Source of the DNA: an uncultured Nitrospiraceae bacterium
Lineage (GTDB): Bacteria > Nitrospirota > Nitrospiria > Nitrospirales > Nitrospiraceae
Direction: 5' to 3'
Length of the DNA stretch: 64,000 nt
Assembly: GCA_963706325.1 (NCBI GenBank)
Contig: CAVPLT010000005.1
Location: 32,001-96,000, forward strand
Made by a program: the position numbers and the translations under genes. Positions 1 through 64,000 of this stretch are shown here, piece after piece. Position 1 is the first letter of the stretch; each line of letters opens with the position of its first letter. The notes under the pieces were generated by a model that saw nothing but the letters and a program-made list of their open reading frames with translations, did not search any database and was not told where the DNA came from.

Positions 1-442
1 TCTTGGGCGGAAAATGAATATGGCCAGGCCAAACCTGTCGGAGTCGTTCAATCACGGAAGCAAGCGACTCCGGTGGGAGCCTCACAGGCTCGTGCGTGAT
101 CCGCCACACCGGCTCGAGGGGCGCGGGGTCTTGTGGCAGGCGTGGAATGACGTGCCAATGGATATGGGGGAGTTGATTGCCGAGCAATTCGTAATTGATT
201 TTGACCGCCTGCCATTCTCGAGCGAGGAGGCCGGCCACAGCGGAGACTTCTTCGATCAAGCTGGTGCGGTCGGCCCGCGAGAGGTGGAAGAGTTCAGTCG
301 CGTGGCGTTTCAGCACCAATACCGTCCAGCCGGGGAAGAATTGATCATCGTGAAGATAGGCTTGCGTGAGACCACAATCAGCGATGAAATGATCCGGATC
401 GGGCCAGGCGCCCAGACAGGCCTTGCAGTCAGGGCCGGTCAC
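1..442 (-). CDS. HIT family hydrolase (3' end runs off the window; not in the ORF track)
   Basis: Manual translation from GTG at 442, overlapping the upstream stop as GTGA: MTGPDCKAC...PGWTVLVLKRH...KINYELLGNQLPHIHWHVIPR, containing the HxHxH triad. Confidence 0.85.
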   Translation of the reverse strand, partial: MTGPDCKACLGAWPDPDHFIADCGLTQAYLHDDQFFPGWTVLVLKRHATELFHLSRADRTSLIEEVSAVAGLLAREWQAVKINYELLGNQLPHIHWHVIPRLPQDPAPLEPVWRITHEPVRLPPESLASVIERLRQVWPGHIHFPPK

Positions 443-1065
443 GGTTGGCTCAGGGTCCGTCCCTCTTCAGGGGTAATCAGGCCCTTCTTGATCAACAGCT
501 GAATGAGCTTATCCGTGGTCGCTCTATTCGGCGCGGCGGCGGCGGTAGCGGCCGCTGTTGGGGACTTCTGCTTGGGTGGCTCACGTTTCACACCCATTAC
601 GCGAAAGGCCGGCGTGAAGACGGCGACATAGTCTCGATTCCTGATGCGAACGGTCACAGGGAGGCTCTCGCTGTTTGGGATCAGGTCGGTACTAGATCCT
701 TGAGGGACGCGGAAAAATGGTTTCCCGTCATCCGTTGTGCCGTCCTGGCCGATGATTTCCATCCGGGTCAAGAGGGACTCGCCCGTCAAGTTTTCGTGAT
801 CCTGTCCGGCGGTATTGGTGATGTGATCCAGGACGAGGATCAAGGAATCGGCCACAAAGAGATCTGCGGAATGGTTGCGGACCGTCACATCGTACCGGTA
901 TTCGCTCGAAAAATTATCCCGGCTCCGCAGGGTGACGAATGCGGCCGCCTTGCCGCTCAAATCAGCCAGTTGATCCGCGGCGAGCGCGTGAATGGGCGCG
1001 TAGATTTCTGCCAGCAGCATGCAGGCGCTTGCCACCAGCATCTGCACGGATCTCGTCATGCCCAT
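439..1065 (-). CDS. Hypothetical exported protein
   Basis: 208-aa ORF, GGAGG RBS, signal-peptide-like N-terminus, Ala/Pro linker and short C-terminal LIQLLIKKGLIT helix. Confidence 0.7.
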   Translation of the reverse strand: MGMTRSVQMLVASACMLLAEIYAPIHALAADQLADLSGKAAAFVTLRSRDNFSSEYRYDVTVRNHSADLFVADSLILVLDHITNTAGQDHENLTGESLLTRMEIIGQDGTTDDGKPFFRVPQGSSTDLIPNSESLPVTVRIRNRDYVAVFTPAFRVMGVKREPPKQKSPTAAATAAAAPNRATTDKLIQLLIKKGLITPEEGRTLSQP

Positions 1066-1158
1066 GGTTCCCTCCTTCTTAATCGGCCCTGCTCCGCCTC
1101 AGGATAACAAAGCCCCACGGTCAGTGCGAGGAAATCTCTCCCCATCCACGCACATTGC

Positions 1159-1188
1159 TTGACACATTCTTTTCACGGACGATATTCT
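1159..1188 (+). promoter_or_regulatory. Candidate sigma70 promoter
   Basis: TTGACA-18 bp-TATTCT upstream of the HD gene. Confidence 0.4.
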
Positions 1189-1224
1189 GCGCCCCAAATC
1201 ATCGGAGCCGGCTCATCACACCGC

Positions 1225-2097
1225 ATGTCTCACACACGCATGACGTCTGCTCAGCTTCTTGTACCTCGCGCATTGGTCACCAAGCTGTTGCAGCTCTACG
1301 ACTATCCGGACCCGCGTCGTCCAGGGCGACGTATCAAGGGATATGACTGCCCCCATGCCTTGCGGACCGCCCGGATGTGCGCCGCGGTGGCGCAACGGCT
1401 GGGGCACGAGCCGACGAGGGTGAAGCAGTATCAAATTGCCTGTATCCTGCACGATCTGGGCCGTGCCGGGCTCGATCGGAAACTCTTCGGCCGCATTTGG
1501 TCCTGGGCCCGCGCACAGGGCATTCCGACCAGGCCACGTGAATGGCGAGCCATTCACCCGCAGACTAAGTATGGACGGGAGACCGAGGCCTTTGTGGCAC
1601 TTCACAAGTCCTCGCTGGAGGCCTCAGGAATCGTCCTGGACCGCTGGGCGTGTGAGCAGGTAGAAATGCGTCTGGGCTATGCCCGTCGCCTGGCCAGGCG
1701 TCTTCGTCTTGCGCAACCGATGTTGCGCGATCTGGCCGTCACGTGGTCGCCTTGGATGGGTCGGATCATGCTGTATTACTATTATCCTGAAAAGCTGAAG
1801 GACGCGCAGCCCTGGGTGCGGCAACTGGCCGAGATCCTGGTGGCCTGTGAACAATTTGAGGCCTATAGCAATCAGCGGCGCGGGCGTGATTATTATGCGC
1901 GGCCACGAGAAGACCTGTCGGAAGCCTTTGCCTATCTCGATACATTGCAGAAGGAAGGAATCCTCAGTCGCTTGGTCGTCAGGAGCCTGCGGATGCTGGC
2001 GGCCGAGGGTGCCTTCGATACCGTATTGGAACAGGCGAAGGGACGGGCGTTGTCCAGACGGGAACGCACGCTGTTGCGTCAGGCCGTTCAGGAGTAA
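1225..2097 (+). CDS. HD-domain metal-dependent phosphohydrolase-like protein
   Basis: HALRTA...ACILHDLGR motif; start codon uncertain (1225 or 1240). Confidence 0.7.
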   Translation: MSHTRMTSAQLLVPRALVTKLLQLYDYPDPRRPGRRIKGYDCPHALRTARMCAAVAQRLGHEPTRVKQYQIACILHDLGRAGLDRKLFGRIWSWARAQGIPTRPREWRAIHPQTKYGRETEAFVALHKSSLEASGIVLDRWACEQVEMRLGYARRLARRLRLAQPMLRDLAVTWSPWMGRIMLYYYYPEKLKDAQPWVRQLAEILVACEQFEAYSNQRRGRDYYARPREDLSEAFAYLDTLQKEGILSRLVVRSLRMLAAEGAFDTVLEQAKGRALSRRERTLLRQAVQE

Positions 2098-2100
2098 TGC

Positions 2101-2523
2101 ATGGCTGTCAAAAGTATTTCGATGCGGGTGCACATGCAGGGCGATTGCCAGGTGGAGAATATTACTCCGCAGGTGCAGGAGGCGGTCAGGCAGACGCAGC
2201 TGCGGGCCGGCATTCTCACCCTGTTCATCAAACACACGACGGCATCCGTGCTGATCATCGAGGATGAGCCCGGTATCCGCGCCGATACCAAAGCCCTGTG
2301 GGGGCGAATGGTCCCCGCCGATCCCGCTTGGCGGCACAATACCCTTAACCAGGGTGAAGACAACGGCCATAGCCACTTGCGTGGCCAGCTTCAGGGGCAG
2401 TCTCTCACGATTCCGTTCAACGATGGTGTGATGACGCTGGGAACCTGGCAGCAGATCGTCGTGCTGGATTTCGACACTCGCGCGCGCACCCGGGAATTGG
2501 TCATTCAGGTGATGGGTGAATAG
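2101..2523 (+). CDS. yjbQ: YjbQ/UPF0047 family (secondary thiamine-phosphate synthase)
   Basis: HTTAS, NGHSHLR and LGTWQQI...DFD motifs. Confidence 0.9.
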   Translation: MAVKSISMRVHMQGDCQVENITPQVQEAVRQTQLRAGILTLFIKHTTASVLIIEDEPGIRADTKALWGRMVPADPAWRHNTLNQGEDNGHSHLRGQLQGQSLTIPFNDGVMTLGTWQQIVVLDFDTRARTRELVIQVMGE

Positions 2524-3651
2524 GTGTGGTTGAACAGTGCAATGATCTGCAGGGGCAGTGGACGATGCGTCCGCATCGGCTTGATCACGGCGTGGTTTTT
2601 GAGTGGGCCCTATTCGGCGTTGCTTCCTGCTTTAGCCGAGACGAAGGACATTCTCGCTGCGCAATCGCCCGGGCCCACTGAACTCAGCTCAGATGAACAA
2701 TCCACCATTGCAGTTTTCGAGCGGGCGACGAGATCCGTGGTGTTTATCGCAAACACAGCGATGCAACGAGACCCCTGGTCATTCAATCTATTCGAGGTGC
2801 CGCAGGGATCGGGGACCGGATTTGTGTGGAGTCGGCAGGGCCATATCGTCACCAACTTCCATGTTATCTATGGCGCCGATGCCATCACCGTGACCTTGGC
2901 CGATCAAGTCGAATACAAGGCGAAAGTGGTGGGGGTCGACCCGGACCACGATATCGCGGTGCTCCAGATTCAAGCCCCGGAATCGGCCCTTCAACCGGTT
3001 ACGATCGGGAATTCTCAATCGCTACGCGTCGGACAGAAGGTGTTGGCTATCGGTAACCCATTCGGCCTTGACCATACGCTCACCACCGGTGTCGTGAGTG
3101 CGCTCGGTCGGACCATTAAATCAATGAGCAATCGGACCATCGAAGGTGTCATCCAGACTGATGCCGCCATCAACCCCGGCAACTCAGGCGGTCCGCTTTT
3201 GGACAGTGCGGGTCGCTTGATCGGGATGAACACGCAAATCGTGAGCCCAAGCGGCGCGTTTGCCGGAATCGGTTTTGCCGTACCCGCCGATACGGTTAGC
3301 CGGACGGTGCCGGAGTTGATCAAGCATGGCAAGCTGATCAGGCCGGGCTTGGGCATCTCGCTGGTGCCGGATGCCATGGCGCGGCGCTGGGGCGTGCATG
3401 GAGTCATCATCGGGAAGGTCGGACGAGGGAGTTCAGCTGAAAGGGCCGGTCTGCGCGGATCACGAGAAACCTCCGGAGGACGTGTTGAGCTCGGTGACAT
3501 TCTCGTTGCCGTGGACGGAAAGCCAGTGGAAACTATCGACGACCTCATGGCTCTGATGGAGCAGCATAAAGTCGGGGATCAAGTCATCATGGAGTATATG
3601 CGTGGAAATCGGAAGCTGCAGGTGACGGTCGCGTTGCAGGCGGTCAACTGA
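2524..3651 (+). CDS. HtrA/DegP-family serine protease (trypsin domain plus one PDZ)
   Basis: GSGTGF, TNFHV, IQTDAAINPGNSGGPL, C-terminal PDZ, N-terminal signal region. Confidence 0.92.
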   Translation: MWLNSAMICRGSGRCVRIGLITAWFLSGPYSALLPALAETKDILAAQSPGPTELSSDEQSTIAVFERATRSVVFIANTAMQRDPWSFNLFEVPQGSGTGFVWSRQGHIVTNFHVIYGADAITVTLADQVEYKAKVVGVDPDHDIAVLQIQAPESALQPVTIGNSQSLRVGQKVLAIGNPFGLDHTLTTGVVSALGRTIKSMSNRTIEGVIQTDAAINPGNSGGPLLDSAGRLIGMNTQIVSPSGAFAGIGFAVPADTVSRTVPELIKHGKLIRPGLGISLVPDAMARRWGVHGVIIGKVGRGSSAERAGLRGSRETSGGRVELGDILVAVDGKPVETIDDLMALMEQHKVGDQVIMEYMRGNRKLQVTVALQAVN

Positions 3652-3744
3652 TTTGGACGATGGAGTCAGGCGATCTCCGGTAGCGACAGCGGAGTTGTCC
3701 TCTGTGTTAGGATGACCAGAGTTAGACCAGCCGGAGGACTACAC

Positions 3745-5493
3745 ATGAGCGACCATAGAAAATCCGATCAGGCCGAGCCGGGTGCGTCGCAGCCGAGGCG
3801 CGATGTCTCGGCGTCCGCGGATCCGTTGGAGCTGATCGACGAATGTCTGGCAGCGTTCCCAGACAGCGATCCTCGCCAAAAGCTCCTGTACAAGTTACGA
3901 CATGTGATGACGGCTCAGTCGGTCGTACAGGATCGTCGCGAAACCGAATTTAAGAAACTCAACGAAGTGGTGACGAAGTTGACTGCGCCCGCCAATCGGG
4001 TGGGTCTGCTCGTAGAGGTTCCGGGGGAGGGGCTGGCGCGCATCGTGGTGGGAGGGGCGGAGTATTACGCCAATATCGATCCACGTCTCCCAGCGGAGGA
4101 CCTCAAAATCGGCACGCAGATCCTGGTCAACGAGGCCTATACGGTGATCAAGACCCTCGGCTACGACCGCAACGGACCGGTATTGAAAGTGGCTGAAGTG
4201 TTGCCGGACGGGCGCATCCGTTTCGAGCAGGATATGGGGCGGCAGGCCTTGATTCTGCAGCGATCCAGTGATTTGGTCGGGGCAGATCTGAAGGCCGGCG
4301 ACGAAGTGCGCATTGAGCCGACCCACCGAATCGCCATCGAAAAATTCGAAAACCGTCAGGCGAGGACGCATCTCCTGGATGAAGTGCCGAGCGTAACCTG
4401 GGATCAGATCGGTGGCCAGCAGCAAGCGATTGAGGCGATTCGCAAAGCGATCGAATATCCCCTGCTCCATGCTGAGACCTTTACGAAATATCAGTTTACG
4501 CAGCCGAAGGGATTCTTGCTCTATGGCCCGCCTGGCTGTGGCAAAACCTTGATCGGACAGGCCGCCGCCGCGAGCTTGGCTCAGTTGGTGCGTGAGTCAC
4601 AGGGACAGGATGCTTCAGAAGGCAAAACAAAGAATCCCCCGGTGACGAGCGGAGCCTTCCTCCACATTAAGGGGCCGGAGATTCTCAACATGTGGCTTGG
4701 CGAATCCGAGCGGATCGTCCGGGACCTGTTCGCGAAGGCGCGCGCCAGACGGAAGGAAGGGGCTCTGCCGTTTATTTTCATCGATGAAGCCGAGTCCGTG
4801 TTGGGCACCAGGCGGTCGATGCGTTCGTTCAACATCAATAACACACTGGTGCCGATGTTCTGCGCCGAAATGGACGGCATTGAATCGCTGCAGGACGTGG
4901 TGATTATTCTGGCTTCCAACCGGCCTGACCTGATTGATCCGGCGGTGCTGAGGCCAGGTCGTATCGATCGGAAGATCAAAGTCGCGCGTCCGAATCGGGA
5001 GGCGGCGCTCGAGATTCTCGGCGTCTATCTGACGGCCGCTCTGCCGCTTGATCCTGAGCTGTTGGGCCAAAACGGCCAGGACCACGAAGCGGCCCGACGC
5101 GCGGTGATCGAGCAGGTGGTGGACAGTCTGTTCTCACGGACGGATCAGAACCGGGTCTTGTCGATCCGCCTGCGGAATGGACACAACAAGGTGCTGTATC
5201 GCGGGGACTTGGTCAGCGGGGCCATCCTTTCTTCGATCGTGCAGCGGGCGAAGGAGAAGGCGATTGAACGGGTCGTCGCAAAGACCGGGGCATCTGCTGG
5301 TGACGGGCTTCGTGCGCAGGACCTGCTCGATGCGGTGCATGAAGAGTACCGGGAAGGCGAGATGTTGCCGCCTGATGATGCGGCAGAAGAATGGCTCAAG
5401 CTCCTGGATCATCATCCTGAACAGGTCGTCGGCGTGTCGTCGTTCCGTCGTGGACGGCAAACCGAAGAGCGACTGGTGAATCAGATCATTTAA
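3745..5493 (+). CDS. arc: Proteasome-associated AAA ATPase (ARC/Mpa family)
   Basis: Coiled coil and OB region, GPPGCGKT, FIDEAE, SNRPDLIDPAVLRPGRID; GGAGG RBS before ATG 3745. Confidence 0.92.
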   Translation: MSDHRKSDQAEPGASQPRRDVSASADPLELIDECLAAFPDSDPRQKLLYKLRHVMTAQSVVQDRRETEFKKLNEVVTKLTAPANRVGLLVEVPGEGLARIVVGGAEYYANIDPRLPAEDLKIGTQILVNEAYTVIKTLGYDRNGPVLKVAEVLPDGRIRFEQDMGRQALILQRSSDLVGADLKAGDEVRIEPTHRIAIEKFENRQARTHLLDEVPSVTWDQIGGQQQAIEAIRKAIEYPLLHAETFTKYQFTQPKGFLLYGPPGCGKTLIGQAAAASLAQLVRESQGQDASEGKTKNPPVTSGAFLHIKGPEILNMWLGESERIVRDLFAKARARRKEGALPFIFIDEAESVLGTRRSMRSFNINNTLVPMFCAEMDGIESLQDVVIILASNRPDLIDPAVLRPGRIDRKIKVARPNREAALEILGVYLTAALPLDPELLGQNGQDHEAARRAVIEQVVDSLFSRTDQNRVLSIRLRNGHNKVLYRGDLVSGAILSSIVQRAKEKAIERVVAKTGASAGDGLRAQDLLDAVHEEYREGEMLPPDDAAEEWLKLLDHHPEQVVGVSSFRRGRQTEERLVNQII

Positions 5494-5552
5494 ACACGAG
5501 GGCGAGTGAGTCAGGCGCTTGATTGATTCACTCGCCCGTGGATGAAGTAGGC

Positions 5553-7073
5553 ATGCATCTCTTCGGCATAGAAACGGAATACGGGATCACCAGAGAGGAT
5601 CTCGATGCGGTCGATCCCGTCGAGGAGTCGATGGAGCTGGTGCGCGCCCATCTGACCGGCGATTTCGAACCTCGGTGGGACTATAGGGGTGAAGATCCGC
5701 ATGAGGATGCGCGCGGATTCCGCGTGTCCGGCCTGCAGCAAGACAAAGAAGAGGACGATTTCGCCAAGATCGATGCGCATCGACCGTTTTCGTTTCACGA
5801 GATGAAGAGCGATCTGGTCCTGCCGAACGGCGCGCGATTCTACAACGACCATACCCATCCCGAATATTCCACTCCCGAATGTCGCACGCTCAAAGACCTG
5901 TTGGCGCATGACCGGGCCGGGGAGCGCATCGTCCAGCGCGCAGCCGATCGCCGAAACCAGCGTCTCGGCGGGGCTCATGTGCAACTCTACAAGAACAATA
6001 CCGACTTTCACGGCCACAGTTATGGCTGTCATGACAATTACCTCGTGTCACGCTCATTGCCATTTCCGCAGCTGGTCAGCGGCCTCTTGCCGTTTTTGGT
6101 CAGCCGCCAGTTGCTGGCAGGAACCGGGAAGGTCGGAATGGAAGCGCAGGAGTCCGGTTTTGTGCCCGGGGCCTATCAACTCTCGCAACGTGCGGACTTC
6201 ATGGAAGCGGAATTGGGCGTCGATACGATGCACAATCGCCCGATCCTGAACACGCGCGATGAACCACATGCCGATCGGACCAAGTACCGGCGTCTGCATC
6301 TGATCCTGGGCGATGCCAACATGTGCGAGTATGCGACCGCCCTCAAGGTGGGAACGACCAGGCTCGTGTTGGACCTTCTCCAGCGCGAGGTCATGCCGAA
6401 TCTGGAGTTGGATCAACCGGTGGCCGCGATCAAACAACTCTCGCGGGATCCTGATCTCAAGACGACCGTGCGGTTGAAGGATGGCCGAACCATCTCCGGG
6501 CTGGGCATTCAAGAGGCGTACTGGAATGCTGCGAGCCGCTCTTGTAGCGGTGCCGATCCGGACGCTGATTGGGTCTTGCGAGAATGGGAGGAGACCCTTC
6601 GCCTGCTGAGCCAGGACCGTGCTCAGTTGGTCGGGAAGCTCGATTGGGTAACGAAACAGTGGTTGCTCGAAACCTTTGTGCGCGAAGAACGCCTTGCGTG
6701 GGATGATCCGTGGCTCACCAGCCTTGATTTGGAATATCATAATATGAGCCCCGACCGCGGATTGTTTCTTGGGCTGGAAGCCGAAGGGAAAACCTGGCGC
6801 ATGACAACCGAGAGTGATATCACCCAGGCCCTCTCTGCCGGTCCCTCGGATACCCGCGGGGGGCTGCGAGGATTATGCGTCAGACGATTCCCGGAGCAGA
6901 TCACCACTATGCAGTGGGAACGTATTCAATTCTCCGGAGGGCTGCGCGCGCGAACGCTGGAGATGGGGGATCTTTTCGATCCCGATGACGTGCAGGCCTG
7001 TGCCGCCTTGTTCGAAACAGCCGCCGCTCCTGCCGATGCCCTGGCCGCGTGGTCGAGACGAAAGGAAATCTAA
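5553..7073 (+). CDS. dop: Dop-like deamidase/deconjugase (PafA2 family)
   Basis: FGIETEYG, NGARFYNDHTHPEYSTPEC, YKNNTD, SYGCHDNY, NTRDEPHAD. Confidence 0.88.
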   Translation: MHLFGIETEYGITREDLDAVDPVEESMELVRAHLTGDFEPRWDYRGEDPHEDARGFRVSGLQQDKEEDDFAKIDAHRPFSFHEMKSDLVLPNGARFYNDHTHPEYSTPECRTLKDLLAHDRAGERIVQRAADRRNQRLGGAHVQLYKNNTDFHGHSYGCHDNYLVSRSLPFPQLVSGLLPFLVSRQLLAGTGKVGMEAQESGFVPGAYQLSQRADFMEAELGVDTMHNRPILNTRDEPHADRTKYRRLHLILGDANMCEYATALKVGTTRLVLDLLQREVMPNLELDQPVAAIKQLSRDPDLKTTVRLKDGRTISGLGIQEAYWNAASRSCSGADPDADWVLREWEETLRLLSQDRAQLVGKLDWVTKQWLLETFVREERLAWDDPWLTSLDLEYHNMSPDRGLFLGLEAEGKTWRMTTESDITQALSAGPSDTRGGLRGLCVRRFPEQITTMQWERIQFSGGLRARTLEMGDLFDPDDVQACAALFETAAAPADALAAWSRRKEI

Positions 7074-7084
7074 GGATGCGATAT

Positions 7085-7267
7085 ATGATGATGCCGGAAC
7101 GTCGTGAAGCCCCGGGCGATCCCATGCCGAAACCGAGCCCATCTGAGGAAGGCGGCGGACCACGTCGGCCCGAAACGGGTTCGCCGGATAAGGATAATCT
7201 TCTGAAGCGAATGCGGAAGGTCGATCCCAAGCAGGCGGAGCGTTACCGGCAGCGAACGGGTGAGTGA
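7085..7267 (+). CDS. ubact: Prokaryotic ubiquitin-like modifier UBact
   Basis: About 60 aa, Pro/Gly/charged disordered sequence ending YRQRTGE, located between dop and prcB; alternative start 7076. Confidence 0.88.
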   Translation: MMMPERREAPGDPMPKPSPSEEGGGPRRPETGSPDKDNLLKRMRKVDPKQAERYRQRTGE

Positions 7268-7325
7268 GACTGGCCAGCGGGACGACGTCCGTGTGTGCGC
7301 GGGCTGCGGCCTCAGAGGAAGGGAT

Positions 7326-7421
7326 AGGGAGCAGACGGACTGCCCTTCTTGCTCGCAGAACGCGCACAATAACACCGTGCTCATCCGATGCGCGCAGTGA
7401 AGGACAGTCCGCCTGCTCCCT
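7326..7421. repeat. 96-bp palindromic intergenic element (REP/MITE-like)
   Basis: 23-bp inverted repeat AGGGAGCAGACGGACTGCCCTTC / GAAGGACAGTCCGCCTGCTCCCT, 21 of 23 complementary. Confidence 0.75.
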
Positions 7422-7483
7422 GGGGAAGAGTGTGCCTTGGAAATGAACAATGGCCAAGCGAATCGGAAAGGTGGAGTATAGCA

Positions 7484-8257
7484 ATGGGGATGCAAGGGGA
7501 CTTTTTCCAGCTTTTGAAAGAGCAAGGTTATCAGTTCGGCAATGCTGTCGCTGGCGCGGTTGGGATGGACATCCCCAATGCCACGACGATCCTGGCGCTC
7601 AAATATCGGGATGGCGTCCTTGTTGCCGGTGATCGTCGCGCTACGGCAGGTAATATGGTTATGTACGATCGGACCGATAAGGTTCTAGAGATCGATCGGC
7701 ACAGTGTCATGGCGATTGCGGGCGTGCCGGCCACCGCCTATGAAATGGTGCGTGTGCTCGAGCATTCGTTCAAATACTATCGACGCACGCAATTGCAGGA
7801 ATTGAGTTTTGAAGGAAAGCTTCGTGCCGTGTCCAAGCTGCTGAAGGAAAATGTGCCGGCGGCGCTGGCCGGGACTGGTGCAGTGGTGCCCGTGTTTGCA
7901 GGGTACGACCATGAGCAGGATGCGGCAAAGATTTACTTCTACGATATTTTGGGGGCTGAATTCGAAGCGGTGGAATATGCCGTATCCGGCTCCGGTTCCC
8001 CGACGATTCGAGGCATTCTCCACTATGTGAATACCTGGGGGCCGCAACCCTTGGCGATGCTTCCGGAGGAGGAGGCCACCATCCAAGCGCTTCGGCTGCT
8101 CACGAGTGCGGCGGAATTCGATTCGGCTACCGGCGGCGTGAATCGCGAACTGAATCTGTATCCGGTCGTCAAGCTCATCACGGCGGCGGGTGTTCAGACT
8201 ATTGCAGGTGAAAATTTGAAACGAATGTATGAGGCGGAAGTGCTTCGGGGCGCGTAG
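7484..8257 (+). CDS. prcB: 20S proteasome beta subunit
   Basis: Propeptide, then TTILALKY...AGDRRATAG and SGSGS. Confidence 0.92.
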   Translation: MGMQGDFFQLLKEQGYQFGNAVAGAVGMDIPNATTILALKYRDGVLVAGDRRATAGNMVMYDRTDKVLEIDRHSVMAIAGVPATAYEMVRVLEHSFKYYRRTQLQELSFEGKLRAVSKLLKENVPAALAGTGAVVPVFAGYDHEQDAAKIYFYDILGAEFEAVEYAVSGSGSPTIRGILHYVNTWGPQPLAMLPEEEATIQALRLLTSAAEFDSATGGVNRELNLYPVVKLITAAGVQTIAGENLKRMYEAEVLRGA

Positions 8258-8319
8258 CCAACCGTCTCCAAGGGATTTCAAGGCAGGATTACCTAGTCAT
8301 ATGCAGAGGGTGACACGTT

Positions 8320-9156
8320 ATGTATGAGGAACCATATCGGTGGGTCGAAGCGGTCGGCAATCGACGGCAATACCTGGACGAGCAATTTACGAAGGGTGCG
8401 CCGGTCGTCGCGTTGGCCTATGCCGATGGCATTGTGATGCTCACCGTCAGTCGCGGCACGCCAAAGCTCTACGAGATCTACGACCGCATCGCTCTCGGCG
8501 GTATGGGGCATCCGGCCGATCTGGAAAAGTTGCGGTTCTCCCTGCTCGAAATGGCGCATGTGGAGGGATTTAATCGTTCGCCATCCGATGTCACTGGTGC
8601 GCGATTGATGAAGTACGGATTGGCTCCCACCATCAAGCAGGCCTTCGAAGAGATTTATAAAGCGCCCTTTATTGCCAAGATCCTGCTGGCCGAATTGGGT
8701 GCCAAGGCCGAGCGCGATCTGTTTTTGACCATCAACTATGATGGAAACTTTGAGGAAACCCGGCGCTGGGCCGCGCTGGGAGCGACACCTGCCGTTCAAT
8801 CAAGGATGGGTCGCTACCTGGAATCTCAACCGGGACTTGCGCAGGCTACGTTATCACAGGCTGTCGATGCTGCTCTTTCTGCTTGGGCGGTGGGCTCGTT
8901 AGCCCAAATTTCAGGGGAGGCCACCGACGGGGAGTCAACCGCTGTGCCTGCTTCGGCGGAACAGTCCGACGAGGTGGCTGTGATACCGGATAGAGCCGTG
9001 CTGTTGGGACATGTGCGACAGACCGTCGGAGAGAAGTCTTTGGAATGTATTCTGTTGGAGCGCAATGGGCCAGGGTCATCGAAATATCGCGCCCTCCGTT
9101 CCGACGAACTCGGCGCTCTCCTTCCTTCGGCGATGAAGACTTCCAGCGCGACCTAA
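8320..9156 (+). CDS. prcA: 20S proteasome alpha subunit
   Basis: KLYEIYDRIALGGMG motif; follows prcB. Confidence 0.88.
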   Translation: MYEEPYRWVEAVGNRRQYLDEQFTKGAPVVALAYADGIVMLTVSRGTPKLYEIYDRIALGGMGHPADLEKLRFSLLEMAHVEGFNRSPSDVTGARLMKYGLAPTIKQAFEEIYKAPFIAKILLAELGAKAERDLFLTINYDGNFEETRRWAALGATPAVQSRMGRYLESQPGLAQATLSQAVDAALSAWAVGSLAQISGEATDGESTAVPASAEQSDEVAVIPDRAVLLGHVRQTVGEKSLECILLERNGPGSSKYRALRSDELGALLPSAMKTSSAT

Positions 9157-9157
9157 T

Positions 9158-10648
9158 ATGCTCAATCGTATTTTTGGGCTTGAAACAGAATATGGCCTGT
9201 TGGTGAATCAGGATCGTCCTGAGTATTCACCCTCGCGGGTGGCCCAACGCATACGCGACCACATCTTTCATGTCGATCGGCGCGGAGTGATGGATCTTCA
9301 TCATCGAGGGCACGATGAGCCGCCTGGTAACGGCGGATTCTTGACAAACGCCGGTCGCATCTATATCGACATGGGGCACTTGGAGTACGCGTCGCCGGAA
9401 TGTACGACGCTGGCAGACCTGGTCGCTTCGGACCGTGCGGGAGATCAAATTATCCAGAATACGGTGACCGCATTGGGCCTGGAAGCCTCCGTCTCGATCA
9501 TCAAAAACAATATCGATCACGAAACTGATGCGACGTTCGGCTCGCACGAAAATTACCTGGTCACTCGACAATTTCCGTTTTCCCGGCGAGGGCTCGGCCC
9601 GCTGGTCACGTTCTTGGTCACGCGGCAAGTATTTACGGGATCCGGGCGGATCGGCTGCGCGAGTGATCCCAACGAATGGGTGCAGGTCGGAGGGCTTATC
9701 TTGCATCGGCCGGGGCTGCGGGATGCCCAGGATCGATCCATCGTGCCGTTCCAAATCTCCCAACGGGCTGACTATATCGTCAACGACTTTTTCGAATGGG
9801 TGCAGCATAACCGGGCGATCGTCAATACGCGAGACGAACCGTTGGCTGATCCCAATCAGTACCGCCGAATCCACCTCCTGTGCGGGGATTCCAATATGGC
9901 TGAATACGCCACGGCCCTCAAAATGGGAACCACCGGGCTCGTGTTGCAATTGATTGAGGCCGGGCAGGCGCCGCGAGGTTTGGGGATCGACGAACCGGTG
10001 GAGGCTCTCCAGGATATTTCACGGGATCCGGATCGTCAGTGGATCGTGCGATTGGAGTCGGGGCAATCGATCTCCGCGATTGATGTTCAAGAACAATTTC
10101 TCGCCGCGGCGCAGCGCTATTGCAAGGGGCAGGACGAAGAGACCGATTGGGTACTGGAGCAATGGGAAGCCGTGCTGGTGGATCTGCGGGGCGACTATGC
10201 GAAGCTGGTGGGCCGAATCGATTGGGCCTCGAAATTATGGCTTTTGGAGACCTATCGTGAGGCGGAGCAGGTTGGGTGGGATGATCCCATGCTGAAGAGC
10301 CTTGATTTGGAATATCACAATCTTCATCCCGCGCGAGGACTGTGTTATGGCTTGGAAGATGAGGGACGCGGTCCTCGATTGACCACCGACAAGGGCGTCC
10401 GTTTGGCGCAAGACAATCCGCCTCGTAACACGCGAGCCTTCGGTCGAGGTGAGCTGGTCCGGCATTTGTTGGGCCATGGCACCTCGGAAACTCCAGGCGA
10501 TGAAGTCGTGGAGGCCGACGATCAGTTGGCCTGCCACTATATTATCAACTGGTCGAATTTCAAAGTGCGGGGCACGTCGCCATTCTTTATGGCGGACCCG
10601 TTCAAAACGTACGTGACGGAAGTTCGCGACCATCTTGCCGGTCGCTAG
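9158..10648 (+). CDS. pafA: PafA-like modifier-protein ligase
   Basis: IFGLETEYG, NAGRIYIDMGHLEYASPEC, KNNID, GSHENY, NTRDEPLAD. Confidence 0.88.
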   Translation: MLNRIFGLETEYGLLVNQDRPEYSPSRVAQRIRDHIFHVDRRGVMDLHHRGHDEPPGNGGFLTNAGRIYIDMGHLEYASPECTTLADLVASDRAGDQIIQNTVTALGLEASVSIIKNNIDHETDATFGSHENYLVTRQFPFSRRGLGPLVTFLVTRQVFTGSGRIGCASDPNEWVQVGGLILHRPGLRDAQDRSIVPFQISQRADYIVNDFFEWVQHNRAIVNTRDEPLADPNQYRRIHLLCGDSNMAEYATALKMGTTGLVLQLIEAGQAPRGLGIDEPVEALQDISRDPDRQWIVRLESGQSISAIDVQEQFLAAAQRYCKGQDEETDWVLEQWEAVLVDLRGDYAKLVGRIDWASKLWLLETYREAEQVGWDDPMLKSLDLEYHNLHPARGLCYGLEDEGRGPRLTTDKGVRLAQDNPPRNTRAFGRGELVRHLLGHGTSETPGDEVVEADDQLACHYIINWSNFKVRGTSPFFMADPFKTYVTEVRDHLAGR

Positions 10649-10656
10649 GTGCTTAC

Positions 10657-11577
10657 CTATCGTCTCATTCCGATCCGCTCGATAGCCCCCTTCGAGACGT
10701 CAAACGCAAACCGCAGTTGCACCGCGAAGTACTTCTGGACCAATCCGGAGCTGTCCAACGGGCGGTCTTCCTCCCGATAAAACGCGACTTCCATGTCCTT
10801 CCAACGAAGGGCAATGCCGATAATCCAGTCAAGTTCCGAGGGATTGAGGGTGTTGCTAGCATCGCGATCGGTAAAGAAATTCATGTCTCCATACAGCACC
10901 ACCTTGTTCTTATACAGATCCAGGTCGGCATGGGCCACGTAGCGGAAGAGCGCCCGTCCCGTATTGTTCGGGCGCGCGAAGTATTGGCTGTTGTAGAAGA
11001 GCCATCCTGCGCCGGCATAGGCCGTGAGATTTTGGTTGGGAAACGTCCGTCGCCACCATGTGGATTCTTGAACGGCTTGGAAGCGGGCCGTCACCAGCGC
11101 ATCGGCATAGGCCTGTTTGAGCCCGCTACGGTCGAGCGGAGCATCGCGTTCATATTGCAGGCGCCAATTGAACCGGTCGAGCACGCCGGTGAACGCAAAG
11201 GTGCCGTCCCATTCAGACAGTTCGATCCATCCGTTAGTGCGGTCCGAGAAAAAGTTCTGATCGGTGTAAAACGTGAGGTACTGCTTGTAAAGGTCCGTTT
11301 CCAAGTGCAGCATGTGCCGCATGCCGACAAGCCCTGAATTGTCCGGCCTGGCGGCGAACGACGGATTCTTTACAAAGGCGCCGGTAAGCAGGTACCCGCC
11401 GAATAGGGTTTCTTCTTCTTCACGACCCTCGCGGCCCGGTTCCTCCATGGAGGGGAGTGGACGTCCATATTTTTCCAGCCCAAATACCTGTCCAACCCCG
11501 AAAGTCGCAAAGAGAAGGCAGCCAGTCAACAGCGCGTGGATGAGTGGTTTTCGATTGCAGCGAGGGCCGGCCATCAT
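10657..11577 (-). CDS. Putative outer-membrane beta-barrel protein with internal two-fold repeat
   Basis: ATG overlaps the upstream stop (ATGA); signal-like N-terminus; amphipathic aromatic strands; duplicated halves. Confidence 0.6.
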   Translation of the reverse strand: MMAGPRCNRKPLIHALLTGCLLFATFGVGQVFGLEKYGRPLPSMEEPGREGREEEETLFGGYLLTGAFVKNPSFAARPDNSGLVGMRHMLHLETDLYKQYLTFYTDQNFFSDRTNGWIELSEWDGTFAFTGVLDRFNWRLQYERDAPLDRSGLKQAYADALVTARFQAVQESTWWRRTFPNQNLTAYAGAGWLFYNSQYFARPNNTGRALFRYVAHADLDLYKNKVVLYGDMNFFTDRDASNTLNPSELDWIIGIALRWKDMEVAFYREEDRPLDSSGLVQKYFAVQLRFAFDVSKGAIERIGMRR

Positions 11578-11972
11578 TCTTGGCAGCGGGCGAAAATCTC
11601 TTCGCAGTCGTTCGAGGCATCTACCGAACTGGGTGCGAAACGGTACTGAACCAACTCGACTCGATTTTGTTGAAGCATCACCGTCGCCCAACAGCCATGA
11701 TGCGCTGTCGGACGGCTGCTCTTTGACGACACCATGGACTCTTCGAGCAGCGGCGCTTCACGGTAATAACGAAGCAGAGTGAACGTTTCATCGTGCCACT
11801 CGCGCAACGGCATGCCGGCGCAGGACAGAACCTCTTCTCTGCTTTGGCCCCGCAACGATTGCTGGTGGGGATATCCTTCCGTGCTAGGTTGGGCCTGGTG
11901 GCAGGCCAGCAGCCACAGCACCGCGATGACGATTAGCAGGCCCTGAACTACCCGAGAGGGAATAGCGTGCAT
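11574..11972 (-). CDS. Small lipoprotein (BamE/OsmE-like motif)
   Basis: LLAC lipobox and GQSREEVLSCAGMP motif. Confidence 0.6.
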   Translation of the reverse strand: MHAIPSRVVQGLLIVIAVLWLLACHQAQPSTEGYPHQQSLRGQSREEVLSCAGMPLREWHDETFTLLRYYREAPLLEESMVSSKSSRPTAHHGCWATVMLQQNRVELVQYRFAPSSVDASNDCEEIFARCQE

Positions 11973-12302
11973 AGAGGTAACTTCCGGCAAAGAACGTACG
12001 GCACACTGGGTAGCATAGCCGTGATGTCAAAGCAACCCAGACGGTTGGACTCGGCCTGGGTGATTCTACGGGGCAGCTCGTATTTCTGGAGATCTGCATG
12101 CGTGAGCGTTGAGGCTCTCCTGCACCCAGGATGTGGACGTGGTTAGGCTGACCGTGTCGTCAGAATTGTGACAATCGTCATTGTTCTGACTAAGGGCCGC
12201 ATCATCGGCAACTATATCATTTGGTAGCGCAATCTTTGACCTGGTAGCAATCAACTAGGGTATTTCTTATAGGTGCCGATATATGTTTTTCTCGGTGAGG
12301 TG

Positions 12303-12330
12303 TTGACAAATGCGTTCATTTCCCTAGAAT
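12303..12330 (+). promoter_or_regulatory. Candidate sigma70 promoter of the PilZ-thioesterase-methyltransferase/kinase operon
   Basis: TTGACA-16 bp-TAGAAT, about 240 nt upstream of ATG 12570. Confidence 0.5.
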
Positions 12331-12569
12331 AAGCTGCGAATACGATCAAGGTAACAGTCAGCTTTTGGCCATATCTGAGGCCGTGCGTGCCGCTTAGTCC
12401 CTCCCTGTCCTATCATCGACATCAGCCTATATCATCTGGAACTGTTCATGCGCTTGCAAGAGCGCAGCCTCGTTTTGGACTCGAAGCCTGGGTAGGCCTT
12501 TGTGATGCCAAGACTGCGCGTTACCACCACGTTGTAAGACCACGGCGAGCAATTTTACAGGAGGAATGC

Positions 12570-15302
12570 ATGTCTAATGATATGGCGATCAGTTGCGAGA
12601 GTGGGTTTGCCGTCGATGCGCTTGAGGAAGTCCGCCCTGCCGCTCTCATACCTGAGCGGAGAAAAACCTCCGAGGTTTGGTCGTTGACCATTGAGGAACG
12701 ACGAGCCTCGCGTCGCTGCCAGGTCCACCTCCCGGCAATATTGCACAACGCAGATGGTCGTCGGAGCGGAGTCGCCAAGAGTATCAGTTTCGGAGGCGTG
12801 TCCTTACATTTCTCCGGGGACGTTCTGGCCCTGCTCAACCAACATATCAGACTGGGGTTTAGTTCCAACGCCGATGAGCTCGACAGTCTTGGAGTGGTGT
12901 GCGGCCTCCGGACATTCGGGAATGGATTTCCGTTCGGCGGGACCGATGCCGAGATCAGTTTGGCCGTTCAATTTGTGCGTCTCAGCCCCGGTGATGAGCA
13001 GGTGATAGCGTCGTTGTTAGCTGAAAAGCACATTGCATCAGGCGGTCTGTGTATCAATGCTGCGCTGGTCTCACAAGAGCATGAAGAAATACTCCTCGAT
13101 GCCGGGACTCGTTCGCCGGTCGTTACTCGCAACTCTCAAGCGTGGTTGGGCGGGGGAGGCGGGGGACCTCGTCAAGAACGACGGCGGCATCGGCGGATTG
13201 CGGTGGGAGTGACGACCCAGGTGCGTCTTCGAAATAGAACCGGTGATCAATGCCTGCCTGGTGCGTTGATGAGAGATTTATCCTCGAACGGGGCCTGCGT
13301 CTATCTGCCGGCTGGAGAAGTCCTGATTGGATCGGAATTGTTTCTGCAATGGACAAGTCTGGCCGGCGGGCCTCAGAATTCGACGGTCGTATCGATATCT
13401 GCTGCGGCCTGTTCTGTGGTGGGTACAGTCGTATGGACGCAGGTGGACCGGCCAGACACGATGCCTGGTGTGCCAGGAGTCGGCCTCCGTGGGATGCTGG
13501 CCGGCCTGCGTTTTCATTCGCTTGAGAAGGGGGCGATGGAGGTCATCGAGCAGTTTCTCATACAGGTACGAGAGGGGACTACGGAGAGCGGGCTGGAGCA
13601 GCCATCGGTGATCAGTGAATTTTCGGAATGCTTTCGGTCGTCCGGATTCCGTATCGTGCTCTGTCACGATCGCCCGCTATCCGAAGTGTCGGATGATGCG
13701 CCGATCGTGGTGTTAGCTCCAGGGTATGGGGAGAGCAAGCGAGATTATGTGCCGCTGGCCTACTATCTCGCGGACAACGGTTTTCATGTCGTACGCTATG
13801 ACAATGTGAACCATGTCGGAGAAAGCGACGGAACCGTGACGCAGTTTCGGTTGCAGGATATGGAACTGGACCTAGCGGCCGTGCTGCAACACGTCGGCGA
13901 CCGATGGCCCGGTCGTTCTCTCGGTCTGGTGGCCACCAGTTTGGCCGGTCGCGTTGCTCTCAAAGTCACCGCGGGGACATCTCATGTGAAGTTGCTGGTG
14001 TTGATCAATGGGATTATGGATGTCCGGCACACCCTTCAGGCCGTGCATCAAGAAGATCTCATTGGCGAGCACCTGGCGGGCATGCGCAAGGGCGTGGTCA
14101 ACATTCTCGGTCTGACTATCGATGCGGATCGTTGGTTGGCACATGCTGTTCAGGGGAATTATGCGGATCTGGCCACGACACAGCGCGATGCCGAACGCCT
14201 GCGGACTCCTATCGTGCTGTTTCACGCCGAGCATGACGCGTGGGTGGACCCTGCGTCTATTGCAACGGTGGAGGCGGCGGTTGGGCCGAATCTGCGCCAT
14301 TCATACGTCGTGTCGGGCGCGTTGCATCGCCTTCAAGAGAGTCCCCGAAAGGCCCGGACGGTCTATCGTCAGATTGCCGAGAGTTGCCAGGAAGAATTAT
14401 GGCCGGATCGTTCTTTCGTGAAGCTGGTTGAACCGTCGCATCGGCAGATAAGTATGCAAAACCGGGTGGAGCGCGAGCGAGGCAAGGCCAGGCGCCCGAT
14501 CGGGAAGTCGGATCACGTGGCCTTTTGGAAAGACTATCTGCAGAATTTTCAGACGATTCCGAATGTCGCCGACTTCTGGCGTCTTATGGATCATGTCTAT
14601 CGCTTGATGGGTGATTGTCACCAGGGTGAACGGATATTAGATGCGGGGTGTGGCAACGGAAACCTTGGCGTATTTCTTCAGCTCAACCAAGCGTTTCGCC
14701 AGCGCTTTGCCAGACGAGGCGACTTTCGCTCTCCTAAGTATGTCGGGCTCGATTTCGTGCCTGCTGCGTTGGCACAAGCGGCGGCGAACTTCCGGCAGGT
14801 GGGAGAGACATTGCAGGGGCAGTTTTATGAGGGGCTGCGAGCGTATGTACCGATGTCGATGAAGCTATGTCGGGCCGACTTGGAGTCGCCCTTGCCGTTT
14901 CCCGATAATAGTTTTGATCGGGTCGTGTGTAATTTGGTGATAGGATATGTGCGAGACCCGCTGTTTACTCTGCGGGAGTACCTCCGTGTGTTGGCCCCGC
15001 ATGGAAGACTCGTGCTCTCAAACTTGAAGCCCTATGCGGATCTTTCTGCCATTTATCGCAGCTTTGTGGATACGGCAAAGACGCCGGATCAGGTGGAGGA
15101 AGGACGTCGACTTCTCGACAACTCCGGGCGAATCAAAGAGCGCGAGGGTGAAGGCATTTTCAACTTTCTTCACCAATCTGAGTTGGAACAGCTGTTGCGG
15201 GCCGCAGGCGCCTCTCATCCGCGGGTCTACCCCACATTCGGAAACCAGGCGCTCATTGCCGTGGCGGAGAAGGGCCTTTCCAGCATGATGGTCGCCGCAT
15301 GA
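12570..15302 (+). CDS. Fusion of two PilZ domains, a LuxD-like acyl-ACP thioesterase/acyltransferase and a class I SAM methyltransferase
   Basis: AGGAGG RBS; RRASRR..SISFGG and RRRHRR..DLSSNG; YLADNGFHVVRYDNVNHVGESDG, ATSLAGR, HDAWV, ALHRL; ILDAGCGNG and LPFPDNSFD. Confidence 0.82.
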   Translation: MSNDMAISCESGFAVDALEEVRPAALIPERRKTSEVWSLTIEERRASRRCQVHLPAILHNADGRRSGVAKSISFGGVSLHFSGDVLALLNQHIRLGFSSNADELDSLGVVCGLRTFGNGFPFGGTDAEISLAVQFVRLSPGDEQVIASLLAEKHIASGGLCINAALVSQEHEEILLDAGTRSPVVTRNSQAWLGGGGGGPRQERRRHRRIAVGVTTQVRLRNRTGDQCLPGALMRDLSSNGACVYLPAGEVLIGSELFLQWTSLAGGPQNSTVVSISAAACSVVGTVVWTQVDRPDTMPGVPGVGLRGMLAGLRFHSLEKGAMEVIEQFLIQVREGTTESGLEQPSVISEFSECFRSSGFRIVLCHDRPLSEVSDDAPIVVLAPGYGESKRDYVPLAYYLADNGFHVVRYDNVNHVGESDGTVTQFRLQDMELDLAAVLQHVGDRWPGRSLGLVATSLAGRVALKVTAGTSHVKLLVLINGIMDVRHTLQAVHQEDLIGEHLAGMRKGVVNILGLTIDADRWLAHAVQGNYADLATTQRDAERLRTPIVLFHAEHDAWVDPASIATVEAAVGPNLRHSYVVSGALHRLQESPRKARTVYRQIAESCQEELWPDRSFVKLVEPSHRQISMQNRVERERGKARRPIGKSDHVAFWKDYLQNFQTIPNVADFWRLMDHVYRLMGDCHQGERILDAGCGNGNLGVFLQLNQAFRQRFARRGDFRSPKYVGLDFVPAALAQAAANFRQVGETLQGQFYEGLRAYVPMSMKLCRADLESPLPFPDNSFDRVVCNLVIGYVRDPLFTLREYLRVLAPHGRLVLSNLKPYADLSAIYRSFVDTAKTPDQVEEGRRLLDNSGRIKEREGEGIFNFLHQSELEQLLRAAGASHPRVYPTFGNQALIAVAEKGLSSMMVAA

Positions 15303-15335
15303 TCACATGAAACAGCGTATGCTAGAGTGCCTTAA

Positions 15336-18300
15336 ATGAAAGTTCTCGCCTTCAGCGCGCTGATCAATGCCTTGGCTGCGACAGGCCTCGGCGTGTTCGT
15401 CTATCTCCGCGATCCAACCGCCGCGCGCAATCGGATTTACGGGCTGTACTGTTTGAGCATTGCCATGTGGAGCGTGTTTTACTGCGGATGGCAGCTCACC
15501 GAATCAAAGGATCTCGCGCTCATTCTGCTGCGCCTGGTGATGGCCGGGGCCACGCTCATTCCTATTCTTTACTTTCATCACACCGTGACCTTTCTCGATA
15601 TCGCGACACGTCACACCAAGACGCTGAAAGTCGGCTATATCCTCGCCGCGGTTTTCTTGCTCCTCGATACCACGCCATGGTTTGTGGCAGGGGTCCATCC
15701 CGCGATGTCGTTCCCCTTCTGGCCGGTGCCAGGCCCCTTCTTTCACCCGTTCCTCCTCTATTTTATCTGGTACGTCGTCTATGCCACCTGTCTTGTCGGC
15801 GTGGCGCTTCGAGATGCCAACGGAATTCGGCGACATCAATACGCCTATATGTTGGCCGCCAGCATTATTGGCTATGCAGGTGGGGCGACAAATTTCCCGC
15901 TCTGGTATGGAGTGCCGCTACTGCCCTACGGGACGGTTCTCATTACGATGTATACGGCGCTGATGGCGTATACGATCGTTCGTTATCGGCTGATGAATAT
16001 CAGTGTGGTGCTGAACAAGGGCCTCGGCTATGCCATTGTGTTGGCCATTATTGTGGTGGCGACTTCAATCGGGGCGGTTCTCAGTCATCGTGCCACCGGA
16101 CACTCGACGCCCCCTTTACTTGCCGGCACACTTTTCCTGATTTGCGCCTTATGGGTACTCAGCAACAATCCCCGGTCGACGGCGAATATCCTGTTCAGCG
16201 GCGTCTGCGGCGCAGCCTGTTTTTGGTTGTTCGGTTGCTTCATGTTGTTCTCGGCGTCTCACGAAGATGAGGCGCACTTTTGGATGCAGGTCATCTATAT
16301 CGGCATTGCACTCTTGCCCGCGTTGACCTATCACTTTGCGCAGAGCCTTACCGGATGGGCCTCCCACGACCGCCTGATCACCTGGAACTATGCCCTTGGC
16401 GGTGTATTTGCAGGACTAGTGTCCACTTCCTACTTATTCGACGGCCACTACATATATTACTGGGGGCGATACCCCAAGGCTGGAGTCCTCCATCCCGCGT
16501 TAGTTTTGTATGTGGTGGCAGGCGGGTGCCTGACTCTTTACCGTCTCTATCAGGGGTACCGTCTGCACGTCCGCTCGTCTCCGCTGTTGGGGGCACAATT
16601 GAAATATACCCTGGCAGCTCTCGCGCTTGGGTTCATGTCCTCTTTCGACTTTCTGCAAAATTACGGCATGGGTTTCTATCCCGTAGGTTACCTGCTCGCG
16701 GGTTTATCGGTCACCGTCGTCGCCTATGCCATTGCTCGCTACGAATTGATGGATGTGTCATTTGTTCCGACCCGCCCCAAAGTGATGCTGTCCATCAAGC
16801 TCATGGGGCTGATTCCGGCCTACATGATGATCCTGCTGGTCATTCGTATTTTTACCGGCACGTTTCACTACTTTTTGGCCGGGGTGCTGTTTGGGTTGTT
16901 CGTCATTGTATCAAGCGGGTTGGCCAACCTTCAGAAAGGCGTGGAGCGGGCCATTGGACAAACGCTGTTTCGGGAGCGCTATGACGCCTACGATACCCTA
17001 GTGCAGTTTTCCAAGTCGCTTGTGGCGATTCTTGAATTGAAGTCTCTCACGAAAGAGATCGTTCAAACGCTGGCGCGAGTGATGAACATCAAGACGGCCT
17101 CGGTGTACGTGCTGGACAAGGAGCAGGGGATCTATAGCTTGACGGCGTCGTATGGGTTTGGATCCCGTGATTCTCAGGTGCCCCCGATCAAGATGGAGAG
17201 CGAATTCCCCAAGGCATTGTTGCGAACGGAAACGGCCCTTGTTCGAGAGGAGATCGAATACGATAAGGCGGATGCTGACCACGTAAGGCTGCTCAATACG
17301 TTGCAAGGGTTGGAGTCAGAAGTCTGCATTCCGTTGATCAGCAAGGAGCGTCTCGTCGGGTTTTGCAACCTGGGGCGTCGGTCCAATCAGGGCATGTACT
17401 CGACTGAGGAACTGGGACTTCTCAAAACCCTGGCGCAACATGCGGCTATCGCGATCGACAATGCCTTGCTCTACGAAGACTTGCGTCGATCGCAACTGCT
17501 GATGCGACGAACCGATCGGCTGCGGTCGCTCGAAACCATGGCCGGTGGGTTTGCGCATGAGATTCGCAATCCCTTGACCTCGATCAAGACATTTGTCCAG
17601 TTGGCGCCTGAGCGACGGGACGATGTGGAATTCATGGAGCAATTTAGCCAGGTGGTGTGTGAAGACGTTGAGCGAATCGAACGGCTCGTTCATGAAATTT
17701 TGGACTATGCGCGGTACATGACTCCAAAGCTTACACAGGAAAGTCTCAACGACGTGGTGTCCTCATGCCTATATTTTATTGAGGTCAAGGCGAGCAGCAA
17801 AGCCATCACGATTCAGAAAGATCTGGCTGCCGATCTCCCTTATGTGAAGTTGGATCGACAACAAATTAAACAGGTCCTGCTGAATCTCTTCATCAATGCC
17901 ATGGAAGCAATCGGCGGTGAGCAAGCAGGCCGGCTGGTTGTCCGAACGCGAAATTTGGTCAGGCCGGCCGATGATCCTTGGGTTCAGATTGAAGTGGAAG
18001 ATAGTGGGCCGGGAATCGAGCCAGGCGATCTCGACCATATCTTCGATCCGTTTTATACGACGAAGCACGAGAGCGGGGAGCGCGAAGGAACGGGGCTTGG
18101 TCTGACCATTGCGCATCAGATTGTTCAAGAGCACGGAGGCTATCTCGAAGTCACCAGTGAAGTCGGCCACGGCACAAAATTCATGGTCAATCTTCCGGTC
18201 AATCCACCAGTTGCGGAATGGCATGCCGCACAGCCAGCCTACGAAGAGGGGCGTAAACTGGTAGGAGCGTTTCTCGCAAGACCCCACCAGGGGTTGGAAG

Positions 18301-18341
18301 AGCAATTCAACAAGCCATCCCCCGTAATCAAGGCCAGCTAG
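15336..18341 (+). CDS. Membrane sensor histidine kinase (two tandem 7TM-type sensor domains, GAF, HisKA, HATPase)
   Basis: Duplicated hydrophobic region; AHEIRNPL H-box, NLFINAMEA, DSGPGI, GTGLGL. Confidence 0.88.
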   Translation: MKVLAFSALINALAATGLGVFVYLRDPTAARNRIYGLYCLSIAMWSVFYCGWQLTESKDLALILLRLVMAGATLIPILYFHHTVTFLDIATRHTKTLKVGYILAAVFLLLDTTPWFVAGVHPAMSFPFWPVPGPFFHPFLLYFIWYVVYATCLVGVALRDANGIRRHQYAYMLAASIIGYAGGATNFPLWYGVPLLPYGTVLITMYTALMAYTIVRYRLMNISVVLNKGLGYAIVLAIIVVATSIGAVLSHRATGHSTPPLLAGTLFLICALWVLSNNPRSTANILFSGVCGAACFWLFGCFMLFSASHEDEAHFWMQVIYIGIALLPALTYHFAQSLTGWASHDRLITWNYALGGVFAGLVSTSYLFDGHYIYYWGRYPKAGVLHPALVLYVVAGGCLTLYRLYQGYRLHVRSSPLLGAQLKYTLAALALGFMSSFDFLQNYGMGFYPVGYLLAGLSVTVVAYAIARYELMDVSFVPTRPKVMLSIKLMGLIPAYMMILLVIRIFTGTFHYFLAGVLFGLFVIVSSGLANLQKGVERAIGQTLFRERYDAYDTLVQFSKSLVAILELKSLTKEIVQTLARVMNIKTASVYVLDKEQGIYSLTASYGFGSRDSQVPPIKMESEFPKALLRTETALVREEIEYDKADADHVRLLNTLQGLESEVCIPLISKERLVGFCNLGRRSNQGMYSTEELGLLKTLAQHAAIAIDNALLYEDLRRSQLLMRRTDRLRSLETMAGGFAHEIRNPLTSIKTFVQLAPERRDDVEFMEQFSQVVCEDVERIERLVHEILDYARYMTPKLTQESLNDVVSSCLYFIEVKASSKAITIQKDLAADLPYVKLDRQQIKQVLLNLFINAMEAIGGEQAGRLVVRTRNLVRPADDPWVQIEVEDSGPGIEPGDLDHIFDPFYTTKHESGEREGTGLGLTIAHQIVQEHGGYLEVTSEVGHGTKFMVNLPVNPPVAEWHAAQPAYEEGRKLVGAFLARPHQGLEEQFNKPSPVIKAS

Positions 18342-18428
18342 ACGACGCGCATAACCGCCATCTCGACCCCTTTGTCCTGGGGAAAACGCTGGGTGTGGTG
18401 TGTCATATTCCGCAGCAGTTGCGCAATC

Positions 18429-19460
18429 TTATCTCCCCGACGGAGACAATCCGAGAGCTCGTGTTCGACTTTCTATTGCGCTGGAAAGCAGAGACACAAT
18501 TCTATTTTCGGCCCAAAACCGATCCTCTCCTGGGCGACCTTTTTGAAGAAATCCACAATGCCCGCCGTACCGCGATAGTATCGTCGTGATGTTCGGATTG
18601 CACCTGACCGCCGGTATGTCGAATATGGAGACGGGAATGAAGGGATCATCCTGCGCGGTCATCACCACTGTGGGAACAGCAATGTTGTGCAGTACGTGAC
18701 GGGCTCCAGCACGATCATAGTAATCGGCCACATTGGCATACCCTCCGTTCCGGGCAGTGTAACAGGCATCGAACTGAGTGATGGTCTTGATCGCCCTCAG
18801 TGGGGTCAGGTCCCATTCGTTCGGAAAGAGTTTTGCCTTTCGTCTCATTCGAGCCTTGAGGGCGGAGAGGAAGTGATAATGATAAAGCCAATTTTCGGGC
18901 TGTTCCAAGGCAGCGACGCAGCGTGTCAGATCAATGTTCGGACTGACTGCCACCACGCCCGCCAATGCCGGCTCAGACCCGCCCATTTCACCCGCGGCCT
19001 TTAGAACAAGATTCCCGCCCATCGAATAGCCCACGAGCCAGATGTTAACCAGCCCTTCCCTTGCGGCGAGTTCACGGACAATCGTTCGATAGTCGCTGCT
19101 GAGACCGCTGTTATAGAGCGTGGGTGTAAGGTGGTCGGTGCCTCCGCAAGTACGCTGATTCATCCGTATGACGTTGAAGCCTGCTCTGTAGGCTTTAGAC
19201 GTAATTCCGCGCATGTAGTGAGAGTCTGCGCATCCTTCTAATCCGTGGACTAGCAGGATGGTCGGCGAGGCCCTGGGGTTGTCTTGCCAATGGCAGAATC
19301 CCAAGAGCTGGGTGTCTTCTTCTACGGTGAAGAGGCGCACGCTTGATGGGATACGCCGCCTAGAATGGTTGCGGGGCCAATACCGAGGCACCAGCGTCAT
19401 GAGATGTGGGTTGCGAAGCAGGAGAGGGGGAACGAAGTCATTCATCAGGTTCATTCCCAT
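18429..19460 (-). CDS. YheT-family alpha/beta hydrolase (esterase)
   Basis: NPHLMT, HGLEG, GYSMGG, DDPFI, GGHCGF. Confidence 0.87.
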   Translation of the reverse strand: MGMNLMNDFVPPLLLRNPHLMTLVPRYWPRNHSRRRIPSSVRLFTVEEDTQLLGFCHWQDNPRASPTILLVHGLEGCADSHYMRGITSKAYRAGFNVIRMNQRTCGGTDHLTPTLYNSGLSSDYRTIVRELAAREGLVNIWLVGYSMGGNLVLKAAGEMGGSEPALAGVVAVSPNIDLTRCVAALEQPENWLYHYHFLSALKARMRRKAKLFPNEWDLTPLRAIKTITQFDACYTARNGGYANVADYYDRAGARHVLHNIAVPTVVMTAQDDPFIPVSIFDIPAVRCNPNITTILSRYGGHCGFLQKGRPGEDRFWAENRIVSLLSSAIESRTRALGLSPSGR

Positions 19461-19992
19461 CCATCTTAAAGGAAAGTCACCGTCTAGTGGAATTGTTTCG
19501 CCTAATGATTGGGGCTATGATCAGGAGTCATGAGGTGGCTGTCGATGAATTGGCCATGTCCGGTATGGCCGGTTCCAACCGAGAAGGTGGGGAGGGTCGT
19601 ATAGTGGAGACGTCCGGGATCTGTGGCCAGGCTATCCGAGTATGGACCGCGGAAGAATATTTTTAATTATTGGTCGAAGGGGCTTTTTATGCAACGACAC
19701 AACCACAGCAAAGAACGTACCCCTCCAGCTGTCGCTATGGCCCCCAGTCTGGCATGCCGACTGATTCAGCCACCCTTGGATCGGCTCGCACTGAGTGGCG
19801 CCTCTTAGGTCGGAACAAGGTTTTTCTCACTCAACATCCCTCCACGTAGCTGGCGATTGGATCTTCTATGACTTGACGAAGATCACCACAAGCCTTTGGC
19901 AGCTTTTTATGATGAGCGAATGAACCTTGCCCGAGGCCGATGCATGCCGGCTTGGCAGCAACTTTTCAATGATGCCGAGGACATTGATGGGT

Positions 19993-21738
19993 TCACATAC
20001 TTCGACCAGCCTTAACCTTCTCGGATTCCAAATTCTGTGAGTCAGTTCCCATGCCAGACGATCGGAACGCTTGGCAAGACTTAAGATACTCGAGGATGGT
20101 CGGCTTCGAGACCTTCAAGGCCTGGAAGGCGTGTCGGATTAAGGTATGAGCCCCCTCGACCTCAGGCAGGATGACTTCCGTTGCTCCCACGTCTTTCAGG
20201 TCTTCAGCCTCGCGAAAGCCATGCGCTCGGGCAAGAAGAGGGGTGCTCTCGTTGAGCTCGCGGAGTCGTCGAAGGGTAAGGGCGGCCTCGTGGATCAATG
20301 GAAGCGCCACAATCACCAGCGCCGCGTGTTGGGCGCCGGCCGCTTTCAGTAATTCCATTTGGGATGCGTCCCCGTAGACGCAGGAAATTCCGCGTCGACG
20401 TAACTGACGAACGTTCTCTGGGTCGCGCTCAATCACGGTGTACGGAAGCTCAAAATGATCGAGGGCGAGCCCCACCGTGCTGCCCATGCGACCAAAACCA
20501 CAGAGCACTACATGTCCGGCTTGGTCGTCAGGAACCCCCCCTTGAATCGGTAAGAAGGCTCGTCCCATTTTGAAGTGCAATGTAGCGATCCACCCCGGCG
20601 CATACCGAACGAGAGGCGCGTTGAGGAGAATACTCAGCAGCGAAGCGGCCAGGGTGGCATTGTAAACATCCTCGCTCACCTGGCCTGCCGTTTTGGCGAC
20701 CTGCACCAACACGAAGGAAAACTCTCCGATCTGCGTGAGACCGACACCCACAAGTAGGGCCGTGCCCCAAGTATAACGAAACAGTCTCACCACCAGCGTC
20801 CAAATGATGAATTTTCCCCCGATAATCAGTCCTAGCATGAGGCCTAGCAGTGGTAGGTTGGCCCATACCACGCGCGGATCGATCAGGATACCGATTGTCA
20901 CAAAGAAAAGCGCCACGAACGCGTCGCGTAGTGAAAGAAGACGGGCTAGCGTTTCATGACCATATTCCGACCCGCTAATGATCAATCCTGCCAGAAACGC
21001 GCCGAGTGCCAGGGATAAACCCGCCAACTGAGTCACGGCTGCCGTCCCGATACCAATAGACAGAGCTACCAATAGAAAGAGTTCCGCATTTTGCGTCCTC
21101 GCGATGCGAGTCAGCAACGGCGGAATAGCTTTGGCCGCGAGATACCCGAAAGGAACCAAAATCAGGACCGCTAGCCATAAGGCCTTCCCAATGGTTGCAA
21201 AGCGGCCCGGTTCCAGAGCGCCGAGCGCCGGGATCAGCACGGTGAGCGCGACCACCGCCAGGTCTTCCACAAGGGTGATCCCGATCATTACCCTGCCATG
21301 CTTGGCACGCAAGTCTCCGCTGTCCAGAAGCAAGCGCGCCAGAACCATCGTGCTGGCCACGGATACCACCGACCCGATTACGACGCTTTGAATCCAACTC
21401 CAACCCACCACATGGCCAAGACCGACGGAGAGGAGAATGGAAAGAAAGATGCCGAGTGGCCCTCCCAGTAGGGCGACCCAGCGAACCCGCAACAAATCGT
21501 TCAGGGAAAATTCAATGCCGATGCAGAACATCAGCAGGATCACGCCAATCTCGGCAAACAATTCGAAACTATGAACATCCGAAATGGAGGGACCGGGAGT
21601 CAGGGGGCTGATCAAAATCCCGCCGAAGACATATCCAAGAATCAGCGGTTGACGAAGGAGATAAGCGGAGGAGCCACCTAGGACGGCGGCAGTAAAGACG
21701 TAAGCGAGATCTCGGAAGAAAATGGGATCAGGGGCCAT
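19993..21738 (-). CDS. CPA2 cation:proton antiporter with TrkA-N domain (YbaL/Kef-like)
   Basis: Multi-TM region, QIGEFSFV, GFGRMG Rossmann motif, YGDAS. Confidence 0.88.
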   Translation of the reverse strand: MAPDPIFFRDLAYVFTAAVLGGSSAYLLRQPLILGYVFGGILISPLTPGPSISDVHSFELFAEIGVILLMFCIGIEFSLNDLLRVRWVALLGGPLGIFLSILLSVGLGHVVGWSWIQSVVIGSVVSVASTMVLARLLLDSGDLRAKHGRVMIGITLVEDLAVVALTVLIPALGALEPGRFATIGKALWLAVLILVPFGYLAAKAIPPLLTRIARTQNAELFLLVALSIGIGTAAVTQLAGLSLALGAFLAGLIISGSEYGHETLARLLSLRDAFVALFFVTIGILIDPRVVWANLPLLGLMLGLIIGGKFIIWTLVVRLFRYTWGTALLVGVGLTQIGEFSFVLVQVAKTAGQVSEDVYNATLAASLLSILLNAPLVRYAPGWIATLHFKMGRAFLPIQGGVPDDQAGHVVLCGFGRMGSTVGLALDHFELPYTVIERDPENVRQLRRRGISCVYGDASQMELLKAAGAQHAALVIVALPLIHEAALTLRRLRELNESTPLLARAHGFREAEDLKDVGATEVILPEVEGAHTLIRHAFQALKVSKPTILEYLKSCQAFRSSGMGTDSQNLESEKVKAGRSM

Positions 21739-22001
21739 GGGTCTTCTCACATAGAAGGCCGTACTTTGGTGCAGCATAGCATGAACGAGCGCTGACTGAT
21801 GCGATAAGTGAAATGATAAAGGATTGTTTGATGGGGCGATCGCGCTGAATATTTAGCCATTATCAGTCATGGCGGTTTGCATCGCGCAGTTCCTCCGTTG
21901 TTTGATCAGTAGTGCTGTTTTAGCAGCTTATGTAATGACTCTATATGAGCTGATGAATAGCCGCGATAGATAGGAGGCATAAGTTGAATGAAAATGTCTG
22001 A

Positions 22002-22064
22002 CGAAAGGAACGGCGTAATGGCGATTGCACCTGCCGGAGCAATTTGCGAACTTTGCACGCGTGT
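22002..22064 (+). pseudogene. 5' remnant of a large serine recombinase paralogous to the gene starting at 30362
   Basis: 49 of 63 ungapped identity to 30346-30408, covering RBS, ATG and first codons. Confidence 0.7.
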
Positions 22065-22146
22065 CCCTATGTAAGCTCCCGTAGATCGAGACAGTCATTA
22101 GTAGAACTTTCTGGCACATGACGGTGGCCCCATACTGAGACGGTTC

Positions 22147-23010
22147 TTAACCAGAGTAGACGGCCTCTTCGACGATCGGTTGTCGCTGACGTTGTGCGAC
22201 ACACTCACGTGGGGTCAGGTGCCCAAGCGAGCTGTGAGGCCGACGCTGATTGTAGTCCACGCGCCAGGCTTCGATAATGGCCTGGGCCTCGGCCAGCGAA
22301 GCGAACTGGTGCACGTTCAAACACTCGTCTCGTAGGCGCCCGTTACACGATTCAATAAAGGCGTTTTTCACGGGTTTGCCCGGTCGAATGAAGTCCAACT
22401 GCACACCGCGCCGATAGGCCCAATCCTCCCAGGCTCGCGATTGAAATTCCGTCCCATGATCGACCGTGATCGAGCGAGGCACCGCTGGTATGTCCAGCAC
22501 ACGATCCAGCACCTGACCGACCGTCTGTCCCGTCATCCGAAACCCTGCCTCTAGTAGGGGACTGTGCCGACTCCAATTATCCACGACCGTCAAGATCCGA
22601 AACGGCCGCCCATCGGCCAGCGTATCATGGACAAAATCCATGCTCCAGCGCTCGGTCGGGCCCACCGGGACTGGAGCCGGGCCTCGGTGCAATGCGATAT
22701 GTTTTCGTCTCCGCACCCGCATCCGTAGCTGTAATCCATCGAGGCGGTAGAGCCGCCGGACGCGTGTGCGATTCACCGGCCAGCCCTCGCGACGCCGTAA
22801 CACCCCGATGCGCATGGAGCCAAATCGAGGTCGGGCATGGGCCAGATCGCGAATGCGCAACCGTCATGCGGACTGAGCCTTAGCCCGACGCCGGCGATAC
22901 CAAGAGGCTCGGCCGAATTGCGCCAACCGACAGGCCCGCAGGCAACTGACGCGGAAGGTATCTTGAAACCAGCCAGCCAGTTCTCGACGGCGTGCGGGCC
23001 TTAGACTTTT
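22147..23010 (-). pseudogene. IS3 transposase OrfB with in-frame stop
   Basis: WSMDF, TVDHGTEF, GRLRDECLN, YNQRRPHSSLG; TGA at 22864-22866 in the -1 frame. Confidence 0.82.
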
Positions 23011-23267
23011 TTTCGCAGGGCCTCCGACAGCATATGTTTATCGAGCGAGAGGTCTGCCACTAGCCGTTTGAGTCGGGCGTTTTCCTCTTCCACCTGGCGC
23101 AACCGACGGAGCTCGCTCACGCCCAGATGCGCATACTTCTTTTTCCAGGTGTAGCAGGTGGCCTCGCTGACGCCGAGCTGCCGACAGAGGTCGCCAGTCG
23201 GGGTCCCACTCTCGGCTTGCCGCATGGCATAAACGATCTGCTCTTCAGAGCATCGTGACCGCTTCAT
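23001..23267 (-). CDS. IS3 transposase OrfA (HTH), degenerate
   Basis: MKRSR.SEEQI...LCRQLGVSEAT.YTWKKKY...EENARLKRLVADLSLD. Confidence 0.8.
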   Translation of the reverse strand: MKRSRCSEEQIVYAMRQAESGTPTGDLCRQLGVSEATCYTWKKKYAHLGVSELRRLRQVEEENARLKRLVADLSLDKHMLSEALRKKV

Positions 23268-23389
23268 CGATCCACTCCTTTCGTCGAGGACCGCCGCAGC
23301 CGCCATGTTACTCTCGTTTTGATCTGCCGTCGCTTTCCGGGGAGACGTCACAGGCTAGTACAGCACGGTCAGGAGGGTGCCTGCGTGCA

Positions 23390-24484
23390 GTTTATGTCTG
23401 TTCCTTCGATCAATATGCAAGCAGAGTAAACGGAAAACATACGTTGCCGCCGTGCGGGAGACCGCCAGACAAGGGTTAATGGCCCACGGCCACCTGTCGG
23501 CTATCGAGCGGTGGAAGTGCCGCCCCCTCAGCAATAAGGCATGAAAAAACAGTTGGAAGTGGAGGAAAGTGAAGTGGTCGTGGTCAATCGGATCCTTCGA
23601 TGGTACCTGCATGTAGATCGGGGCAAGAGCTTGACTTATATGGGGTAGCTGCCTGCTTGAATGAGCAGGGAATCCTTGTTCTGGGCCGTCGATGAAGCAA
23701 GGGCGCATCTGTGAGGTCCTTAACCAACCGCGCCTATATCAGGGAGCACTATTTCAATAAATACGAAAAGCGAGGCGGGGATGTTCGGAGAATGACGCCG
23801 CGTGCGGAATCGGTGTCGGTCAAAGTCTTGTCAATCGTAGCCGGCGATCTTCTTGGCCTTGAAAGAGAAGTTGCAGTCACGATCCCTTCAGCGTGTTGCG
23901 CCACGGGATGTCAATTGTCCTACGTTGCTCAGGAGGCTTCTCAAGTGTGGGGTTTGTGTGGCGGGGATGATGCTGGCAACGGGCAAAGGCGGAGAATATC
24001 GCTATGACGAATGTTCGAGCAGGATTCACAAGAGGAAGGACATCTGCACCAGCAAAAGACTTGCCGAGAGAGCTGGTTGACCGGCTGATCCTTTCATCCT
24101 TGGCTGATCGAGTCTTGACGCTCACACGAGTCCGCACCAGGTTGGAAGGGTTGAGGAAGGGTCTGAAGCGGTCGCAATCCGACCAGGAGGGCAACTTCAA
24201 ACAACTGACCATGGAAGTGGAACGTCTGCAGCCGAGCAGCAAACAGCTCTAGGAGCAGGGAAGAGAAGAGGTACAGCTCTTTACCAGGATTCCACGGGGG
24301 CGTTTGCCTGAAAAGGGTCGGATTTCAGCAAGAAGTATCTCAAGCCTCTCGTCGAGAAGACTCGGTACCTCGGCAAACAGCTGGTGCTGAAGGGCAGCTA
24401 TGCAGCGCTTGCCAGAATAGTAGGTGAGAAAAAGGACGCCCCACAGAGTGAAGTGCCCAGTTTCGGTCTAGGTTGGCTCCACGG
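23390..24484 (+). pseudogene. Decayed large serine recombinase
   Basis: Fragments in several frames: FDQYASRVNGKHTL, LTNRAYIREHYFNK, zinc ribbon LLKCGVC...ECSSRIHK...ICT, coiled coil, ending VPSFGLGWL. Confidence 0.75.
24470..24484 (+). repeat. Putative att direct repeat matching the tRNA-Asn 3' end region
   Basis: AGGTTGGCTCCACGG versus AGGTTGGCTCCCCGG at 31864-31878 (14 of 15). Confidence 0.6.
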
Positions 24485-24657
24485 ATTGTATCCCAGTCGG
24501 ACCCTTCAATTTGAGTTATTGCGCGGCGCAAACGCAACCTAGAATCATAAGGTTTCTGTCCGGAAACAAATAGAAAACGGAACCACGGATAACTCAGCAG
24601 GTCGCAACTCTGAACCATGGTCCGACAGTAGAGGCTACCAAGGGCAATCCCATCATC

Positions 24658-26046
24658 TCATGCCCTTCCCCTCACACTACCTGTGGCGGCCTGTTCTTCA
24701 ATCCCTGGTCGATGAGGATCAAGCGCTTTCAGATCGATCTGATCGGCTAGATGTGCTGCAAGAAACCGGTGGAATGCTGGGCTGTAGTGCAGCTCATCCA
24801 CGACGGCCTTTCGGTGGTGGCCCCAGGTTTCGAAGAGCTCGCCTAAGTAGAGGATGTCTGGATCATGACGCATTCGGGTATAGGTTCCTTCTGCAATGGA
24901 GCGCCATTCAAAGAAATCCTCGGGCAAGGACCGCCGGTAGAGCGCCGGCGGGTAATTAAAGACCGCATGGGGCTGCAGCGCGAAGAGCGGCGTCACGGAA
25001 TACAGCTCAGCGATGGCCTTCGCCAAAGCGCGATTCTGACGAAACATATTGACTTGATAATTCACCACCTGCGCATCCGCCAGGCTTTCTCGCTCTGCCA
25101 CGGTCAGGGAGTGATGCTCTTGCAGGTGAGAGCTCAAGGATCTAGCCAGCCGTACAAAGGGGATCCATCGTAACGTGTCTAAGACGGGGCGGTGAGCCTC
25201 CTCGACCTCCCCAGCGAACTGCAAATTGTGAAACTGGGCTTTGATTCGGTCGTAAAACTCGGGTAGGTCCTGCGTTTCGCCGGTATTGACCCCGTCTAAG
25301 AAGATCGCCACCTGAGGGCGTTGACCACTTTTCAGGAGGTCCATGAGCAGAACCGTCTCTTGGCTTGGATAATAGTAGCCTCGCCCATAGTTGACGACTT
25401 CGATATGGAATCCTAACGACTGAGCACGAGCTCGCTCATTCAGGATTTGGGAAAGATAGGTGGGCCACGTCTGTTCATCGGAGACGTTATAACCGAATGT
25501 CGTACTCCCCCCCAGTGCGAAGACTTTTACGACAGGTAATTTTAGTGCGTTGACGGGGTTGATGGTACGCCGCGTCAAGAATCCTCTAGGGTCCGGTTCA
25601 ACAGTGACTCGCTTGCCCTGGAACGCCGGTTCAGCAAACTCCACCCAGGGTTGATAGGTCATGCCTGCCTTCCCGAGGTCATAAAAATCGTCCAACACAT
25701 CGGCCACATACGCAGGATCACTTTCACCGTAGGCCTGGAAATCAATCCACGCCATCTGATACTCATTTCTTTTCGCTGTGGAAACAGGGGATCCATCGGG
25801 GTTGAAACGGGGAGCCGCTGCGACATTCAGTGCGGCCGTGGCCTCATTGCGGGAGGACCGGGCATCCCGTATCGCATAGACTATGCCCAGCGCTAAGTTG
25901 GCGGCGATTAGTAGAACGATGATGTCGAGGAGGACCACCGCCGTCGTCACATACCGCTGAAACAATGTGCGCCCGGTCAGTCGGCGCACACCACTGAGCA
26001 GAGCAGTCACCCGCGATTCAACAGACCGAGGAAAATGTATATCCAT
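24658..26046 (-). CDS. Membrane-anchored SGNH/GDSL hydrolase
   Basis: N-terminal TM helix, GGSTTFG block I, DGVN block III, DELH block V. Confidence 0.75.
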   Translation of the reverse strand: MDIHFPRSVESRVTALLSGVRRLTGRTLFQRYVTTAVVLLDIIVLLIAANLALGIVYAIRDARSSRNEATAALNVAAAPRFNPDGSPVSTAKRNEYQMAWIDFQAYGESDPAYVADVLDDFYDLGKAGMTYQPWVEFAEPAFQGKRVTVEPDPRGFLTRRTINPVNALKLPVVKVFALGGSTTFGYNVSDEQTWPTYLSQILNERARAQSLGFHIEVVNYGRGYYYPSQETVLLMDLLKSGQRPQVAIFLDGVNTGETQDLPEFYDRIKAQFHNLQFAGEVEEAHRPVLDTLRWIPFVRLARSLSSHLQEHHSLTVAERESLADAQVVNYQVNMFRQNRALAKAIAELYSVTPLFALQPHAVFNYPPALYRRSLPEDFFEWRSIAEGTYTRMRHDPDILYLGELFETWGHHRKAVVDELHYSPAFHRFLAAHLADQIDLKALDPHRPGIEEQAATGSVRGRA

Positions 26047-26469
26047 AGTCCGCTCCTTCGTGCCTGTCCCAGCATAATTACCGTCTCACGATAAGGTGCT
26101 GAAGACTAGTCCCAAAAAGAGTTATGCTCTTCGGGGTTACACCCGGGTACTTCAAAAGGGGGAATCTGCTATAAGGGCTAGGCCTGGCTCACGAAGCTAT
26201 CAGTTCTTCATACATCCACGTCTCACGTCCATCTGAGGCATTTTCCCTCTTTAGAGGCGTGCCGTACCGTTTGCCCACCACCTCCACAACCTCGCCTTGT
26301 AAAACGCTAGGTATGTATGTTGTCCAAATAGCCCCCCAAACTATATCCGTTACGAACCCTGAGGTTTGAGCTCTCTACGGGCCGCCGCCATACCCAGACA
26401 ATAAAATAATGACTTACTGAATTTAAGTATGACCTCCTTGCGATTGCCCGAACTGTTACGCGGTCCCGT

Positions 26470-27200
26470 ACTCCACTGAGTTGGCCGCAGCGACTCAGGC
26501 TTGAAGAATCGGCTCCCAAGGGCTGCCAAGATGATCGGCGTGAAACCGATCACGGCGGCATAGACCAGCAGGCCCGCATTGCCGATCACCCCGTTTTTGT
26601 AGAAGACCGTAGCCCACGAAAAGCAGGACATGCGTGACGGCTCCGGCGCCGAACGCCACGCCAACGACCTTGCCGCTGTACGGTCCGCGAATTGCGCAGG
26701 CGTAAATGACCCAGACGGACAACGGAATAAACAAGCATGACGCTACTCCATAGGCCGGTGTTGTAGCCGCCCTGCAAGATGCCCCCCGCGGTGTGCAGCA
26801 AGTCCGTTGGCAAAGATCAATCCCCAAAAGCTAAGGCCGATGAGAACGTTGCGCCTGCCGAGGTATGCCGCTAGCGGTGCCCCGAACCACATGAGGGCGA
26901 TGTTCACCACCGGGTAGAAGGCCAGCGGAATCGGGCAGTCCGGGTACGGCGGAAAGCCCAGATTCTTGCAGATCATCCCCTGGATTGAGTAGTCGAACCC
27001 AGCACCGGCAGGCTGTATTCCTCGAACTGATGAACCAGGTAGAGCGGCGTGGCGAGCCACCCCAGCCACACTGCATCACGCCATCGCGATACCTTGGTGT
27101 TGCCCCGGAATGTGTCGGTCGTCAGCAGGATGGCGACCATCGGGATTATTCCACCCAACCCTATGAACGGCCAAAAGGTGTAGAACCAGTGTGGTTGCAT
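26470..27200 (-). pseudogene. HXXEE-domain membrane protein, frameshifted as assembled
   Basis: YLVHQFEEY; continuous membrane protein split by about four single-base indels; 3' end approximate. Confidence 0.7.
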
Positions 27201-28087
27201 GGTGGCTCCCTATTGTTGCAGTGCGTTCCGTTAGGCCGATGACTCGTTAAAATAGCGTTTAGCCCTTAGTTTACAACTGTCAGAAGTGACAGGTGGTATT
27301 GCCGATTGTCTTTTTGTTGATCGGATGCTCTTCGGAATCTCATCACTCGACAATGAGTTAGATTTCCTTGCTACCCTTCTTTTACTAATCCTAGGTTTAG
27401 AAGAGAAGCTCACGGAGGGGGAAGGAAAATGTATATAGAGCTTGTCGAAGACGAAAAAGTAGGAAGCTTAATATCACTTTGAAAGGTGCTGACTCCCTGG
27501 ACTGGACAAAGACCCGAATTACCCTTGATCCTACTTTGACCATATAGATCAAGTGAAGCGGGGGCTGCGCCCCCGAGCCCCCCGGCCGTCCGGCCCCGGC
27601 AGTCCGGAGCGGCCGGCGGGCCTTCGTGGTCCGCATAATCTGCGTCTGTGTGATAACCCTGGTCATGGATGTCTCTATTCTTCAAACCTACTAGTGCGGT
27701 GACTCGCCATGGGGACGGCCAAGCTACGCATCGCCGTCATCATTTGATATTACCGTTCATTAGCCTCCCTCACACCCCCTGAAAGCCATCAGGGGGTGAG
27801 CGGGTGCGCTGTAAGAGAGGAGCTCACGGTGAAGCGGTTAGAGACGGAATTTGCGTGCTCGTGAGTCCCGCGCAGGAGCAACAGAGCCAATATCTCTGTG
27901 CGACGCCGTCGCTCTGGTAGCAGATGCGACCCCACACCCGATCAGCCTGACAGAACTCACAGAGCCGTTCTTTGCTGTGTCTCAGAGCAGAGCCAGCCCT
28001 TCCGAGCCCGATCATAAACCGCACCAGTTCGTCCGCAACAGGTGGGACCGAACAGGGAATTGATTGTTCTGACGCACGTATTGCAGC

Positions 28088-28838
28088 TCATGGCTGACTC
28101 GAAGTCAGGCCTTTGCCGAGGATGAGTTGCAAAATAAACCCGTTATAGAGAATCGCATGACCTGCCAGCAGGTCTTCCCAGGTTTTGACCAGCACGACGC
28201 GAGGGATTTCTAATTCCCCTCGAATCCGACGGAAGACATTACGGCTGGACCATTGGTTTCTCATCTCTTCCCACAGAGTGCTCATCGGGAAGCCCAGCGA
28301 GCGCTTCCAGGACCAACACATGTTGACGTACCCGGATTGATCCTGGACATACTGGCTGATGACATATCGGCTCAAGCGATTGCGAGACCGTTGACCCGCC
28401 TCATAGGCCTTAATCCAGACCACTGGGGCGCCATGCAGGGCTTCCCACTGGGCGGAAAGCCAGGCTGGGCAATCCAGAAGCGCCGATGACGTTCGCCATC
28501 TGGGACCCGCCAAGCCCAAAAGATATGCAGCACTCCATGGCCCTCTTCTGTGCGCACTTGGTAATATTCCAAACCTCGATACCCGAGCTGGCGCTCGATT
28601 CGTTGGCGAAGTTGCTTGTGATGATAGGTCAGTTTGTCGGCCTGTCCGCCGTCCGCCGTAGAGAGCGTGACCCAGAGCACCTGGAACTGATGGGCTTCCC
28701 AAAACCACAAGAGCGAGCGAATCCGCTGATAGCCTCGCTTCTGCTTACGGGACCATTCCGGTCTCGACAGGACGACGACCGGATGGCTAAGGCATCTGAG
28801 GATTTGACTCGAACCGAGAGGAGTATCGGCTCAGACAT
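28088..28838 (-). pseudogene. Putative rolling-circle replication initiator (HUH-type), frameshifted as assembled
   Basis: WVTLST (motif I-like), EEGHGVLHIFW (motif II-like), LSRYVISQY (motif III-like); GGAG RBS before ATG 28838. Confidence 0.55.
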
Positions 28839-29029
28839 GAAAAGTCTCCAGCGGTGAGGGTTGGGACGAGAGAGCCGGTAGAAGCGGCTCTCTGGGGTAA
28901 GTGAAAGGACCGCAGGCTCTGACGCGAGCCGTCGCGCCCCTGGAGAAGCAGCAGACCGCAACAAGTAGGTGCGAGGCTTCTTCACGCGCCTGCGGATCGA
29001 TTGGAACGAAATGAATTTCAATGTTCATT

Positions 29030-29302
29030 GTGATGCCCATTGGGCAACATATCGGTACAGCAAGGACTCTAGGGTCCAATGTGAATTCGGTCTGTAACTG
29101 AAACAGTTCATCGACGGTGCAGCCGAAAATACTGCGCCAGTTGCAAGGCCACGAGGAGGCTGGGAACTGCCTTTCCCTGCTCAAGCTCTGGTGACATAGG
29201 AACGGTTCACCCGTATTCTTCGCGCAAGGGCAGCCTTTGATAGGCCGCGTTGAGCTTGCCGGGCTCGCCATTCTTTAAGGTGGTTCTTAACATCATCATC
29301 AT
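29030..29302 (-). pseudogene. Small Xre/Cro HTH regulator, frameshifted; ends approximate
   Basis: NHLKEWR..RGLSKAALARRIRVNRSYVT / EQGKAVPSLLVALQLA / GCTVDELFQL. Confidence 0.65.
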
Positions 29303-29402
29303 CCTCCTCCGTGCGGGCACTATAGAGAGCCGTTGCCCAACGGTCAATAATGGGCTCATTTTTGTTGACTGCAGGACAACATTTCAGGTATATAAGGGCC
29401 CT

Positions 29403-29786
29403 ATGAACAGTCCAGAGCTGAACCGAGACACCCCGCAGGCGCCCGCACGGGTTTCGCGCCTTGGTCAAAGAGGCAAATGGAAACGGTCAACCTCAGTCTC
29501 AGGACTGTGGCCAGTGAAGCCGGCATTTCGCCGGCCTATCTTTCTCGGCTGTTATCGGGCGAACGGGGACTCCCGCCAGACGATACCCTTATTCTGAAGT
29601 TGGCAGAGGTACTTCACGTCGATCCGCCTGAACGGCTTCTTGTCGAAGCGAAGCGCGTTCCCAGATTTGCTGCTCCCGGCACTGTTGAGTGCGCACGAAG
29701 CGGTCTCGAAGGCAGATCTTAAGGAGGCGATGAAGCAGTTACAGGCGGTGATCCTGAACCAGAGGAAAAAGAGAGGGCGTCGATGA
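29403..29786 (+). pseudogene. Xre-family repressor (ImmR/cI-like), frameshifted
   Basis: LSLRTVASEAGISPAYLSRLLSGERG; divergent from the small Xre gene; stop overlaps the next ATG. Confidence 0.7.
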
Positions 29787-30361
29787 AGACGGTATCTGGA
29801 CTAATCGCCTCGTTGATTCATTGGCTGCGACGACCGGAACGCTTTATTCAGAAACTGCAGAGCCGTGTATCCTCTATGTCAGGACATTCCCTTTTCACCA
29901 TCAGGAAGAAGCCGCCGCGAATCAGGGGGTGGAAGTCCTGGAGACTACGTTCGGACCTAGGATCGAGGGCATCACCACACGTGACGAAGCCCAGGTCATG
30001 ATTGTGCTTCGTCGTGGACTCAATCCCTTAAATCGGCAGTTTGTCGTAGCGCACGAACTAGGGCATGTCCAGTTGCACCTTCCATGAAATGAGACAACAC
30101 CGATGCTCAGCCTATCACTTGGTCAGCAGTGATCATCGAGACATCGAGGCAGACGCGTTATGCCCTGGCTATGCCTGGTGGGATCATTGCCGACGGAACG
30201 GCTTAGCACACGAGGTGCTTACTCTACGTCCTTAACAACCGAGGAATGGCATGGCGGGCATTCCGCGTCGTCTGTTATCTATCCGGGTATCACCAGAGAA
30301 TTCGCCTGGCGAATAGGCTGGAGCGAGCCCTGTCAGGCCTCCAGGCGAAAGGAACAGCATA
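29783..30361 (+). pseudogene. ImmA/IrrE-family metallopeptidase (antirepressor), frameshifted
   Basis: RQFVVAHELGHVQLH (HExxH) and a downstream EADA motif; 3' end approximate. Confidence 0.65.
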
Positions 30362-31909
30362 ATGCCGGTTACACCTGCTCCTACAATTTGCGGCCTCTAC
30401 ACGCGTGTATCCACTCGCAATCAAGCCGACACGGAGTACAGTTCCCTCGAAACCCAACGTGAAAAGCTGGAGGCGTACTGTAAGAGCCAGGAACAGTACG
30501 TCGTCTATCGAGTCTATGAGGATGCTGGCTTTTCGGCGGACACGATGAATCGACCCGCCTTGAAAGAGTTGCTTCAAGATATTCGGGCTGGTCGGATTAC
30601 CTGCGTTCTGGCCTATAAAATTGATCGACTGACCCGATCAGTGAAGGATTTCCATGTCCTGATGGATTTATTTGACCGACATGGGGCCAAATTTGTGTCC
30701 ATCACGCAGAGCCTCGATACGCATCACCCGATGGGACGGTTGCTGCGGAATATTTTGTTGGATTTTGCCCAGTTTGAACGGGAAATGACGGCGGATCGTA
30801 CCCGAGACAAAATGCAGCAACGGGCGACCAAAGGACTGTGGAATGGCGGCAATGATTCCCTTTGGTTATCAGAATGACGAAAAACGTTTAGTGAAGCAGC
30901 CTCAGGAGTCGGCCTGCGTTGCAGTTTATGTTTCAATTCTTCGCTCAAGATCCCTCACTGACCCGCCTACGCGCAGAATTACATCGTCGTGGATGGTATT
31001 CACGCTCTGGCAAGCCCTGGGGCAAGATGACGATCGATTACATTCTGAGAAACCCCACCTATCAGGGCAAAGTCCATTTTAACGATCAGGTTTTCCAGGG
31101 CGAGCATGAGGCCATCGTGGAGGAGGGGCTCTTCCATAAAGTGCAATCGATGACCCGAGAACATAGCCGAGCTGAAACGAAGATCCAGAGGATCTTCCTT
31201 CTCAAGGGGCTACTGAAATGCAGTGTATGTGACTCAGTAATGACGCCCCACTACACGCAGAAGCGTCGAAAGGATCAGTCGATTCATCGCATCGCATACT
31301 ACCGCTGCACCAAGACCATGCATCAGAACAATGCAGTCTGCACGGTCAAGGCCCTCAATGCGGACACGGTAGAGCGTCAGGTTATTGAATACCTGTCCAC
31401 TCTGAGTCAGCAGGCGGATTGGGTAAAAGGGACCGTGGAGGAATTGAACCGCGACCAAAAGGAGCGAGTGCGACCACTGGAACAGGAAGCCATTCGCCTT
31501 AGGGCGAGCCTGGACAGGCTTGGAAAGAGAAATAGATAGACTGGTGCTAGGGGTGGGGCAGGGGACGGTGTCAGTCCAACGCCTTGAACAGGAGATGCAC
31601 CGTCAGCATAAAGAGCAGCAGGGCATAGAAGCCCAGTACCAAGCCGTGCAACGGCAGATCCAAGAGCATTCCGCGAGGGAGTACGATTCAGAGATCGTTC
31701 TACGAAACCTTAAGGATTTTCAAAGGGTTTTTGCAGCGTTGCTACCGAAAGAACAGATGGAGGTTCTTCGGTGTCTCGTGAGGGATATCATCGTATACCC
31801 CGACAAGCTCGTTTTCAATATCTTCGAGCTTGCCGAGGTAGGGACGAGTTCGCAGCAGCGTAAAGGTTGGCTCCCCGGGCAGGACTCGAACCTGCGACCA
31901 GCCGGTTAA
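30362..31909 (+). pseudogene. Large serine recombinase/integrase split by three +1 frameshifts
   Basis: YTRVST, KIDRLTRS, FAQFERE, ILRNPTYQG, LLKCSVC zinc ribbon; ORF pieces start at 30362, 30843, 30919 and 31520. Confidence 0.85.
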
Positions 31910-31943
31910 CAGCCGGCTGCTCTACCAACTGAGCTACCGGGGA
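31868..31943 (-). tRNA. tRNA-Asn (GTT)
   Basis: TCCCCGGTAGCTCAGTTGGTAGAGCAGCCGGCTGTTAACCGGCTGGTCGCAGGTTCGAGTCCTGCCCGGGGAGCCA. Confidence 0.97.
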
Positions 31944-32007
31944 ACTATAAGGTGCCAAATAAACTTCGGCATTCTAACAAAAAAGGGATGAGAAGGGGGA
32001 GACTTTT

Positions 32008-32277
32008 TTAAAAGCCAAAGTCTTCAGTGTCGTCTTCATCGGACGACGCGTCGGTGTTTCCTTTTGCGAGATCTGCAAAATGCTTCGCCCAGGTGAGATA
32101 AAGATTTCCACTGTCCCGCATTGTTTCAGCAGCTTTTACAAGTTTTTCTGCCAGTTCAGGATCTTTCCCGCTGACATGTATCGCTGCAGCCTGTCGTTCT
32201 ATGGCTTTGGGATATTCATGCAACAGGCCGGCGATGTCGCGGAGCAGTTCGTCGAGCACATTGTCTTCTTGTTCCAT
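32008..32277 (-). CDS. Hypothetical acidic helical protein
   Basis: 89-aa ORF with AAGGA RBS. Confidence 0.65.
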   Translation of the reverse strand: MEQEDNVLDELLRDIAGLLHEYPKAIERQAAAIHVSGKDPELAEKLVKAAETMRDSGNLYLTWAKHFADLAKGNTDASSDEDDTEDFGF

Positions 32278-32303
32278 CAGATCCTTTCGGTCCCCATCTC
32301 ATG

Positions 32304-32337
32304 AAAAAACCCCATAGCGTGGGACGCTATGGGGTTT
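32304..32337 (-). terminator. Intrinsic terminator of the por operon
   Basis: AAACCCCATAGCG / CGCTATGGGGTTT stem followed by a U tract on the minus strand. Confidence 0.8.
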
Positions 32338-32356
32338 ATGAGACGCATTGGTTTGC

Positions 32357-32635
32357 TTATCCTTGGTAGGCTTGTCCGAGGGCTGCAGACTCACCCTTAT
32401 GAGTCATCAATTGCCCCGTGGCGCTGACTGCCTGCATCTCGATCGCCTCATGCTTGGCGGCGTTACAGACAACGACGCACAGTTCGCATCCCTTACATCG
32501 ATCGATCGTTACTTCCGCCACCATCTTGGACGAGTTGAGATCCAAGCAGTTAGCCTCCGGGCAGTACATGATGCAGAGGCGGCAGCCCTTCTTGGCCACA
32601 CATTTCTCGTCGATGACTTGCGCTACGTTATACAT
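32357..32635 (-). CDS. porE: Pyruvate:ferredoxin oxidoreductase epsilon (ferredoxin-like) subunit
   Basis: Two 4Fe-4S motifs: C..KKGCRLCIMYCP and CKGCELCVVVC. Confidence 0.8.
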   Translation of the reverse strand: MYNVAQVIDEKCVAKKGCRLCIMYCPEANCLDLNSSKMVAEVTIDRCKGCELCVVVCNAAKHEAIEMQAVSATGQLMTHKGESAALGQAYQG

Positions 32636-32658
32636 GCGACGTGGTTCCTTCTCTCTCG

Positions 32659-33366
32659 TTATGCCGCAACGGCAGGATTACCGACCTGCAACTCGATTTT
32701 GTTCTTCGCGGCCCATTCGCTAGCGATTTCATATGCCGCTTTGACCGTCGCGAGGTTTTTCGCCAATAACATTTCCTTCTTGGCGAATTTCTTTTTGATC
32801 GCTTCGTCCAAGGAGGCAGTTCCGCCGGATGCGACAAATTTCTTTCCAAATCGTTCTTGCAGTGCACCGTCGAGAGCTTCCATGGAGACACATTTGGTAA
32901 TGCCTGCGACCGAGCCAATCATGGCCATGTTCGTCGATAACTCGGTGCCGGCAACTTCGATCGCAAGTTCGGTTCCTGCAATGTAAAACAAGGCGACGTT
33001 CAGATCCTTGAGTCGCTGGATGTCTTCTTCTGACAGAAGGGGTTGGGCTGAGTTGATAATGACGACGCCACCCTCCTTCACGCCGGAGTAGAAGGGCATG
33101 GTATAACTTTTCCCCATCGTGATCACCTGGGGGTGAAACACTTCGATGACATCAGGAAAGACTAACTCCCCCCGGTCATAGATCCGCTCGATGCCGATGC
33201 GGCAATAACTTTCTGCGGGAGCCATACGCTTTTCGGCACCAAAAAACGGATTCGATATTGAAAACTTTCCGTCCCGGTTGGCCGCCATTGCCATTACGTG
33301 CGCTGCCGTGACGGCACCCTGTCCACCCAACCCTGACATGCGAATATTGAGTCTTTTCTTGATCAT
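32659..33366 (-). CDS. porC: Pyruvate:ferredoxin oxidoreductase gamma subunit
   Basis: SGLGGQGAVTAA, FFGAEKR. Confidence 0.85.
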   Translation of the reverse strand: MIKKRLNIRMSGLGGQGAVTAAHVMAMAANRDGKFSISNPFFGAEKRMAPAESYCRIGIERIYDRGELVFPDVIEVFHPQVITMGKSYTMPFYSGVKEGGVVIINSAQPLLSEEDIQRLKDLNVALFYIAGTELAIEVAGTELSTNMAMIGSVAGITKCVSMEALDGALQERFGKKFVASGGTASLDEAIKKKFAKKEMLLAKNLATVKAAYEIASEWAAKNKIELQVGNPAVAA

Positions 33367-33383
33367 GAACGACCTCCGGTTCC

Positions 33384-34286
33384 TTACGCTTTTTCCGCTA
33401 ACTGTTTGGCGGCGGCTTTCTTTTCTTTGGCCTTGGCGTCACGCTCCGCCAAAAGCTGCTTCGCTGGCTCGCTGATATATTCTTTATAGGCGAACCGTTC
33501 GGCCGGTTTCTCGGAATCCCGCATTTCCTGCAGGCCTTCCATGCTGTTTTTACCGATTTCCAAAATGCAGGGCGTGTAGAGCTGAAGATAGGTCGGCCCG
33601 AGCTCCCGTGCGATCAAAACCGCGTTGCGGACGACTTTTTCGACCAGGGACGGCTTGCTCACCGTGCAGTTGACGACGTAGTGACAGCCGGATTCGCGCG
33701 CAATCTCAGGCAGACGGACTTTGTCGAAGAGTTTGCCTACCGGCGCCATTTTGGCTACGAAGCCCTTCTGCATCAGGCCGCTCTCCTGTCCGCCAGTATT
33801 GGCATACAGCTCGTTGTCGAAACAGATGGTCGTAAATTTTTCTTGCCGGAACCATGCCTGCAGGGTCATGTCTAATCCGATATCGACCGTGGCACCATCG
33901 CCAGCCAAAACGACCACGTCCTTGACGCGGTCTGGGAATCGGACACTGAGTGCACGCTTCAATCCAGACGCAATCGCATTTTGATTGCCGAATAGAGAGT
34001 GAATGTTGTGCACAGCTACCATGGGAAACACAAGGCTGGTGCAGCCAGTAGATCCCACCATTACTGTATCTTCCGGATTCGGAAGAGATGCCAGGATATA
34101 GCGGAATGCCATAGATTCCGGGCAACCTGCACAGAGTGAATGTTGCTCAATCAGCTCTTTTGATGTTCCAATATCCTTCCACCCTCGGTCCTCTTTGCCA
34201 TAAGTGGCACTCTGGACCAAATCTTGGTAGTCCGATGGCATGATGTCATATAGGTCTGGCGAAATTTTGATTCGCTCCTTGCTCAT
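33384..34286 (-). CDS. porB: Pyruvate:ferredoxin oxidoreductase beta subunit (TPP-binding)
   Basis: LCAGCP, GDG...DNELYANTGGQ. Confidence 0.87.
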   Translation of the reverse strand: MSKERIKISPDLYDIMPSDYQDLVQSATYGKEDRGWKDIGTSKELIEQHSLCAGCPESMAFRYILASLPNPEDTVMVGSTGCTSLVFPMVAVHNIHSLFGNQNAIASGLKRALSVRFPDRVKDVVVLAGDGATVDIGLDMTLQAWFRQEKFTTICFDNELYANTGGQESGLMQKGFVAKMAPVGKLFDKVRLPEIARESGCHYVVNCTVSKPSLVEKVVRNAVLIARELGPTYLQLYTPCILEIGKNSMEGLQEMRDSEKPAERFAYKEYISEPAKQLLAERDAKAKEKKAAAKQLAEKA

Positions 34287-34342
34287 ATGCGCCTCCTCAA
34301 CTCTTCAATTTCTAGGTGAATGGGCCTAAATAACAGGGTTTT

Positions 34343-35554
34343 TCAGCTGCCTCTGCCGGCAAGCGATTCCGAACGCATACCCAGGGCCGTCTTAATCTCA
34401 GATACAATAATTTCCGGAGGCATTGTCATACCTCCGCAAACATGAGGACCGGCGTGTACCCGTTCACTGTTAGTAATCGTGGCTTTAATTTCTTTTGCCA
34501 ACCAGCCTGTCACATTAAACTCAGGCACGAAGATGTGTTTAGTGTTCTTTGTGGCTTCACGAATCTCCTCTCCAGGCCAGGGGCGGAGTGACTTGACCTT
34601 CACCAGGCCGCAACGCACGCCTTCATCCTCAAGAAGCCGGATGGCTTCTCGTCCCTGAGAAACAGCTGTGCCAGACGCAACAATTACAACGTCAGCATCA
34701 GTATTTTCTGTCTCAATTAACCCGTTAATCCACCTAATAGTGTGCTTACGGGACCGTTCAACCGCCGCCCAAATCTCCTGCTGCCAGGAGGCGTGAGTAG
34801 CATAACTGATATAATTGCTTTTCATAATAAACGGATCGCGCATCATTCGGACTGGCGGGCACTCCATATCCATGCACGGGACGGGAGAGCGGTATGGATC
34901 ATAGGAGGGAAGACACATGTCGGCAGGAGTTAAATTGACGACGTCTTTGGTATGAGTCACAAAGAATCCATCACAGCAGAGCGCCAGTGGTAAATGCACT
35001 TCCGGCTCTTCCGAAACTATGAAACCTTTGAGGATCCAGTCAAAAAAGTCCTGCGCGGTTTCTGCATGCCAGACTAGCATTCCGGTATTTAGCAGATAAG
35101 AAATCTCAATGGTGTCTGGCTGGATCGAGAGTGGCGAGTTGATGCCACGGCAGGTGACGATCATTTGAATCGGCAGACGTGCTCCGGCCCACATAGGGAA
35201 GTTTTCCATGGCTCGCATGGTCCCCGGGCCCGCGGTCGTGGTGAATACGCGTGCACCGCCAAATGCCGCCCCTGCACATTGGGACATGACAGCGAACTCG
35301 CTCTCGCCGCGGAAATAGTCGCCGATGTAGCCTTCAGCAAACAACTCTCCAATGAGCGCCGCAGCCTCGCTTTGCGGCGTAATCGGGTAGGCAATCATGA
35401 CGTCACAGCTGGCACGCCGGAGGGCTTCTTTAATGACTTCACTACCTGTATAAAAAGAAGGAGTGCGGTGAGCTTCGTTCATCATCTTCCAGGCATCTGT
35501 GTATGTCTGACCTTTTTTATTCTGTGTCCCGATCTGAGACTTTGTTTCCGCCAT
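34343..35554 (-). CDS. porA: Pyruvate:ferredoxin oxidoreductase alpha subunit
   Basis: AYPITPQSE, ESEFAVMS, TTTAGPG. Confidence 0.87.
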   Translation of the reverse strand: MAETKSQIGTQNKKGQTYTDAWKMMNEAHRTPSFYTGSEVIKEALRRASCDVMIAYPITPQSEAAALIGELFAEGYIGDYFRGESEFAVMSQCAGAAFGGARVFTTTAGPGTMRAMENFPMWAGARLPIQMIVTCRGINSPLSIQPDTIEISYLLNTGMLVWHAETAQDFFDWILKGFIVSEEPEVHLPLALCCDGFFVTHTKDVVNLTPADMCLPSYDPYRSPVPCMDMECPPVRMMRDPFIMKSNYISYATHASWQQEIWAAVERSRKHTIRWINGLIETENTDADVVIVASGTAVSQGREAIRLLEDEGVRCGLVKVKSLRPWPGEEIREATKNTKHIFVPEFNVTGWLAKEIKATITNSERVHAGPHVCGGMTMPPEIIVSEIKTALGMRSESLAGRGS

Positions 35555-35608
35555 GGTCTCGGCCTCCTTTCAAACGCTAGAAGAGCTATGAACTGCTTAC
35601 CTCTTAAC

Positions 35609-36244
35609 TTAATTGGAAGCGCTAGTCTTCGTCGATGTGATCCGCGGTGTGACCGTGCCTTTCAGTTTGCGAATCCAATCGCCCAGCTTAAGGATCTTCT
35701 CAACCGAGGCGTCTCTAAAGGAGAGCATGGCATCTTCGTGGCCTGCCTGAGCACACATCGCAACGGTATAACATGATGTGCCTCCGCGGATAATTTTGAG
35801 TGATAGGTTAGCTTGATGGCAGTGCACTCCAATGAACATGCAGCAGTCTATTTTATTATGCCAGATTGTGAGGTTCGGATGGTTCGGATTAATTTCGACT
35901 TCCGGGTTGATTTTTGGATATTTCGGACGGTAGTCCGGCATTGGAATCAGCATCGGTTTTTGTCCGGGCTGAACCGATTCCTTCAAAATTTCATAAAGCT
36001 TTCTAACGGCAGCTGCCTTTTTGGCGGCTTTCTCATTCCATGCCCAGAGTACCAAGGGGCCTGGGAATATGGTTGGTACTTGCGCCATCAGAAATTGCCG
36101 GGCGGCCTCTTCGTAGGCCTTCTCTTCAGGAACAATCACACCATTGATATGAGCCTCGCCCGGGTTAGGAAGATAGATCCCCATGGAAGCTGCGGCCGGG
36201 GGAAGAAAATGTTCGGGCCCTGGTAGCACGCGATACTGAGTCAT
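35609..36244 (-). CDS. porD: Pyruvate:ferredoxin oxidoreductase delta subunit (five-subunit rTCA type)
   Basis: PTIFPGP, MPDYRPKYPKINPEVEINPNHPNLTI; first gene of the operon. Confidence 0.78.
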   Translation of the reverse strand: MTQYRVLPGPEHFLPPAAASMGIYLPNPGEAHINGVIVPEEKAYEEAARQFLMAQVPTIFPGPLVLWAWNEKAAKKAAAVRKLYEILKESVQPGQKPMLIPMPDYRPKYPKINPEVEINPNHPNLTIWHNKIDCCMFIGVHCHQANLSLKIIRGGTSCYTVAMCAQAGHEDAMLSFRDASVEKILKLGDWIRKLKGTVTPRITSTKTSASN

Positions 36245-36449
36245 TCGAACCTGCTCTCTTTTGGGGTTTAACAAACTCGGAGAAGAGATCCTCGGTTATA
36301 GCGTGAGTCGTGTCACTCTATGCTTTCCTGAGGTGCCCCTGCAATACGGCAGAAGGCCCACTTAGGGGAAATTAAGGGCTAGCATGGAGAGGGCGTTTAG
36401 GCCTTTTGAACTACAGTGATCAGGCTTCCACAGATCGCTCTAAGTGCGC

Positions 36450-36479
36450 ATTATAGGTGGCAATCTTTATAATTGTCAA
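36450..36479 (-). promoter_or_regulatory. Consensus sigma70 promoter of porDABCE
   Basis: TTGACA-18 bp-TATAAT on the minus strand. Confidence 0.75.
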
Positions 36480-36608
36480 TCGGCTATGCCAAGACAAAAC
36501 TTTGCCCTATATCCGCTACCTACCATTAGCGCTCATGACTGATAGTGTGATGAGGCCTGCAGCCTGCAGTTAGGATAGTTTGCGGTAATGATTTTTGGAG
36601 CGAACTGT

Positions 36609-36893
36609 CTACGTTGATGCGAGAGGGGGGAGAACCTGTTGGAAAGGGTGAACTTCTATCTTTTCAAAGATTCCGTGAACAGTATATGGATCTTCTTCAG
36701 CTATCCGCCTTGCCTCTTGGAGAGAATTTGCCTCTAAAATAATTAGACTGCCGGCCTGATCTGTGAAGGGGCCTGCCATAATAAGTCTTCCCGCTCCCCT
36801 CAGAGGTTCGAGGCTGGCTAGGTGCGCCGCTCGATGGACCTTGCGTTTGGTTTGGCCATCAGGCCCGTCGAAACCGAGAATGACGAATGTCAT
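36609..36893 (-). CDS. YciI family protein
   Basis: RAAHL, AGPF, GSLIILEA, EDPY. Confidence 0.85.
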   Translation of the reverse strand: MTFVILGFDGPDGQTKRKVHRAAHLASLEPLRGAGRLIMAGPFTDQAGSLIILEANSLQEARRIAEEDPYTVHGIFEKIEVHPFQQVLPPLAST

Positions 36894-36913
36894 GCGTTAT
36901 CGGTTCCTTATCG

Positions 36914-37333
36914 TTAAGCGGCTGTACCATCAAGAGGACGTCGATCTTTATATCCACAGGAGGTTTCATGCCACCAACTAATTTGGCCCTCGCCAAATTT
37001 CCAGCACAAGTATACGATGCGGTCCGCGAGCTTATAGGGGAAGTCGCACAGTCCCGAATCGACGTCTTTGATGACCACGCCAAGCTCGTGTATGGCCTGC
37101 AGGCTTCCGCTGATTTCGTGAAGCGACCTGACGTATAAAGACCCGACGGAGGTTCCCCCTCCTGATGCGGCTTGTGCGCTGGCTTTGCTCACTTCGTCTT
37201 TTGTACCCGCAATAACTGTTTTAGCACGTCGAACCGCAGCGAATCGCAGGTGGAGTTGAGGGAGCAGTTCATTCGCTTCTGCCAATGTGAAGATTCGCTC
37301 GGGTGTATCGTGATCTGAATCTGGATTTGCCAT
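36914..37333 (-). CDS. DUF2203 family protein
   Basis: FTLAEANELLP, GLCDFP, YLCWKFGE, WWH...GYKDRRP. Confidence 0.85.
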   Translation of the reverse strand: MANPDSDHDTPERIFTLAEANELLPQLHLRFAAVRRAKTVIAGTKDEVSKASAQAASGGGTSVGSLYVRSLHEISGSLQAIHELGVVIKDVDSGLCDFPYKLADRIVYLCWKFGEGQISWWHETSCGYKDRRPLDGTAA

Positions 37334-37520
37334 GGAGGATTATCTGGCCCAGTTTTTAGCACATCACTTGAGCTGCTGCAACAGGACACGCACAGCATGC
37401 ACATCGCTTGAAAGCAGAAATAGATAAATCAGCGATCGTGTGTCCTGATAACTCTCTGGGTTGCAACTGGGCACGTAGACGGTGTGCCGCTTCCTTTCGC
37501 CCACCACTTGGTTTAAATGG

Positions 37521-37549
37521 TTGACATCTTTCGCAGCAGACGCTAGAAT
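37521..37549 (+). promoter_or_regulatory. sigma70 promoter of rho
   Basis: TTGACA-17 bp-TAGAAT. Confidence 0.7.
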
Positions 37550-37853
37550 TCAAGTGTTCCCTTGATCAGGGAAAAGTTTCACCTTCTTTGCACCAGCTTT
37601 CCAGGCCCATCGCAGCTGTAATCATTCCAGGATATATAAGCATTACTCGTGTAATTGTGGGTTATCATAATTTTACTGTCACTTCCACAAACCCTATATC
37701 GAGCACTCCTTCGTCGAACCATCCAGTTGTGCACAACCAGCAGACTGACACCTAGATAATCACTTCCGTACATTCATTCATGAGCAATCAATTGTTTTTC
37801 TCATTTTTCTCATTAGGGGAGCTATCGGGTTGAGAGCCTGATAGGGAAGCGGT

Positions 37854-39125
37854 ATGACACAGGTTAAGGCGGAAGTTATGCATCTTGCGGAGCTCAAACA
37901 GAAATCGATCGCCGATCTGAATGAGGTGGCGCGAGATTTGAAGATCGAGGGTGCTGCAAACCTGCGTAAGCAGGAGCTCATCTTTGCCATCCTTCAGGCT
38001 CAGACTGAGAAGAATGGTGTGGTGTTTGGCGAAGGAGTGTTGGAAACATTGCCGGATGGGTTTGGATTCCTGCGCGCACCTGATTCCAACTATTTACCTG
38101 GCCCCGACGACATTTACATCTCGCCATCGCAGATACGGCGATTTAATCTTAGGACGGGCGACATTGTGTCGGGTCAAATTCGTCCGCCGAAAGAGAGTGA
38201 GCGGTACTTTGCTCTGCTGAAAGTGGAAAAGGTTAATTATGAGGACCCGGAAGTTGCGCGCGACAAGATTCTTTTCGATAACTTGACCCCGCTCTACCCT
38301 GAAGAGCGGCTCAATCTAGAGTTTGATCGTGAGGAATACTGCACGCGCGTGATGGATCTTACGACGCCAATCGGGAAAGGGCAGCGCGGCTTGATCGTCG
38401 CAGCTCCCAGAACCGGAAAAACCATGTTGTTGCAGGCGATCGCCCGTGCCATCCTGAAAAACCACAAGGAGGTCACCTTAATTGTCCTCCTGATCGACGA
38501 ACGACCGGAAGAGGTGACTGATTGGCAACGGCAGGTGAAAGCTGAAGTCATTAGTTCGACTTTCGATGAGCCGGCTCAGCGCCATGCGCAGGTGGCGGAA
38601 ATGGTCTTGGAAAAAGCGAAGCGACTGGTCGAACATAAAAAAGATGTGGTGATTTTACTGGATAGTATTACTCGATTGGCCAGGGCCTACAATACGATTG
38701 CACCTCCCAGTGGGAAAGTGCTCTCTGGCGGCCTGGATTCGAATGCACTACAGCGTCCGAAACGATTCTTTGGCGCAGCGCGGAACATCGAAAATGGTGG
38801 GAGCTTGACCATCATGGCCACTGCCTTGATCGATACGGGTAGTCGTATGGACGATGTGATCTTTGAGGAATTTAAGGGAACCGGCAATATGGAAGTGCAT
38901 TTGGATCGGCGTTTGGCCGATAAGCGCCTCTTCCCGGCGATCGACATCAGTCAATCAGGGACTCGCAAGGAAGAGCTGCTGGTCGACCGCGATCGGTTGA
39001 ACAAGATGTGGATTCTACGCAAGGTCTTGAGTCCGTTGGGGACGATGGAGGCCATGGAATTCTTAATGGATAAAATTGGCGGCACTAAAACCAATCAGGA
39101 GTTTTTGCAGTCGATGAATCGTTAA
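37854..39125 (+). CDS. rho: Transcription termination factor Rho
   Basis: [25 protein letters not shown]; alternative start 37878. Confidence 0.97.
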
Positions 39126-39222
39126 GCTCACGCTTGCCAGTGCGGACCACTCCAGTGTAAAGTCATATTTCGGGCGAACAGGACCGGACCAAGCAGCGAA
39201 TCAAGATTGTATAGGAGCAGGT

Positions 39223-39429
39223 ATGCAAAAGGGAATTCACCCAGTCTATCGGGAAGCGACTGTGCAGTGTGCTTGTGGAAATACCTTCAAGACTCGATCT
39301 ACTATCGGGAATATCAAGGTCGACATCTGCGCCGGGTGCCATCCATTCTTTACGGGAACTCAGAAAATCGTCGATACTGAAGGACGTGTCGAACGGTTCA
39401 AGAAGAAGTACGCCAAAAAAGAAAAGTAG
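39223..39429 (+). CDS. rpmE: 50S ribosomal protein L31 (zinc-binding type)
   Basis: [21 protein letters not shown]. Confidence 0.96.
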
Positions 39430-39448
39430 GCCTCAGTCGGGACATTAT

Positions 39449-39489
39449 GGAGACCCTGCTTCCTTTTGGGGCAGGGTTTCTTGTTTTTT
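39449..39489 (+). terminator. Intrinsic terminator-like hairpin between rpmE and prfA
   Basis: GAGACCCTGC / GCAGGGTTTC stem plus TTGTTTTTT. Confidence 0.65.
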
Positions 39490-39522
39490 GAGCCAAGCGG
39501 CTTGAAGCGAAATGGGCAGGAC

Positions 39523-40605
39523 ATGGAAGATGTGCTGATCAAGAAGTGGGAAGGGATTGCCGCACGCTATCAAGAGCTGACCAATCAACTCATGGACCCC
39601 GTCGTCCTCAATCAGCCTGGCATGATTCACAAGCTGAACAAGGAACGGACTGAACTCGAAGCGCCTGCGCTTCAATTCGTGACCTATTGTGAAGTGAAGA
39701 AGCAGCTGGATGAGGTGTCGGCCATGCTCCAGGATCCCTTAACGGGAACAGACATGAAGCAGTTGTTTGCGGAGGAGAGCAGCCACCTTAAGCTACGACT
39801 ACAGGACCTCGAAGGGCAAGCCAAGGACTCACTTGCCCCAAAAGATCCCCGCGATGAGAAAAATGTGTTTCTGGAAATCCGGGCTGGAACGGGCGGCGAC
39901 GAGGCCGCATTGTTTGCTGGCGATCTCTTCCGCATGTATCTTAAGTATGCGGAGCGAAACCGACTGCGTTTGGAGGTGGTCGACGCATCCGACACCGGAA
40001 TCGGGGGATATCGCGAAGTAATCGCACTGCTCGAAGGGAGAGGGGCGTATGGAAGGCTCCGCTATGAAAGTGGTGTACACCGTGTTCAGCGTGTTCCCAC
40101 GACGGAAGCCAGTGGCAGAATTCACACTTCGACAGTGACGGTGGCGGTGATGCCTGAGGTGGACGAGGTCGAGGTGAACATCGATCCGAAGGACTTGCGC
40201 ATCGATACCTTTTGTTCCTCAGGCGCCGGTGGCCAAAGTGTCAACACAACCTATTCGGCGGTCAGAATTACGCACATTCCGACAGGTGTTGTTGTCAGCT
40301 GTCAGGATGAACGATCACAGCTTAAAAACCGGACCAAAGCCATGCGGACTTTGCGCACGCGCATTGTCGAGGCTGAACGGGAGAAACAGGACGCGGAGAT
40401 CGCGCAAAATCGAAAGGCACAGGTAGGGACTGGTGACCGCAGCGAAAAGATTCGTACATACAACTTCCCCCAAAATCGAGTGACCGACCATCGTATTGGT
40501 TTGACAGTGCATAAACTGGATCAGGTGTTAGCCGGCGATCTGGAAGAAATCGTGCAGGCCTTGCGAGCACACTACGAGCAATTGGCCACGATGGAGTCTC
40601 GATGA
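39523..40605 (+). CDS. prfA: Peptide chain release factor 1
   Basis: GGQ motif, VPTT (PxT), RTYNFPQNR. Confidence 0.96.
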
Positions 40606-41519
40606 GCACACAAGGGCTTGGAATGGCAGCCGTTGCCATTTACACCATCGGAGCATTGCTGGATCAAACCGAGAGTGACTTAAAAAAAGCCGGCGTCGAA
40701 CAGCCGGCTTTGGAGGCTTCCTGGTTGCTGGAGTTTGTACTCCAACTGTCCCCGCTCATGCAGCGGGTAAACAGAGAGCGCCAAGTGACGGCTGAAAAAT
40801 GGGCGCGCGCGCAAATGCTGATCCAGCGTCGCGCCAATCGTGAACCGCTTCAGTATCTGCTCGGCACACAGGAATTTTGCGGTCTGGAATTTCGCGTGAC
40901 GCCTGCTGTGTTAATTCCTCGTCCAGAAAGCGCTTTGTTGGTGGACGAGACGGTCCGTAGGTGCAAAGGCAACCAGTCGGGGACTGTCGTTGACGTGGGA
41001 ACTGGCTCGGGCTGTCTCGCCGTATCAGTGGCCGCGGCGCTGCCGACAGCGCGAGTGCTGGCAATCGATGTGTCATCCGAGGCCCTAGCGGTGGCGCGAA
41101 TCAATATGATGCAACATGGCGTGGCTGAGCGTATCGAATGTCTTTGCGGCGACGTCTTGGCGCCTCTACGTGAAGCACTGTTTGCGAATCAGGTAGACGT
41201 GATCCTTTCCAATCCACCCTATATTGCAGAAAGTGATTGGATGAGACTCCAGCCGGAGGTTCGATGTTTCGAGCCCCGCCTAGCCTTAGCTGGAGGTCGA
41301 GACGGTATGGATGTCTATAGGCGGCTACTACAGCAAGCCTCGTCCTATCTGAAGCCAGGCGGCGTGTTGCTGATGGAAGTGGGTGCAGGTCAAGCGGCGT
41401 CAGTCTGCCGTCAGGCAGAAGAGACAGGCTGGTTTCGTGTCTATGATGTTCTTCGGGATGAGGGCGAAATCGACCGCGTTGTGTGTTGTGAGAGAAGAGC
41501 CGATGGAACGGACCTCTAA
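40602..41519 (+). CDS. prmC: Release factor glutamine methyltransferase
   Basis: LIPRPES, DVGTGSG, SNPPY. Confidence 0.95.
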
Positions 41520-41549
41520 AGCGCGGCGTCATCCTCCATTCTAAACTCC

Positions 41550-42802
<1,253 letters not shown>

Positions 42803-42806
<4 letters not shown>

Positions 42807-43495
42807 CCGTGAAGGCGAGGAGATCGGAGAGTAGGAAGCCGCAGGGCTTGACGATGGCGCTATCCAAGGGGAAATTGCTGCGGCCCGTGCTGCATCTTCT
42901 GAAGCAGGCCGGGTACGAATGTCCGGGACTGTCTGCGGAAAGTCGCAAGTTGATGTTTACCTGTTCATCCAAAGATGCCACGTTCTTAATCGTCAGGCCG
43001 ACCGATGTGCCGACCTATGTCGAGCATGGAGCGGCTGACGTCGGGGTGGTCGGCAAAGATGTGTTGTTGGAGCAAGGCAGTGACGTCTATGAGCCGTTGG
43101 ATTTGAAGGTGGGAGCGTGTAGAATCTGCGTCGCCGCGTTGCAGGGGCAAGCTTCACCGGATAGGTGGTCGTCGAAAATTCGAGTGGCCACGAAGTATCC
43201 TAACGTCACCGAGCGCTTTTTCAACCAGCGCGGGGTTCCGGTTGAGATTGTTAAACTCTATGGTTCTATCGAGCTGGCCCCCATTGTTGGATTGGCCGAT
43301 CGAATCGTTGACTTGGTCGAAACCGGTAGTACTCTGAAGGCGCACGATCTCGCAGAGGTGGAGGTCATCACGCATTCGACTGCACGGCTGATAGTGAATC
43401 GCGCCAGTCTGAAGTTGAAGCACGAGCCATTGATGGCGTTGATTGAGCAATTGCGGAGAGCAGTGGCTGGGGAGCACAACGGTGGTCCCGCCTGA
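42803..43495 (+). CDS. hisG: ATP phosphoribosyltransferase, short form
   Basis: ALSKGK, VATKYP, GSIELAP, DLVETGSTL; lacks the C-terminal regulatory domain. Confidence 0.93.
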
Positions 43496-43564
43496 ACCGT
43501 GTAGCCGCCAATTTCTTCCGGGTGTCTTCATCTGGGAAGTGGTTACGAGAGCAGGACGAACGAG

Positions 43565-44848
43565 ATGACTATTTTTGCCGGCGGTGATCGAACCTTCGCC
43601 AAGGCGTTACGAAAAATCGTGACCCGCTCGCGTTCTCAAGGCGCAAGTGTCGAAAAAAGCGTACGCACGATTCTGAAAGCGGTGGAACGAGGCGGGGATC
43701 GTGCGGTCCTGCGTTATACGAAAAAGTTCGATCGTCTGTCCTTGAAGCTCGATCGGATGCGAGTGACCCCGGAGGAGATCAAGGAGGCCTATTACCACAT
43801 TCGAAAGGATGAGGGTGACTCCCTTCGCTATGCAGCGGAGCGTGTACGGCAATTCCATGAGCGCCAGCGCACGAAAACCTGGATGTATCAGGAGCAGACC
43901 GCCACACTCGGCCAGATGGTCACCCCTCTCGATGCCGTCGGCGTCTATGTGCCTGGCGGTAAGGCCGTCTATCCTTCATCGGTGCTGATGTGTGCCCTTC
44001 CTGCGAAAGTGGCGGGCGTTCGGCGAATCGTTATGTGTACGCCGACACCGCAAGGAGAGATCAATCCCTATCTGCTGGTTGCGGCGGATATCGCGGGCGT
44101 CGATGAGATTTATCGTGTGGGCGGCGTGCAAGCGATCGGCGCGATGGCGTTTGGCACGAAGACCATCGCGAAGGTCGACAAGATCGTGGGACCTGGAAAT
44201 GTTTTTGTCGCAACGGCGAAACGCTTGCTGTATGGCACCGTCGGGATCGACATGGTGGCTGGTCCCAGCGAGTTATTAGTCGTAGCGGACGGCGAGGCCA
44301 AGCCGGCGCATGTGGCGGCGGACCTGCTTTGTGAAGCAGAACATGACGAAGATGCGCAGGTGTATCTGGTCACCACCTCGGCCTCGCTCGCCAAAGAGGT
44401 GGAGCGATTGATTCAGGTGCAATTGAAAGGTCTGCAACGTGAGAAGATTGCGGCCAAGTCTATTGCGCGGCACTTTGCAGCGTTCGTGGTGCCGACTATG
44501 GATGCGGCTATCGAGATGGCGAATGAGATCGCACCTGAGCATTTAACGCTCTCGGTGGATCGGCCGTTCGATTATCTGGAGCAAATCCGTCATGCCGGTG
44601 CGTTGTTTCTCGGGCGCTACACCCCGCCGGCCGTGGCGGATTATGTGGCCGGGCCGAACCACGTGTTGCCCACCGGCGCGACCGCGCGTTTCTTTTCTCC
44701 GCTGTCGGTGGGAGATTATGTGAAGGTTAGCAATATCGTGCATTACACCAAAGAAGAGTTGGCGAAAGCCAAGGATCATATCGTCCGACTGGCGCATATC
44801 GAGGGCTTCGATGCGCACGCCAAATCAGCCCAAAGCAGGTTCTCATGA
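43565..44848 (+). CDS. hisD: Histidinol dehydrogenase
   Basis: [27 protein letters not shown]. Confidence 0.96.
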
Positions 44849-45450
44849 AAAGCAACGTTGCCCCCAGGCAGGCCTCGCTTCACCGTGCCACGAAGGAAAC
44901 CGATATTCGCGTCGAATGGACCTTGGACGGGAACGGTCAGGGAAAAGTTGACACCTCCATCCGGTTCTTCGACCATATGCTGGATCTCCTGGCCAAGCAC
45001 GGATTCTTCGACCTGACTGTGCAGGCTAAGGGTGATATCGAAATCGACGAACATCACACTGTGGAAGATATCGGAATCGTCATGGGCAAGGCTCTTCACC
45101 AGGCGCTGGGCGAAAAGGCTGGCATCAAGCGATTCGGCTGGGCGTCGGTTCCGCTGGATGAGACCCTCGCGCAGGTGACAGTGGATCTCAGCGGGCGTCC
45201 CTACCTGGTCTACAATGTGAATTTGCCGGATCGAAAGATAAAAACGTTCGATCTGGGTTTGTTCGAAGACTTCTTTCAAGCGTTTGTGACGCACGGGGGG
45301 CTGAACCTTCACGTCAATCTCCAATATGGACGCAATCCGCACCACATTATGGAAGCCATCTTCAAGGCATTGGCCAAGGCACTTGATCAGGCGACGATGT
45401 TGGATGAGCGCTTGTCAGGGGGCGTGCTGTCCACCAAAGGAAGCCTCTAA
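44845..45450 (+). CDS. hisB: Imidazoleglycerol-phosphate dehydratase
   Basis: [16 protein letters not shown]. Confidence 0.96.
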
Positions 45451-45534
45451 GCTGAATCGGTTGAGCAAAGGGCGCACCAAGGTCCGCCGTTCACCTACTC
45501 ACCAGAACTCCATGGCTCAACGGCTAACGGTATT

Positions 45535-46143
45535 ATGATTGCCATCATCGACTATGGTATGGGCAACCTCCGAAGCGTTCATAAGGCGTTCGATGCAGTC
45601 GGCCATGAGGCCGTGGTGACACGCGAGGCGCGAATCATCGCAGACGCGAGCCATGTGGTGTTGCCCGGCGTAGGTGCTTTTGGGGATTGTATGGCAAATC
45701 TGGAGCAATACGAGTTGATCGATCCGATTCGCGCGGCAATCCAATCGGGTAAACCGTTTTTGGGCATCTGTCTGGGGCTGCAACTGTTATTCACCGAGAG
45801 TGAAGAATTTGGTACCCACAAGGGCCTCGATATCATTCCTGGCCGGATTAGGAAATTCGCGCTGGATACGACGCTGAAGGTGCCGCATATGGGGTGGAAT
45901 GAAATTGAGATCGTGCGGCCGGCGCCTCCCTTCGGAGGGGTCAAGACCGGCAGTCATTGTTATTTCGTGCATTCGTATTATGTCGAACCAGCTGATGTTC
46001 GTGTGACTGCAGCGATTACAGAATATGGCCACCCTTTTGCCTCGGCAGTGTGGAAAGACAATATCGTTGCCTGCCAATTTCATCCCGAAAAGAGCCAGGC
46101 TATTGGACTTCAGTTCATCAAGAACTTTGGTGCCTGGTCGTGA
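45535..46143 (+). CDS. hisH: Imidazole glycerol phosphate synthase glutaminase subunit
   Basis: DYGMGN, GICLG, QFHPEKS. Confidence 0.96.
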   Translation: MIAIIDYGMGNLRSVHKAFDAVGHEAVVTREARIIADASHVVLPGVGAFGDCMANLEQYELIDPIRAAIQSGKPFLGICLGLQLLFTESEEFGTHKGLDIIPGRIRKFALDTTLKVPHMGWNEIEIVRPAPPFGGVKTGSHCYFVHSYYVEPADVRVTAAITEYGHPFASAVWKDNIVACQFHPEKSQAIGLQFIKNFGAWS

Positions 46144-46865
46144 GGCCCTCGCATCTGCCTGTTCTGTTGGTTTCGATGGTTGTGTTGCTCTTGGGGGGCT
46201 GTAGCGGAAAAAAAGTTACAACTAAGGCCTCATCCCAGCTGAGTGCATATCACATACGCACGCTCGTTCTCGTCCCATTTGAGACGATGACGACGCCTCA
46301 AGTGATGGAGCCGTCCGGGCCTTCCTTTCCCGTACCGTCCGGCGCACGGCGATCTGATATGTCCATCGCCGTTCCTCCGACAACAGACCGGTATGCGCGA
46401 GAGACCCACCGTGTCCCGTCGGCGGCTGGTGAGAAAATCACGGAGCTCATGTGGAGCAAGCTCAAGGCCCGCGTCGGGCTGCGCGTGCTCTCACCGAAGG
46501 AAGCTGAGGCGGCAACCAAAGAGCTGGCGGGAGGCGCTGCTTCGGAAGCAGTCTCTGCGCAGAAAATTGCTCAACGTCTTGGTGCCGATGCGGCATTAAG
46601 TGGAAAAGTGCTGGTGTATCAGGAACGTGTCGGCAGCCGCCTAGGAGCGGATCCTCCCGCGGTCGTGGGGTTTGAGGTAAAGTTGGTGGCTCCCAATGGG
46701 ACCCTTCTATGGGAGGGCAACTACTATGAGAAGCAACGGCCGATGACCGAAGATTTTGTGGGTTTTATCCAGCGGTACGGGATGTTCGTGACCGCTGAGG
46801 AGTTAGCGGCCTATGGCGCGGCTGAGTTGGCTGAAGCGGTTCCGATCGGCGGCGCAACCGAGTAG
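46140..46865 (+). CDS. Lipoprotein of unknown function (possibly PelC/CsgG-like fold)
   Basis: GTG overlaps the hisH stop; LLGGC lipobox; AQRLGADAALSGKV motif. Confidence 0.65.
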   Translation: MRPSHLPVLLVSMVVLLLGGCSGKKVTTKASSQLSAYHIRTLVLVPFETMTTPQVMEPSGPSFPVPSGARRSDMSIAVPPTTDRYARETHRVPSAAGEKITELMWSKLKARVGLRVLSPKEAEAATKELAGGAASEAVSAQKIAQRLGADAALSGKVLVYQERVGSRLGADPPAVVGFEVKLVAPNGTLLWEGNYYEKQRPMTEDFVGFIQRYGMFVTAEELAAYGAAELAEAVPIGGATE

Positions 46866-46895
46866 GTTTAATGAGTCTTACGATAAGGTGTGTCC

Positions 46896-47621
46896 ATGCG
46901 TGTCATTCCGGCGATTGACTTGAAGGACGGCCGTTGTGTGCGACTACGACAGGGCGATATGGCCGCCGAAACTGTGTATTTCGAAGATGTCCCGGAGGTG
47001 GCGCGACGTTGGCAACAGCAGGGCGCCGATCTCATTCATGTGGTAGATCTGAATGGCGCTGTTGATGGTACGCCGAAGAATCTTTCGCAGATCGAAGCGG
47101 TCATGAAGACGGTCACCGCGCGGGTTCAAGTGGGGGGTGGCATCCGTACGATCGACACGGTACGACGGTATTTTCAGGCAGGTGTGGCGCGGGTGGTATT
47201 AGGAACGGCTGCGCTCACGAATCGAGCATTCCTGGCGCAAGCCTGTCATGAGTTTCCTGACCGTATCCTGCTGGGCCTTGACGCCCGGGATGGGAAGGTA
47301 GCCGTAAAGGGATGGACCAGCGTCTCTGCGACGAGAGCGATCGACCTCCTCAAAGAACTTGCTGATCATGAACTGGGGGCCGTCATTTATACTGACATCG
47401 CCCGCGATGGGATGTTGAGCGGACCAAATCTGGAGGCCCTGCGGGAAGTTGTCGAGCTGTCATCGTTCCCGGTGATTGCATCTGGCGGCATCACCAGTAT
47501 CGAGGATCTGCAGGCGGTTCAATCGTTCGGTCCGCGGGTGGAGGGGGCCATTGTCGGCAAGGCACTCTATGACGGTAAGCTGGACTATCGCGAGGCGCTC
47601 GCTGCGCTCAGTCAGGGATAG
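46896..47621 (+). CDS. hisA: ProFAR isomerase
   Basis: IPAIDLKDG, HVVDLNGA, QVGGGIR. Confidence 0.95.
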   Translation: MRVIPAIDLKDGRCVRLRQGDMAAETVYFEDVPEVARRWQQQGADLIHVVDLNGAVDGTPKNLSQIEAVMKTVTARVQVGGGIRTIDTVRRYFQAGVARVVLGTAALTNRAFLAQACHEFPDRILLGLDARDGKVAVKGWTSVSATRAIDLLKELADHELGAVIYTDIARDGMLSGPNLEALREVVELSSFPVIASGGITSIEDLQAVQSFGPRVEGAIVGKALYDGKLDYREALAALSQG

Positions 47622-47647
47622 GCGTGGAGCAACCTGACACGTAGACT

Positions 47648-48418
47648 ATGTTAACCAAGCGCATCATTCCCTGTTTGGACGTCAAAGACGGCCGGGTCGT
47701 TAAGGGGGTGGGTTTTGTCAACTTGTGCGATGCAGGCGATCCGGTGGAAGTGGCCGGCATCTACGACCGTGAAGGCGCGGACGAGTTGTGCTTTCTGGAT
47801 ATCACCGCTTCGCACGAAAACCGTAAAACCATCATTAATGTGGTGATGCAAACCGCGGCCAGGGTCTTCATGCCCCTGACGGTCGGCGGTGGCGTGCGCA
47901 CGTTGGAGGACATTCGAGTCTTGCTCAACGCCGGGGCCGACAAAGTCAGCATCAATACCACGGCGGTGCAGCGGCCGGAATTCGTCCGCGAGGCGGCGCA
48001 GCGATTCGGCACGCAGTGTATCGTGGTGGCGATCGATGCCAAACGGTCGGAACAAAGCGGCCATTGGGAGGTCTTTACCCATGGCGGCCGGAAGTCGACC
48101 GGCCTCGACGCGGTCGAGTGGGCGCAACGCATGAAGCAGTATGGCGCCGGGGAGATCCTCCTGACGAGCATGGATCAGGATGGTCGACAGAACGGGTACG
48201 ATCTAGCCTTGACTGCGGCGGTGTCTGAGCGTCTGACGATTCCAGTGATCGCTTCCGGCGGGGTGGGAACGCTGGAGCATTTGTACGATGGGTTGGTGAC
48301 AGGCAGGGCGGACGCCGTGCTGGCCGCTTCGATTTTCCACTTTGGGACTCATACCATTCAGCAGGCGAAGACCTATTTGCGCGAACGGGGCGTGCCGGTT
48401 CGGTTGGGGCTGGCGTAA
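47648..48418 (+). CDS. hisF: Imidazole glycerol phosphate synthase cyclase subunit
   Basis: [19 protein letters not shown]. Confidence 0.96.
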
Positions 48419-49108
48419 ATGGAACAGGACGTGATGCAGACGGTCAGTCGAAGCATAACATTTGATGGGCAAGGGCTGATTCCGGCTGTGATTCAGGACT
48501 GGCTCGACGGCACCGTGTTGATGGTGGGCTATATGAATCAGCAGGCCGTTGTCAAAACTCTTCAAACGCGCTCGGTTCATTTTTGGAGCCGTTCACGCCA
48601 CAAATTATGGGAAAAGGGCGAAACATCAGGTCATTTCCTGCGTGTGAAAGATCTGTTCGTCGATTGTGATCGCGATACGATTCTTGTGAAGGCTGAGCCG
48701 GCTGGCCCAATCTGCCACACCGGCGAGCGGTCCTGTTTTTTTTCCCGACTCGATGACGAGGGCCTCATCGAAGATGCCACGACGAAGGAGGCCTGGGGCA
48801 GCATCTTGGAAGGCGTGCTTCGCACCATAGGCCAGCGAAAAAGCCATCCGCAGTCTGGTTCTTATACGACCAAACTTTTCGAAGGCGGCCACGACAAGAT
48901 ACTCAAGAAAGTAGCCGAGGAAGCAGGGGAAGTTCTGCTTGCGTCCAAGGGCGGAAAGCGCGAAGAAATCATCTACGAAGTAGCGGACCTGTTCTTTCAC
49001 ACACTCATGGTCTTGGGTTATCACGACATCGCCTTGCAGGACATTTACCAGGAACTGGGAAAGCGTTTCGGCAAGTCTGGGCTGCGCCAGCCATCAGAAG
49101 GAGCCTAG
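48419..49108 (+). CDS. hisIE: Bifunctional PR-AMP cyclohydrolase / PR-ATP diphosphatase
   Basis: KGETSG, DCDRD, CHTG..SCF, KVAEEAGE. Confidence 0.95.
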   Translation: MEQDVMQTVSRSITFDGQGLIPAVIQDWLDGTVLMVGYMNQQAVVKTLQTRSVHFWSRSRHKLWEKGETSGHFLRVKDLFVDCDRDTILVKAEPAGPICHTGERSCFFSRLDDEGLIEDATTKEAWGSILEGVLRTIGQRKSHPQSGSYTTKLFEGGHDKILKKVAEEAGEVLLASKGGKREEIIYEVADLFFHTLMVLGYHDIALQDIYQELGKRFGKSGLRQPSEGA

Positions 49109-49109
49109 C

Positions 49110-49454
49110 ATGAGTGCCTGTATTTTTTGCCGCATTGTCGATGGCGACATTCCTGCGAAAGTTGTGCATCAGGATGCGCAGGTCTTGGTCTTTGAAGACC
49201 TGAATGCCCAAGCGCCGGTGCATCTTTTGGTAATCCCTAAGCGCCATGTGGGGTCCGTCCAGGACTGTCAAGGGGAAGACGCGGCGCTGCTCGGGCATCT
49301 TCTGCTGACCTGTTCGAAGGTGGCGCGGATGAAGAATCTAGCACAGTCCGGCTATCGGATCGTGACCAATACTGGAGCGGATGGCGGGCAGTCCGTCCCT
49401 CATCTTCATTTCCATGTGGTTGGTGGAAGGCCTATGGGGTGGCCCCCAGGATAG
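49110..49454 (+). CDS. Histidine triad nucleotide-binding protein (Hint)
   Basis: CIFCRI, GQSVPHLHFH, WPPG. Confidence 0.93.
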   Translation: MSACIFCRIVDGDIPAKVVHQDAQVLVFEDLNAQAPVHLLVIPKRHVGSVQDCQGEDAALLGHLLLTCSKVARMKNLAQSGYRIVTNTGADGGQSVPHLHFHVVGGRPMGWPPG

Positions 49455-49471
49455 CGGGCTGCGTTCCCTGA

Positions 49472-49501
49472 TTGACACTTGTGTGAACCGTTTGTTAGTC
49501 T
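49472..49501 (+). promoter_or_regulatory. Candidate promoter of dnaG-rpoD
   Basis: TTGACA-18 bp-TAGTCT with TGn extension. Confidence 0.5.
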
Positions 49502-49588
49502 AAACGGTCAACTTTCAATCGAATTTAAAGTATTTCCGACCAAGCCTTCTGGATGGTTGGATCCCTGCGGGTGCAAGCGAGGACCGCC

Positions 49589-51433
49589 GTGGGCCAAGGC
49601 CTGATTTCGGACGACGTCATCAACCAAATCAGAGACCGGGTGGACATCGCGGAGATTGTCGGCCAGCATGTTGCGTTGACCAGGGTTGGCCAGAATCTTA
49701 AAGGGTTGTGTCCGTTCCATCAGGAGAAGTCTCCCTCTTTCACGGTCAGTTCTTCGCGACAGATCTTTCACTGTTTTGGGTGTGGAGCCGGTGGCAACGT
49801 GTACACGTTTCTCATGAAATTGACGGGGGCCGGCTTCCCTGAAATTGTCCGTGATCTCGGGCGCAAAGCGGGAGTGGATGTTCCTGAATTGACCGGTGGT
49901 TATTCCAATCATGAACGAACGCAGCTCGGACGCTTAGAGCACCTCAATGCCGCGGCCGGGGTTTGGTACCAGCGGATGTTGAGGGACGAGGCGGGAGGAG
50001 CTCATGCCCGGGCCTATCTCGATGGGCGAGGCATCCACCGCGATACGACGGAGCAGTTCCAATTGGGGTATGCGCCGCCTGAGTGGGATGGGCTCACCAA
50101 AGCCATGTTGAAAGCAGGCTTCGCTTCTGAAGACCTTGTCGCGGCGGGTTTATCCGTTCCGCGAGATCAGGGTGCGCAGCAGAGAGGCGTCTTGGCCGGA
50201 CACTACGATCGCTTTCGTTCTCGGTTGATGTTTCCAATACTTGATTTGCGTAAGCGAGTCGTGGGATTCGGCGGGCGTATTCTTGGGGAGGGGACGCCGA
50301 AGTATTTGAATTCACCTGAGACCCCACTTTTCAAAAAAGGACAGACGCTGTTCGCGATGGATGCGGCTCGTGAAGCGGCTGGGCAGCATCAGACCTTAAT
50401 CATTGTCGAAGGGTACTTCGACGCAGTCGCGTTGCATCAAGCCGGTATTCGTCATGTGGCCGCTACCTTGGGCACGGCCTTGACGTCAGACCACATCACG
50501 GTCATCAGAAGGTTTGCCTCCAATGTCGTGCTGCTGTTTGACCCAGACCAGGCTGGAGTGCGCGCTGCGCTCCGGACGCTCGACTTGTTCGTCAACAGCG
50601 GCCTCAGTGTGAAGGTGGTGTCGTTGCCACAGGGAGAAGATCCCGACACGTACATTCGGCAACACGGAGCCGAAGGATTTACCGCACTGCATCGTGCAGC
50701 GCCCAGCCTGTTAGATTTTGCGGTAGAACACAGCCTACGAACAGCCGAATCTGGAACGATTGAGGATCGCATTAGGGCGGTGGATGCCGTATTGCGCATT
50801 CTTCAGAAAAGCGCGCATCCCATAGAGCGAGAAGAACGAATTCGGCTCGTGGCAGAACGGTTGGGACTTAGCCAACAACGATTGATTGATCGTTACCCGA
50901 CTCTCGCGTCGGAAGATCAACGACGGAACCCCGTACGGATTTCAGCCTCGGATTCTACCGCTCCGACAAAACCAAAGGCCAATCCTGAAGAGCGCGATTT
51001 GGCGCATCTCTTGGTGCAAGGGAGTCTGTCTCCTGCAGATCTTCGAGCATTGACGCCGGACGCATTTTCGACTTTGGCTTACAGCCGGCTCATTGCCTGT
51101 GCCCTGCGCCATCTCGGAGAGGATGGGCGGGTTTCCGTACAGCAGCTGCAAAACGACCTCATTAATGATCAGGAATGTGGTCCGCTGGTCACGGAATTGT
51201 CGATGCTGGAGCAGCACTACGATGATGTCCCGGCGCATATTGCCGGATGTTTGGAAATGCTCGAACGCAGAGGGCGCGAGCGGTGTTTGGGCGCACTCAT
51301 TCAAGAACTAAAGGCGGCAGAACGTGAGCGGCGAGAGGATGATGTACATCGCCTGAACAGACAGATTAACGATATGCGGATTCGGAAAGCCGGCGTGACG
51401 CCGGTTGCGCTGACGTCTGCGGTGAAGGAGTAG
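49589..51433 (+). CDS. dnaG: DNA primase
   Basis: CPFH..CFGC zinc finger, [22 protein letters not shown] motif; GTG start after GAGGA. Confidence 0.96.
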
Positions 51434-51435
51434 GT

Positions 51436-53244
51436 ATGCCGAAACAAGAATTACTCGGCGAGGTGAAGAAGCTCATTAATCTCGGAAAAGAGAAAGGCTT
51501 CCTTACGTACGACGATTTGAACAGCACGTTGCCGGCGGATGTCGTTTCGTCGGACCAATTCAGTACGATCATGACGATGTTCGGCGAAATGGATATCGAA
51601 ATTGTGGAATCGGCCGAAACGGAGCGCACTCCAAAGGCTGCTGCCGATGGGGAAGAAGCGATTGAAGAAACCGAAGAAGGGGAGGTTCCGGAGGAGAACG
51701 AAAAGGAGATCGATCTCACCCCCGGAGCGCTCAGCCGAACCGACGATCCTGTCAGACTGTATCTGAAGGAAATGGGCAGCGTGGCGCTGCTGAGCCGAGA
51801 GGGCGAGATTGAGATCGCCAAGCGAATCGAGGAAGGCAAGAAAGATATTGCCACGGTTGTCTATGGGTTGCCGATGACGTTGGAGTTCGTCCTGACCCTT
51901 CGAGATCAGTTGAAAAATGGCAAGATCGATGTGCGCGAGATCGTGCCGGTGGTTGAAACGGAAGAAGACTTTGAGGAAGAGGCCGTCGAAAAAGACTACG
52001 AAGAATTGAGGGTGAAGACTTTGGACTCATTGAATGCGGTCCGTAAGGTCTCCGCGTCATTGAAAGATTTGTACGACAAGGCTCGTCAGGCGGGGGCTGA
52101 CCCCGAGAAGTTGAAACGTTTGCGCAAGCAAATCGATACGGTGCGTGGGCAGGTCGTCGACAAAATGGAATCGGTCAATTTGCACGGGGTCCTGAAAGAC
52201 CGGATGACGCAGCGGGTCCGCGACCTGAATCTGCTCTTTCGGCAGGCGGAACGTGAAGTGACCAGTTGCCAACGCCGTTTGGGCGTGGGCGGCGAAGCCG
52301 GCGCGGAGCTTCTCCGGCGATTGTGCCGAACCCACAAGGATGTCCTGGCTGTTAAGCGCAGGACAGGTGTTTCCGAAGAGGTATTGCAAGATATCAAGAA
52401 GCACTATCAGGCAGTCAAAGGCCGGATTCGGCAGCTCGAAAACGAAGAAGCGCTGGTTTCAGCTGAAGAAATCAAAGATGCGGTCAAGCATCTCGACGTC
52501 GCTGAAGAAAAGGTCAAGCGGGGCAAGGCCGAACTCGTCGAAGCCAATCTTCGTTTAGTGGTCAGTATCGCGAAGAAATACACGAACCGCGGGTTGCAGT
52601 TCCTGGATTTGATTCAGGAAGGCAATATCGGTCTGATGAAGGCGGTCGACAAATTCGAGTATAAGCGTGGGTACAAATTCAGCACCTACGCAACCTGGTG
52701 GATCAGGCAGGCTATTACCCGTGCCATTGCGGACCAGGCTCGCACCATCCGCATTCCGGTTCATATGATCGAAACGATCAATAAGCTGATCCGTACCTCG
52801 CGCCATTTGGTACAGAAATTGGGGCGGGAACCGACTCCGGAAGAAATCGCAGAACGCATGGATCTGCCGCTCGACAAAGTTCGAAAGATTCTGAAAATCG
52901 CGCGCGAACCGATTTCTCTTGAAACTCCGATCGGTGAGGAAGAAGACAGCCATTTAGGGGATTTCATTGAAGACAAAAAGGCAGTATCTCCGTTGGAAGC
53001 GGCCATTCGCTATGACTTACAGCGCCAAATCAACGGCGCACTGGAAACGCTTACTCCCAGAGAGGAAAAGGTTTTGCGTAAACGGTTCGGCATTGGCGAG
53101 GCCACCGATCATACGCTCGAGGAGGTGGGACAGGACTTCGAGGTGACACGCGAACGCATCCGGCAAATTGAGGCTAAAGCGTTGCGGAAACTTCGGCATC
53201 CGAGCCGTAGCAAAAAACTGCGCAGTTTTGTCGAGAGTCTCTAG
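51436..53244 (+). CDS. rpoD: RNA polymerase sigma70 factor
   Basis: [44 protein letters not shown]. Confidence 0.97.
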
Positions 53245-53396
53245 GCCTTTCGATCGGGTGCCGTTTGACTCTGCCTGACCGGCAGCCTAAAATCAGCCGT
53301 CCGAATGGGCATGGAAGAGCCGAGTATGGTATGGTTTGTACGAGTTTCCGTACCGACGGCAGACGAAGATAGACACCGGCCATGGCTCGGAGGGCA

Positions 53397-53473
53397 GGGC
53401 CCATAGCTCAGGTGGTTAGAGCGGCTGACTCATAATCAGCTGGTCCTAGGTTCAAGTCCTAGTGGGCCCACCA
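53397..53473 (+). tRNA. tRNA with CAT anticodon, most likely tRNA-Ile2 (lysidine)
   Basis: GGGCCCATAGCTCAGGTGGTTAGAGCGGCTGACTCATAATCAGC...GGGCCCACCA; resembles ileX in sequence and post-rpoD position. Confidence 0.9.
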
Positions 53474-53558
53474 GCCTGAGTTCCGTGAGTTCTTCACGAA
53501 GTCGCCTGTGCGAGAGGTGTCGTGTGACGATACTGTCGCGCATACCATAAGGAGCCCG

Positions 53559-54332
53559 TTGAACCTACAGCTCTCCCCTCTCATAGAATTGCAGAAAATC
53601 GATCTCCGGATCGTCGAACTGAAAGAGCAGCGGCGAAAAATACCAGAACGGCTGGAAGTGAACGAAGCTCCCCTCCGCGAAGCGAAGAGGGTGTTACAGG
53701 AAGCATCCGCTTCTGCCGAAGTACTGATCAAGGAGCGACGCAGCCACGAAAAAGACCTCGAGGCGCATGAAGACCGCATCGACAAGATGAAAGACCGGGC
53801 CGCGCAACTCAAAACCAATCAAGAATATCAAGCGCATCTCTTCGAGGTAGAGTTGGCCAACAAGAAGAAAGGCGAGATCGAAGAGAAAATCCTGCTGGCG
53901 ATGGAGCAGATCGAGCAGACCCAGCGGGTCATGGCGGATGCGCAGGCGAAGCTGAAGGACTCAGAGGCCGTGTTCACGAAGGAGAAGGCGACACTGGACG
54001 CGCGAGATCAGGCCCTCTCCGTGGAACTGGCGGACTTGGATGCTCGGCACACAGTGTTGGCGGGACGCGTGGAGAAGGTACTTCTGGCGCGTTATAATAA
54101 GTTAAAGACGACAAGGAAAGATCAAGCCTTGGCACTGTTGAAGGACGGCATTTGTTTGGGCTGTCGGCTACAACTTCCACCACAACTGGTATCTCAGGTC
54201 AAACGGGCGCAAGACGTACATACTTGTCCCTACTGCTACAGAATGCTGTATTGGGAAGGGGAGCCGGGCACTGAGGTGAAGGGAACCGCCGCCTCAGACC
54301 AGGCGAATTTTGAAGTCGGAGAATCAGTTTAG
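53559..54332 (+). CDS. Coiled-coil C4 zinc-ribbon protein (DUF164/CdsZ-like)
   Basis: LIELQKID, long coiled coil, CLGC...CPYCYRML; TTG start after AGGAG. Confidence 0.85.
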   Translation: MNLQLSPLIELQKIDLRIVELKEQRRKIPERLEVNEAPLREAKRVLQEASASAEVLIKERRSHEKDLEAHEDRIDKMKDRAAQLKTNQEYQAHLFEVELANKKKGEIEEKILLAMEQIEQTQRVMADAQAKLKDSEAVFTKEKATLDARDQALSVELADLDARHTVLAGRVEKVLLARYNKLKTTRKDQALALLKDGICLGCRLQLPPQLVSQVKRAQDVHTCPYCYRMLYWEGEPGTEVKGTAASDQANFEVGESV

Positions 54333-54924
54333 GCCTCGCCCAGCACCTGCTTCGTCGTTCTGAAGTGCAGCTTCGCGACCGTGCCCAGTCGGTCCTGCCC
54401 ATACTTTTTGATCACCATCCTCCCTGCAAGCTCCACGGCGGGGAAGCCCCCTTGGGCAATGTGGTTTTCAGCTCCTGAGAGAGATTGTGTAGGCGTTGAA
54501 GGAAATCCGCGCGGGCCAGGATCGAGGCGGCGGCCACGGCTACATCGCAGCCTTCGGTCCTTGAACTAATGTGATTTGCTTGCCCTTGTCCTGGAGCGCA
54601 TTCAAGATGAAGCGCTCATCGCCGAATTGATCTGCAATGGCGAGGTCGCTATCGACCTGTTGAAGCAGGCTTTCAAGTGCTCGCGCATGGCCCAAGTCAA
54701 CAGCCGATTCAGATTCTTTATTTGCTATACAATGCATTGTGCCGCTGTGGTCCAATGACGACGATGCTGTGGGGGACAGAGCCGGCGGATCTCCGGAGCC
54801 ATTTCTAATATCCGTCCATCCAATATTTTTTGGCTACCCCGTACCCGCAGGAGGGCGAGTTCCCATTGCCGGATTCATCGATCCCGATACGGCTCGTGAG
54901 GTAAAGATTGGGTGGGGCAGACAC
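54329..54924 (-). pseudogene. rnhC: Ribonuclease HIII pseudogene
   Basis: Manual translation across frames: RIGIDESG, NLNRLL.WGHARALE, ADQFG, AVAAASILARA, LPKG, VAKLHFRTT; internal deletion and several frameshifts. Confidence 0.85.
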
Positions 54925-55010
54925 TCGGAGAAGCTCCTAGGTGAAAATGACGGAGTGGCGCGGTGATCCAGCAGAGCTCGTAAAACGGGTCAATTTTGGG
55001 GAGGCAGCGG

Positions 55011-55898
55011 ATGAGGACTCAACCGAATACTGTCATGAAGCGGATGATCAACAGGCCTTCGCCCGTCTGGATGGCGTTGGGTGTCGTGGCCTTGCTGACT
55101 GCGACGGGCTGTCAAACCAATCCGTATACCGGACGTTGGCAACTCATGATGGTACCGATGTCCCAGGAAGTGCAGATGGGCGTGCAGGCCTACTCTCAAG
55201 TGCAGCACGATCCAAAGATGAAGCCGTCGACGGATCCGCGAGAGATCGAGCCGGTGAAGCGGGTGGCGGCGCGGGTGATCGAGGCGGCAAAAAATTCGAA
55301 GTATAGCGACATCGCCAATCAATTCGACTGGGAAGTGACGGTAATCAAGGACGATAAAACGATGAACGCCTTTGCCCTGCCGGGCGGGAAGATCGCTGTG
55401 TATACCGGCATTTTCCCGGTGGCCAAGACTGAGGCGGGACTGGCCGCTGTGATGGGACACGAAGTTGTGCATGCTCTGGCGCGCCACGGTGGTGAACGGA
55501 TGAGCCAAACGACGTTGGCCCAGACAACCCTACAGGTGGTTGGTGTCGCGCTAGGGGTCAGTGGGGCCAACCCCGTTTTGTCTCAAGCGGGCATGGCCGC
55601 GTTGGGAGTTGGAACGCAAGTGGGCGTCTTGCTTCCTTTCAGTCGAAAACATGAATCGGAGGCCGATTATGTCGGTGTGTTGCTTGCGGCCGAAGCGGGA
55701 TATGACCCGCGCGAATCCATTCGACTTTGGACTCGCATGGGGGAATTATCCTCTGGGAAGGAGCCCTCGGAATTCATGTCCACCCACCCCAACCATGAAA
55801 CTAGGATCAAGCAACTGGAGGAGTGGATGAGGGAAGCCATGCCGATTTATGATTCCAAACCTCCCGCTCCAAACGGAGAGCTCCCGATTTTGCGGTAG
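55011..55898 (+). CDS. M48-family metallopeptidase lipoprotein
   Basis: NAFALPGG, GHEVVHALARH, FSRKHESEAD, STHP; TATGC lipobox. Confidence 0.9.
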   Translation: MRTQPNTVMKRMINRPSPVWMALGVVALLTATGCQTNPYTGRWQLMMVPMSQEVQMGVQAYSQVQHDPKMKPSTDPREIEPVKRVAARVIEAAKNSKYSDIANQFDWEVTVIKDDKTMNAFALPGGKIAVYTGIFPVAKTEAGLAAVMGHEVVHALARHGGERMSQTTLAQTTLQVVGVALGVSGANPVLSQAGMAALGVGTQVGVLLPFSRKHESEADYVGVLLAAEAGYDPRESIRLWTRMGELSSGKEPSEFMSTHPNHETRIKQLEEWMREAMPIYDSKPPAPNGELPILR

Positions 55899-55982
55899 CG
55901 CTCACTGAGGTACTAGAATCAGCCCTGCATCTATGCCTGGATGTTCTGTACCGGGCGTAGCAGCTCTAGCGGTCTGTGTGTC

Positions 55983-56011
55983 TTGAATACTCCCGTCCTC
56001 GCTCTTATACT
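55983..56011 (+). promoter_or_regulatory. Promoter of rnpB
   Basis: TTGAAT-17 bp-TATACT. Confidence 0.6.
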
Positions 56012-56023
56012 ATCGCTGCGCGC

Positions 56024-56447
56024 TGGAGGGACACGGGTGATCGCTCGTCGAGTCAGCTCGGCGGGAGGAAAGTCCGGACTCCAAGGGCAAGGACGCTGGA
56101 TAACGTCCAGGCGGAGCGACCCGACACCAGCACCACAGAGAACAAACCGCCGATGGCCAGTGCGATGGGCTTCGGCTCATGGCACCGGCTCAGGTAAGGG
56201 TGAAACGGTGGGGTAAGAGCCCACCGCGGTGATGGCGACATCAACGGCACGGTAAGCGTCGTCCGGAGCAAGACCAAATAGGGGGACGACTGCGGTGCTC
56301 GTAAGAGCCCAGCAGAAAGGCCGGCCCGGCCGAGGTCCTCGGGTAGGTTGCTTGAGGCTCGAGGTAACTCGAGTCCCAGAGAAATGATCACCCTCGCGTG
56401 AGCGCAAGTTTCACGCGAGACAGAATCCGGCTTATAGGGTTTCTCCA
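56024..56447 (+). ncRNA. rnpB: RNase P RNA (class A)
   Basis: GAGGAAAGTCCGGACTCC, GGGTGAAACGGTGGGGTAAGAGCCCACCG, GAGCAAGACCAAATAG, ACAGAATCCGGCTTA. Confidence 0.95.
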
Positions 56448-56693
56448 ACGCGCTCTTTTAATCGCCTTCCGCAACTCACTGCCTGTTACTTTGCCGGAAA
56501 TTGCTTCTCGCCCATCGAGGAGGACCACCGGCACTTGATCGCCGTATTGCGCGACGAGACGCGGATCGCTGTCCACATCCATTTCCACGAGATCGAAAAC
56601 GAGCTCCTGCCGTACCTGCTCGGCGACGCGATGGACCACGTGGCACAGATGACAATTACGGCGGGAGACAATGGTTACGCAAAGATGATTCAT
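56388..56693 (-). CDS. Glutaredoxin-like protein (DUF836)
   Basis: CHLC, DVDSD...YGDQVPVVLLDG. Confidence 0.8.
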   Translation of the reverse strand: MNHLCVTIVSRRNCHLCHVVHRVAEQVRQELVFDLVEMDVDSDPRLVAQYGDQVPVVLLDGREAISGKVTGSELRKAIKRARWRNPISRILSRVKLALTRG

Positions 56694-56788
56694 GGCTTGT
56701 CAGTCGGACGAAACGAGCGGATTTTGCTATACCATACGTTGAGGAGCGAGCACCACCTCGCGCGATGTGAGGAACGGTGCTCGCTCTC

Positions 56789-56818
56789 TTGACCCCGCTT
56801 AAGACCTGGTGGTACCAT
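56789..56818 (+). promoter_or_regulatory. Candidate promoter of the ilv operon
   Basis: TTGACC-18 bp-TACCAT with TGn extension. Confidence 0.45.
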
Positions 56819-56947
56819 CTGCCATCTTACCCATTGTTTTTTCACGTAAGATTGTATCAACCTGTATCCTGCATATGAGGCAGGAAGAGGATTGTTCTCA
56901 ATTGAGATATAGAGTCCTTCGCCATGGATTGCGAAGGGGGGGTTGAT

Positions 56948-58726
56948 ATGAAGCTCACCGGGTCAGAAATCCTGATTGAATGCTTAAAGCGTGAAGGTGT
57001 GAAGACGATTTTCGCGCTACCGGGCGGAGTCGTGCTGAAGATCTTCGACATGCTCCATCAACAAAAAGATATTGAGGTTGTTCTGACCCGACACGAGCAG
57101 GGTGCCGGTCATATGGCTGAAGGTTATGCCAAGGCTACCGGCAAGGCCGGCGTTTGCTTGGTGACCTCCGGACCTGGAATGACCAACGTGATTACTGCGC
57201 TGGCGGATGCGTACATGGATTCGGTGCCATTGGTCTGTTTCAGCGGACAGGTGTCTACGAGCTTGATCGGCAACGATGCATTTCAGGAAGCCGATAACAT
57301 AGGCCTCAGCCGCCCCTGCACGAAATATAACTTTCTCGTGAAGGACGTGAACGACCTCGCAACGACGATCAAGGAAGCCTTCTATATCGCGACGACCGGA
57401 CGCCCTGGGCCGGTCCTCGTCGATATTCCCAAAGACGTGTCTATGGCCAAGGGCGAATTTACCTATCCCAGTTCAGTGGCTATCCGCGGGTACAATCCGA
57501 CCTACGAAGGCAACAAGTGGCAGATCAAGCAGGCCGCCGAAGCCATCATGAAGGCCAAGAAGCCGATTTTATACGTCGGGGGAGGCGTCGTGTTCTCGGG
57601 GGCTTCCAAGGAATTGCTTGAATTGGCAGAAATGACGCAAATCCCTGTGGATATGACGTTGATGGGGCTCGGCGCGTTCCCCGGCGAACACTCCCAGTCG
57701 ATGGGTATGATGGGAATGCATGGCACCTACTGCGCCAATATGGCGGTGCACTATGCTGATCTGGTGATCGCGGTCGGCGCGCGCTTCGATGATCGTGTGA
57801 CAGGTAAGGTGTCAGAGTTTTGTCCTTACGCCAAAATCATTCACATCGATATCGATCCGACGTCGATCCGAAAAAACATCCACGTCGATATCCCAATCGT
57901 AGGTGACTGCAAGGCGGTCTTGCGAGAATTGATCCAGATACTCAAGGCGACGGCCAATGGGAACCAGCGCGACCTTCGCAAGCCTTGGTGGGATCAAATA
58001 CGCGAATGGCAACAGGCGCACCCGCTTGCCTATCAGCAGGAGCCTGAAGGAGCGATCAAGCCGCAACATGTTGTCAAACGACTTTATGAGTTGACGAAGG
58101 ATCGAGATCCGATTGTCTCCACGGACGTCGGGCAGCATCAGATGTGGACGGCCCAGTATTTCAAGCTTGCCAAGCCGAACCGGTGGCTGACCTCGGGCGG
58201 TTTGGGTACAATGGGGTTCGGCTTCCCGGCTGCCATGGGGGCGCAGGCGGCGTTCAGAGACCGGTTAGTGCTCTGCGTAGCCGGTGACGGCAGTGTGCAA
58301 ATGAATATGCAGGAAATGGCTACAGCCGTCGTATCGAAACTACCGGTGAAGGTGATTATCCTGAATAATCGCTTTCACGGCATGGTTCGTCAATGGCAGG
58401 ACTTGTTCTACGAAGGACGGTATGCGTCCAGCTATCTCGACACCACGCCGGATTTCGTGAAGTTGGCCGAAGCCTATGGCGCTGTGGGTCTGCGTGCGAG
58501 TAAGGTGGCCGATCTTGATGCGGTGTTGAAGGAAGCCATAGCGACCGACAAGCCGGTGGTTGTGGATGTGCCGACATACCCGTATGAGAATTGCTATCCG
58601 ATGATTCCCGCTGGCGGCTGCAACCATGAGATGATTCTCGAAGACCCGCCTGAGTTAAAGAAGAGGATGGCCGGGGTTCCCAGTACCCGTTCTAACGAGG
58701 ACATAGACACGATTCTTACAGCGTAG
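56948..58726 (+). CDS. ilvB: Acetolactate synthase large subunit
   Basis: RHEQGAGH, TSGPG, GARFDDRVTG, GDGS TPP motif. Confidence 0.96.
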   Translation: MKLTGSEILIECLKREGVKTIFALPGGVVLKIFDMLHQQKDIEVVLTRHEQGAGHMAEGYAKATGKAGVCLVTSGPGMTNVITALADAYMDSVPLVCFSGQVSTSLIGNDAFQEADNIGLSRPCTKYNFLVKDVNDLATTIKEAFYIATTGRPGPVLVDIPKDVSMAKGEFTYPSSVAIRGYNPTYEGNKWQIKQAAEAIMKAKKPILYVGGGVVFSGASKELLELAEMTQIPVDMTLMGLGAFPGEHSQSMGMMGMHGTYCANMAVHYADLVIAVGARFDDRVTGKVSEFCPYAKIIHIDIDPTSIRKNIHVDIPIVGDCKAVLRELIQILKATANGNQRDLRKPWWDQIREWQQAHPLAYQQEPEGAIKPQHVVKRLYELTKDRDPIVSTDVGQHQMWTAQYFKLAKPNRWLTSGGLGTMGFGFPAAMGAQAAFRDRLVLCVAGDGSVQMNMQEMATAVVSKLPVKVIILNNRFHGMVRQWQDLFYEGRYASSYLDTTPDFVKLAEAYGAVGLRASKVADLDAVLKEAIATDKPVVVDVPTYPYENCYPMIPAGGCNHEMILEDPPELKKRMAGVPSTRSNEDIDTILTA

Positions 58727-58827
58727 GGAGAACGCGCTCAAAGCCGATAGCCTGTGGCGGATGGAAGATCGGGGGCGAGTTCTTATCGCTTCACGCCAGC
58801 TCTCGGCTGATCGCACCTGGTAACTCA

Positions 58828-59346
58828 ATGGAACACATTATTTCAGTGACCGTAGAGAATAAGTTTGGGGTGTTGTCCCGCGTGGCAGGCCTGTTCAGCG
58901 GTCGCGGCTTCAATATCGAAAGCCTCTCGGTGGCGCCGACGCTCGACCCGTCGATGTCCCAGATGACGATTGTCACATCGGGCGATGACCGAATCGTGGA
59001 ACAAATCGTCAAACAGCTGAACAAGCTGATCGACGTCATTAAAGTCGTGGATCTCAACGAGAGCGAATTCGTCTCTCGGGAGACGGCGCTGATTAAGGTC
59101 CATACAAAATCTGAAGACCGTGCGGAAGCCCTTAGGATCGCGGATATTTTTCGAGCCAATGTCATCGACTCGACGCCCTCGACGTATACCATCGAAGTAA
59201 CAGGCGATCCGAAGAAGATCGAGGCCATCATCAACTTGCTGCAGCCGCTGGGTATCAAGGAACTGATACGAACGGGGCGTGTGGCGATTGCGCGTGAAGC
59301 GATCAGGCCGGCCGTCAGCCAACCCAAAAAAGTCGCCAAAGAATAA
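58828..59346 (+). CDS. ilvN: Acetolactate synthase small subunit
   Basis: VENKFGVLSRVAGLFSGRGFNIESL. Confidence 0.95.
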   Translation: MEHIISVTVENKFGVLSRVAGLFSGRGFNIESLSVAPTLDPSMSQMTIVTSGDDRIVEQIVKQLNKLIDVIKVVDLNESEFVSRETALIKVHTKSEDRAEALRIADIFRANVIDSTPSTYTIEVTGDPKKIEAIINLLQPLGIKELIRTGRVAIAREAIRPAVSQPKKVAKE

Positions 59347-59410
59347 CGCGCCCATCCTCTGTGTGTAGCCGTCGTTTCCACCCATGTGCCCTACGAACAG
59401 TCAGGAGTGA

Positions 59411-60427
<1,017 letters not shown>

Positions 60428-60477
60428 CACCTCGCGCGGGCGCTTCGTGGTAGCATTTAAAGAGTGCCTGGAGATCT

Positions 60478-61128
60478 ATGGCTGATCGAGCCGTTGGGAT
60501 ACCAATTGTAAAGGAAGGGGTGCCGTTCGTCGGCGCTCTCGGTGGCGTGGCGCTGCTCTTTAGTCTCGCCGGGTGGATCATCCCAGCTGGAGTGGCGGGA
60601 GGCTTCACGCTCTTTACCGCCTGGTTCTTCAGGAATCCCAATCGGACGATTCCGCGAGAGCCGAACGCGGTGGTGTCTCCGGGCGACGGTAAAGTGATCG
60701 CCATTGAAGAAGAGTTTGAACCGCGTTACTTGAAAGAAAAAAGTATTAGGTTGACCGTATTTTTGAATGTCTTCGACGTGCACGTAAATCGAATGCCCTG
60801 CGCGGGGACTGTGGAGGGCGTCAGTTATCAGCCCGGTCAGTTTCTCGTGGCCAGCAAGCCTGAGGCGACGCTGCGCAACGAACAAAACGCCGTCATGTTA
60901 AAGGCTGAGTCAGGGGCAAAAGTGCTCTGCGTGCAAGTTGCCGGGCTGATCGCTCGTCGGATCGTCTGCTGGGTCGGAAAAGGAGAGCGCGTGCAGCGGG
61001 GAGAGCGGTTCGGATTGATCCGGTTTGGTTCGCGGATGGATACCTTTCTTCCGCTTGGGTCCAAGATTCGTGTTGCGGTGGGCGATCGTGTCAAAGGGGG
61101 AGAAACCATCGTGGGGGAACTCCGATGA
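60478..61128 (+). CDS. psd: Phosphatidylserine decarboxylase proenzyme
   Basis: FFRNP, DVHVNR, QVAGLIARRI, IRFGSR. Confidence 0.93.
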   Translation: MADRAVGIPIVKEGVPFVGALGGVALLFSLAGWIIPAGVAGGFTLFTAWFFRNPNRTIPREPNAVVSPGDGKVIAIEEEFEPRYLKEKSIRLTVFLNVFDVHVNRMPCAGTVEGVSYQPGQFLVASKPEATLRNEQNAVMLKAESGAKVLCVQVAGLIARRIVCWVGKGERVQRGERFGLIRFGSRMDTFLPLGSKIRVAVGDRVKGGETIVGELR

Positions 61129-61925
61129 AATCACCAGCTATGCGAACTTCGTTTCCCAAAGGTCATCGAAAACGACAGGCGATGTACCTGATCCCCAACC
61201 TCTGCACGACCGGAAATTTGTTTTGCGGCGTGTTTGCGATTTTGTCGGTGTTCAATGGCCAGCATTTGGCGGCAGCCATCGCAATCCTGGTCGGAATGAT
61301 TTTCGACATGTTAGATGGGAAGTTGGCCCGACTCACGAACAGTACCGGCCAGTTCGGTATCGAATACGATTCCCTATCTGATGTGGTGTCGTTTGGTGTC
61401 GCGCCGGGTGTGCTTATCTATTCATATGCCTTGAGCGGGCAAGGCATGTTTGGCGTGGCAGTCATGTTTGCCTATGTTGCCATGGGAGCGGTACGGCTGG
61501 CCCGATTCAATGCCACGGTGAGCACCTCTGACAGCAAATATTTCACCGGGTTGGCCATTCCTGCGGCGGCGGGTGTCATTGCGTCGTTGGTGATCTTCGA
61601 TCTTCACATCACGCAGATGGGGGCAGAGGTGAAGCCGCTATTAATTTTGGTGATCACCTTCGCGCTCGCATTCTTGATGGTGAGCACGATCAAGTACCGC
61701 AGTTTTAAGGACATGAAGTTCAGGCGAGGCGATCATTTTACTTATCTGGTGTGGGGTATTCTCGCCCTGATGTTGATTGTCGCCTGGCCGCAGGCGATGC
61801 TATTTGTCACTTTTGCGGGGTATGCTCTTTCCGGCCCGGTCGCGCGTCTCTGGACGCTGATGACGAAGAGCACCGGCAAGCGCATTGCGAAGAACGATTC
61901 ACCGGTAATGGATGCCAAAGAGTAG
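61125..61925 (+). CDS. pssA: CDP-diacylglycerol-serine O-phosphatidyltransferase
   Basis: DMLDGKLAR...FGIEYDSLSDVVSFGVAP, RLARFN. Confidence 0.93.
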   Translation: MKSPAMRTSFPKGHRKRQAMYLIPNLCTTGNLFCGVFAILSVFNGQHLAAAIAILVGMIFDMLDGKLARLTNSTGQFGIEYDSLSDVVSFGVAPGVLIYSYALSGQGMFGVAVMFAYVAMGAVRLARFNATVSTSDSKYFTGLAIPAAAGVIASLVIFDLHITQMGAEVKPLLILVITFALAFLMVSTIKYRSFKDMKFRRGDHFTYLVWGILALMLIVAWPQAMLFVTFAGYALSGPVARLWTLMTKSTGKRIAKNDSPVMDAKE

Positions 61926-61930
61926 GAATA

Positions 61931-62181
61931 GCTGTGAAGAGGAGTAGTAGGCAGGGCTGACTGAACTGAGAGAGCTGGTGGGTGGTGCAAACCAGCCGGT
62001 AAGCTGCCGAACTCACCTTGGAGCTGGACTTGTGAAGCCTTTGTAGTAGTGAGTCCCGCATTGTCCACGTCACGGACCGAATCAAGGGCAGTTGGATGGG
62101 GTGCGCCATCCATTGCTGAATCAGGGTGGTACCACGAAGCTCGCAAGGCCTTCGTCCCTGTCCAGGGGCGGAGGCTTTTTT
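61931..62181 (+). promoter_or_regulatory. T-box riboswitch with Leu (CUC) specifier and terminator
   Basis: AGTA, AGAGA and GGTGCAA stem I motifs; GAA-CTC at 62009-62014; AATCAGGGTGGTACCACG T-box at 62119-62136; terminator hairpin plus TTTTTT. Confidence 0.9.
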
Positions 62182-62185
62182 ATTG

Positions 62186-62311
62186 GCAGGATGTTGAAAC
62201 GGTTTCCAACTTTGTTCTCGGCTCGAAAACATCCTCAACGTACCCCAAGGGTACGCCTCCGGTGTTTTCTCGGCCTGCGGCCTCGTTGGAAAACCTGTTT
62301 GAGCATTCTGC
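62186..62311. repeat. 126-bp palindromic intergenic element (REP/MITE-like)
   Basis: Terminal IR GCAGGATGTTGAAAC / GTTTGAGCATTCTGC, inner arms TTTCCAAC / GTTGGAAA, central CGTACCC-CAA-GGGTACG. Confidence 0.75.
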
Positions 62312-62341
62312 AGACCACGAGTAAAGAAGGGGAGGTACGCC

Positions 62342-63889
62342 ATGACCAGGATGATCAGAATATTTGATACGACGTTGCGGGACGGCGAGCAATCGCCAGG
62401 GGCAAGTATGAACGTCGAAGAGAAGCTCATGATCGCCAAGCAACTGGCGCGCCTCGGTGTGGATATCATTGAAGCTGGTTTCGCCTATAGCTCGCCTGGG
62501 GATTTCGAAGCGGTGCGCCGAATTGCGCTGGAGGTTGAGGGGCCGGTGGTCTGCAGCCTCGCGCGAGCCAGACCGGAAGACATCACCAGGGCCTCTGAGG
62601 CCCTGAAGGGCGCGCCAAAGGTCCGCATCCATACGTTTCTCTCCACGTCCGACATTCACCTCAAACACCAGTTTCGCATGACGCGGGAAGCAGCGAAGCG
62701 GCGTGCTGTGGAAATGGTGCAACTGGCTCGTACCTATGTGGATGATGTCGAATTTTCTCCAATGGATGCCAGTCGGTCCGATCCCGACTATCTGTGCGAA
62801 GTGGTGGAAGCCGTCATTGCGGCGGGGGCGGGAACGGTCAATATTCCTGACACGGTGGGCTATGCCAATCCTCAGGAGTTCGGCGGGTTGATCAAACGAA
62901 TCAAAGACACCGTGCCGAATAGCGGACAGGCCGTGATCTCTGTCCATTGCCATAACGATCTGGGGTTGGCCGTCGCCAATAGTCTCGCTGCGGTGATGGC
63001 TGGGGCCGGTCAGGTAGAGTGCACGATCAACGGGATCGGTGAGCGGGCCGGAAACACCTCGCTCGAAGAGATTGTGATGGGTCTTCGGACACGAAAGGAT
63101 TGGTATGGGGCCGATACGAAGGTCGTGACAGAAGAGATTTCCAAAACTAGCCGCCTCGTGAGCAAGATCACGGGCATGGTGATTCAGCCCAATAAGGCTA
63201 TTGTCGGCGCGAATGCGTTTGCGCACACGTCGGGTATTCACCAAGACGGTTTGCTCAAAGATAAGACGACCTACGAAATCATGCGGCCTGAATCCATCGG
63301 TCTTGAGCAGAACAAGCTGGTGATGGGCAAGTTATCCGGGCGCCATGCGTTTCGCCAGCGGCTGGAGGACCTGGGCTACAAACTGACTGAAGAAGAGGTC
63401 AACCACGCCTTTGAACGATTCAAGCGTCTGGCAGACCAGAAGAAAGAAATTTACGAAGAAGACCTCGAAGTGATCGTGTCTGAGGAAGTGGCGAAAATGT
63501 CAGAGCGGGTGATCCTGAAGTCGTTTCAGGTCGAAAGCGGAACTAACTTGGTGCCCAAAGCCACGGTCGAGTTGGAGATCGACGGCAAGTCGGTGACTCA
63601 GAGTGGGACGGGCGACGGGCCGGTCGACGCGGTGTACCGCACGATCGCCTCCATGACCCAGACGAAGAGTAAATTGCTTATGTTCGGGGTCAATGCCATC
63701 ACCGGGGGAACCGATGCGCAAGGGGAAGTATCGGTGAGGCTGGAAGAAGATGGTCGCACTGTGTCCGGTCACGGGGCTGATACCGATATCATTACCGCGT
63801 CGGCGCGGGCCTATTTGAACGCGCTTAATAAGTTGGCATATTTCGCTCTGAAACAAGCGGAGGGAATTCAGAAGGTCAGCTTGATTTGA
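62342..63889 (+). CDS. leuA: 2-isopropylmalate synthase
   Basis: [31 protein letters not shown] regulatory domain. Confidence 0.97.
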
Positions 63890-64000
63890 TCCGCGGCTGC
63901 ACGGTAGATTCCTCAGTCCTCGCTGGCATCTCCGCGCCGGCTTTGACTGAGCGCGCCGCCCAGTGTCCCCCGTCGCAAGTATTCATCCGGAAGGATGCAC

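Follow-up and report, generated by a model that had tools for sequence, protein, structure and literature searches.

Genes and elements at the locus

Two co-oriented genes separated by 33 bp lie in the window (the whole 64,000-nucleotide stretch of Nitrospiraceae DNA that was analysed), and a third gene converges on them (Table 1). Pfam domains confirm that the first gene encodes a PilZ-PilZ-thioesterase-methyltransferase fusion and the second a kinase with two sensor repeats, as the initial annotation had read them. The convergent YheT-like hydrolase gene was also correctly recognized. We abbreviate the fused thioesterase and methyltransferase as TE-MT, and call kinases with the HisKA_7TM domain 7TM kinases.

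Table 1. Features of the locus, with positions in the window or in the encoded protein (aa)
Feature	Position	Strand	Remarks
Outer-membrane-protein-like gene	10657-11691	-	Atlas "Outer membrane protein" cluster, weak recognition score
Divergent lipoprotein-like gene	11574-11990	-	
Variable cassette	11910-15996		Covers the promoter region, the synthase gene and the start of the kinase gene
Tandem palindrome	12159-12190	.	GTCA-N6-TGAC-N4-GTCA-N6-TGAC; candidate enhancer-binding-protein site
Sigma-70-type promoter	12303-12330	+	TTGACA-16-TAGAAT; 11/12 consensus; kept in 25/28 orthologues
Sigma-54-type -24/-12 element	12437-12451	+	GG-N10-GC; 8/12 consensus here; kept in 24/28 orthologues
Ribosome binding site	Immediately 5′ of synthase ATG		AGGAGGA
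Putative signal synthase	12570-15302	+	910 aa; PilZ-PilZ-TE-MT (Pfam, triad alignment, motifs)
PilZ1, PilZ2	~aa 43-150, aa 203-331		PF07238, two stretches, 8e-19
LuxD-type thioesterase/acyltransferase	aa 345-640		Acyl_transf_2/LuxD-like match 371-606, 1e-25
Class I SAM methyltransferase	aa 640-902		Pfam ~672-880; DAGCGNG at 691
HisKA_7TM sensor kinase	15336-18341	+	1001 aa; HisKA_7TM (PF16927), two stretches; GAF 567-708; HisKA 733-793 (His741); HATPase 840-956
Kinase sensor repeat 1	15336-16001	+	HisKA_7TM; seven helices and beta-hairpin; specificity module moving with the enzyme
Kinase constant part	16002-18341	+	Repeat 2 (~aa 255-477), further membrane helices, GAF, HisKA, HATPase
yheT-like esterase gene	18429-19460	-	343 aa; resident neighbour, probably outside the system

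The thioesterase domain has an intact catalytic triad (Ser457, Asp556, His586) that aligns with the Ser, Asp and His of LuxD (1THT), its only close solved relative (3e-19). The triad is present in 90 of 151 aligned representatives of the thioesterase family. The synthase scores 87.4 bits with the LuxD equivalog model, under the 420-bit cut-off. For the methyltransferase domain, the best fold matches are OxaG, BelI, NovO and CmoA, tied at Z 20.3-20.6, and the fold is equally near C-, N-, O- and carboxyl methyltransferases. The BioC and Mtf2 models match it weakly, as do many others. Judged from its domains, the synthase has about an even chance of making a fatty-acid methyl ester, which is a plausible product.

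PilZ2 has both c-di-GMP motifs (R204xxxR208 and D236xSxxG). PilZ1 has R45xxxR49, but Ser replaces D/N; a report on PA2989 describes binding by a PilZ domain with this replacement (10.1101/814665). DxTxxG occurs in many PilZ orthologues of the synthase. Four of 30 close orthologues have a truncated PilZ2. PilZ is missing altogether from 27 stand-alone TE-MT proteins, and other TE-MT proteins bear START or REC-PAS instead. Because PilZ is absent, replaced or truncated in so many relatives, gating by c-di-GMP is a possible property that would lie outside the core of the system, and for the synthase in the window we propose it only tentatively.

The kinase matches PF16927 with 67 bits (gathering score 28.6), HisKA and HATPase domains follow, and the top Atlas clusters agree. 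Repeat 1, as modelled by AF2 (pLDDT 93), has a GPCR-like fold, whose best match is ADGRL3 (Z 16.4, rmsd 3.9, 207 residues). A profile search with 73 sensor repeats matched the LIC10906 (46 members) and PrsK (1) models. The initial annotation had called the kinase LuxN-like, but neither a model nor a structure of LuxN was matched by the repeats, and a PDB sequence search at E≤1 gave no hit. Passages from one paper on HisKA_7TM name no ligand for it. Beyond the initial annotation, we identified the GAF domain, conserved elements of the promoter region and a paralogous locus with response regulators.

In most Nitrospirales loci a REC-sigma-54 activator follows the kinase, and in many a REC-HD-GYP protein does. 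In the source genome, which is Nitrospira-like, the activator and a REC-HD protein are unlinked to the window kinase and lie on contig C4 with a paralogous kinase, whose DHp region is 74% identical to that of the window kinase (next best, 38%). GYP is the canonical motif of HD-GYP proteins, and GAFTGA that of sigma-54 activators. The source-genome proteins have GNP and GSFTDA at these positions, respectively, whereas a linked REC-HD-GYP protein in another locus (L033) has an intact GYP motif.

Upstream of the synthase gene, the tandem palindrome is the sole exact copy in the genome, and 25 of 28 upstream regions of orthologues contain it. It resembles the FleQ box (motif from PMC8125075). In two loci (L070 and L073) the palindrome stays beside the lipoprotein gene, and no copy was found in genera other than the source genus; its link to the synthase is therefore uncertain, and it may act at the divergent lipoprotein gene instead. 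Strong sigma-54 sites precede 20 of 76 intact synthases, although one clade supplies 13 of the 20, compared with 1 of 34 dead or partial synthases and 14 of 639 background genes. Rfam gave no matches at E≤1 in positions 10000-20500.

The initial annotation had suggested that the YheT-like protein (PRK10985, 1.9e-51; 175 bits, under the 267-bit cut-off) might quench the signal. We rejected it as a signal-degrading part of the cassette, since it neither co-occurs nor moves with the synthase. The gene is present in 67 of 81 genomes of the family, and in 7 of 12 genomes inspected it adjoins pafA where the cassette is absent. Of the 118 non-redundant TE-MT loci, 8 have it nearby, and these all lie at a single site. 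It is probably a resident gene beside which the cassette was inserted. We also rejected the porin and lipoprotein as core parts; they are loosely associated with the cassette, being common elsewhere and absent from some cassettes. Their genes occur in 151 of 201 family genomes; they were inserted with the cassette in L278, L283 and L287, and are missing in L284-L286.

Pairing and co-loss of enzyme and sensor

The 118 non-redundant TE-MT loci include 78 with Ser-Asp-His. Among these, 70 lie directly before a 7TM kinase, 1 lies before a frameshift-fused 7TM kinase, 1 reaches such a kinase via PilZ-UndA, 5 are at a contig edge and 1 (L090) has no kinase. When the 5 loci ending at a contig edge are set aside, a 7TM kinase follows in 72 of 73 informative loci. 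TE-MT is also found in 11 of 301 Verrucomicrobiota genomes, and all 11 copies are intact and followed by a 7TM kinase. This conservation of the synthase-kinase pair, on which the initial annotation had made its proposal depend, is far above chance.

By contrast, of 32 TE-MT loci without the Ser, 20 precede a kinase without 7TM, 7 are with a replacement PilZ-enzyme (including L302), 2 have no kinase, 1 is broken, and 2 (L183 and L315) retain a 7TM kinase alone, behind the dead thioesterase. These last two and L090 are the exceptions to the pattern. The counts overstate independence because the 20 loci with neither active thioesterase nor sensor are one orthologous clade plus L080. In a FastTree phylogeny of TE-MT (8 of 118 rows excluded as gappy), the Ser was lost at least five times, and the sensor or kinase was lost at three places, all in Ser-less lineages.

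A catalytically dead REC-PAS-pseudo-kinase-PilZ-TE-MT protein is conserved beside sensor-less GAF kinases in the Nitrospiraceae, including the source genome. That such pairs are kept across the family implies an additional, signal-free role of these proteins.

Both scans of genome collections were samples. The search with the thioesterase alignment found no match in 251 genomes from the phylum to which a Desulfobaccales genome belongs. Where the phylum was that of a Kofleriaceae genome, 5 of 201 genomes have divergent forms, and no 7TM was detected within their 1.5-kb flanks. Among the full-length matches listed in a pattern scan of contigs, all were from Nitrospirota except one other record. 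An apparent enzyme-kinase fusion of 1641 aa (L224) was treated as a frameshift, as its methyltransferase end is out of frame.

A FadL-family channel adjoins 20 of the 27 stand-alone TE-MT genes, whose neighbours also include START domains, a P450 and an acyl-CoA dehydrogenase.

Exchange of enzyme and sensor repeat 1

In Nitrospirales, the slot 5′ of the kinase is filled by eight interchangeable types of acyl-chain enzyme: TE-MT, UndA, FabH, FabF-like, HMG-CoA-reductase-like, aldehyde dehydrogenase, acyl-ACP reductase and hotdog thioesterase. Both catalytic His residues are missing from the FabF-like partner. The partner labelled HDO is an UndA homologue (1e-30); 1-undecene, the product of UndA, is reported as a communication signal (PMC10614000).

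FastTree phylogenies of the sensor repeats group repeat 1 by enzyme and repeat 2 by lineage. Nearest neighbours share the enzyme type in 34 of 34 cases for repeat 1, compared with 15 of 34 for repeat 2. For 35 non-redundant two-repeat kinases (quick IQ-TREE), the repeat 1 tree requires 7 changes of enzyme label, as few as 8 labels allow (after shuffling, 22.4 on average and at least 17), whereas the repeat 2 tree requires 18 (after shuffling, 22.3 on average and at least 16).

The boundaries of the exchange are visible within the source genus. In the same-genus genome G027 (locus L283), positions 11910-15996 are replaced by PilZ-UndA and another repeat 1. With blastn against L283, homology is found at 9002-11909 and 15997-18320, and none in between. 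The constant part of the kinase gene is 79% identical in DNA to that of a same-genus genome with another enzyme, and the window and G027 kinases are 33% identical in repeat 1 and 82% in repeat 2. The breakpoint is near codon 220 of the kinase gene in four independent swaps. Clades of repeat 1 matched to an enzyme are found across different chromosomal sites, families and phyla; one mismatch (L033) combines an intact thioesterase with an UndA-type repeat 1. Enzyme and repeat 1 adjoin on the DNA, so linkage could explain part of their co-inheritance. These patterns point to a slot that acts like a pherotype cassette, with cognate synthase and receptor exchanged together.

Proposed mechanism and known systems

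In our model, the LuxD-type domain would remove an acyl chain from acyl-ACP or acyl-CoA and the SAM domain would methylate the product, with a fatty-acid methyl ester as the simplest outcome. This hydrophobic product would diffuse and bind the GPCR-fold repeat 1 of the kinase, which would then phosphorylate the REC-sigma-54 activator and perhaps the REC-HD-GYP protein. Sigma-54 promoters 5′ of the synthase would permit autoregulation, and PilZ may allow c-di-GMP to tune synthesis. The initial annotation had proposed a synthase and receptor of a lipid signal; this part is strongly supported by comparative genomics, because the pairing extends across phyla, Ser and sensor are lost together, enzyme and repeat 1 are exchanged together, and FadL genes are neighbours. 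From these sequence comparisons, the genes probably encode a small-molecule synthase and its receptor. It is likely that they are a cognate signal synthase and receptor working as proposed, and we lean towards a signal that acts between cells.

The main alternative is cell-autonomous sensing of lipid flux, in which the enzyme draws on an acyl-ACP or acyl-CoA pool to make a reporter that the kinase reads in the same membrane, with no transfer between cells required. RsbQ/RsbP follows a comparable logic. All eight slot enzymes use acyl chains or acyl thioesters, and the enzyme carries REC, PAS and PilZ inputs, which suggest that cues are integrated inside the cell. However, repeated swaps of chemistry at one site within a genus or family better suit diversifying social signals than a fixed metabolic gauge. 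An outer-membrane FadL-type channel beside the stand-alone forms also speaks against this explanation, which we consider unlikely. Regulation at the protein level would dispense with a diffusible product: c-di-GMP would control the fusion, which would acylate, methylate or bind the kinase or some other protein, as in MapZ-CheR. The conserved dead fusions beside GAF kinases fit this idea, as does a methyltransferase fold that leaves the methyl acceptor unfixed. Yet unrelated folds (alpha/beta hydrolase, UndA bundle, thiolase, HMG-CoA reductase, aldehyde dehydrogenase and hotdog) each pair with their own repeat 1 clade, which makes a single contact mechanism unlikely, and the idea very improbable.

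The kinase might also read an outside cue and control the adjacent enzyme, which would make a volatile or a lipid; the pairing would then reflect operon organization, with repeat 1 hitchhiking. The contiguity of enzyme and repeat 1 in the exchanged block agrees with such regulated biosynthesis, and the sigma-54 sites put the enzyme under the cassette's own regulator. It is nevertheless a highly improbable explanation, given that the breakpoint falls inside the kinase gene, that enzyme-matched repeat 1 clades cross sites, families and phyla, and that sensor loss is confined to loci with a dead enzyme.

Among known systems, staphylococcal agrBDC and Bacillus comQXP have a variable signal gene and kinase 5′ sensor part between constant DNA flanks. 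To our knowledge, known pherotype cassettes vary a peptide inside one enzyme family. The variable block is built alike in the present system, but unrelated small-molecule enzymes are swapped; swapping in a wholly unrelated enzyme together with its matched half-receptor exceeds the peptide pherotypes known to us. The nucleophile elbow and triad align with those of LuxD, the Vibrio myristoyl-ACP thioesterase, although here the thioesterase is fused to a methyltransferase, and no other lux genes were recognised among the neighbours scanned. Vibrio LuxM/LuxN and CqsA/CqsS also place a synthase beside a multi-pass membrane kinase for an acyl-derived signal; by contrast, no AHL synthase or PLP enzyme is among the slot enzymes seen.

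In Ralstonia (phcBSRQ), PMC13220807 describes a fatty-acid methyl ester signal, with the methyltransferase gene before the kinase gene (PhcB/PhcS). A SAM methyltransferase gene directly 5′ of a membrane kinase gene is common to both systems. However, here a LuxD-type thioesterase is fused to a class I methyltransferase, the receptor is HisKA_7TM-GAF-HK, and the output would be a sigma-54 activator and HD-GYP. No PhcB/PhcS model is among the best 25 NCBIfam matches listed for the window proteins. Xanthomonas RpfF/RpfC/RpfG combines acyl-ACP thioesterase activity yielding a fatty-acid signal, a membrane kinase and a c-di-GMP-degrading regulator, according to PMC13220807 and PMC13660987. The REC-HD-GYP protein behind many of our kinases is reminiscent of it, but RpfF belongs to the enoyl-CoA hydratase family, of which no match was found in the synthase (Pfam, E≤0.1); the present system has a thioesterase with an additional methyltransferase, and another sensor. 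We found no description of the synthase-kinase system in the literature searched, which did not extend to subscription papers or bioRxiv supplements.

The comparisons thus point to an undescribed family of matched pairs of chemical signal and receptor. More speculatively, and with about an even chance, HisKA_7TM domains of this clade may be GPCR-fold receptors by which bacteria perceive acyl-derived signals of their own making. Plug-in pherotypes would then be shared by Nitrospirota, Verrucomicrobiota and probably Omnitrophota. Unrelated enzymes (thioesterase-methyltransferase, UndA decarboxylase, ketosynthases and reductases) would be exchanged with the matching repeat to give "dialects" based on a methyl ester, alkene, aldehyde, alcohol or ketone, and c-di-GMP would feed back through PilZ. 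The natural swaps already supply a matrix of enzymes and receptors with which the question can be tested directly in E. coli. A TE-MT fusion that turns acyl-ACP into methyl esters would, if real, be of interest for engineering biofuels and volatile sensors. If the proposal is true, acyl-derived signals would be the first class of ligand known for the HisKA_7TM sensor domain. The work on Nitrospira signalling in PMC8553950 concerns AHL; the system would add a non-AHL communication channel to this nitrifier of wastewater flocs and biofilms.

Conservation of the putative synthase-kinase pair

The initial annotation placed its three open reading frames correctly, with 33 bp separating the proposed synthase from the kinase. 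The only close solved relative of the synthase's hydrolase domain is LuxD (1THT, 3e-19), and Ser457, Asp556 and His586 are in register with its catalytic triad. The DAGCGNG motif of the methyltransferase is intact, with an acidic residue after strand 2, and both are invariant in 76 intact homologues. We abbreviate this LuxD-type thioesterase and class I methyltransferase fusion as TE-MT.

Features at and around the window locus
Feature	Position (strand)	Basis or occurrence
Pup-proteasome-type gene cluster	about 3700-10648 (+)	upstream genes by resemblance only
Pup ligase	9158-10648 (+)	Pfam
Outer-membrane-protein-like and lipoprotein-like genes	10657-11990 (-)	highly conserved in Nitrospiraceae (151/201 family genomes); no Pfam or NCBIfam family
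Tandem GTCA-N6-TGAC palindrome	12159-12190	upstream of synthase; unique in genome; 25/28 orthologues
Sigma-70 site	12303-12330	upstream of synthase
GG-N10-GC element	12437-12451	upstream of synthase; 24/28 orthologues
PilZ-PilZ-[LuxD-like alpha/beta hydrolase]-[class I methyltransferase]	12570-15302	domain matches
HisKA_7TM x2-GAF-HisKA-HATPase kinase	15336-18341	domain matches
YheT-like hydrolase, convergent	18429-19460	family match
YbaL/Kef-type potassium antiporter	19993-21777 (-)	beyond yheT; absent here in mapped relatives
IS3-like transposase ORFs	22147-23351 (-)	beyond yheT; named by eye; absent here in mapped relatives

The fusion was matched in 45 of 61 related genomes, and a full window-type match occurs in 30 of the 37 same-genus genomes (own included), with pieces in two more. 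Homologues bearing names, among the matches listed, belong to Nitrospira or Nitrospiraceae. Among 1.84 billion representatives, a profile search yielded 456 clusters at E <=1e-30, many of them stand-alone TE-MT proteins of 550-590 aa; Ser-Asp-His is retained in 90 of 151 aligned representatives, and one representative carries an Omnitrophota name. A scan of a metagenome sample, with a motif that left out the catalytic Ser, found 120 loci; 80 of them have flanks, and GC spans 0.35-0.68. Pooling of all loci and 90% redundancy removal reduced 154 loci to 118.

The triad is present in 78 of these 118 loci, and in 70 a HisKA_7TM kinase (7TM kinase) follows directly. The remaining triad loci comprise one kinase fusion (probably a frameshift), one connected via a PilZ-UndA gene, five at a contig edge and a single locus, L090, without a kinase. 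Two Ser-Glu-His proteins are likewise each followed by a 7TM kinase, and six rows are partial. In Verrucomicrobiota, the phylum of a Chthoniobacteraceae genome, TE-MT occurs in 11 of 301 genomes, and all 11 are intact and followed by a 7TM kinase.

A quenching role for YheT, also proposed initially, is not upheld. The gene is common in the family (67 of 81 genomes) and lies near just 8 of the 118 TE-MT loci, all at the window's own pafA-yheT site. It follows pafA, with no gene >171 aa between, in 7 of 12 genomes examined, and TE-MT is absent from this site in all 12. At this site yheT is the resident gene, and the cassette was inserted beside it. The site is an insertion hot spot whose gene content differs between genera.

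Exchange of the enzyme and the first sensor repeat

The unexpected result is that unrelated enzymes are swapped together with matched sensor repeats. The kinase membrane region, used as query, has matches in 92 of 201 family genomes; we mapped 37 loci with this region and three porin loci. Wherever visible, the gene directly before the kinase encodes an acyl-chain enzyme with a PilZ or PilZ-like N-terminus: TE-MT, a UndA homologue (1e-30 to solved UndA), or a FabH-type, FabF-like, HMG-CoA-reductase-like, aldehyde dehydrogenase, acyl-ACP reductase/PigE-like or hotdog thioesterase enzyme. At pafA-yheT, this slot holds PilZ-UndA in G027 (a same-genus genome), G347 and G389, and PilZ-FabF in G402. 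The window and G027 are homologous at the DNA level over 9002-11909 (78%) and 15997-18320 (79%), with no homology in between, and in the four swapped loci a sharp rise in kinase identity, from about 0.3 to about 0.9, falls near residue 220.

In a set of 35 non-redundant two-repeat kinases, repeat 1 always shares its enzyme type with its nearest neighbour (34 of 34 cases), and repeat 2 does so in 15 of 34. Enzyme labels change 7 times for repeat 1, the minimum possible, and 18 times for repeat 2, versus a shuffled mean of 22. Genetic linkage alone is a caveat to this matching, yet it leaves matching across sites unexplained: enzyme-matched repeat-1 clades span chromosomal sites and families, and for TE-MT also phyla. 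In the agr and comQXP pherotype cassettes, the variable block consists of the signal-making gene and the 5′ part of the sensor gene, while the transmitter is constant. The cassette here has the same layout, and no other evidence argues as strongly as this pherotype-like exchange that repeat 1 would read the product of the slot enzyme.

The repeat 1 model (pLDDT 93) has seven helices and a beta-hairpin. The best-matching folds are those of GPCR 7TM domains (for ADGRL3, Z 16.4 and rmsd 3.9 over 207 aligned residues; Foldseek E about 1e-3), which indicates a shared arrangement only, not function or descent, because helical bundles score high generally. For LuxN, no model or structure was matched to the sensor repeats, and the initial term "LuxN-like" appears to be mere analogy.

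Two slot enzymes have unusual active sites. PilZ-HMG-CoA-reductase-family proteins before 7TM kinases (L296, L298, L300, L301, L304, L306) apparently retain catalytic residues, have substrate-site changes and are a candidate new acyl-thioester reductase. The PilZ-FabF-like ketosynthases L286:5546-7273 and L295:5805-8066 keep the active Cys, have Tyr at both His positions, and are possible non-elongating transacylases.

Co-loss, output and c-di-GMP

Among 32 Ser-less proteins, 20 precede a sensor-less GAF-kinase, 7 are followed by another PilZ-enzyme, 2 have no kinase, in 2 only the 7TM kinase remains, and one protein is broken. A FastTree phylogeny (110 rows, triad columns excluded) implies at least five losses of Ser and puts loss of the sensor or kinase at three places, every one within a Ser-less lineage; co-loss reflects few independent events, rather than 20. 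Taken with the pairing and the enzyme/repeat-1 exchange, it argues for the central proposal of a synthase and receptor pair.

The genome itself holds a degenerate paralogue on contig C4, beside recN (G000:C4:294283-301284; L031:4929-13284, minus strand). This 1399-aa REC-PAS-pseudo-kinase-PilZ-PilZ-TE-MT protein has Asp in place of Ser and no His, and its gene precedes those for a GAF-kinase that lacks the membrane sensor, a REC-sigma-54 activator and a REC-HD protein. Such dead-enzyme loci are conserved across Nitrospiraceae. In the majority of Nitrospirales loci, synthase and kinase are followed by REC-sigma-54 and then REC-HD(-GYP); the regulators are absent from the window. The DHp region of the window kinase shares 74% identity with that of the C4 kinase and no more than 38% with that of any other, which makes the C4 activator its likely partner.

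A strong sigma-54 site lies ahead of 20 of the 76 intact synthases (13 of these from one clade), versus 14 of 639 background genes. The tandem palindrome resembles the FleQ motif (PMC8125075, partial text); it is genus-specific and may have the divergent gene as its target.

Both canonical motifs occur in PilZ2, and PilZ1 carries a Ser variant. In Nitrospirales, PilZ is present on nearly all slot enzymes and the cassette usually includes an HD-GYP gene, a recurrence that suggests a feedback loop. In 4 of 30 close orthologues, however, PilZ2 is cut short, and the 27 stand-alone TE-MT forms have no PilZ. The predicted c-di-GMP gating is at most a lineage add-on. In a cell-wall gene cluster, a HisKA_7TM-GAF-GGDEF diguanylate cyclase gene (L171:4553-6646) lies immediately ahead of PilZ-START-TE-MT and the accompanying 7TM kinase, a direct c-di-GMP link.

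The putative signal and known systems

A FadL-family outer-membrane channel adjoins 20 of 27 stand-alone TE-MT genes, and five of the seven misses are on contigs <8 kb. Salmonella FadL transports a DSF-type fatty acid (PMC7504960, partial text), and the product of UndA is a reported intraspecies signal (PMC10614000, partial text). Other TE-MT versions have START/polyketide-cyclase domains, or P450 and acyl-CoA dehydrogenase neighbours. Fold matches to the methyltransferase model (pLDDT 86) are tied, at Z about 20, among enzymes that methylate C, N, O or carboxyl groups; a thioesterase fused to a methyltransferase would most simply make a methyl ester.

Several loci vary this arrangement. Divergent PilZ-TE-MT proteins of about 850-1050 aa occur at L061 (G218), L062 (G276) and L334-L338, in the first two behind FadL and acyl-CoA dehydrogenase genes; at L062 the next gene encodes an HK-REC-HK kinase whose N-terminal region is different, which gives this synthase type a second type of receptor as partner. 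The extended cluster L154:2231-14561 surrounds one synthase with several receptors: a two-repeat 7TM kinase, a FadL-like gene, a P450, PilZ-TE-MT, a stand-alone 7TM protein and more 7TM kinases. The TE-MT proteins L032:6436-10029 and L033:7585-11133 are extended at the C terminus by a further domain of about 300 aa without a Pfam match. In one Nitrospirales family (L037, L053-L055, L082, L084, L085), the gene after the kinase is convergent and encodes an O-methyltransferase (PF00891) rather than an esterase.

We found no description of this cassette system in the literature searched, including the available portions of two PilZ surveys, an archaeal kinase census, a wastewater quorum-sensing survey and a Nitrospira AHL study. 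Its proposed way of working is like that of Phc and DSF signalling (PMC13220807, partial text), and it is placed within neither. The feature is real, and these probable synthase-receptor cassettes form a new family under the already known general scheme of a signal synthase plus a membrane kinase.
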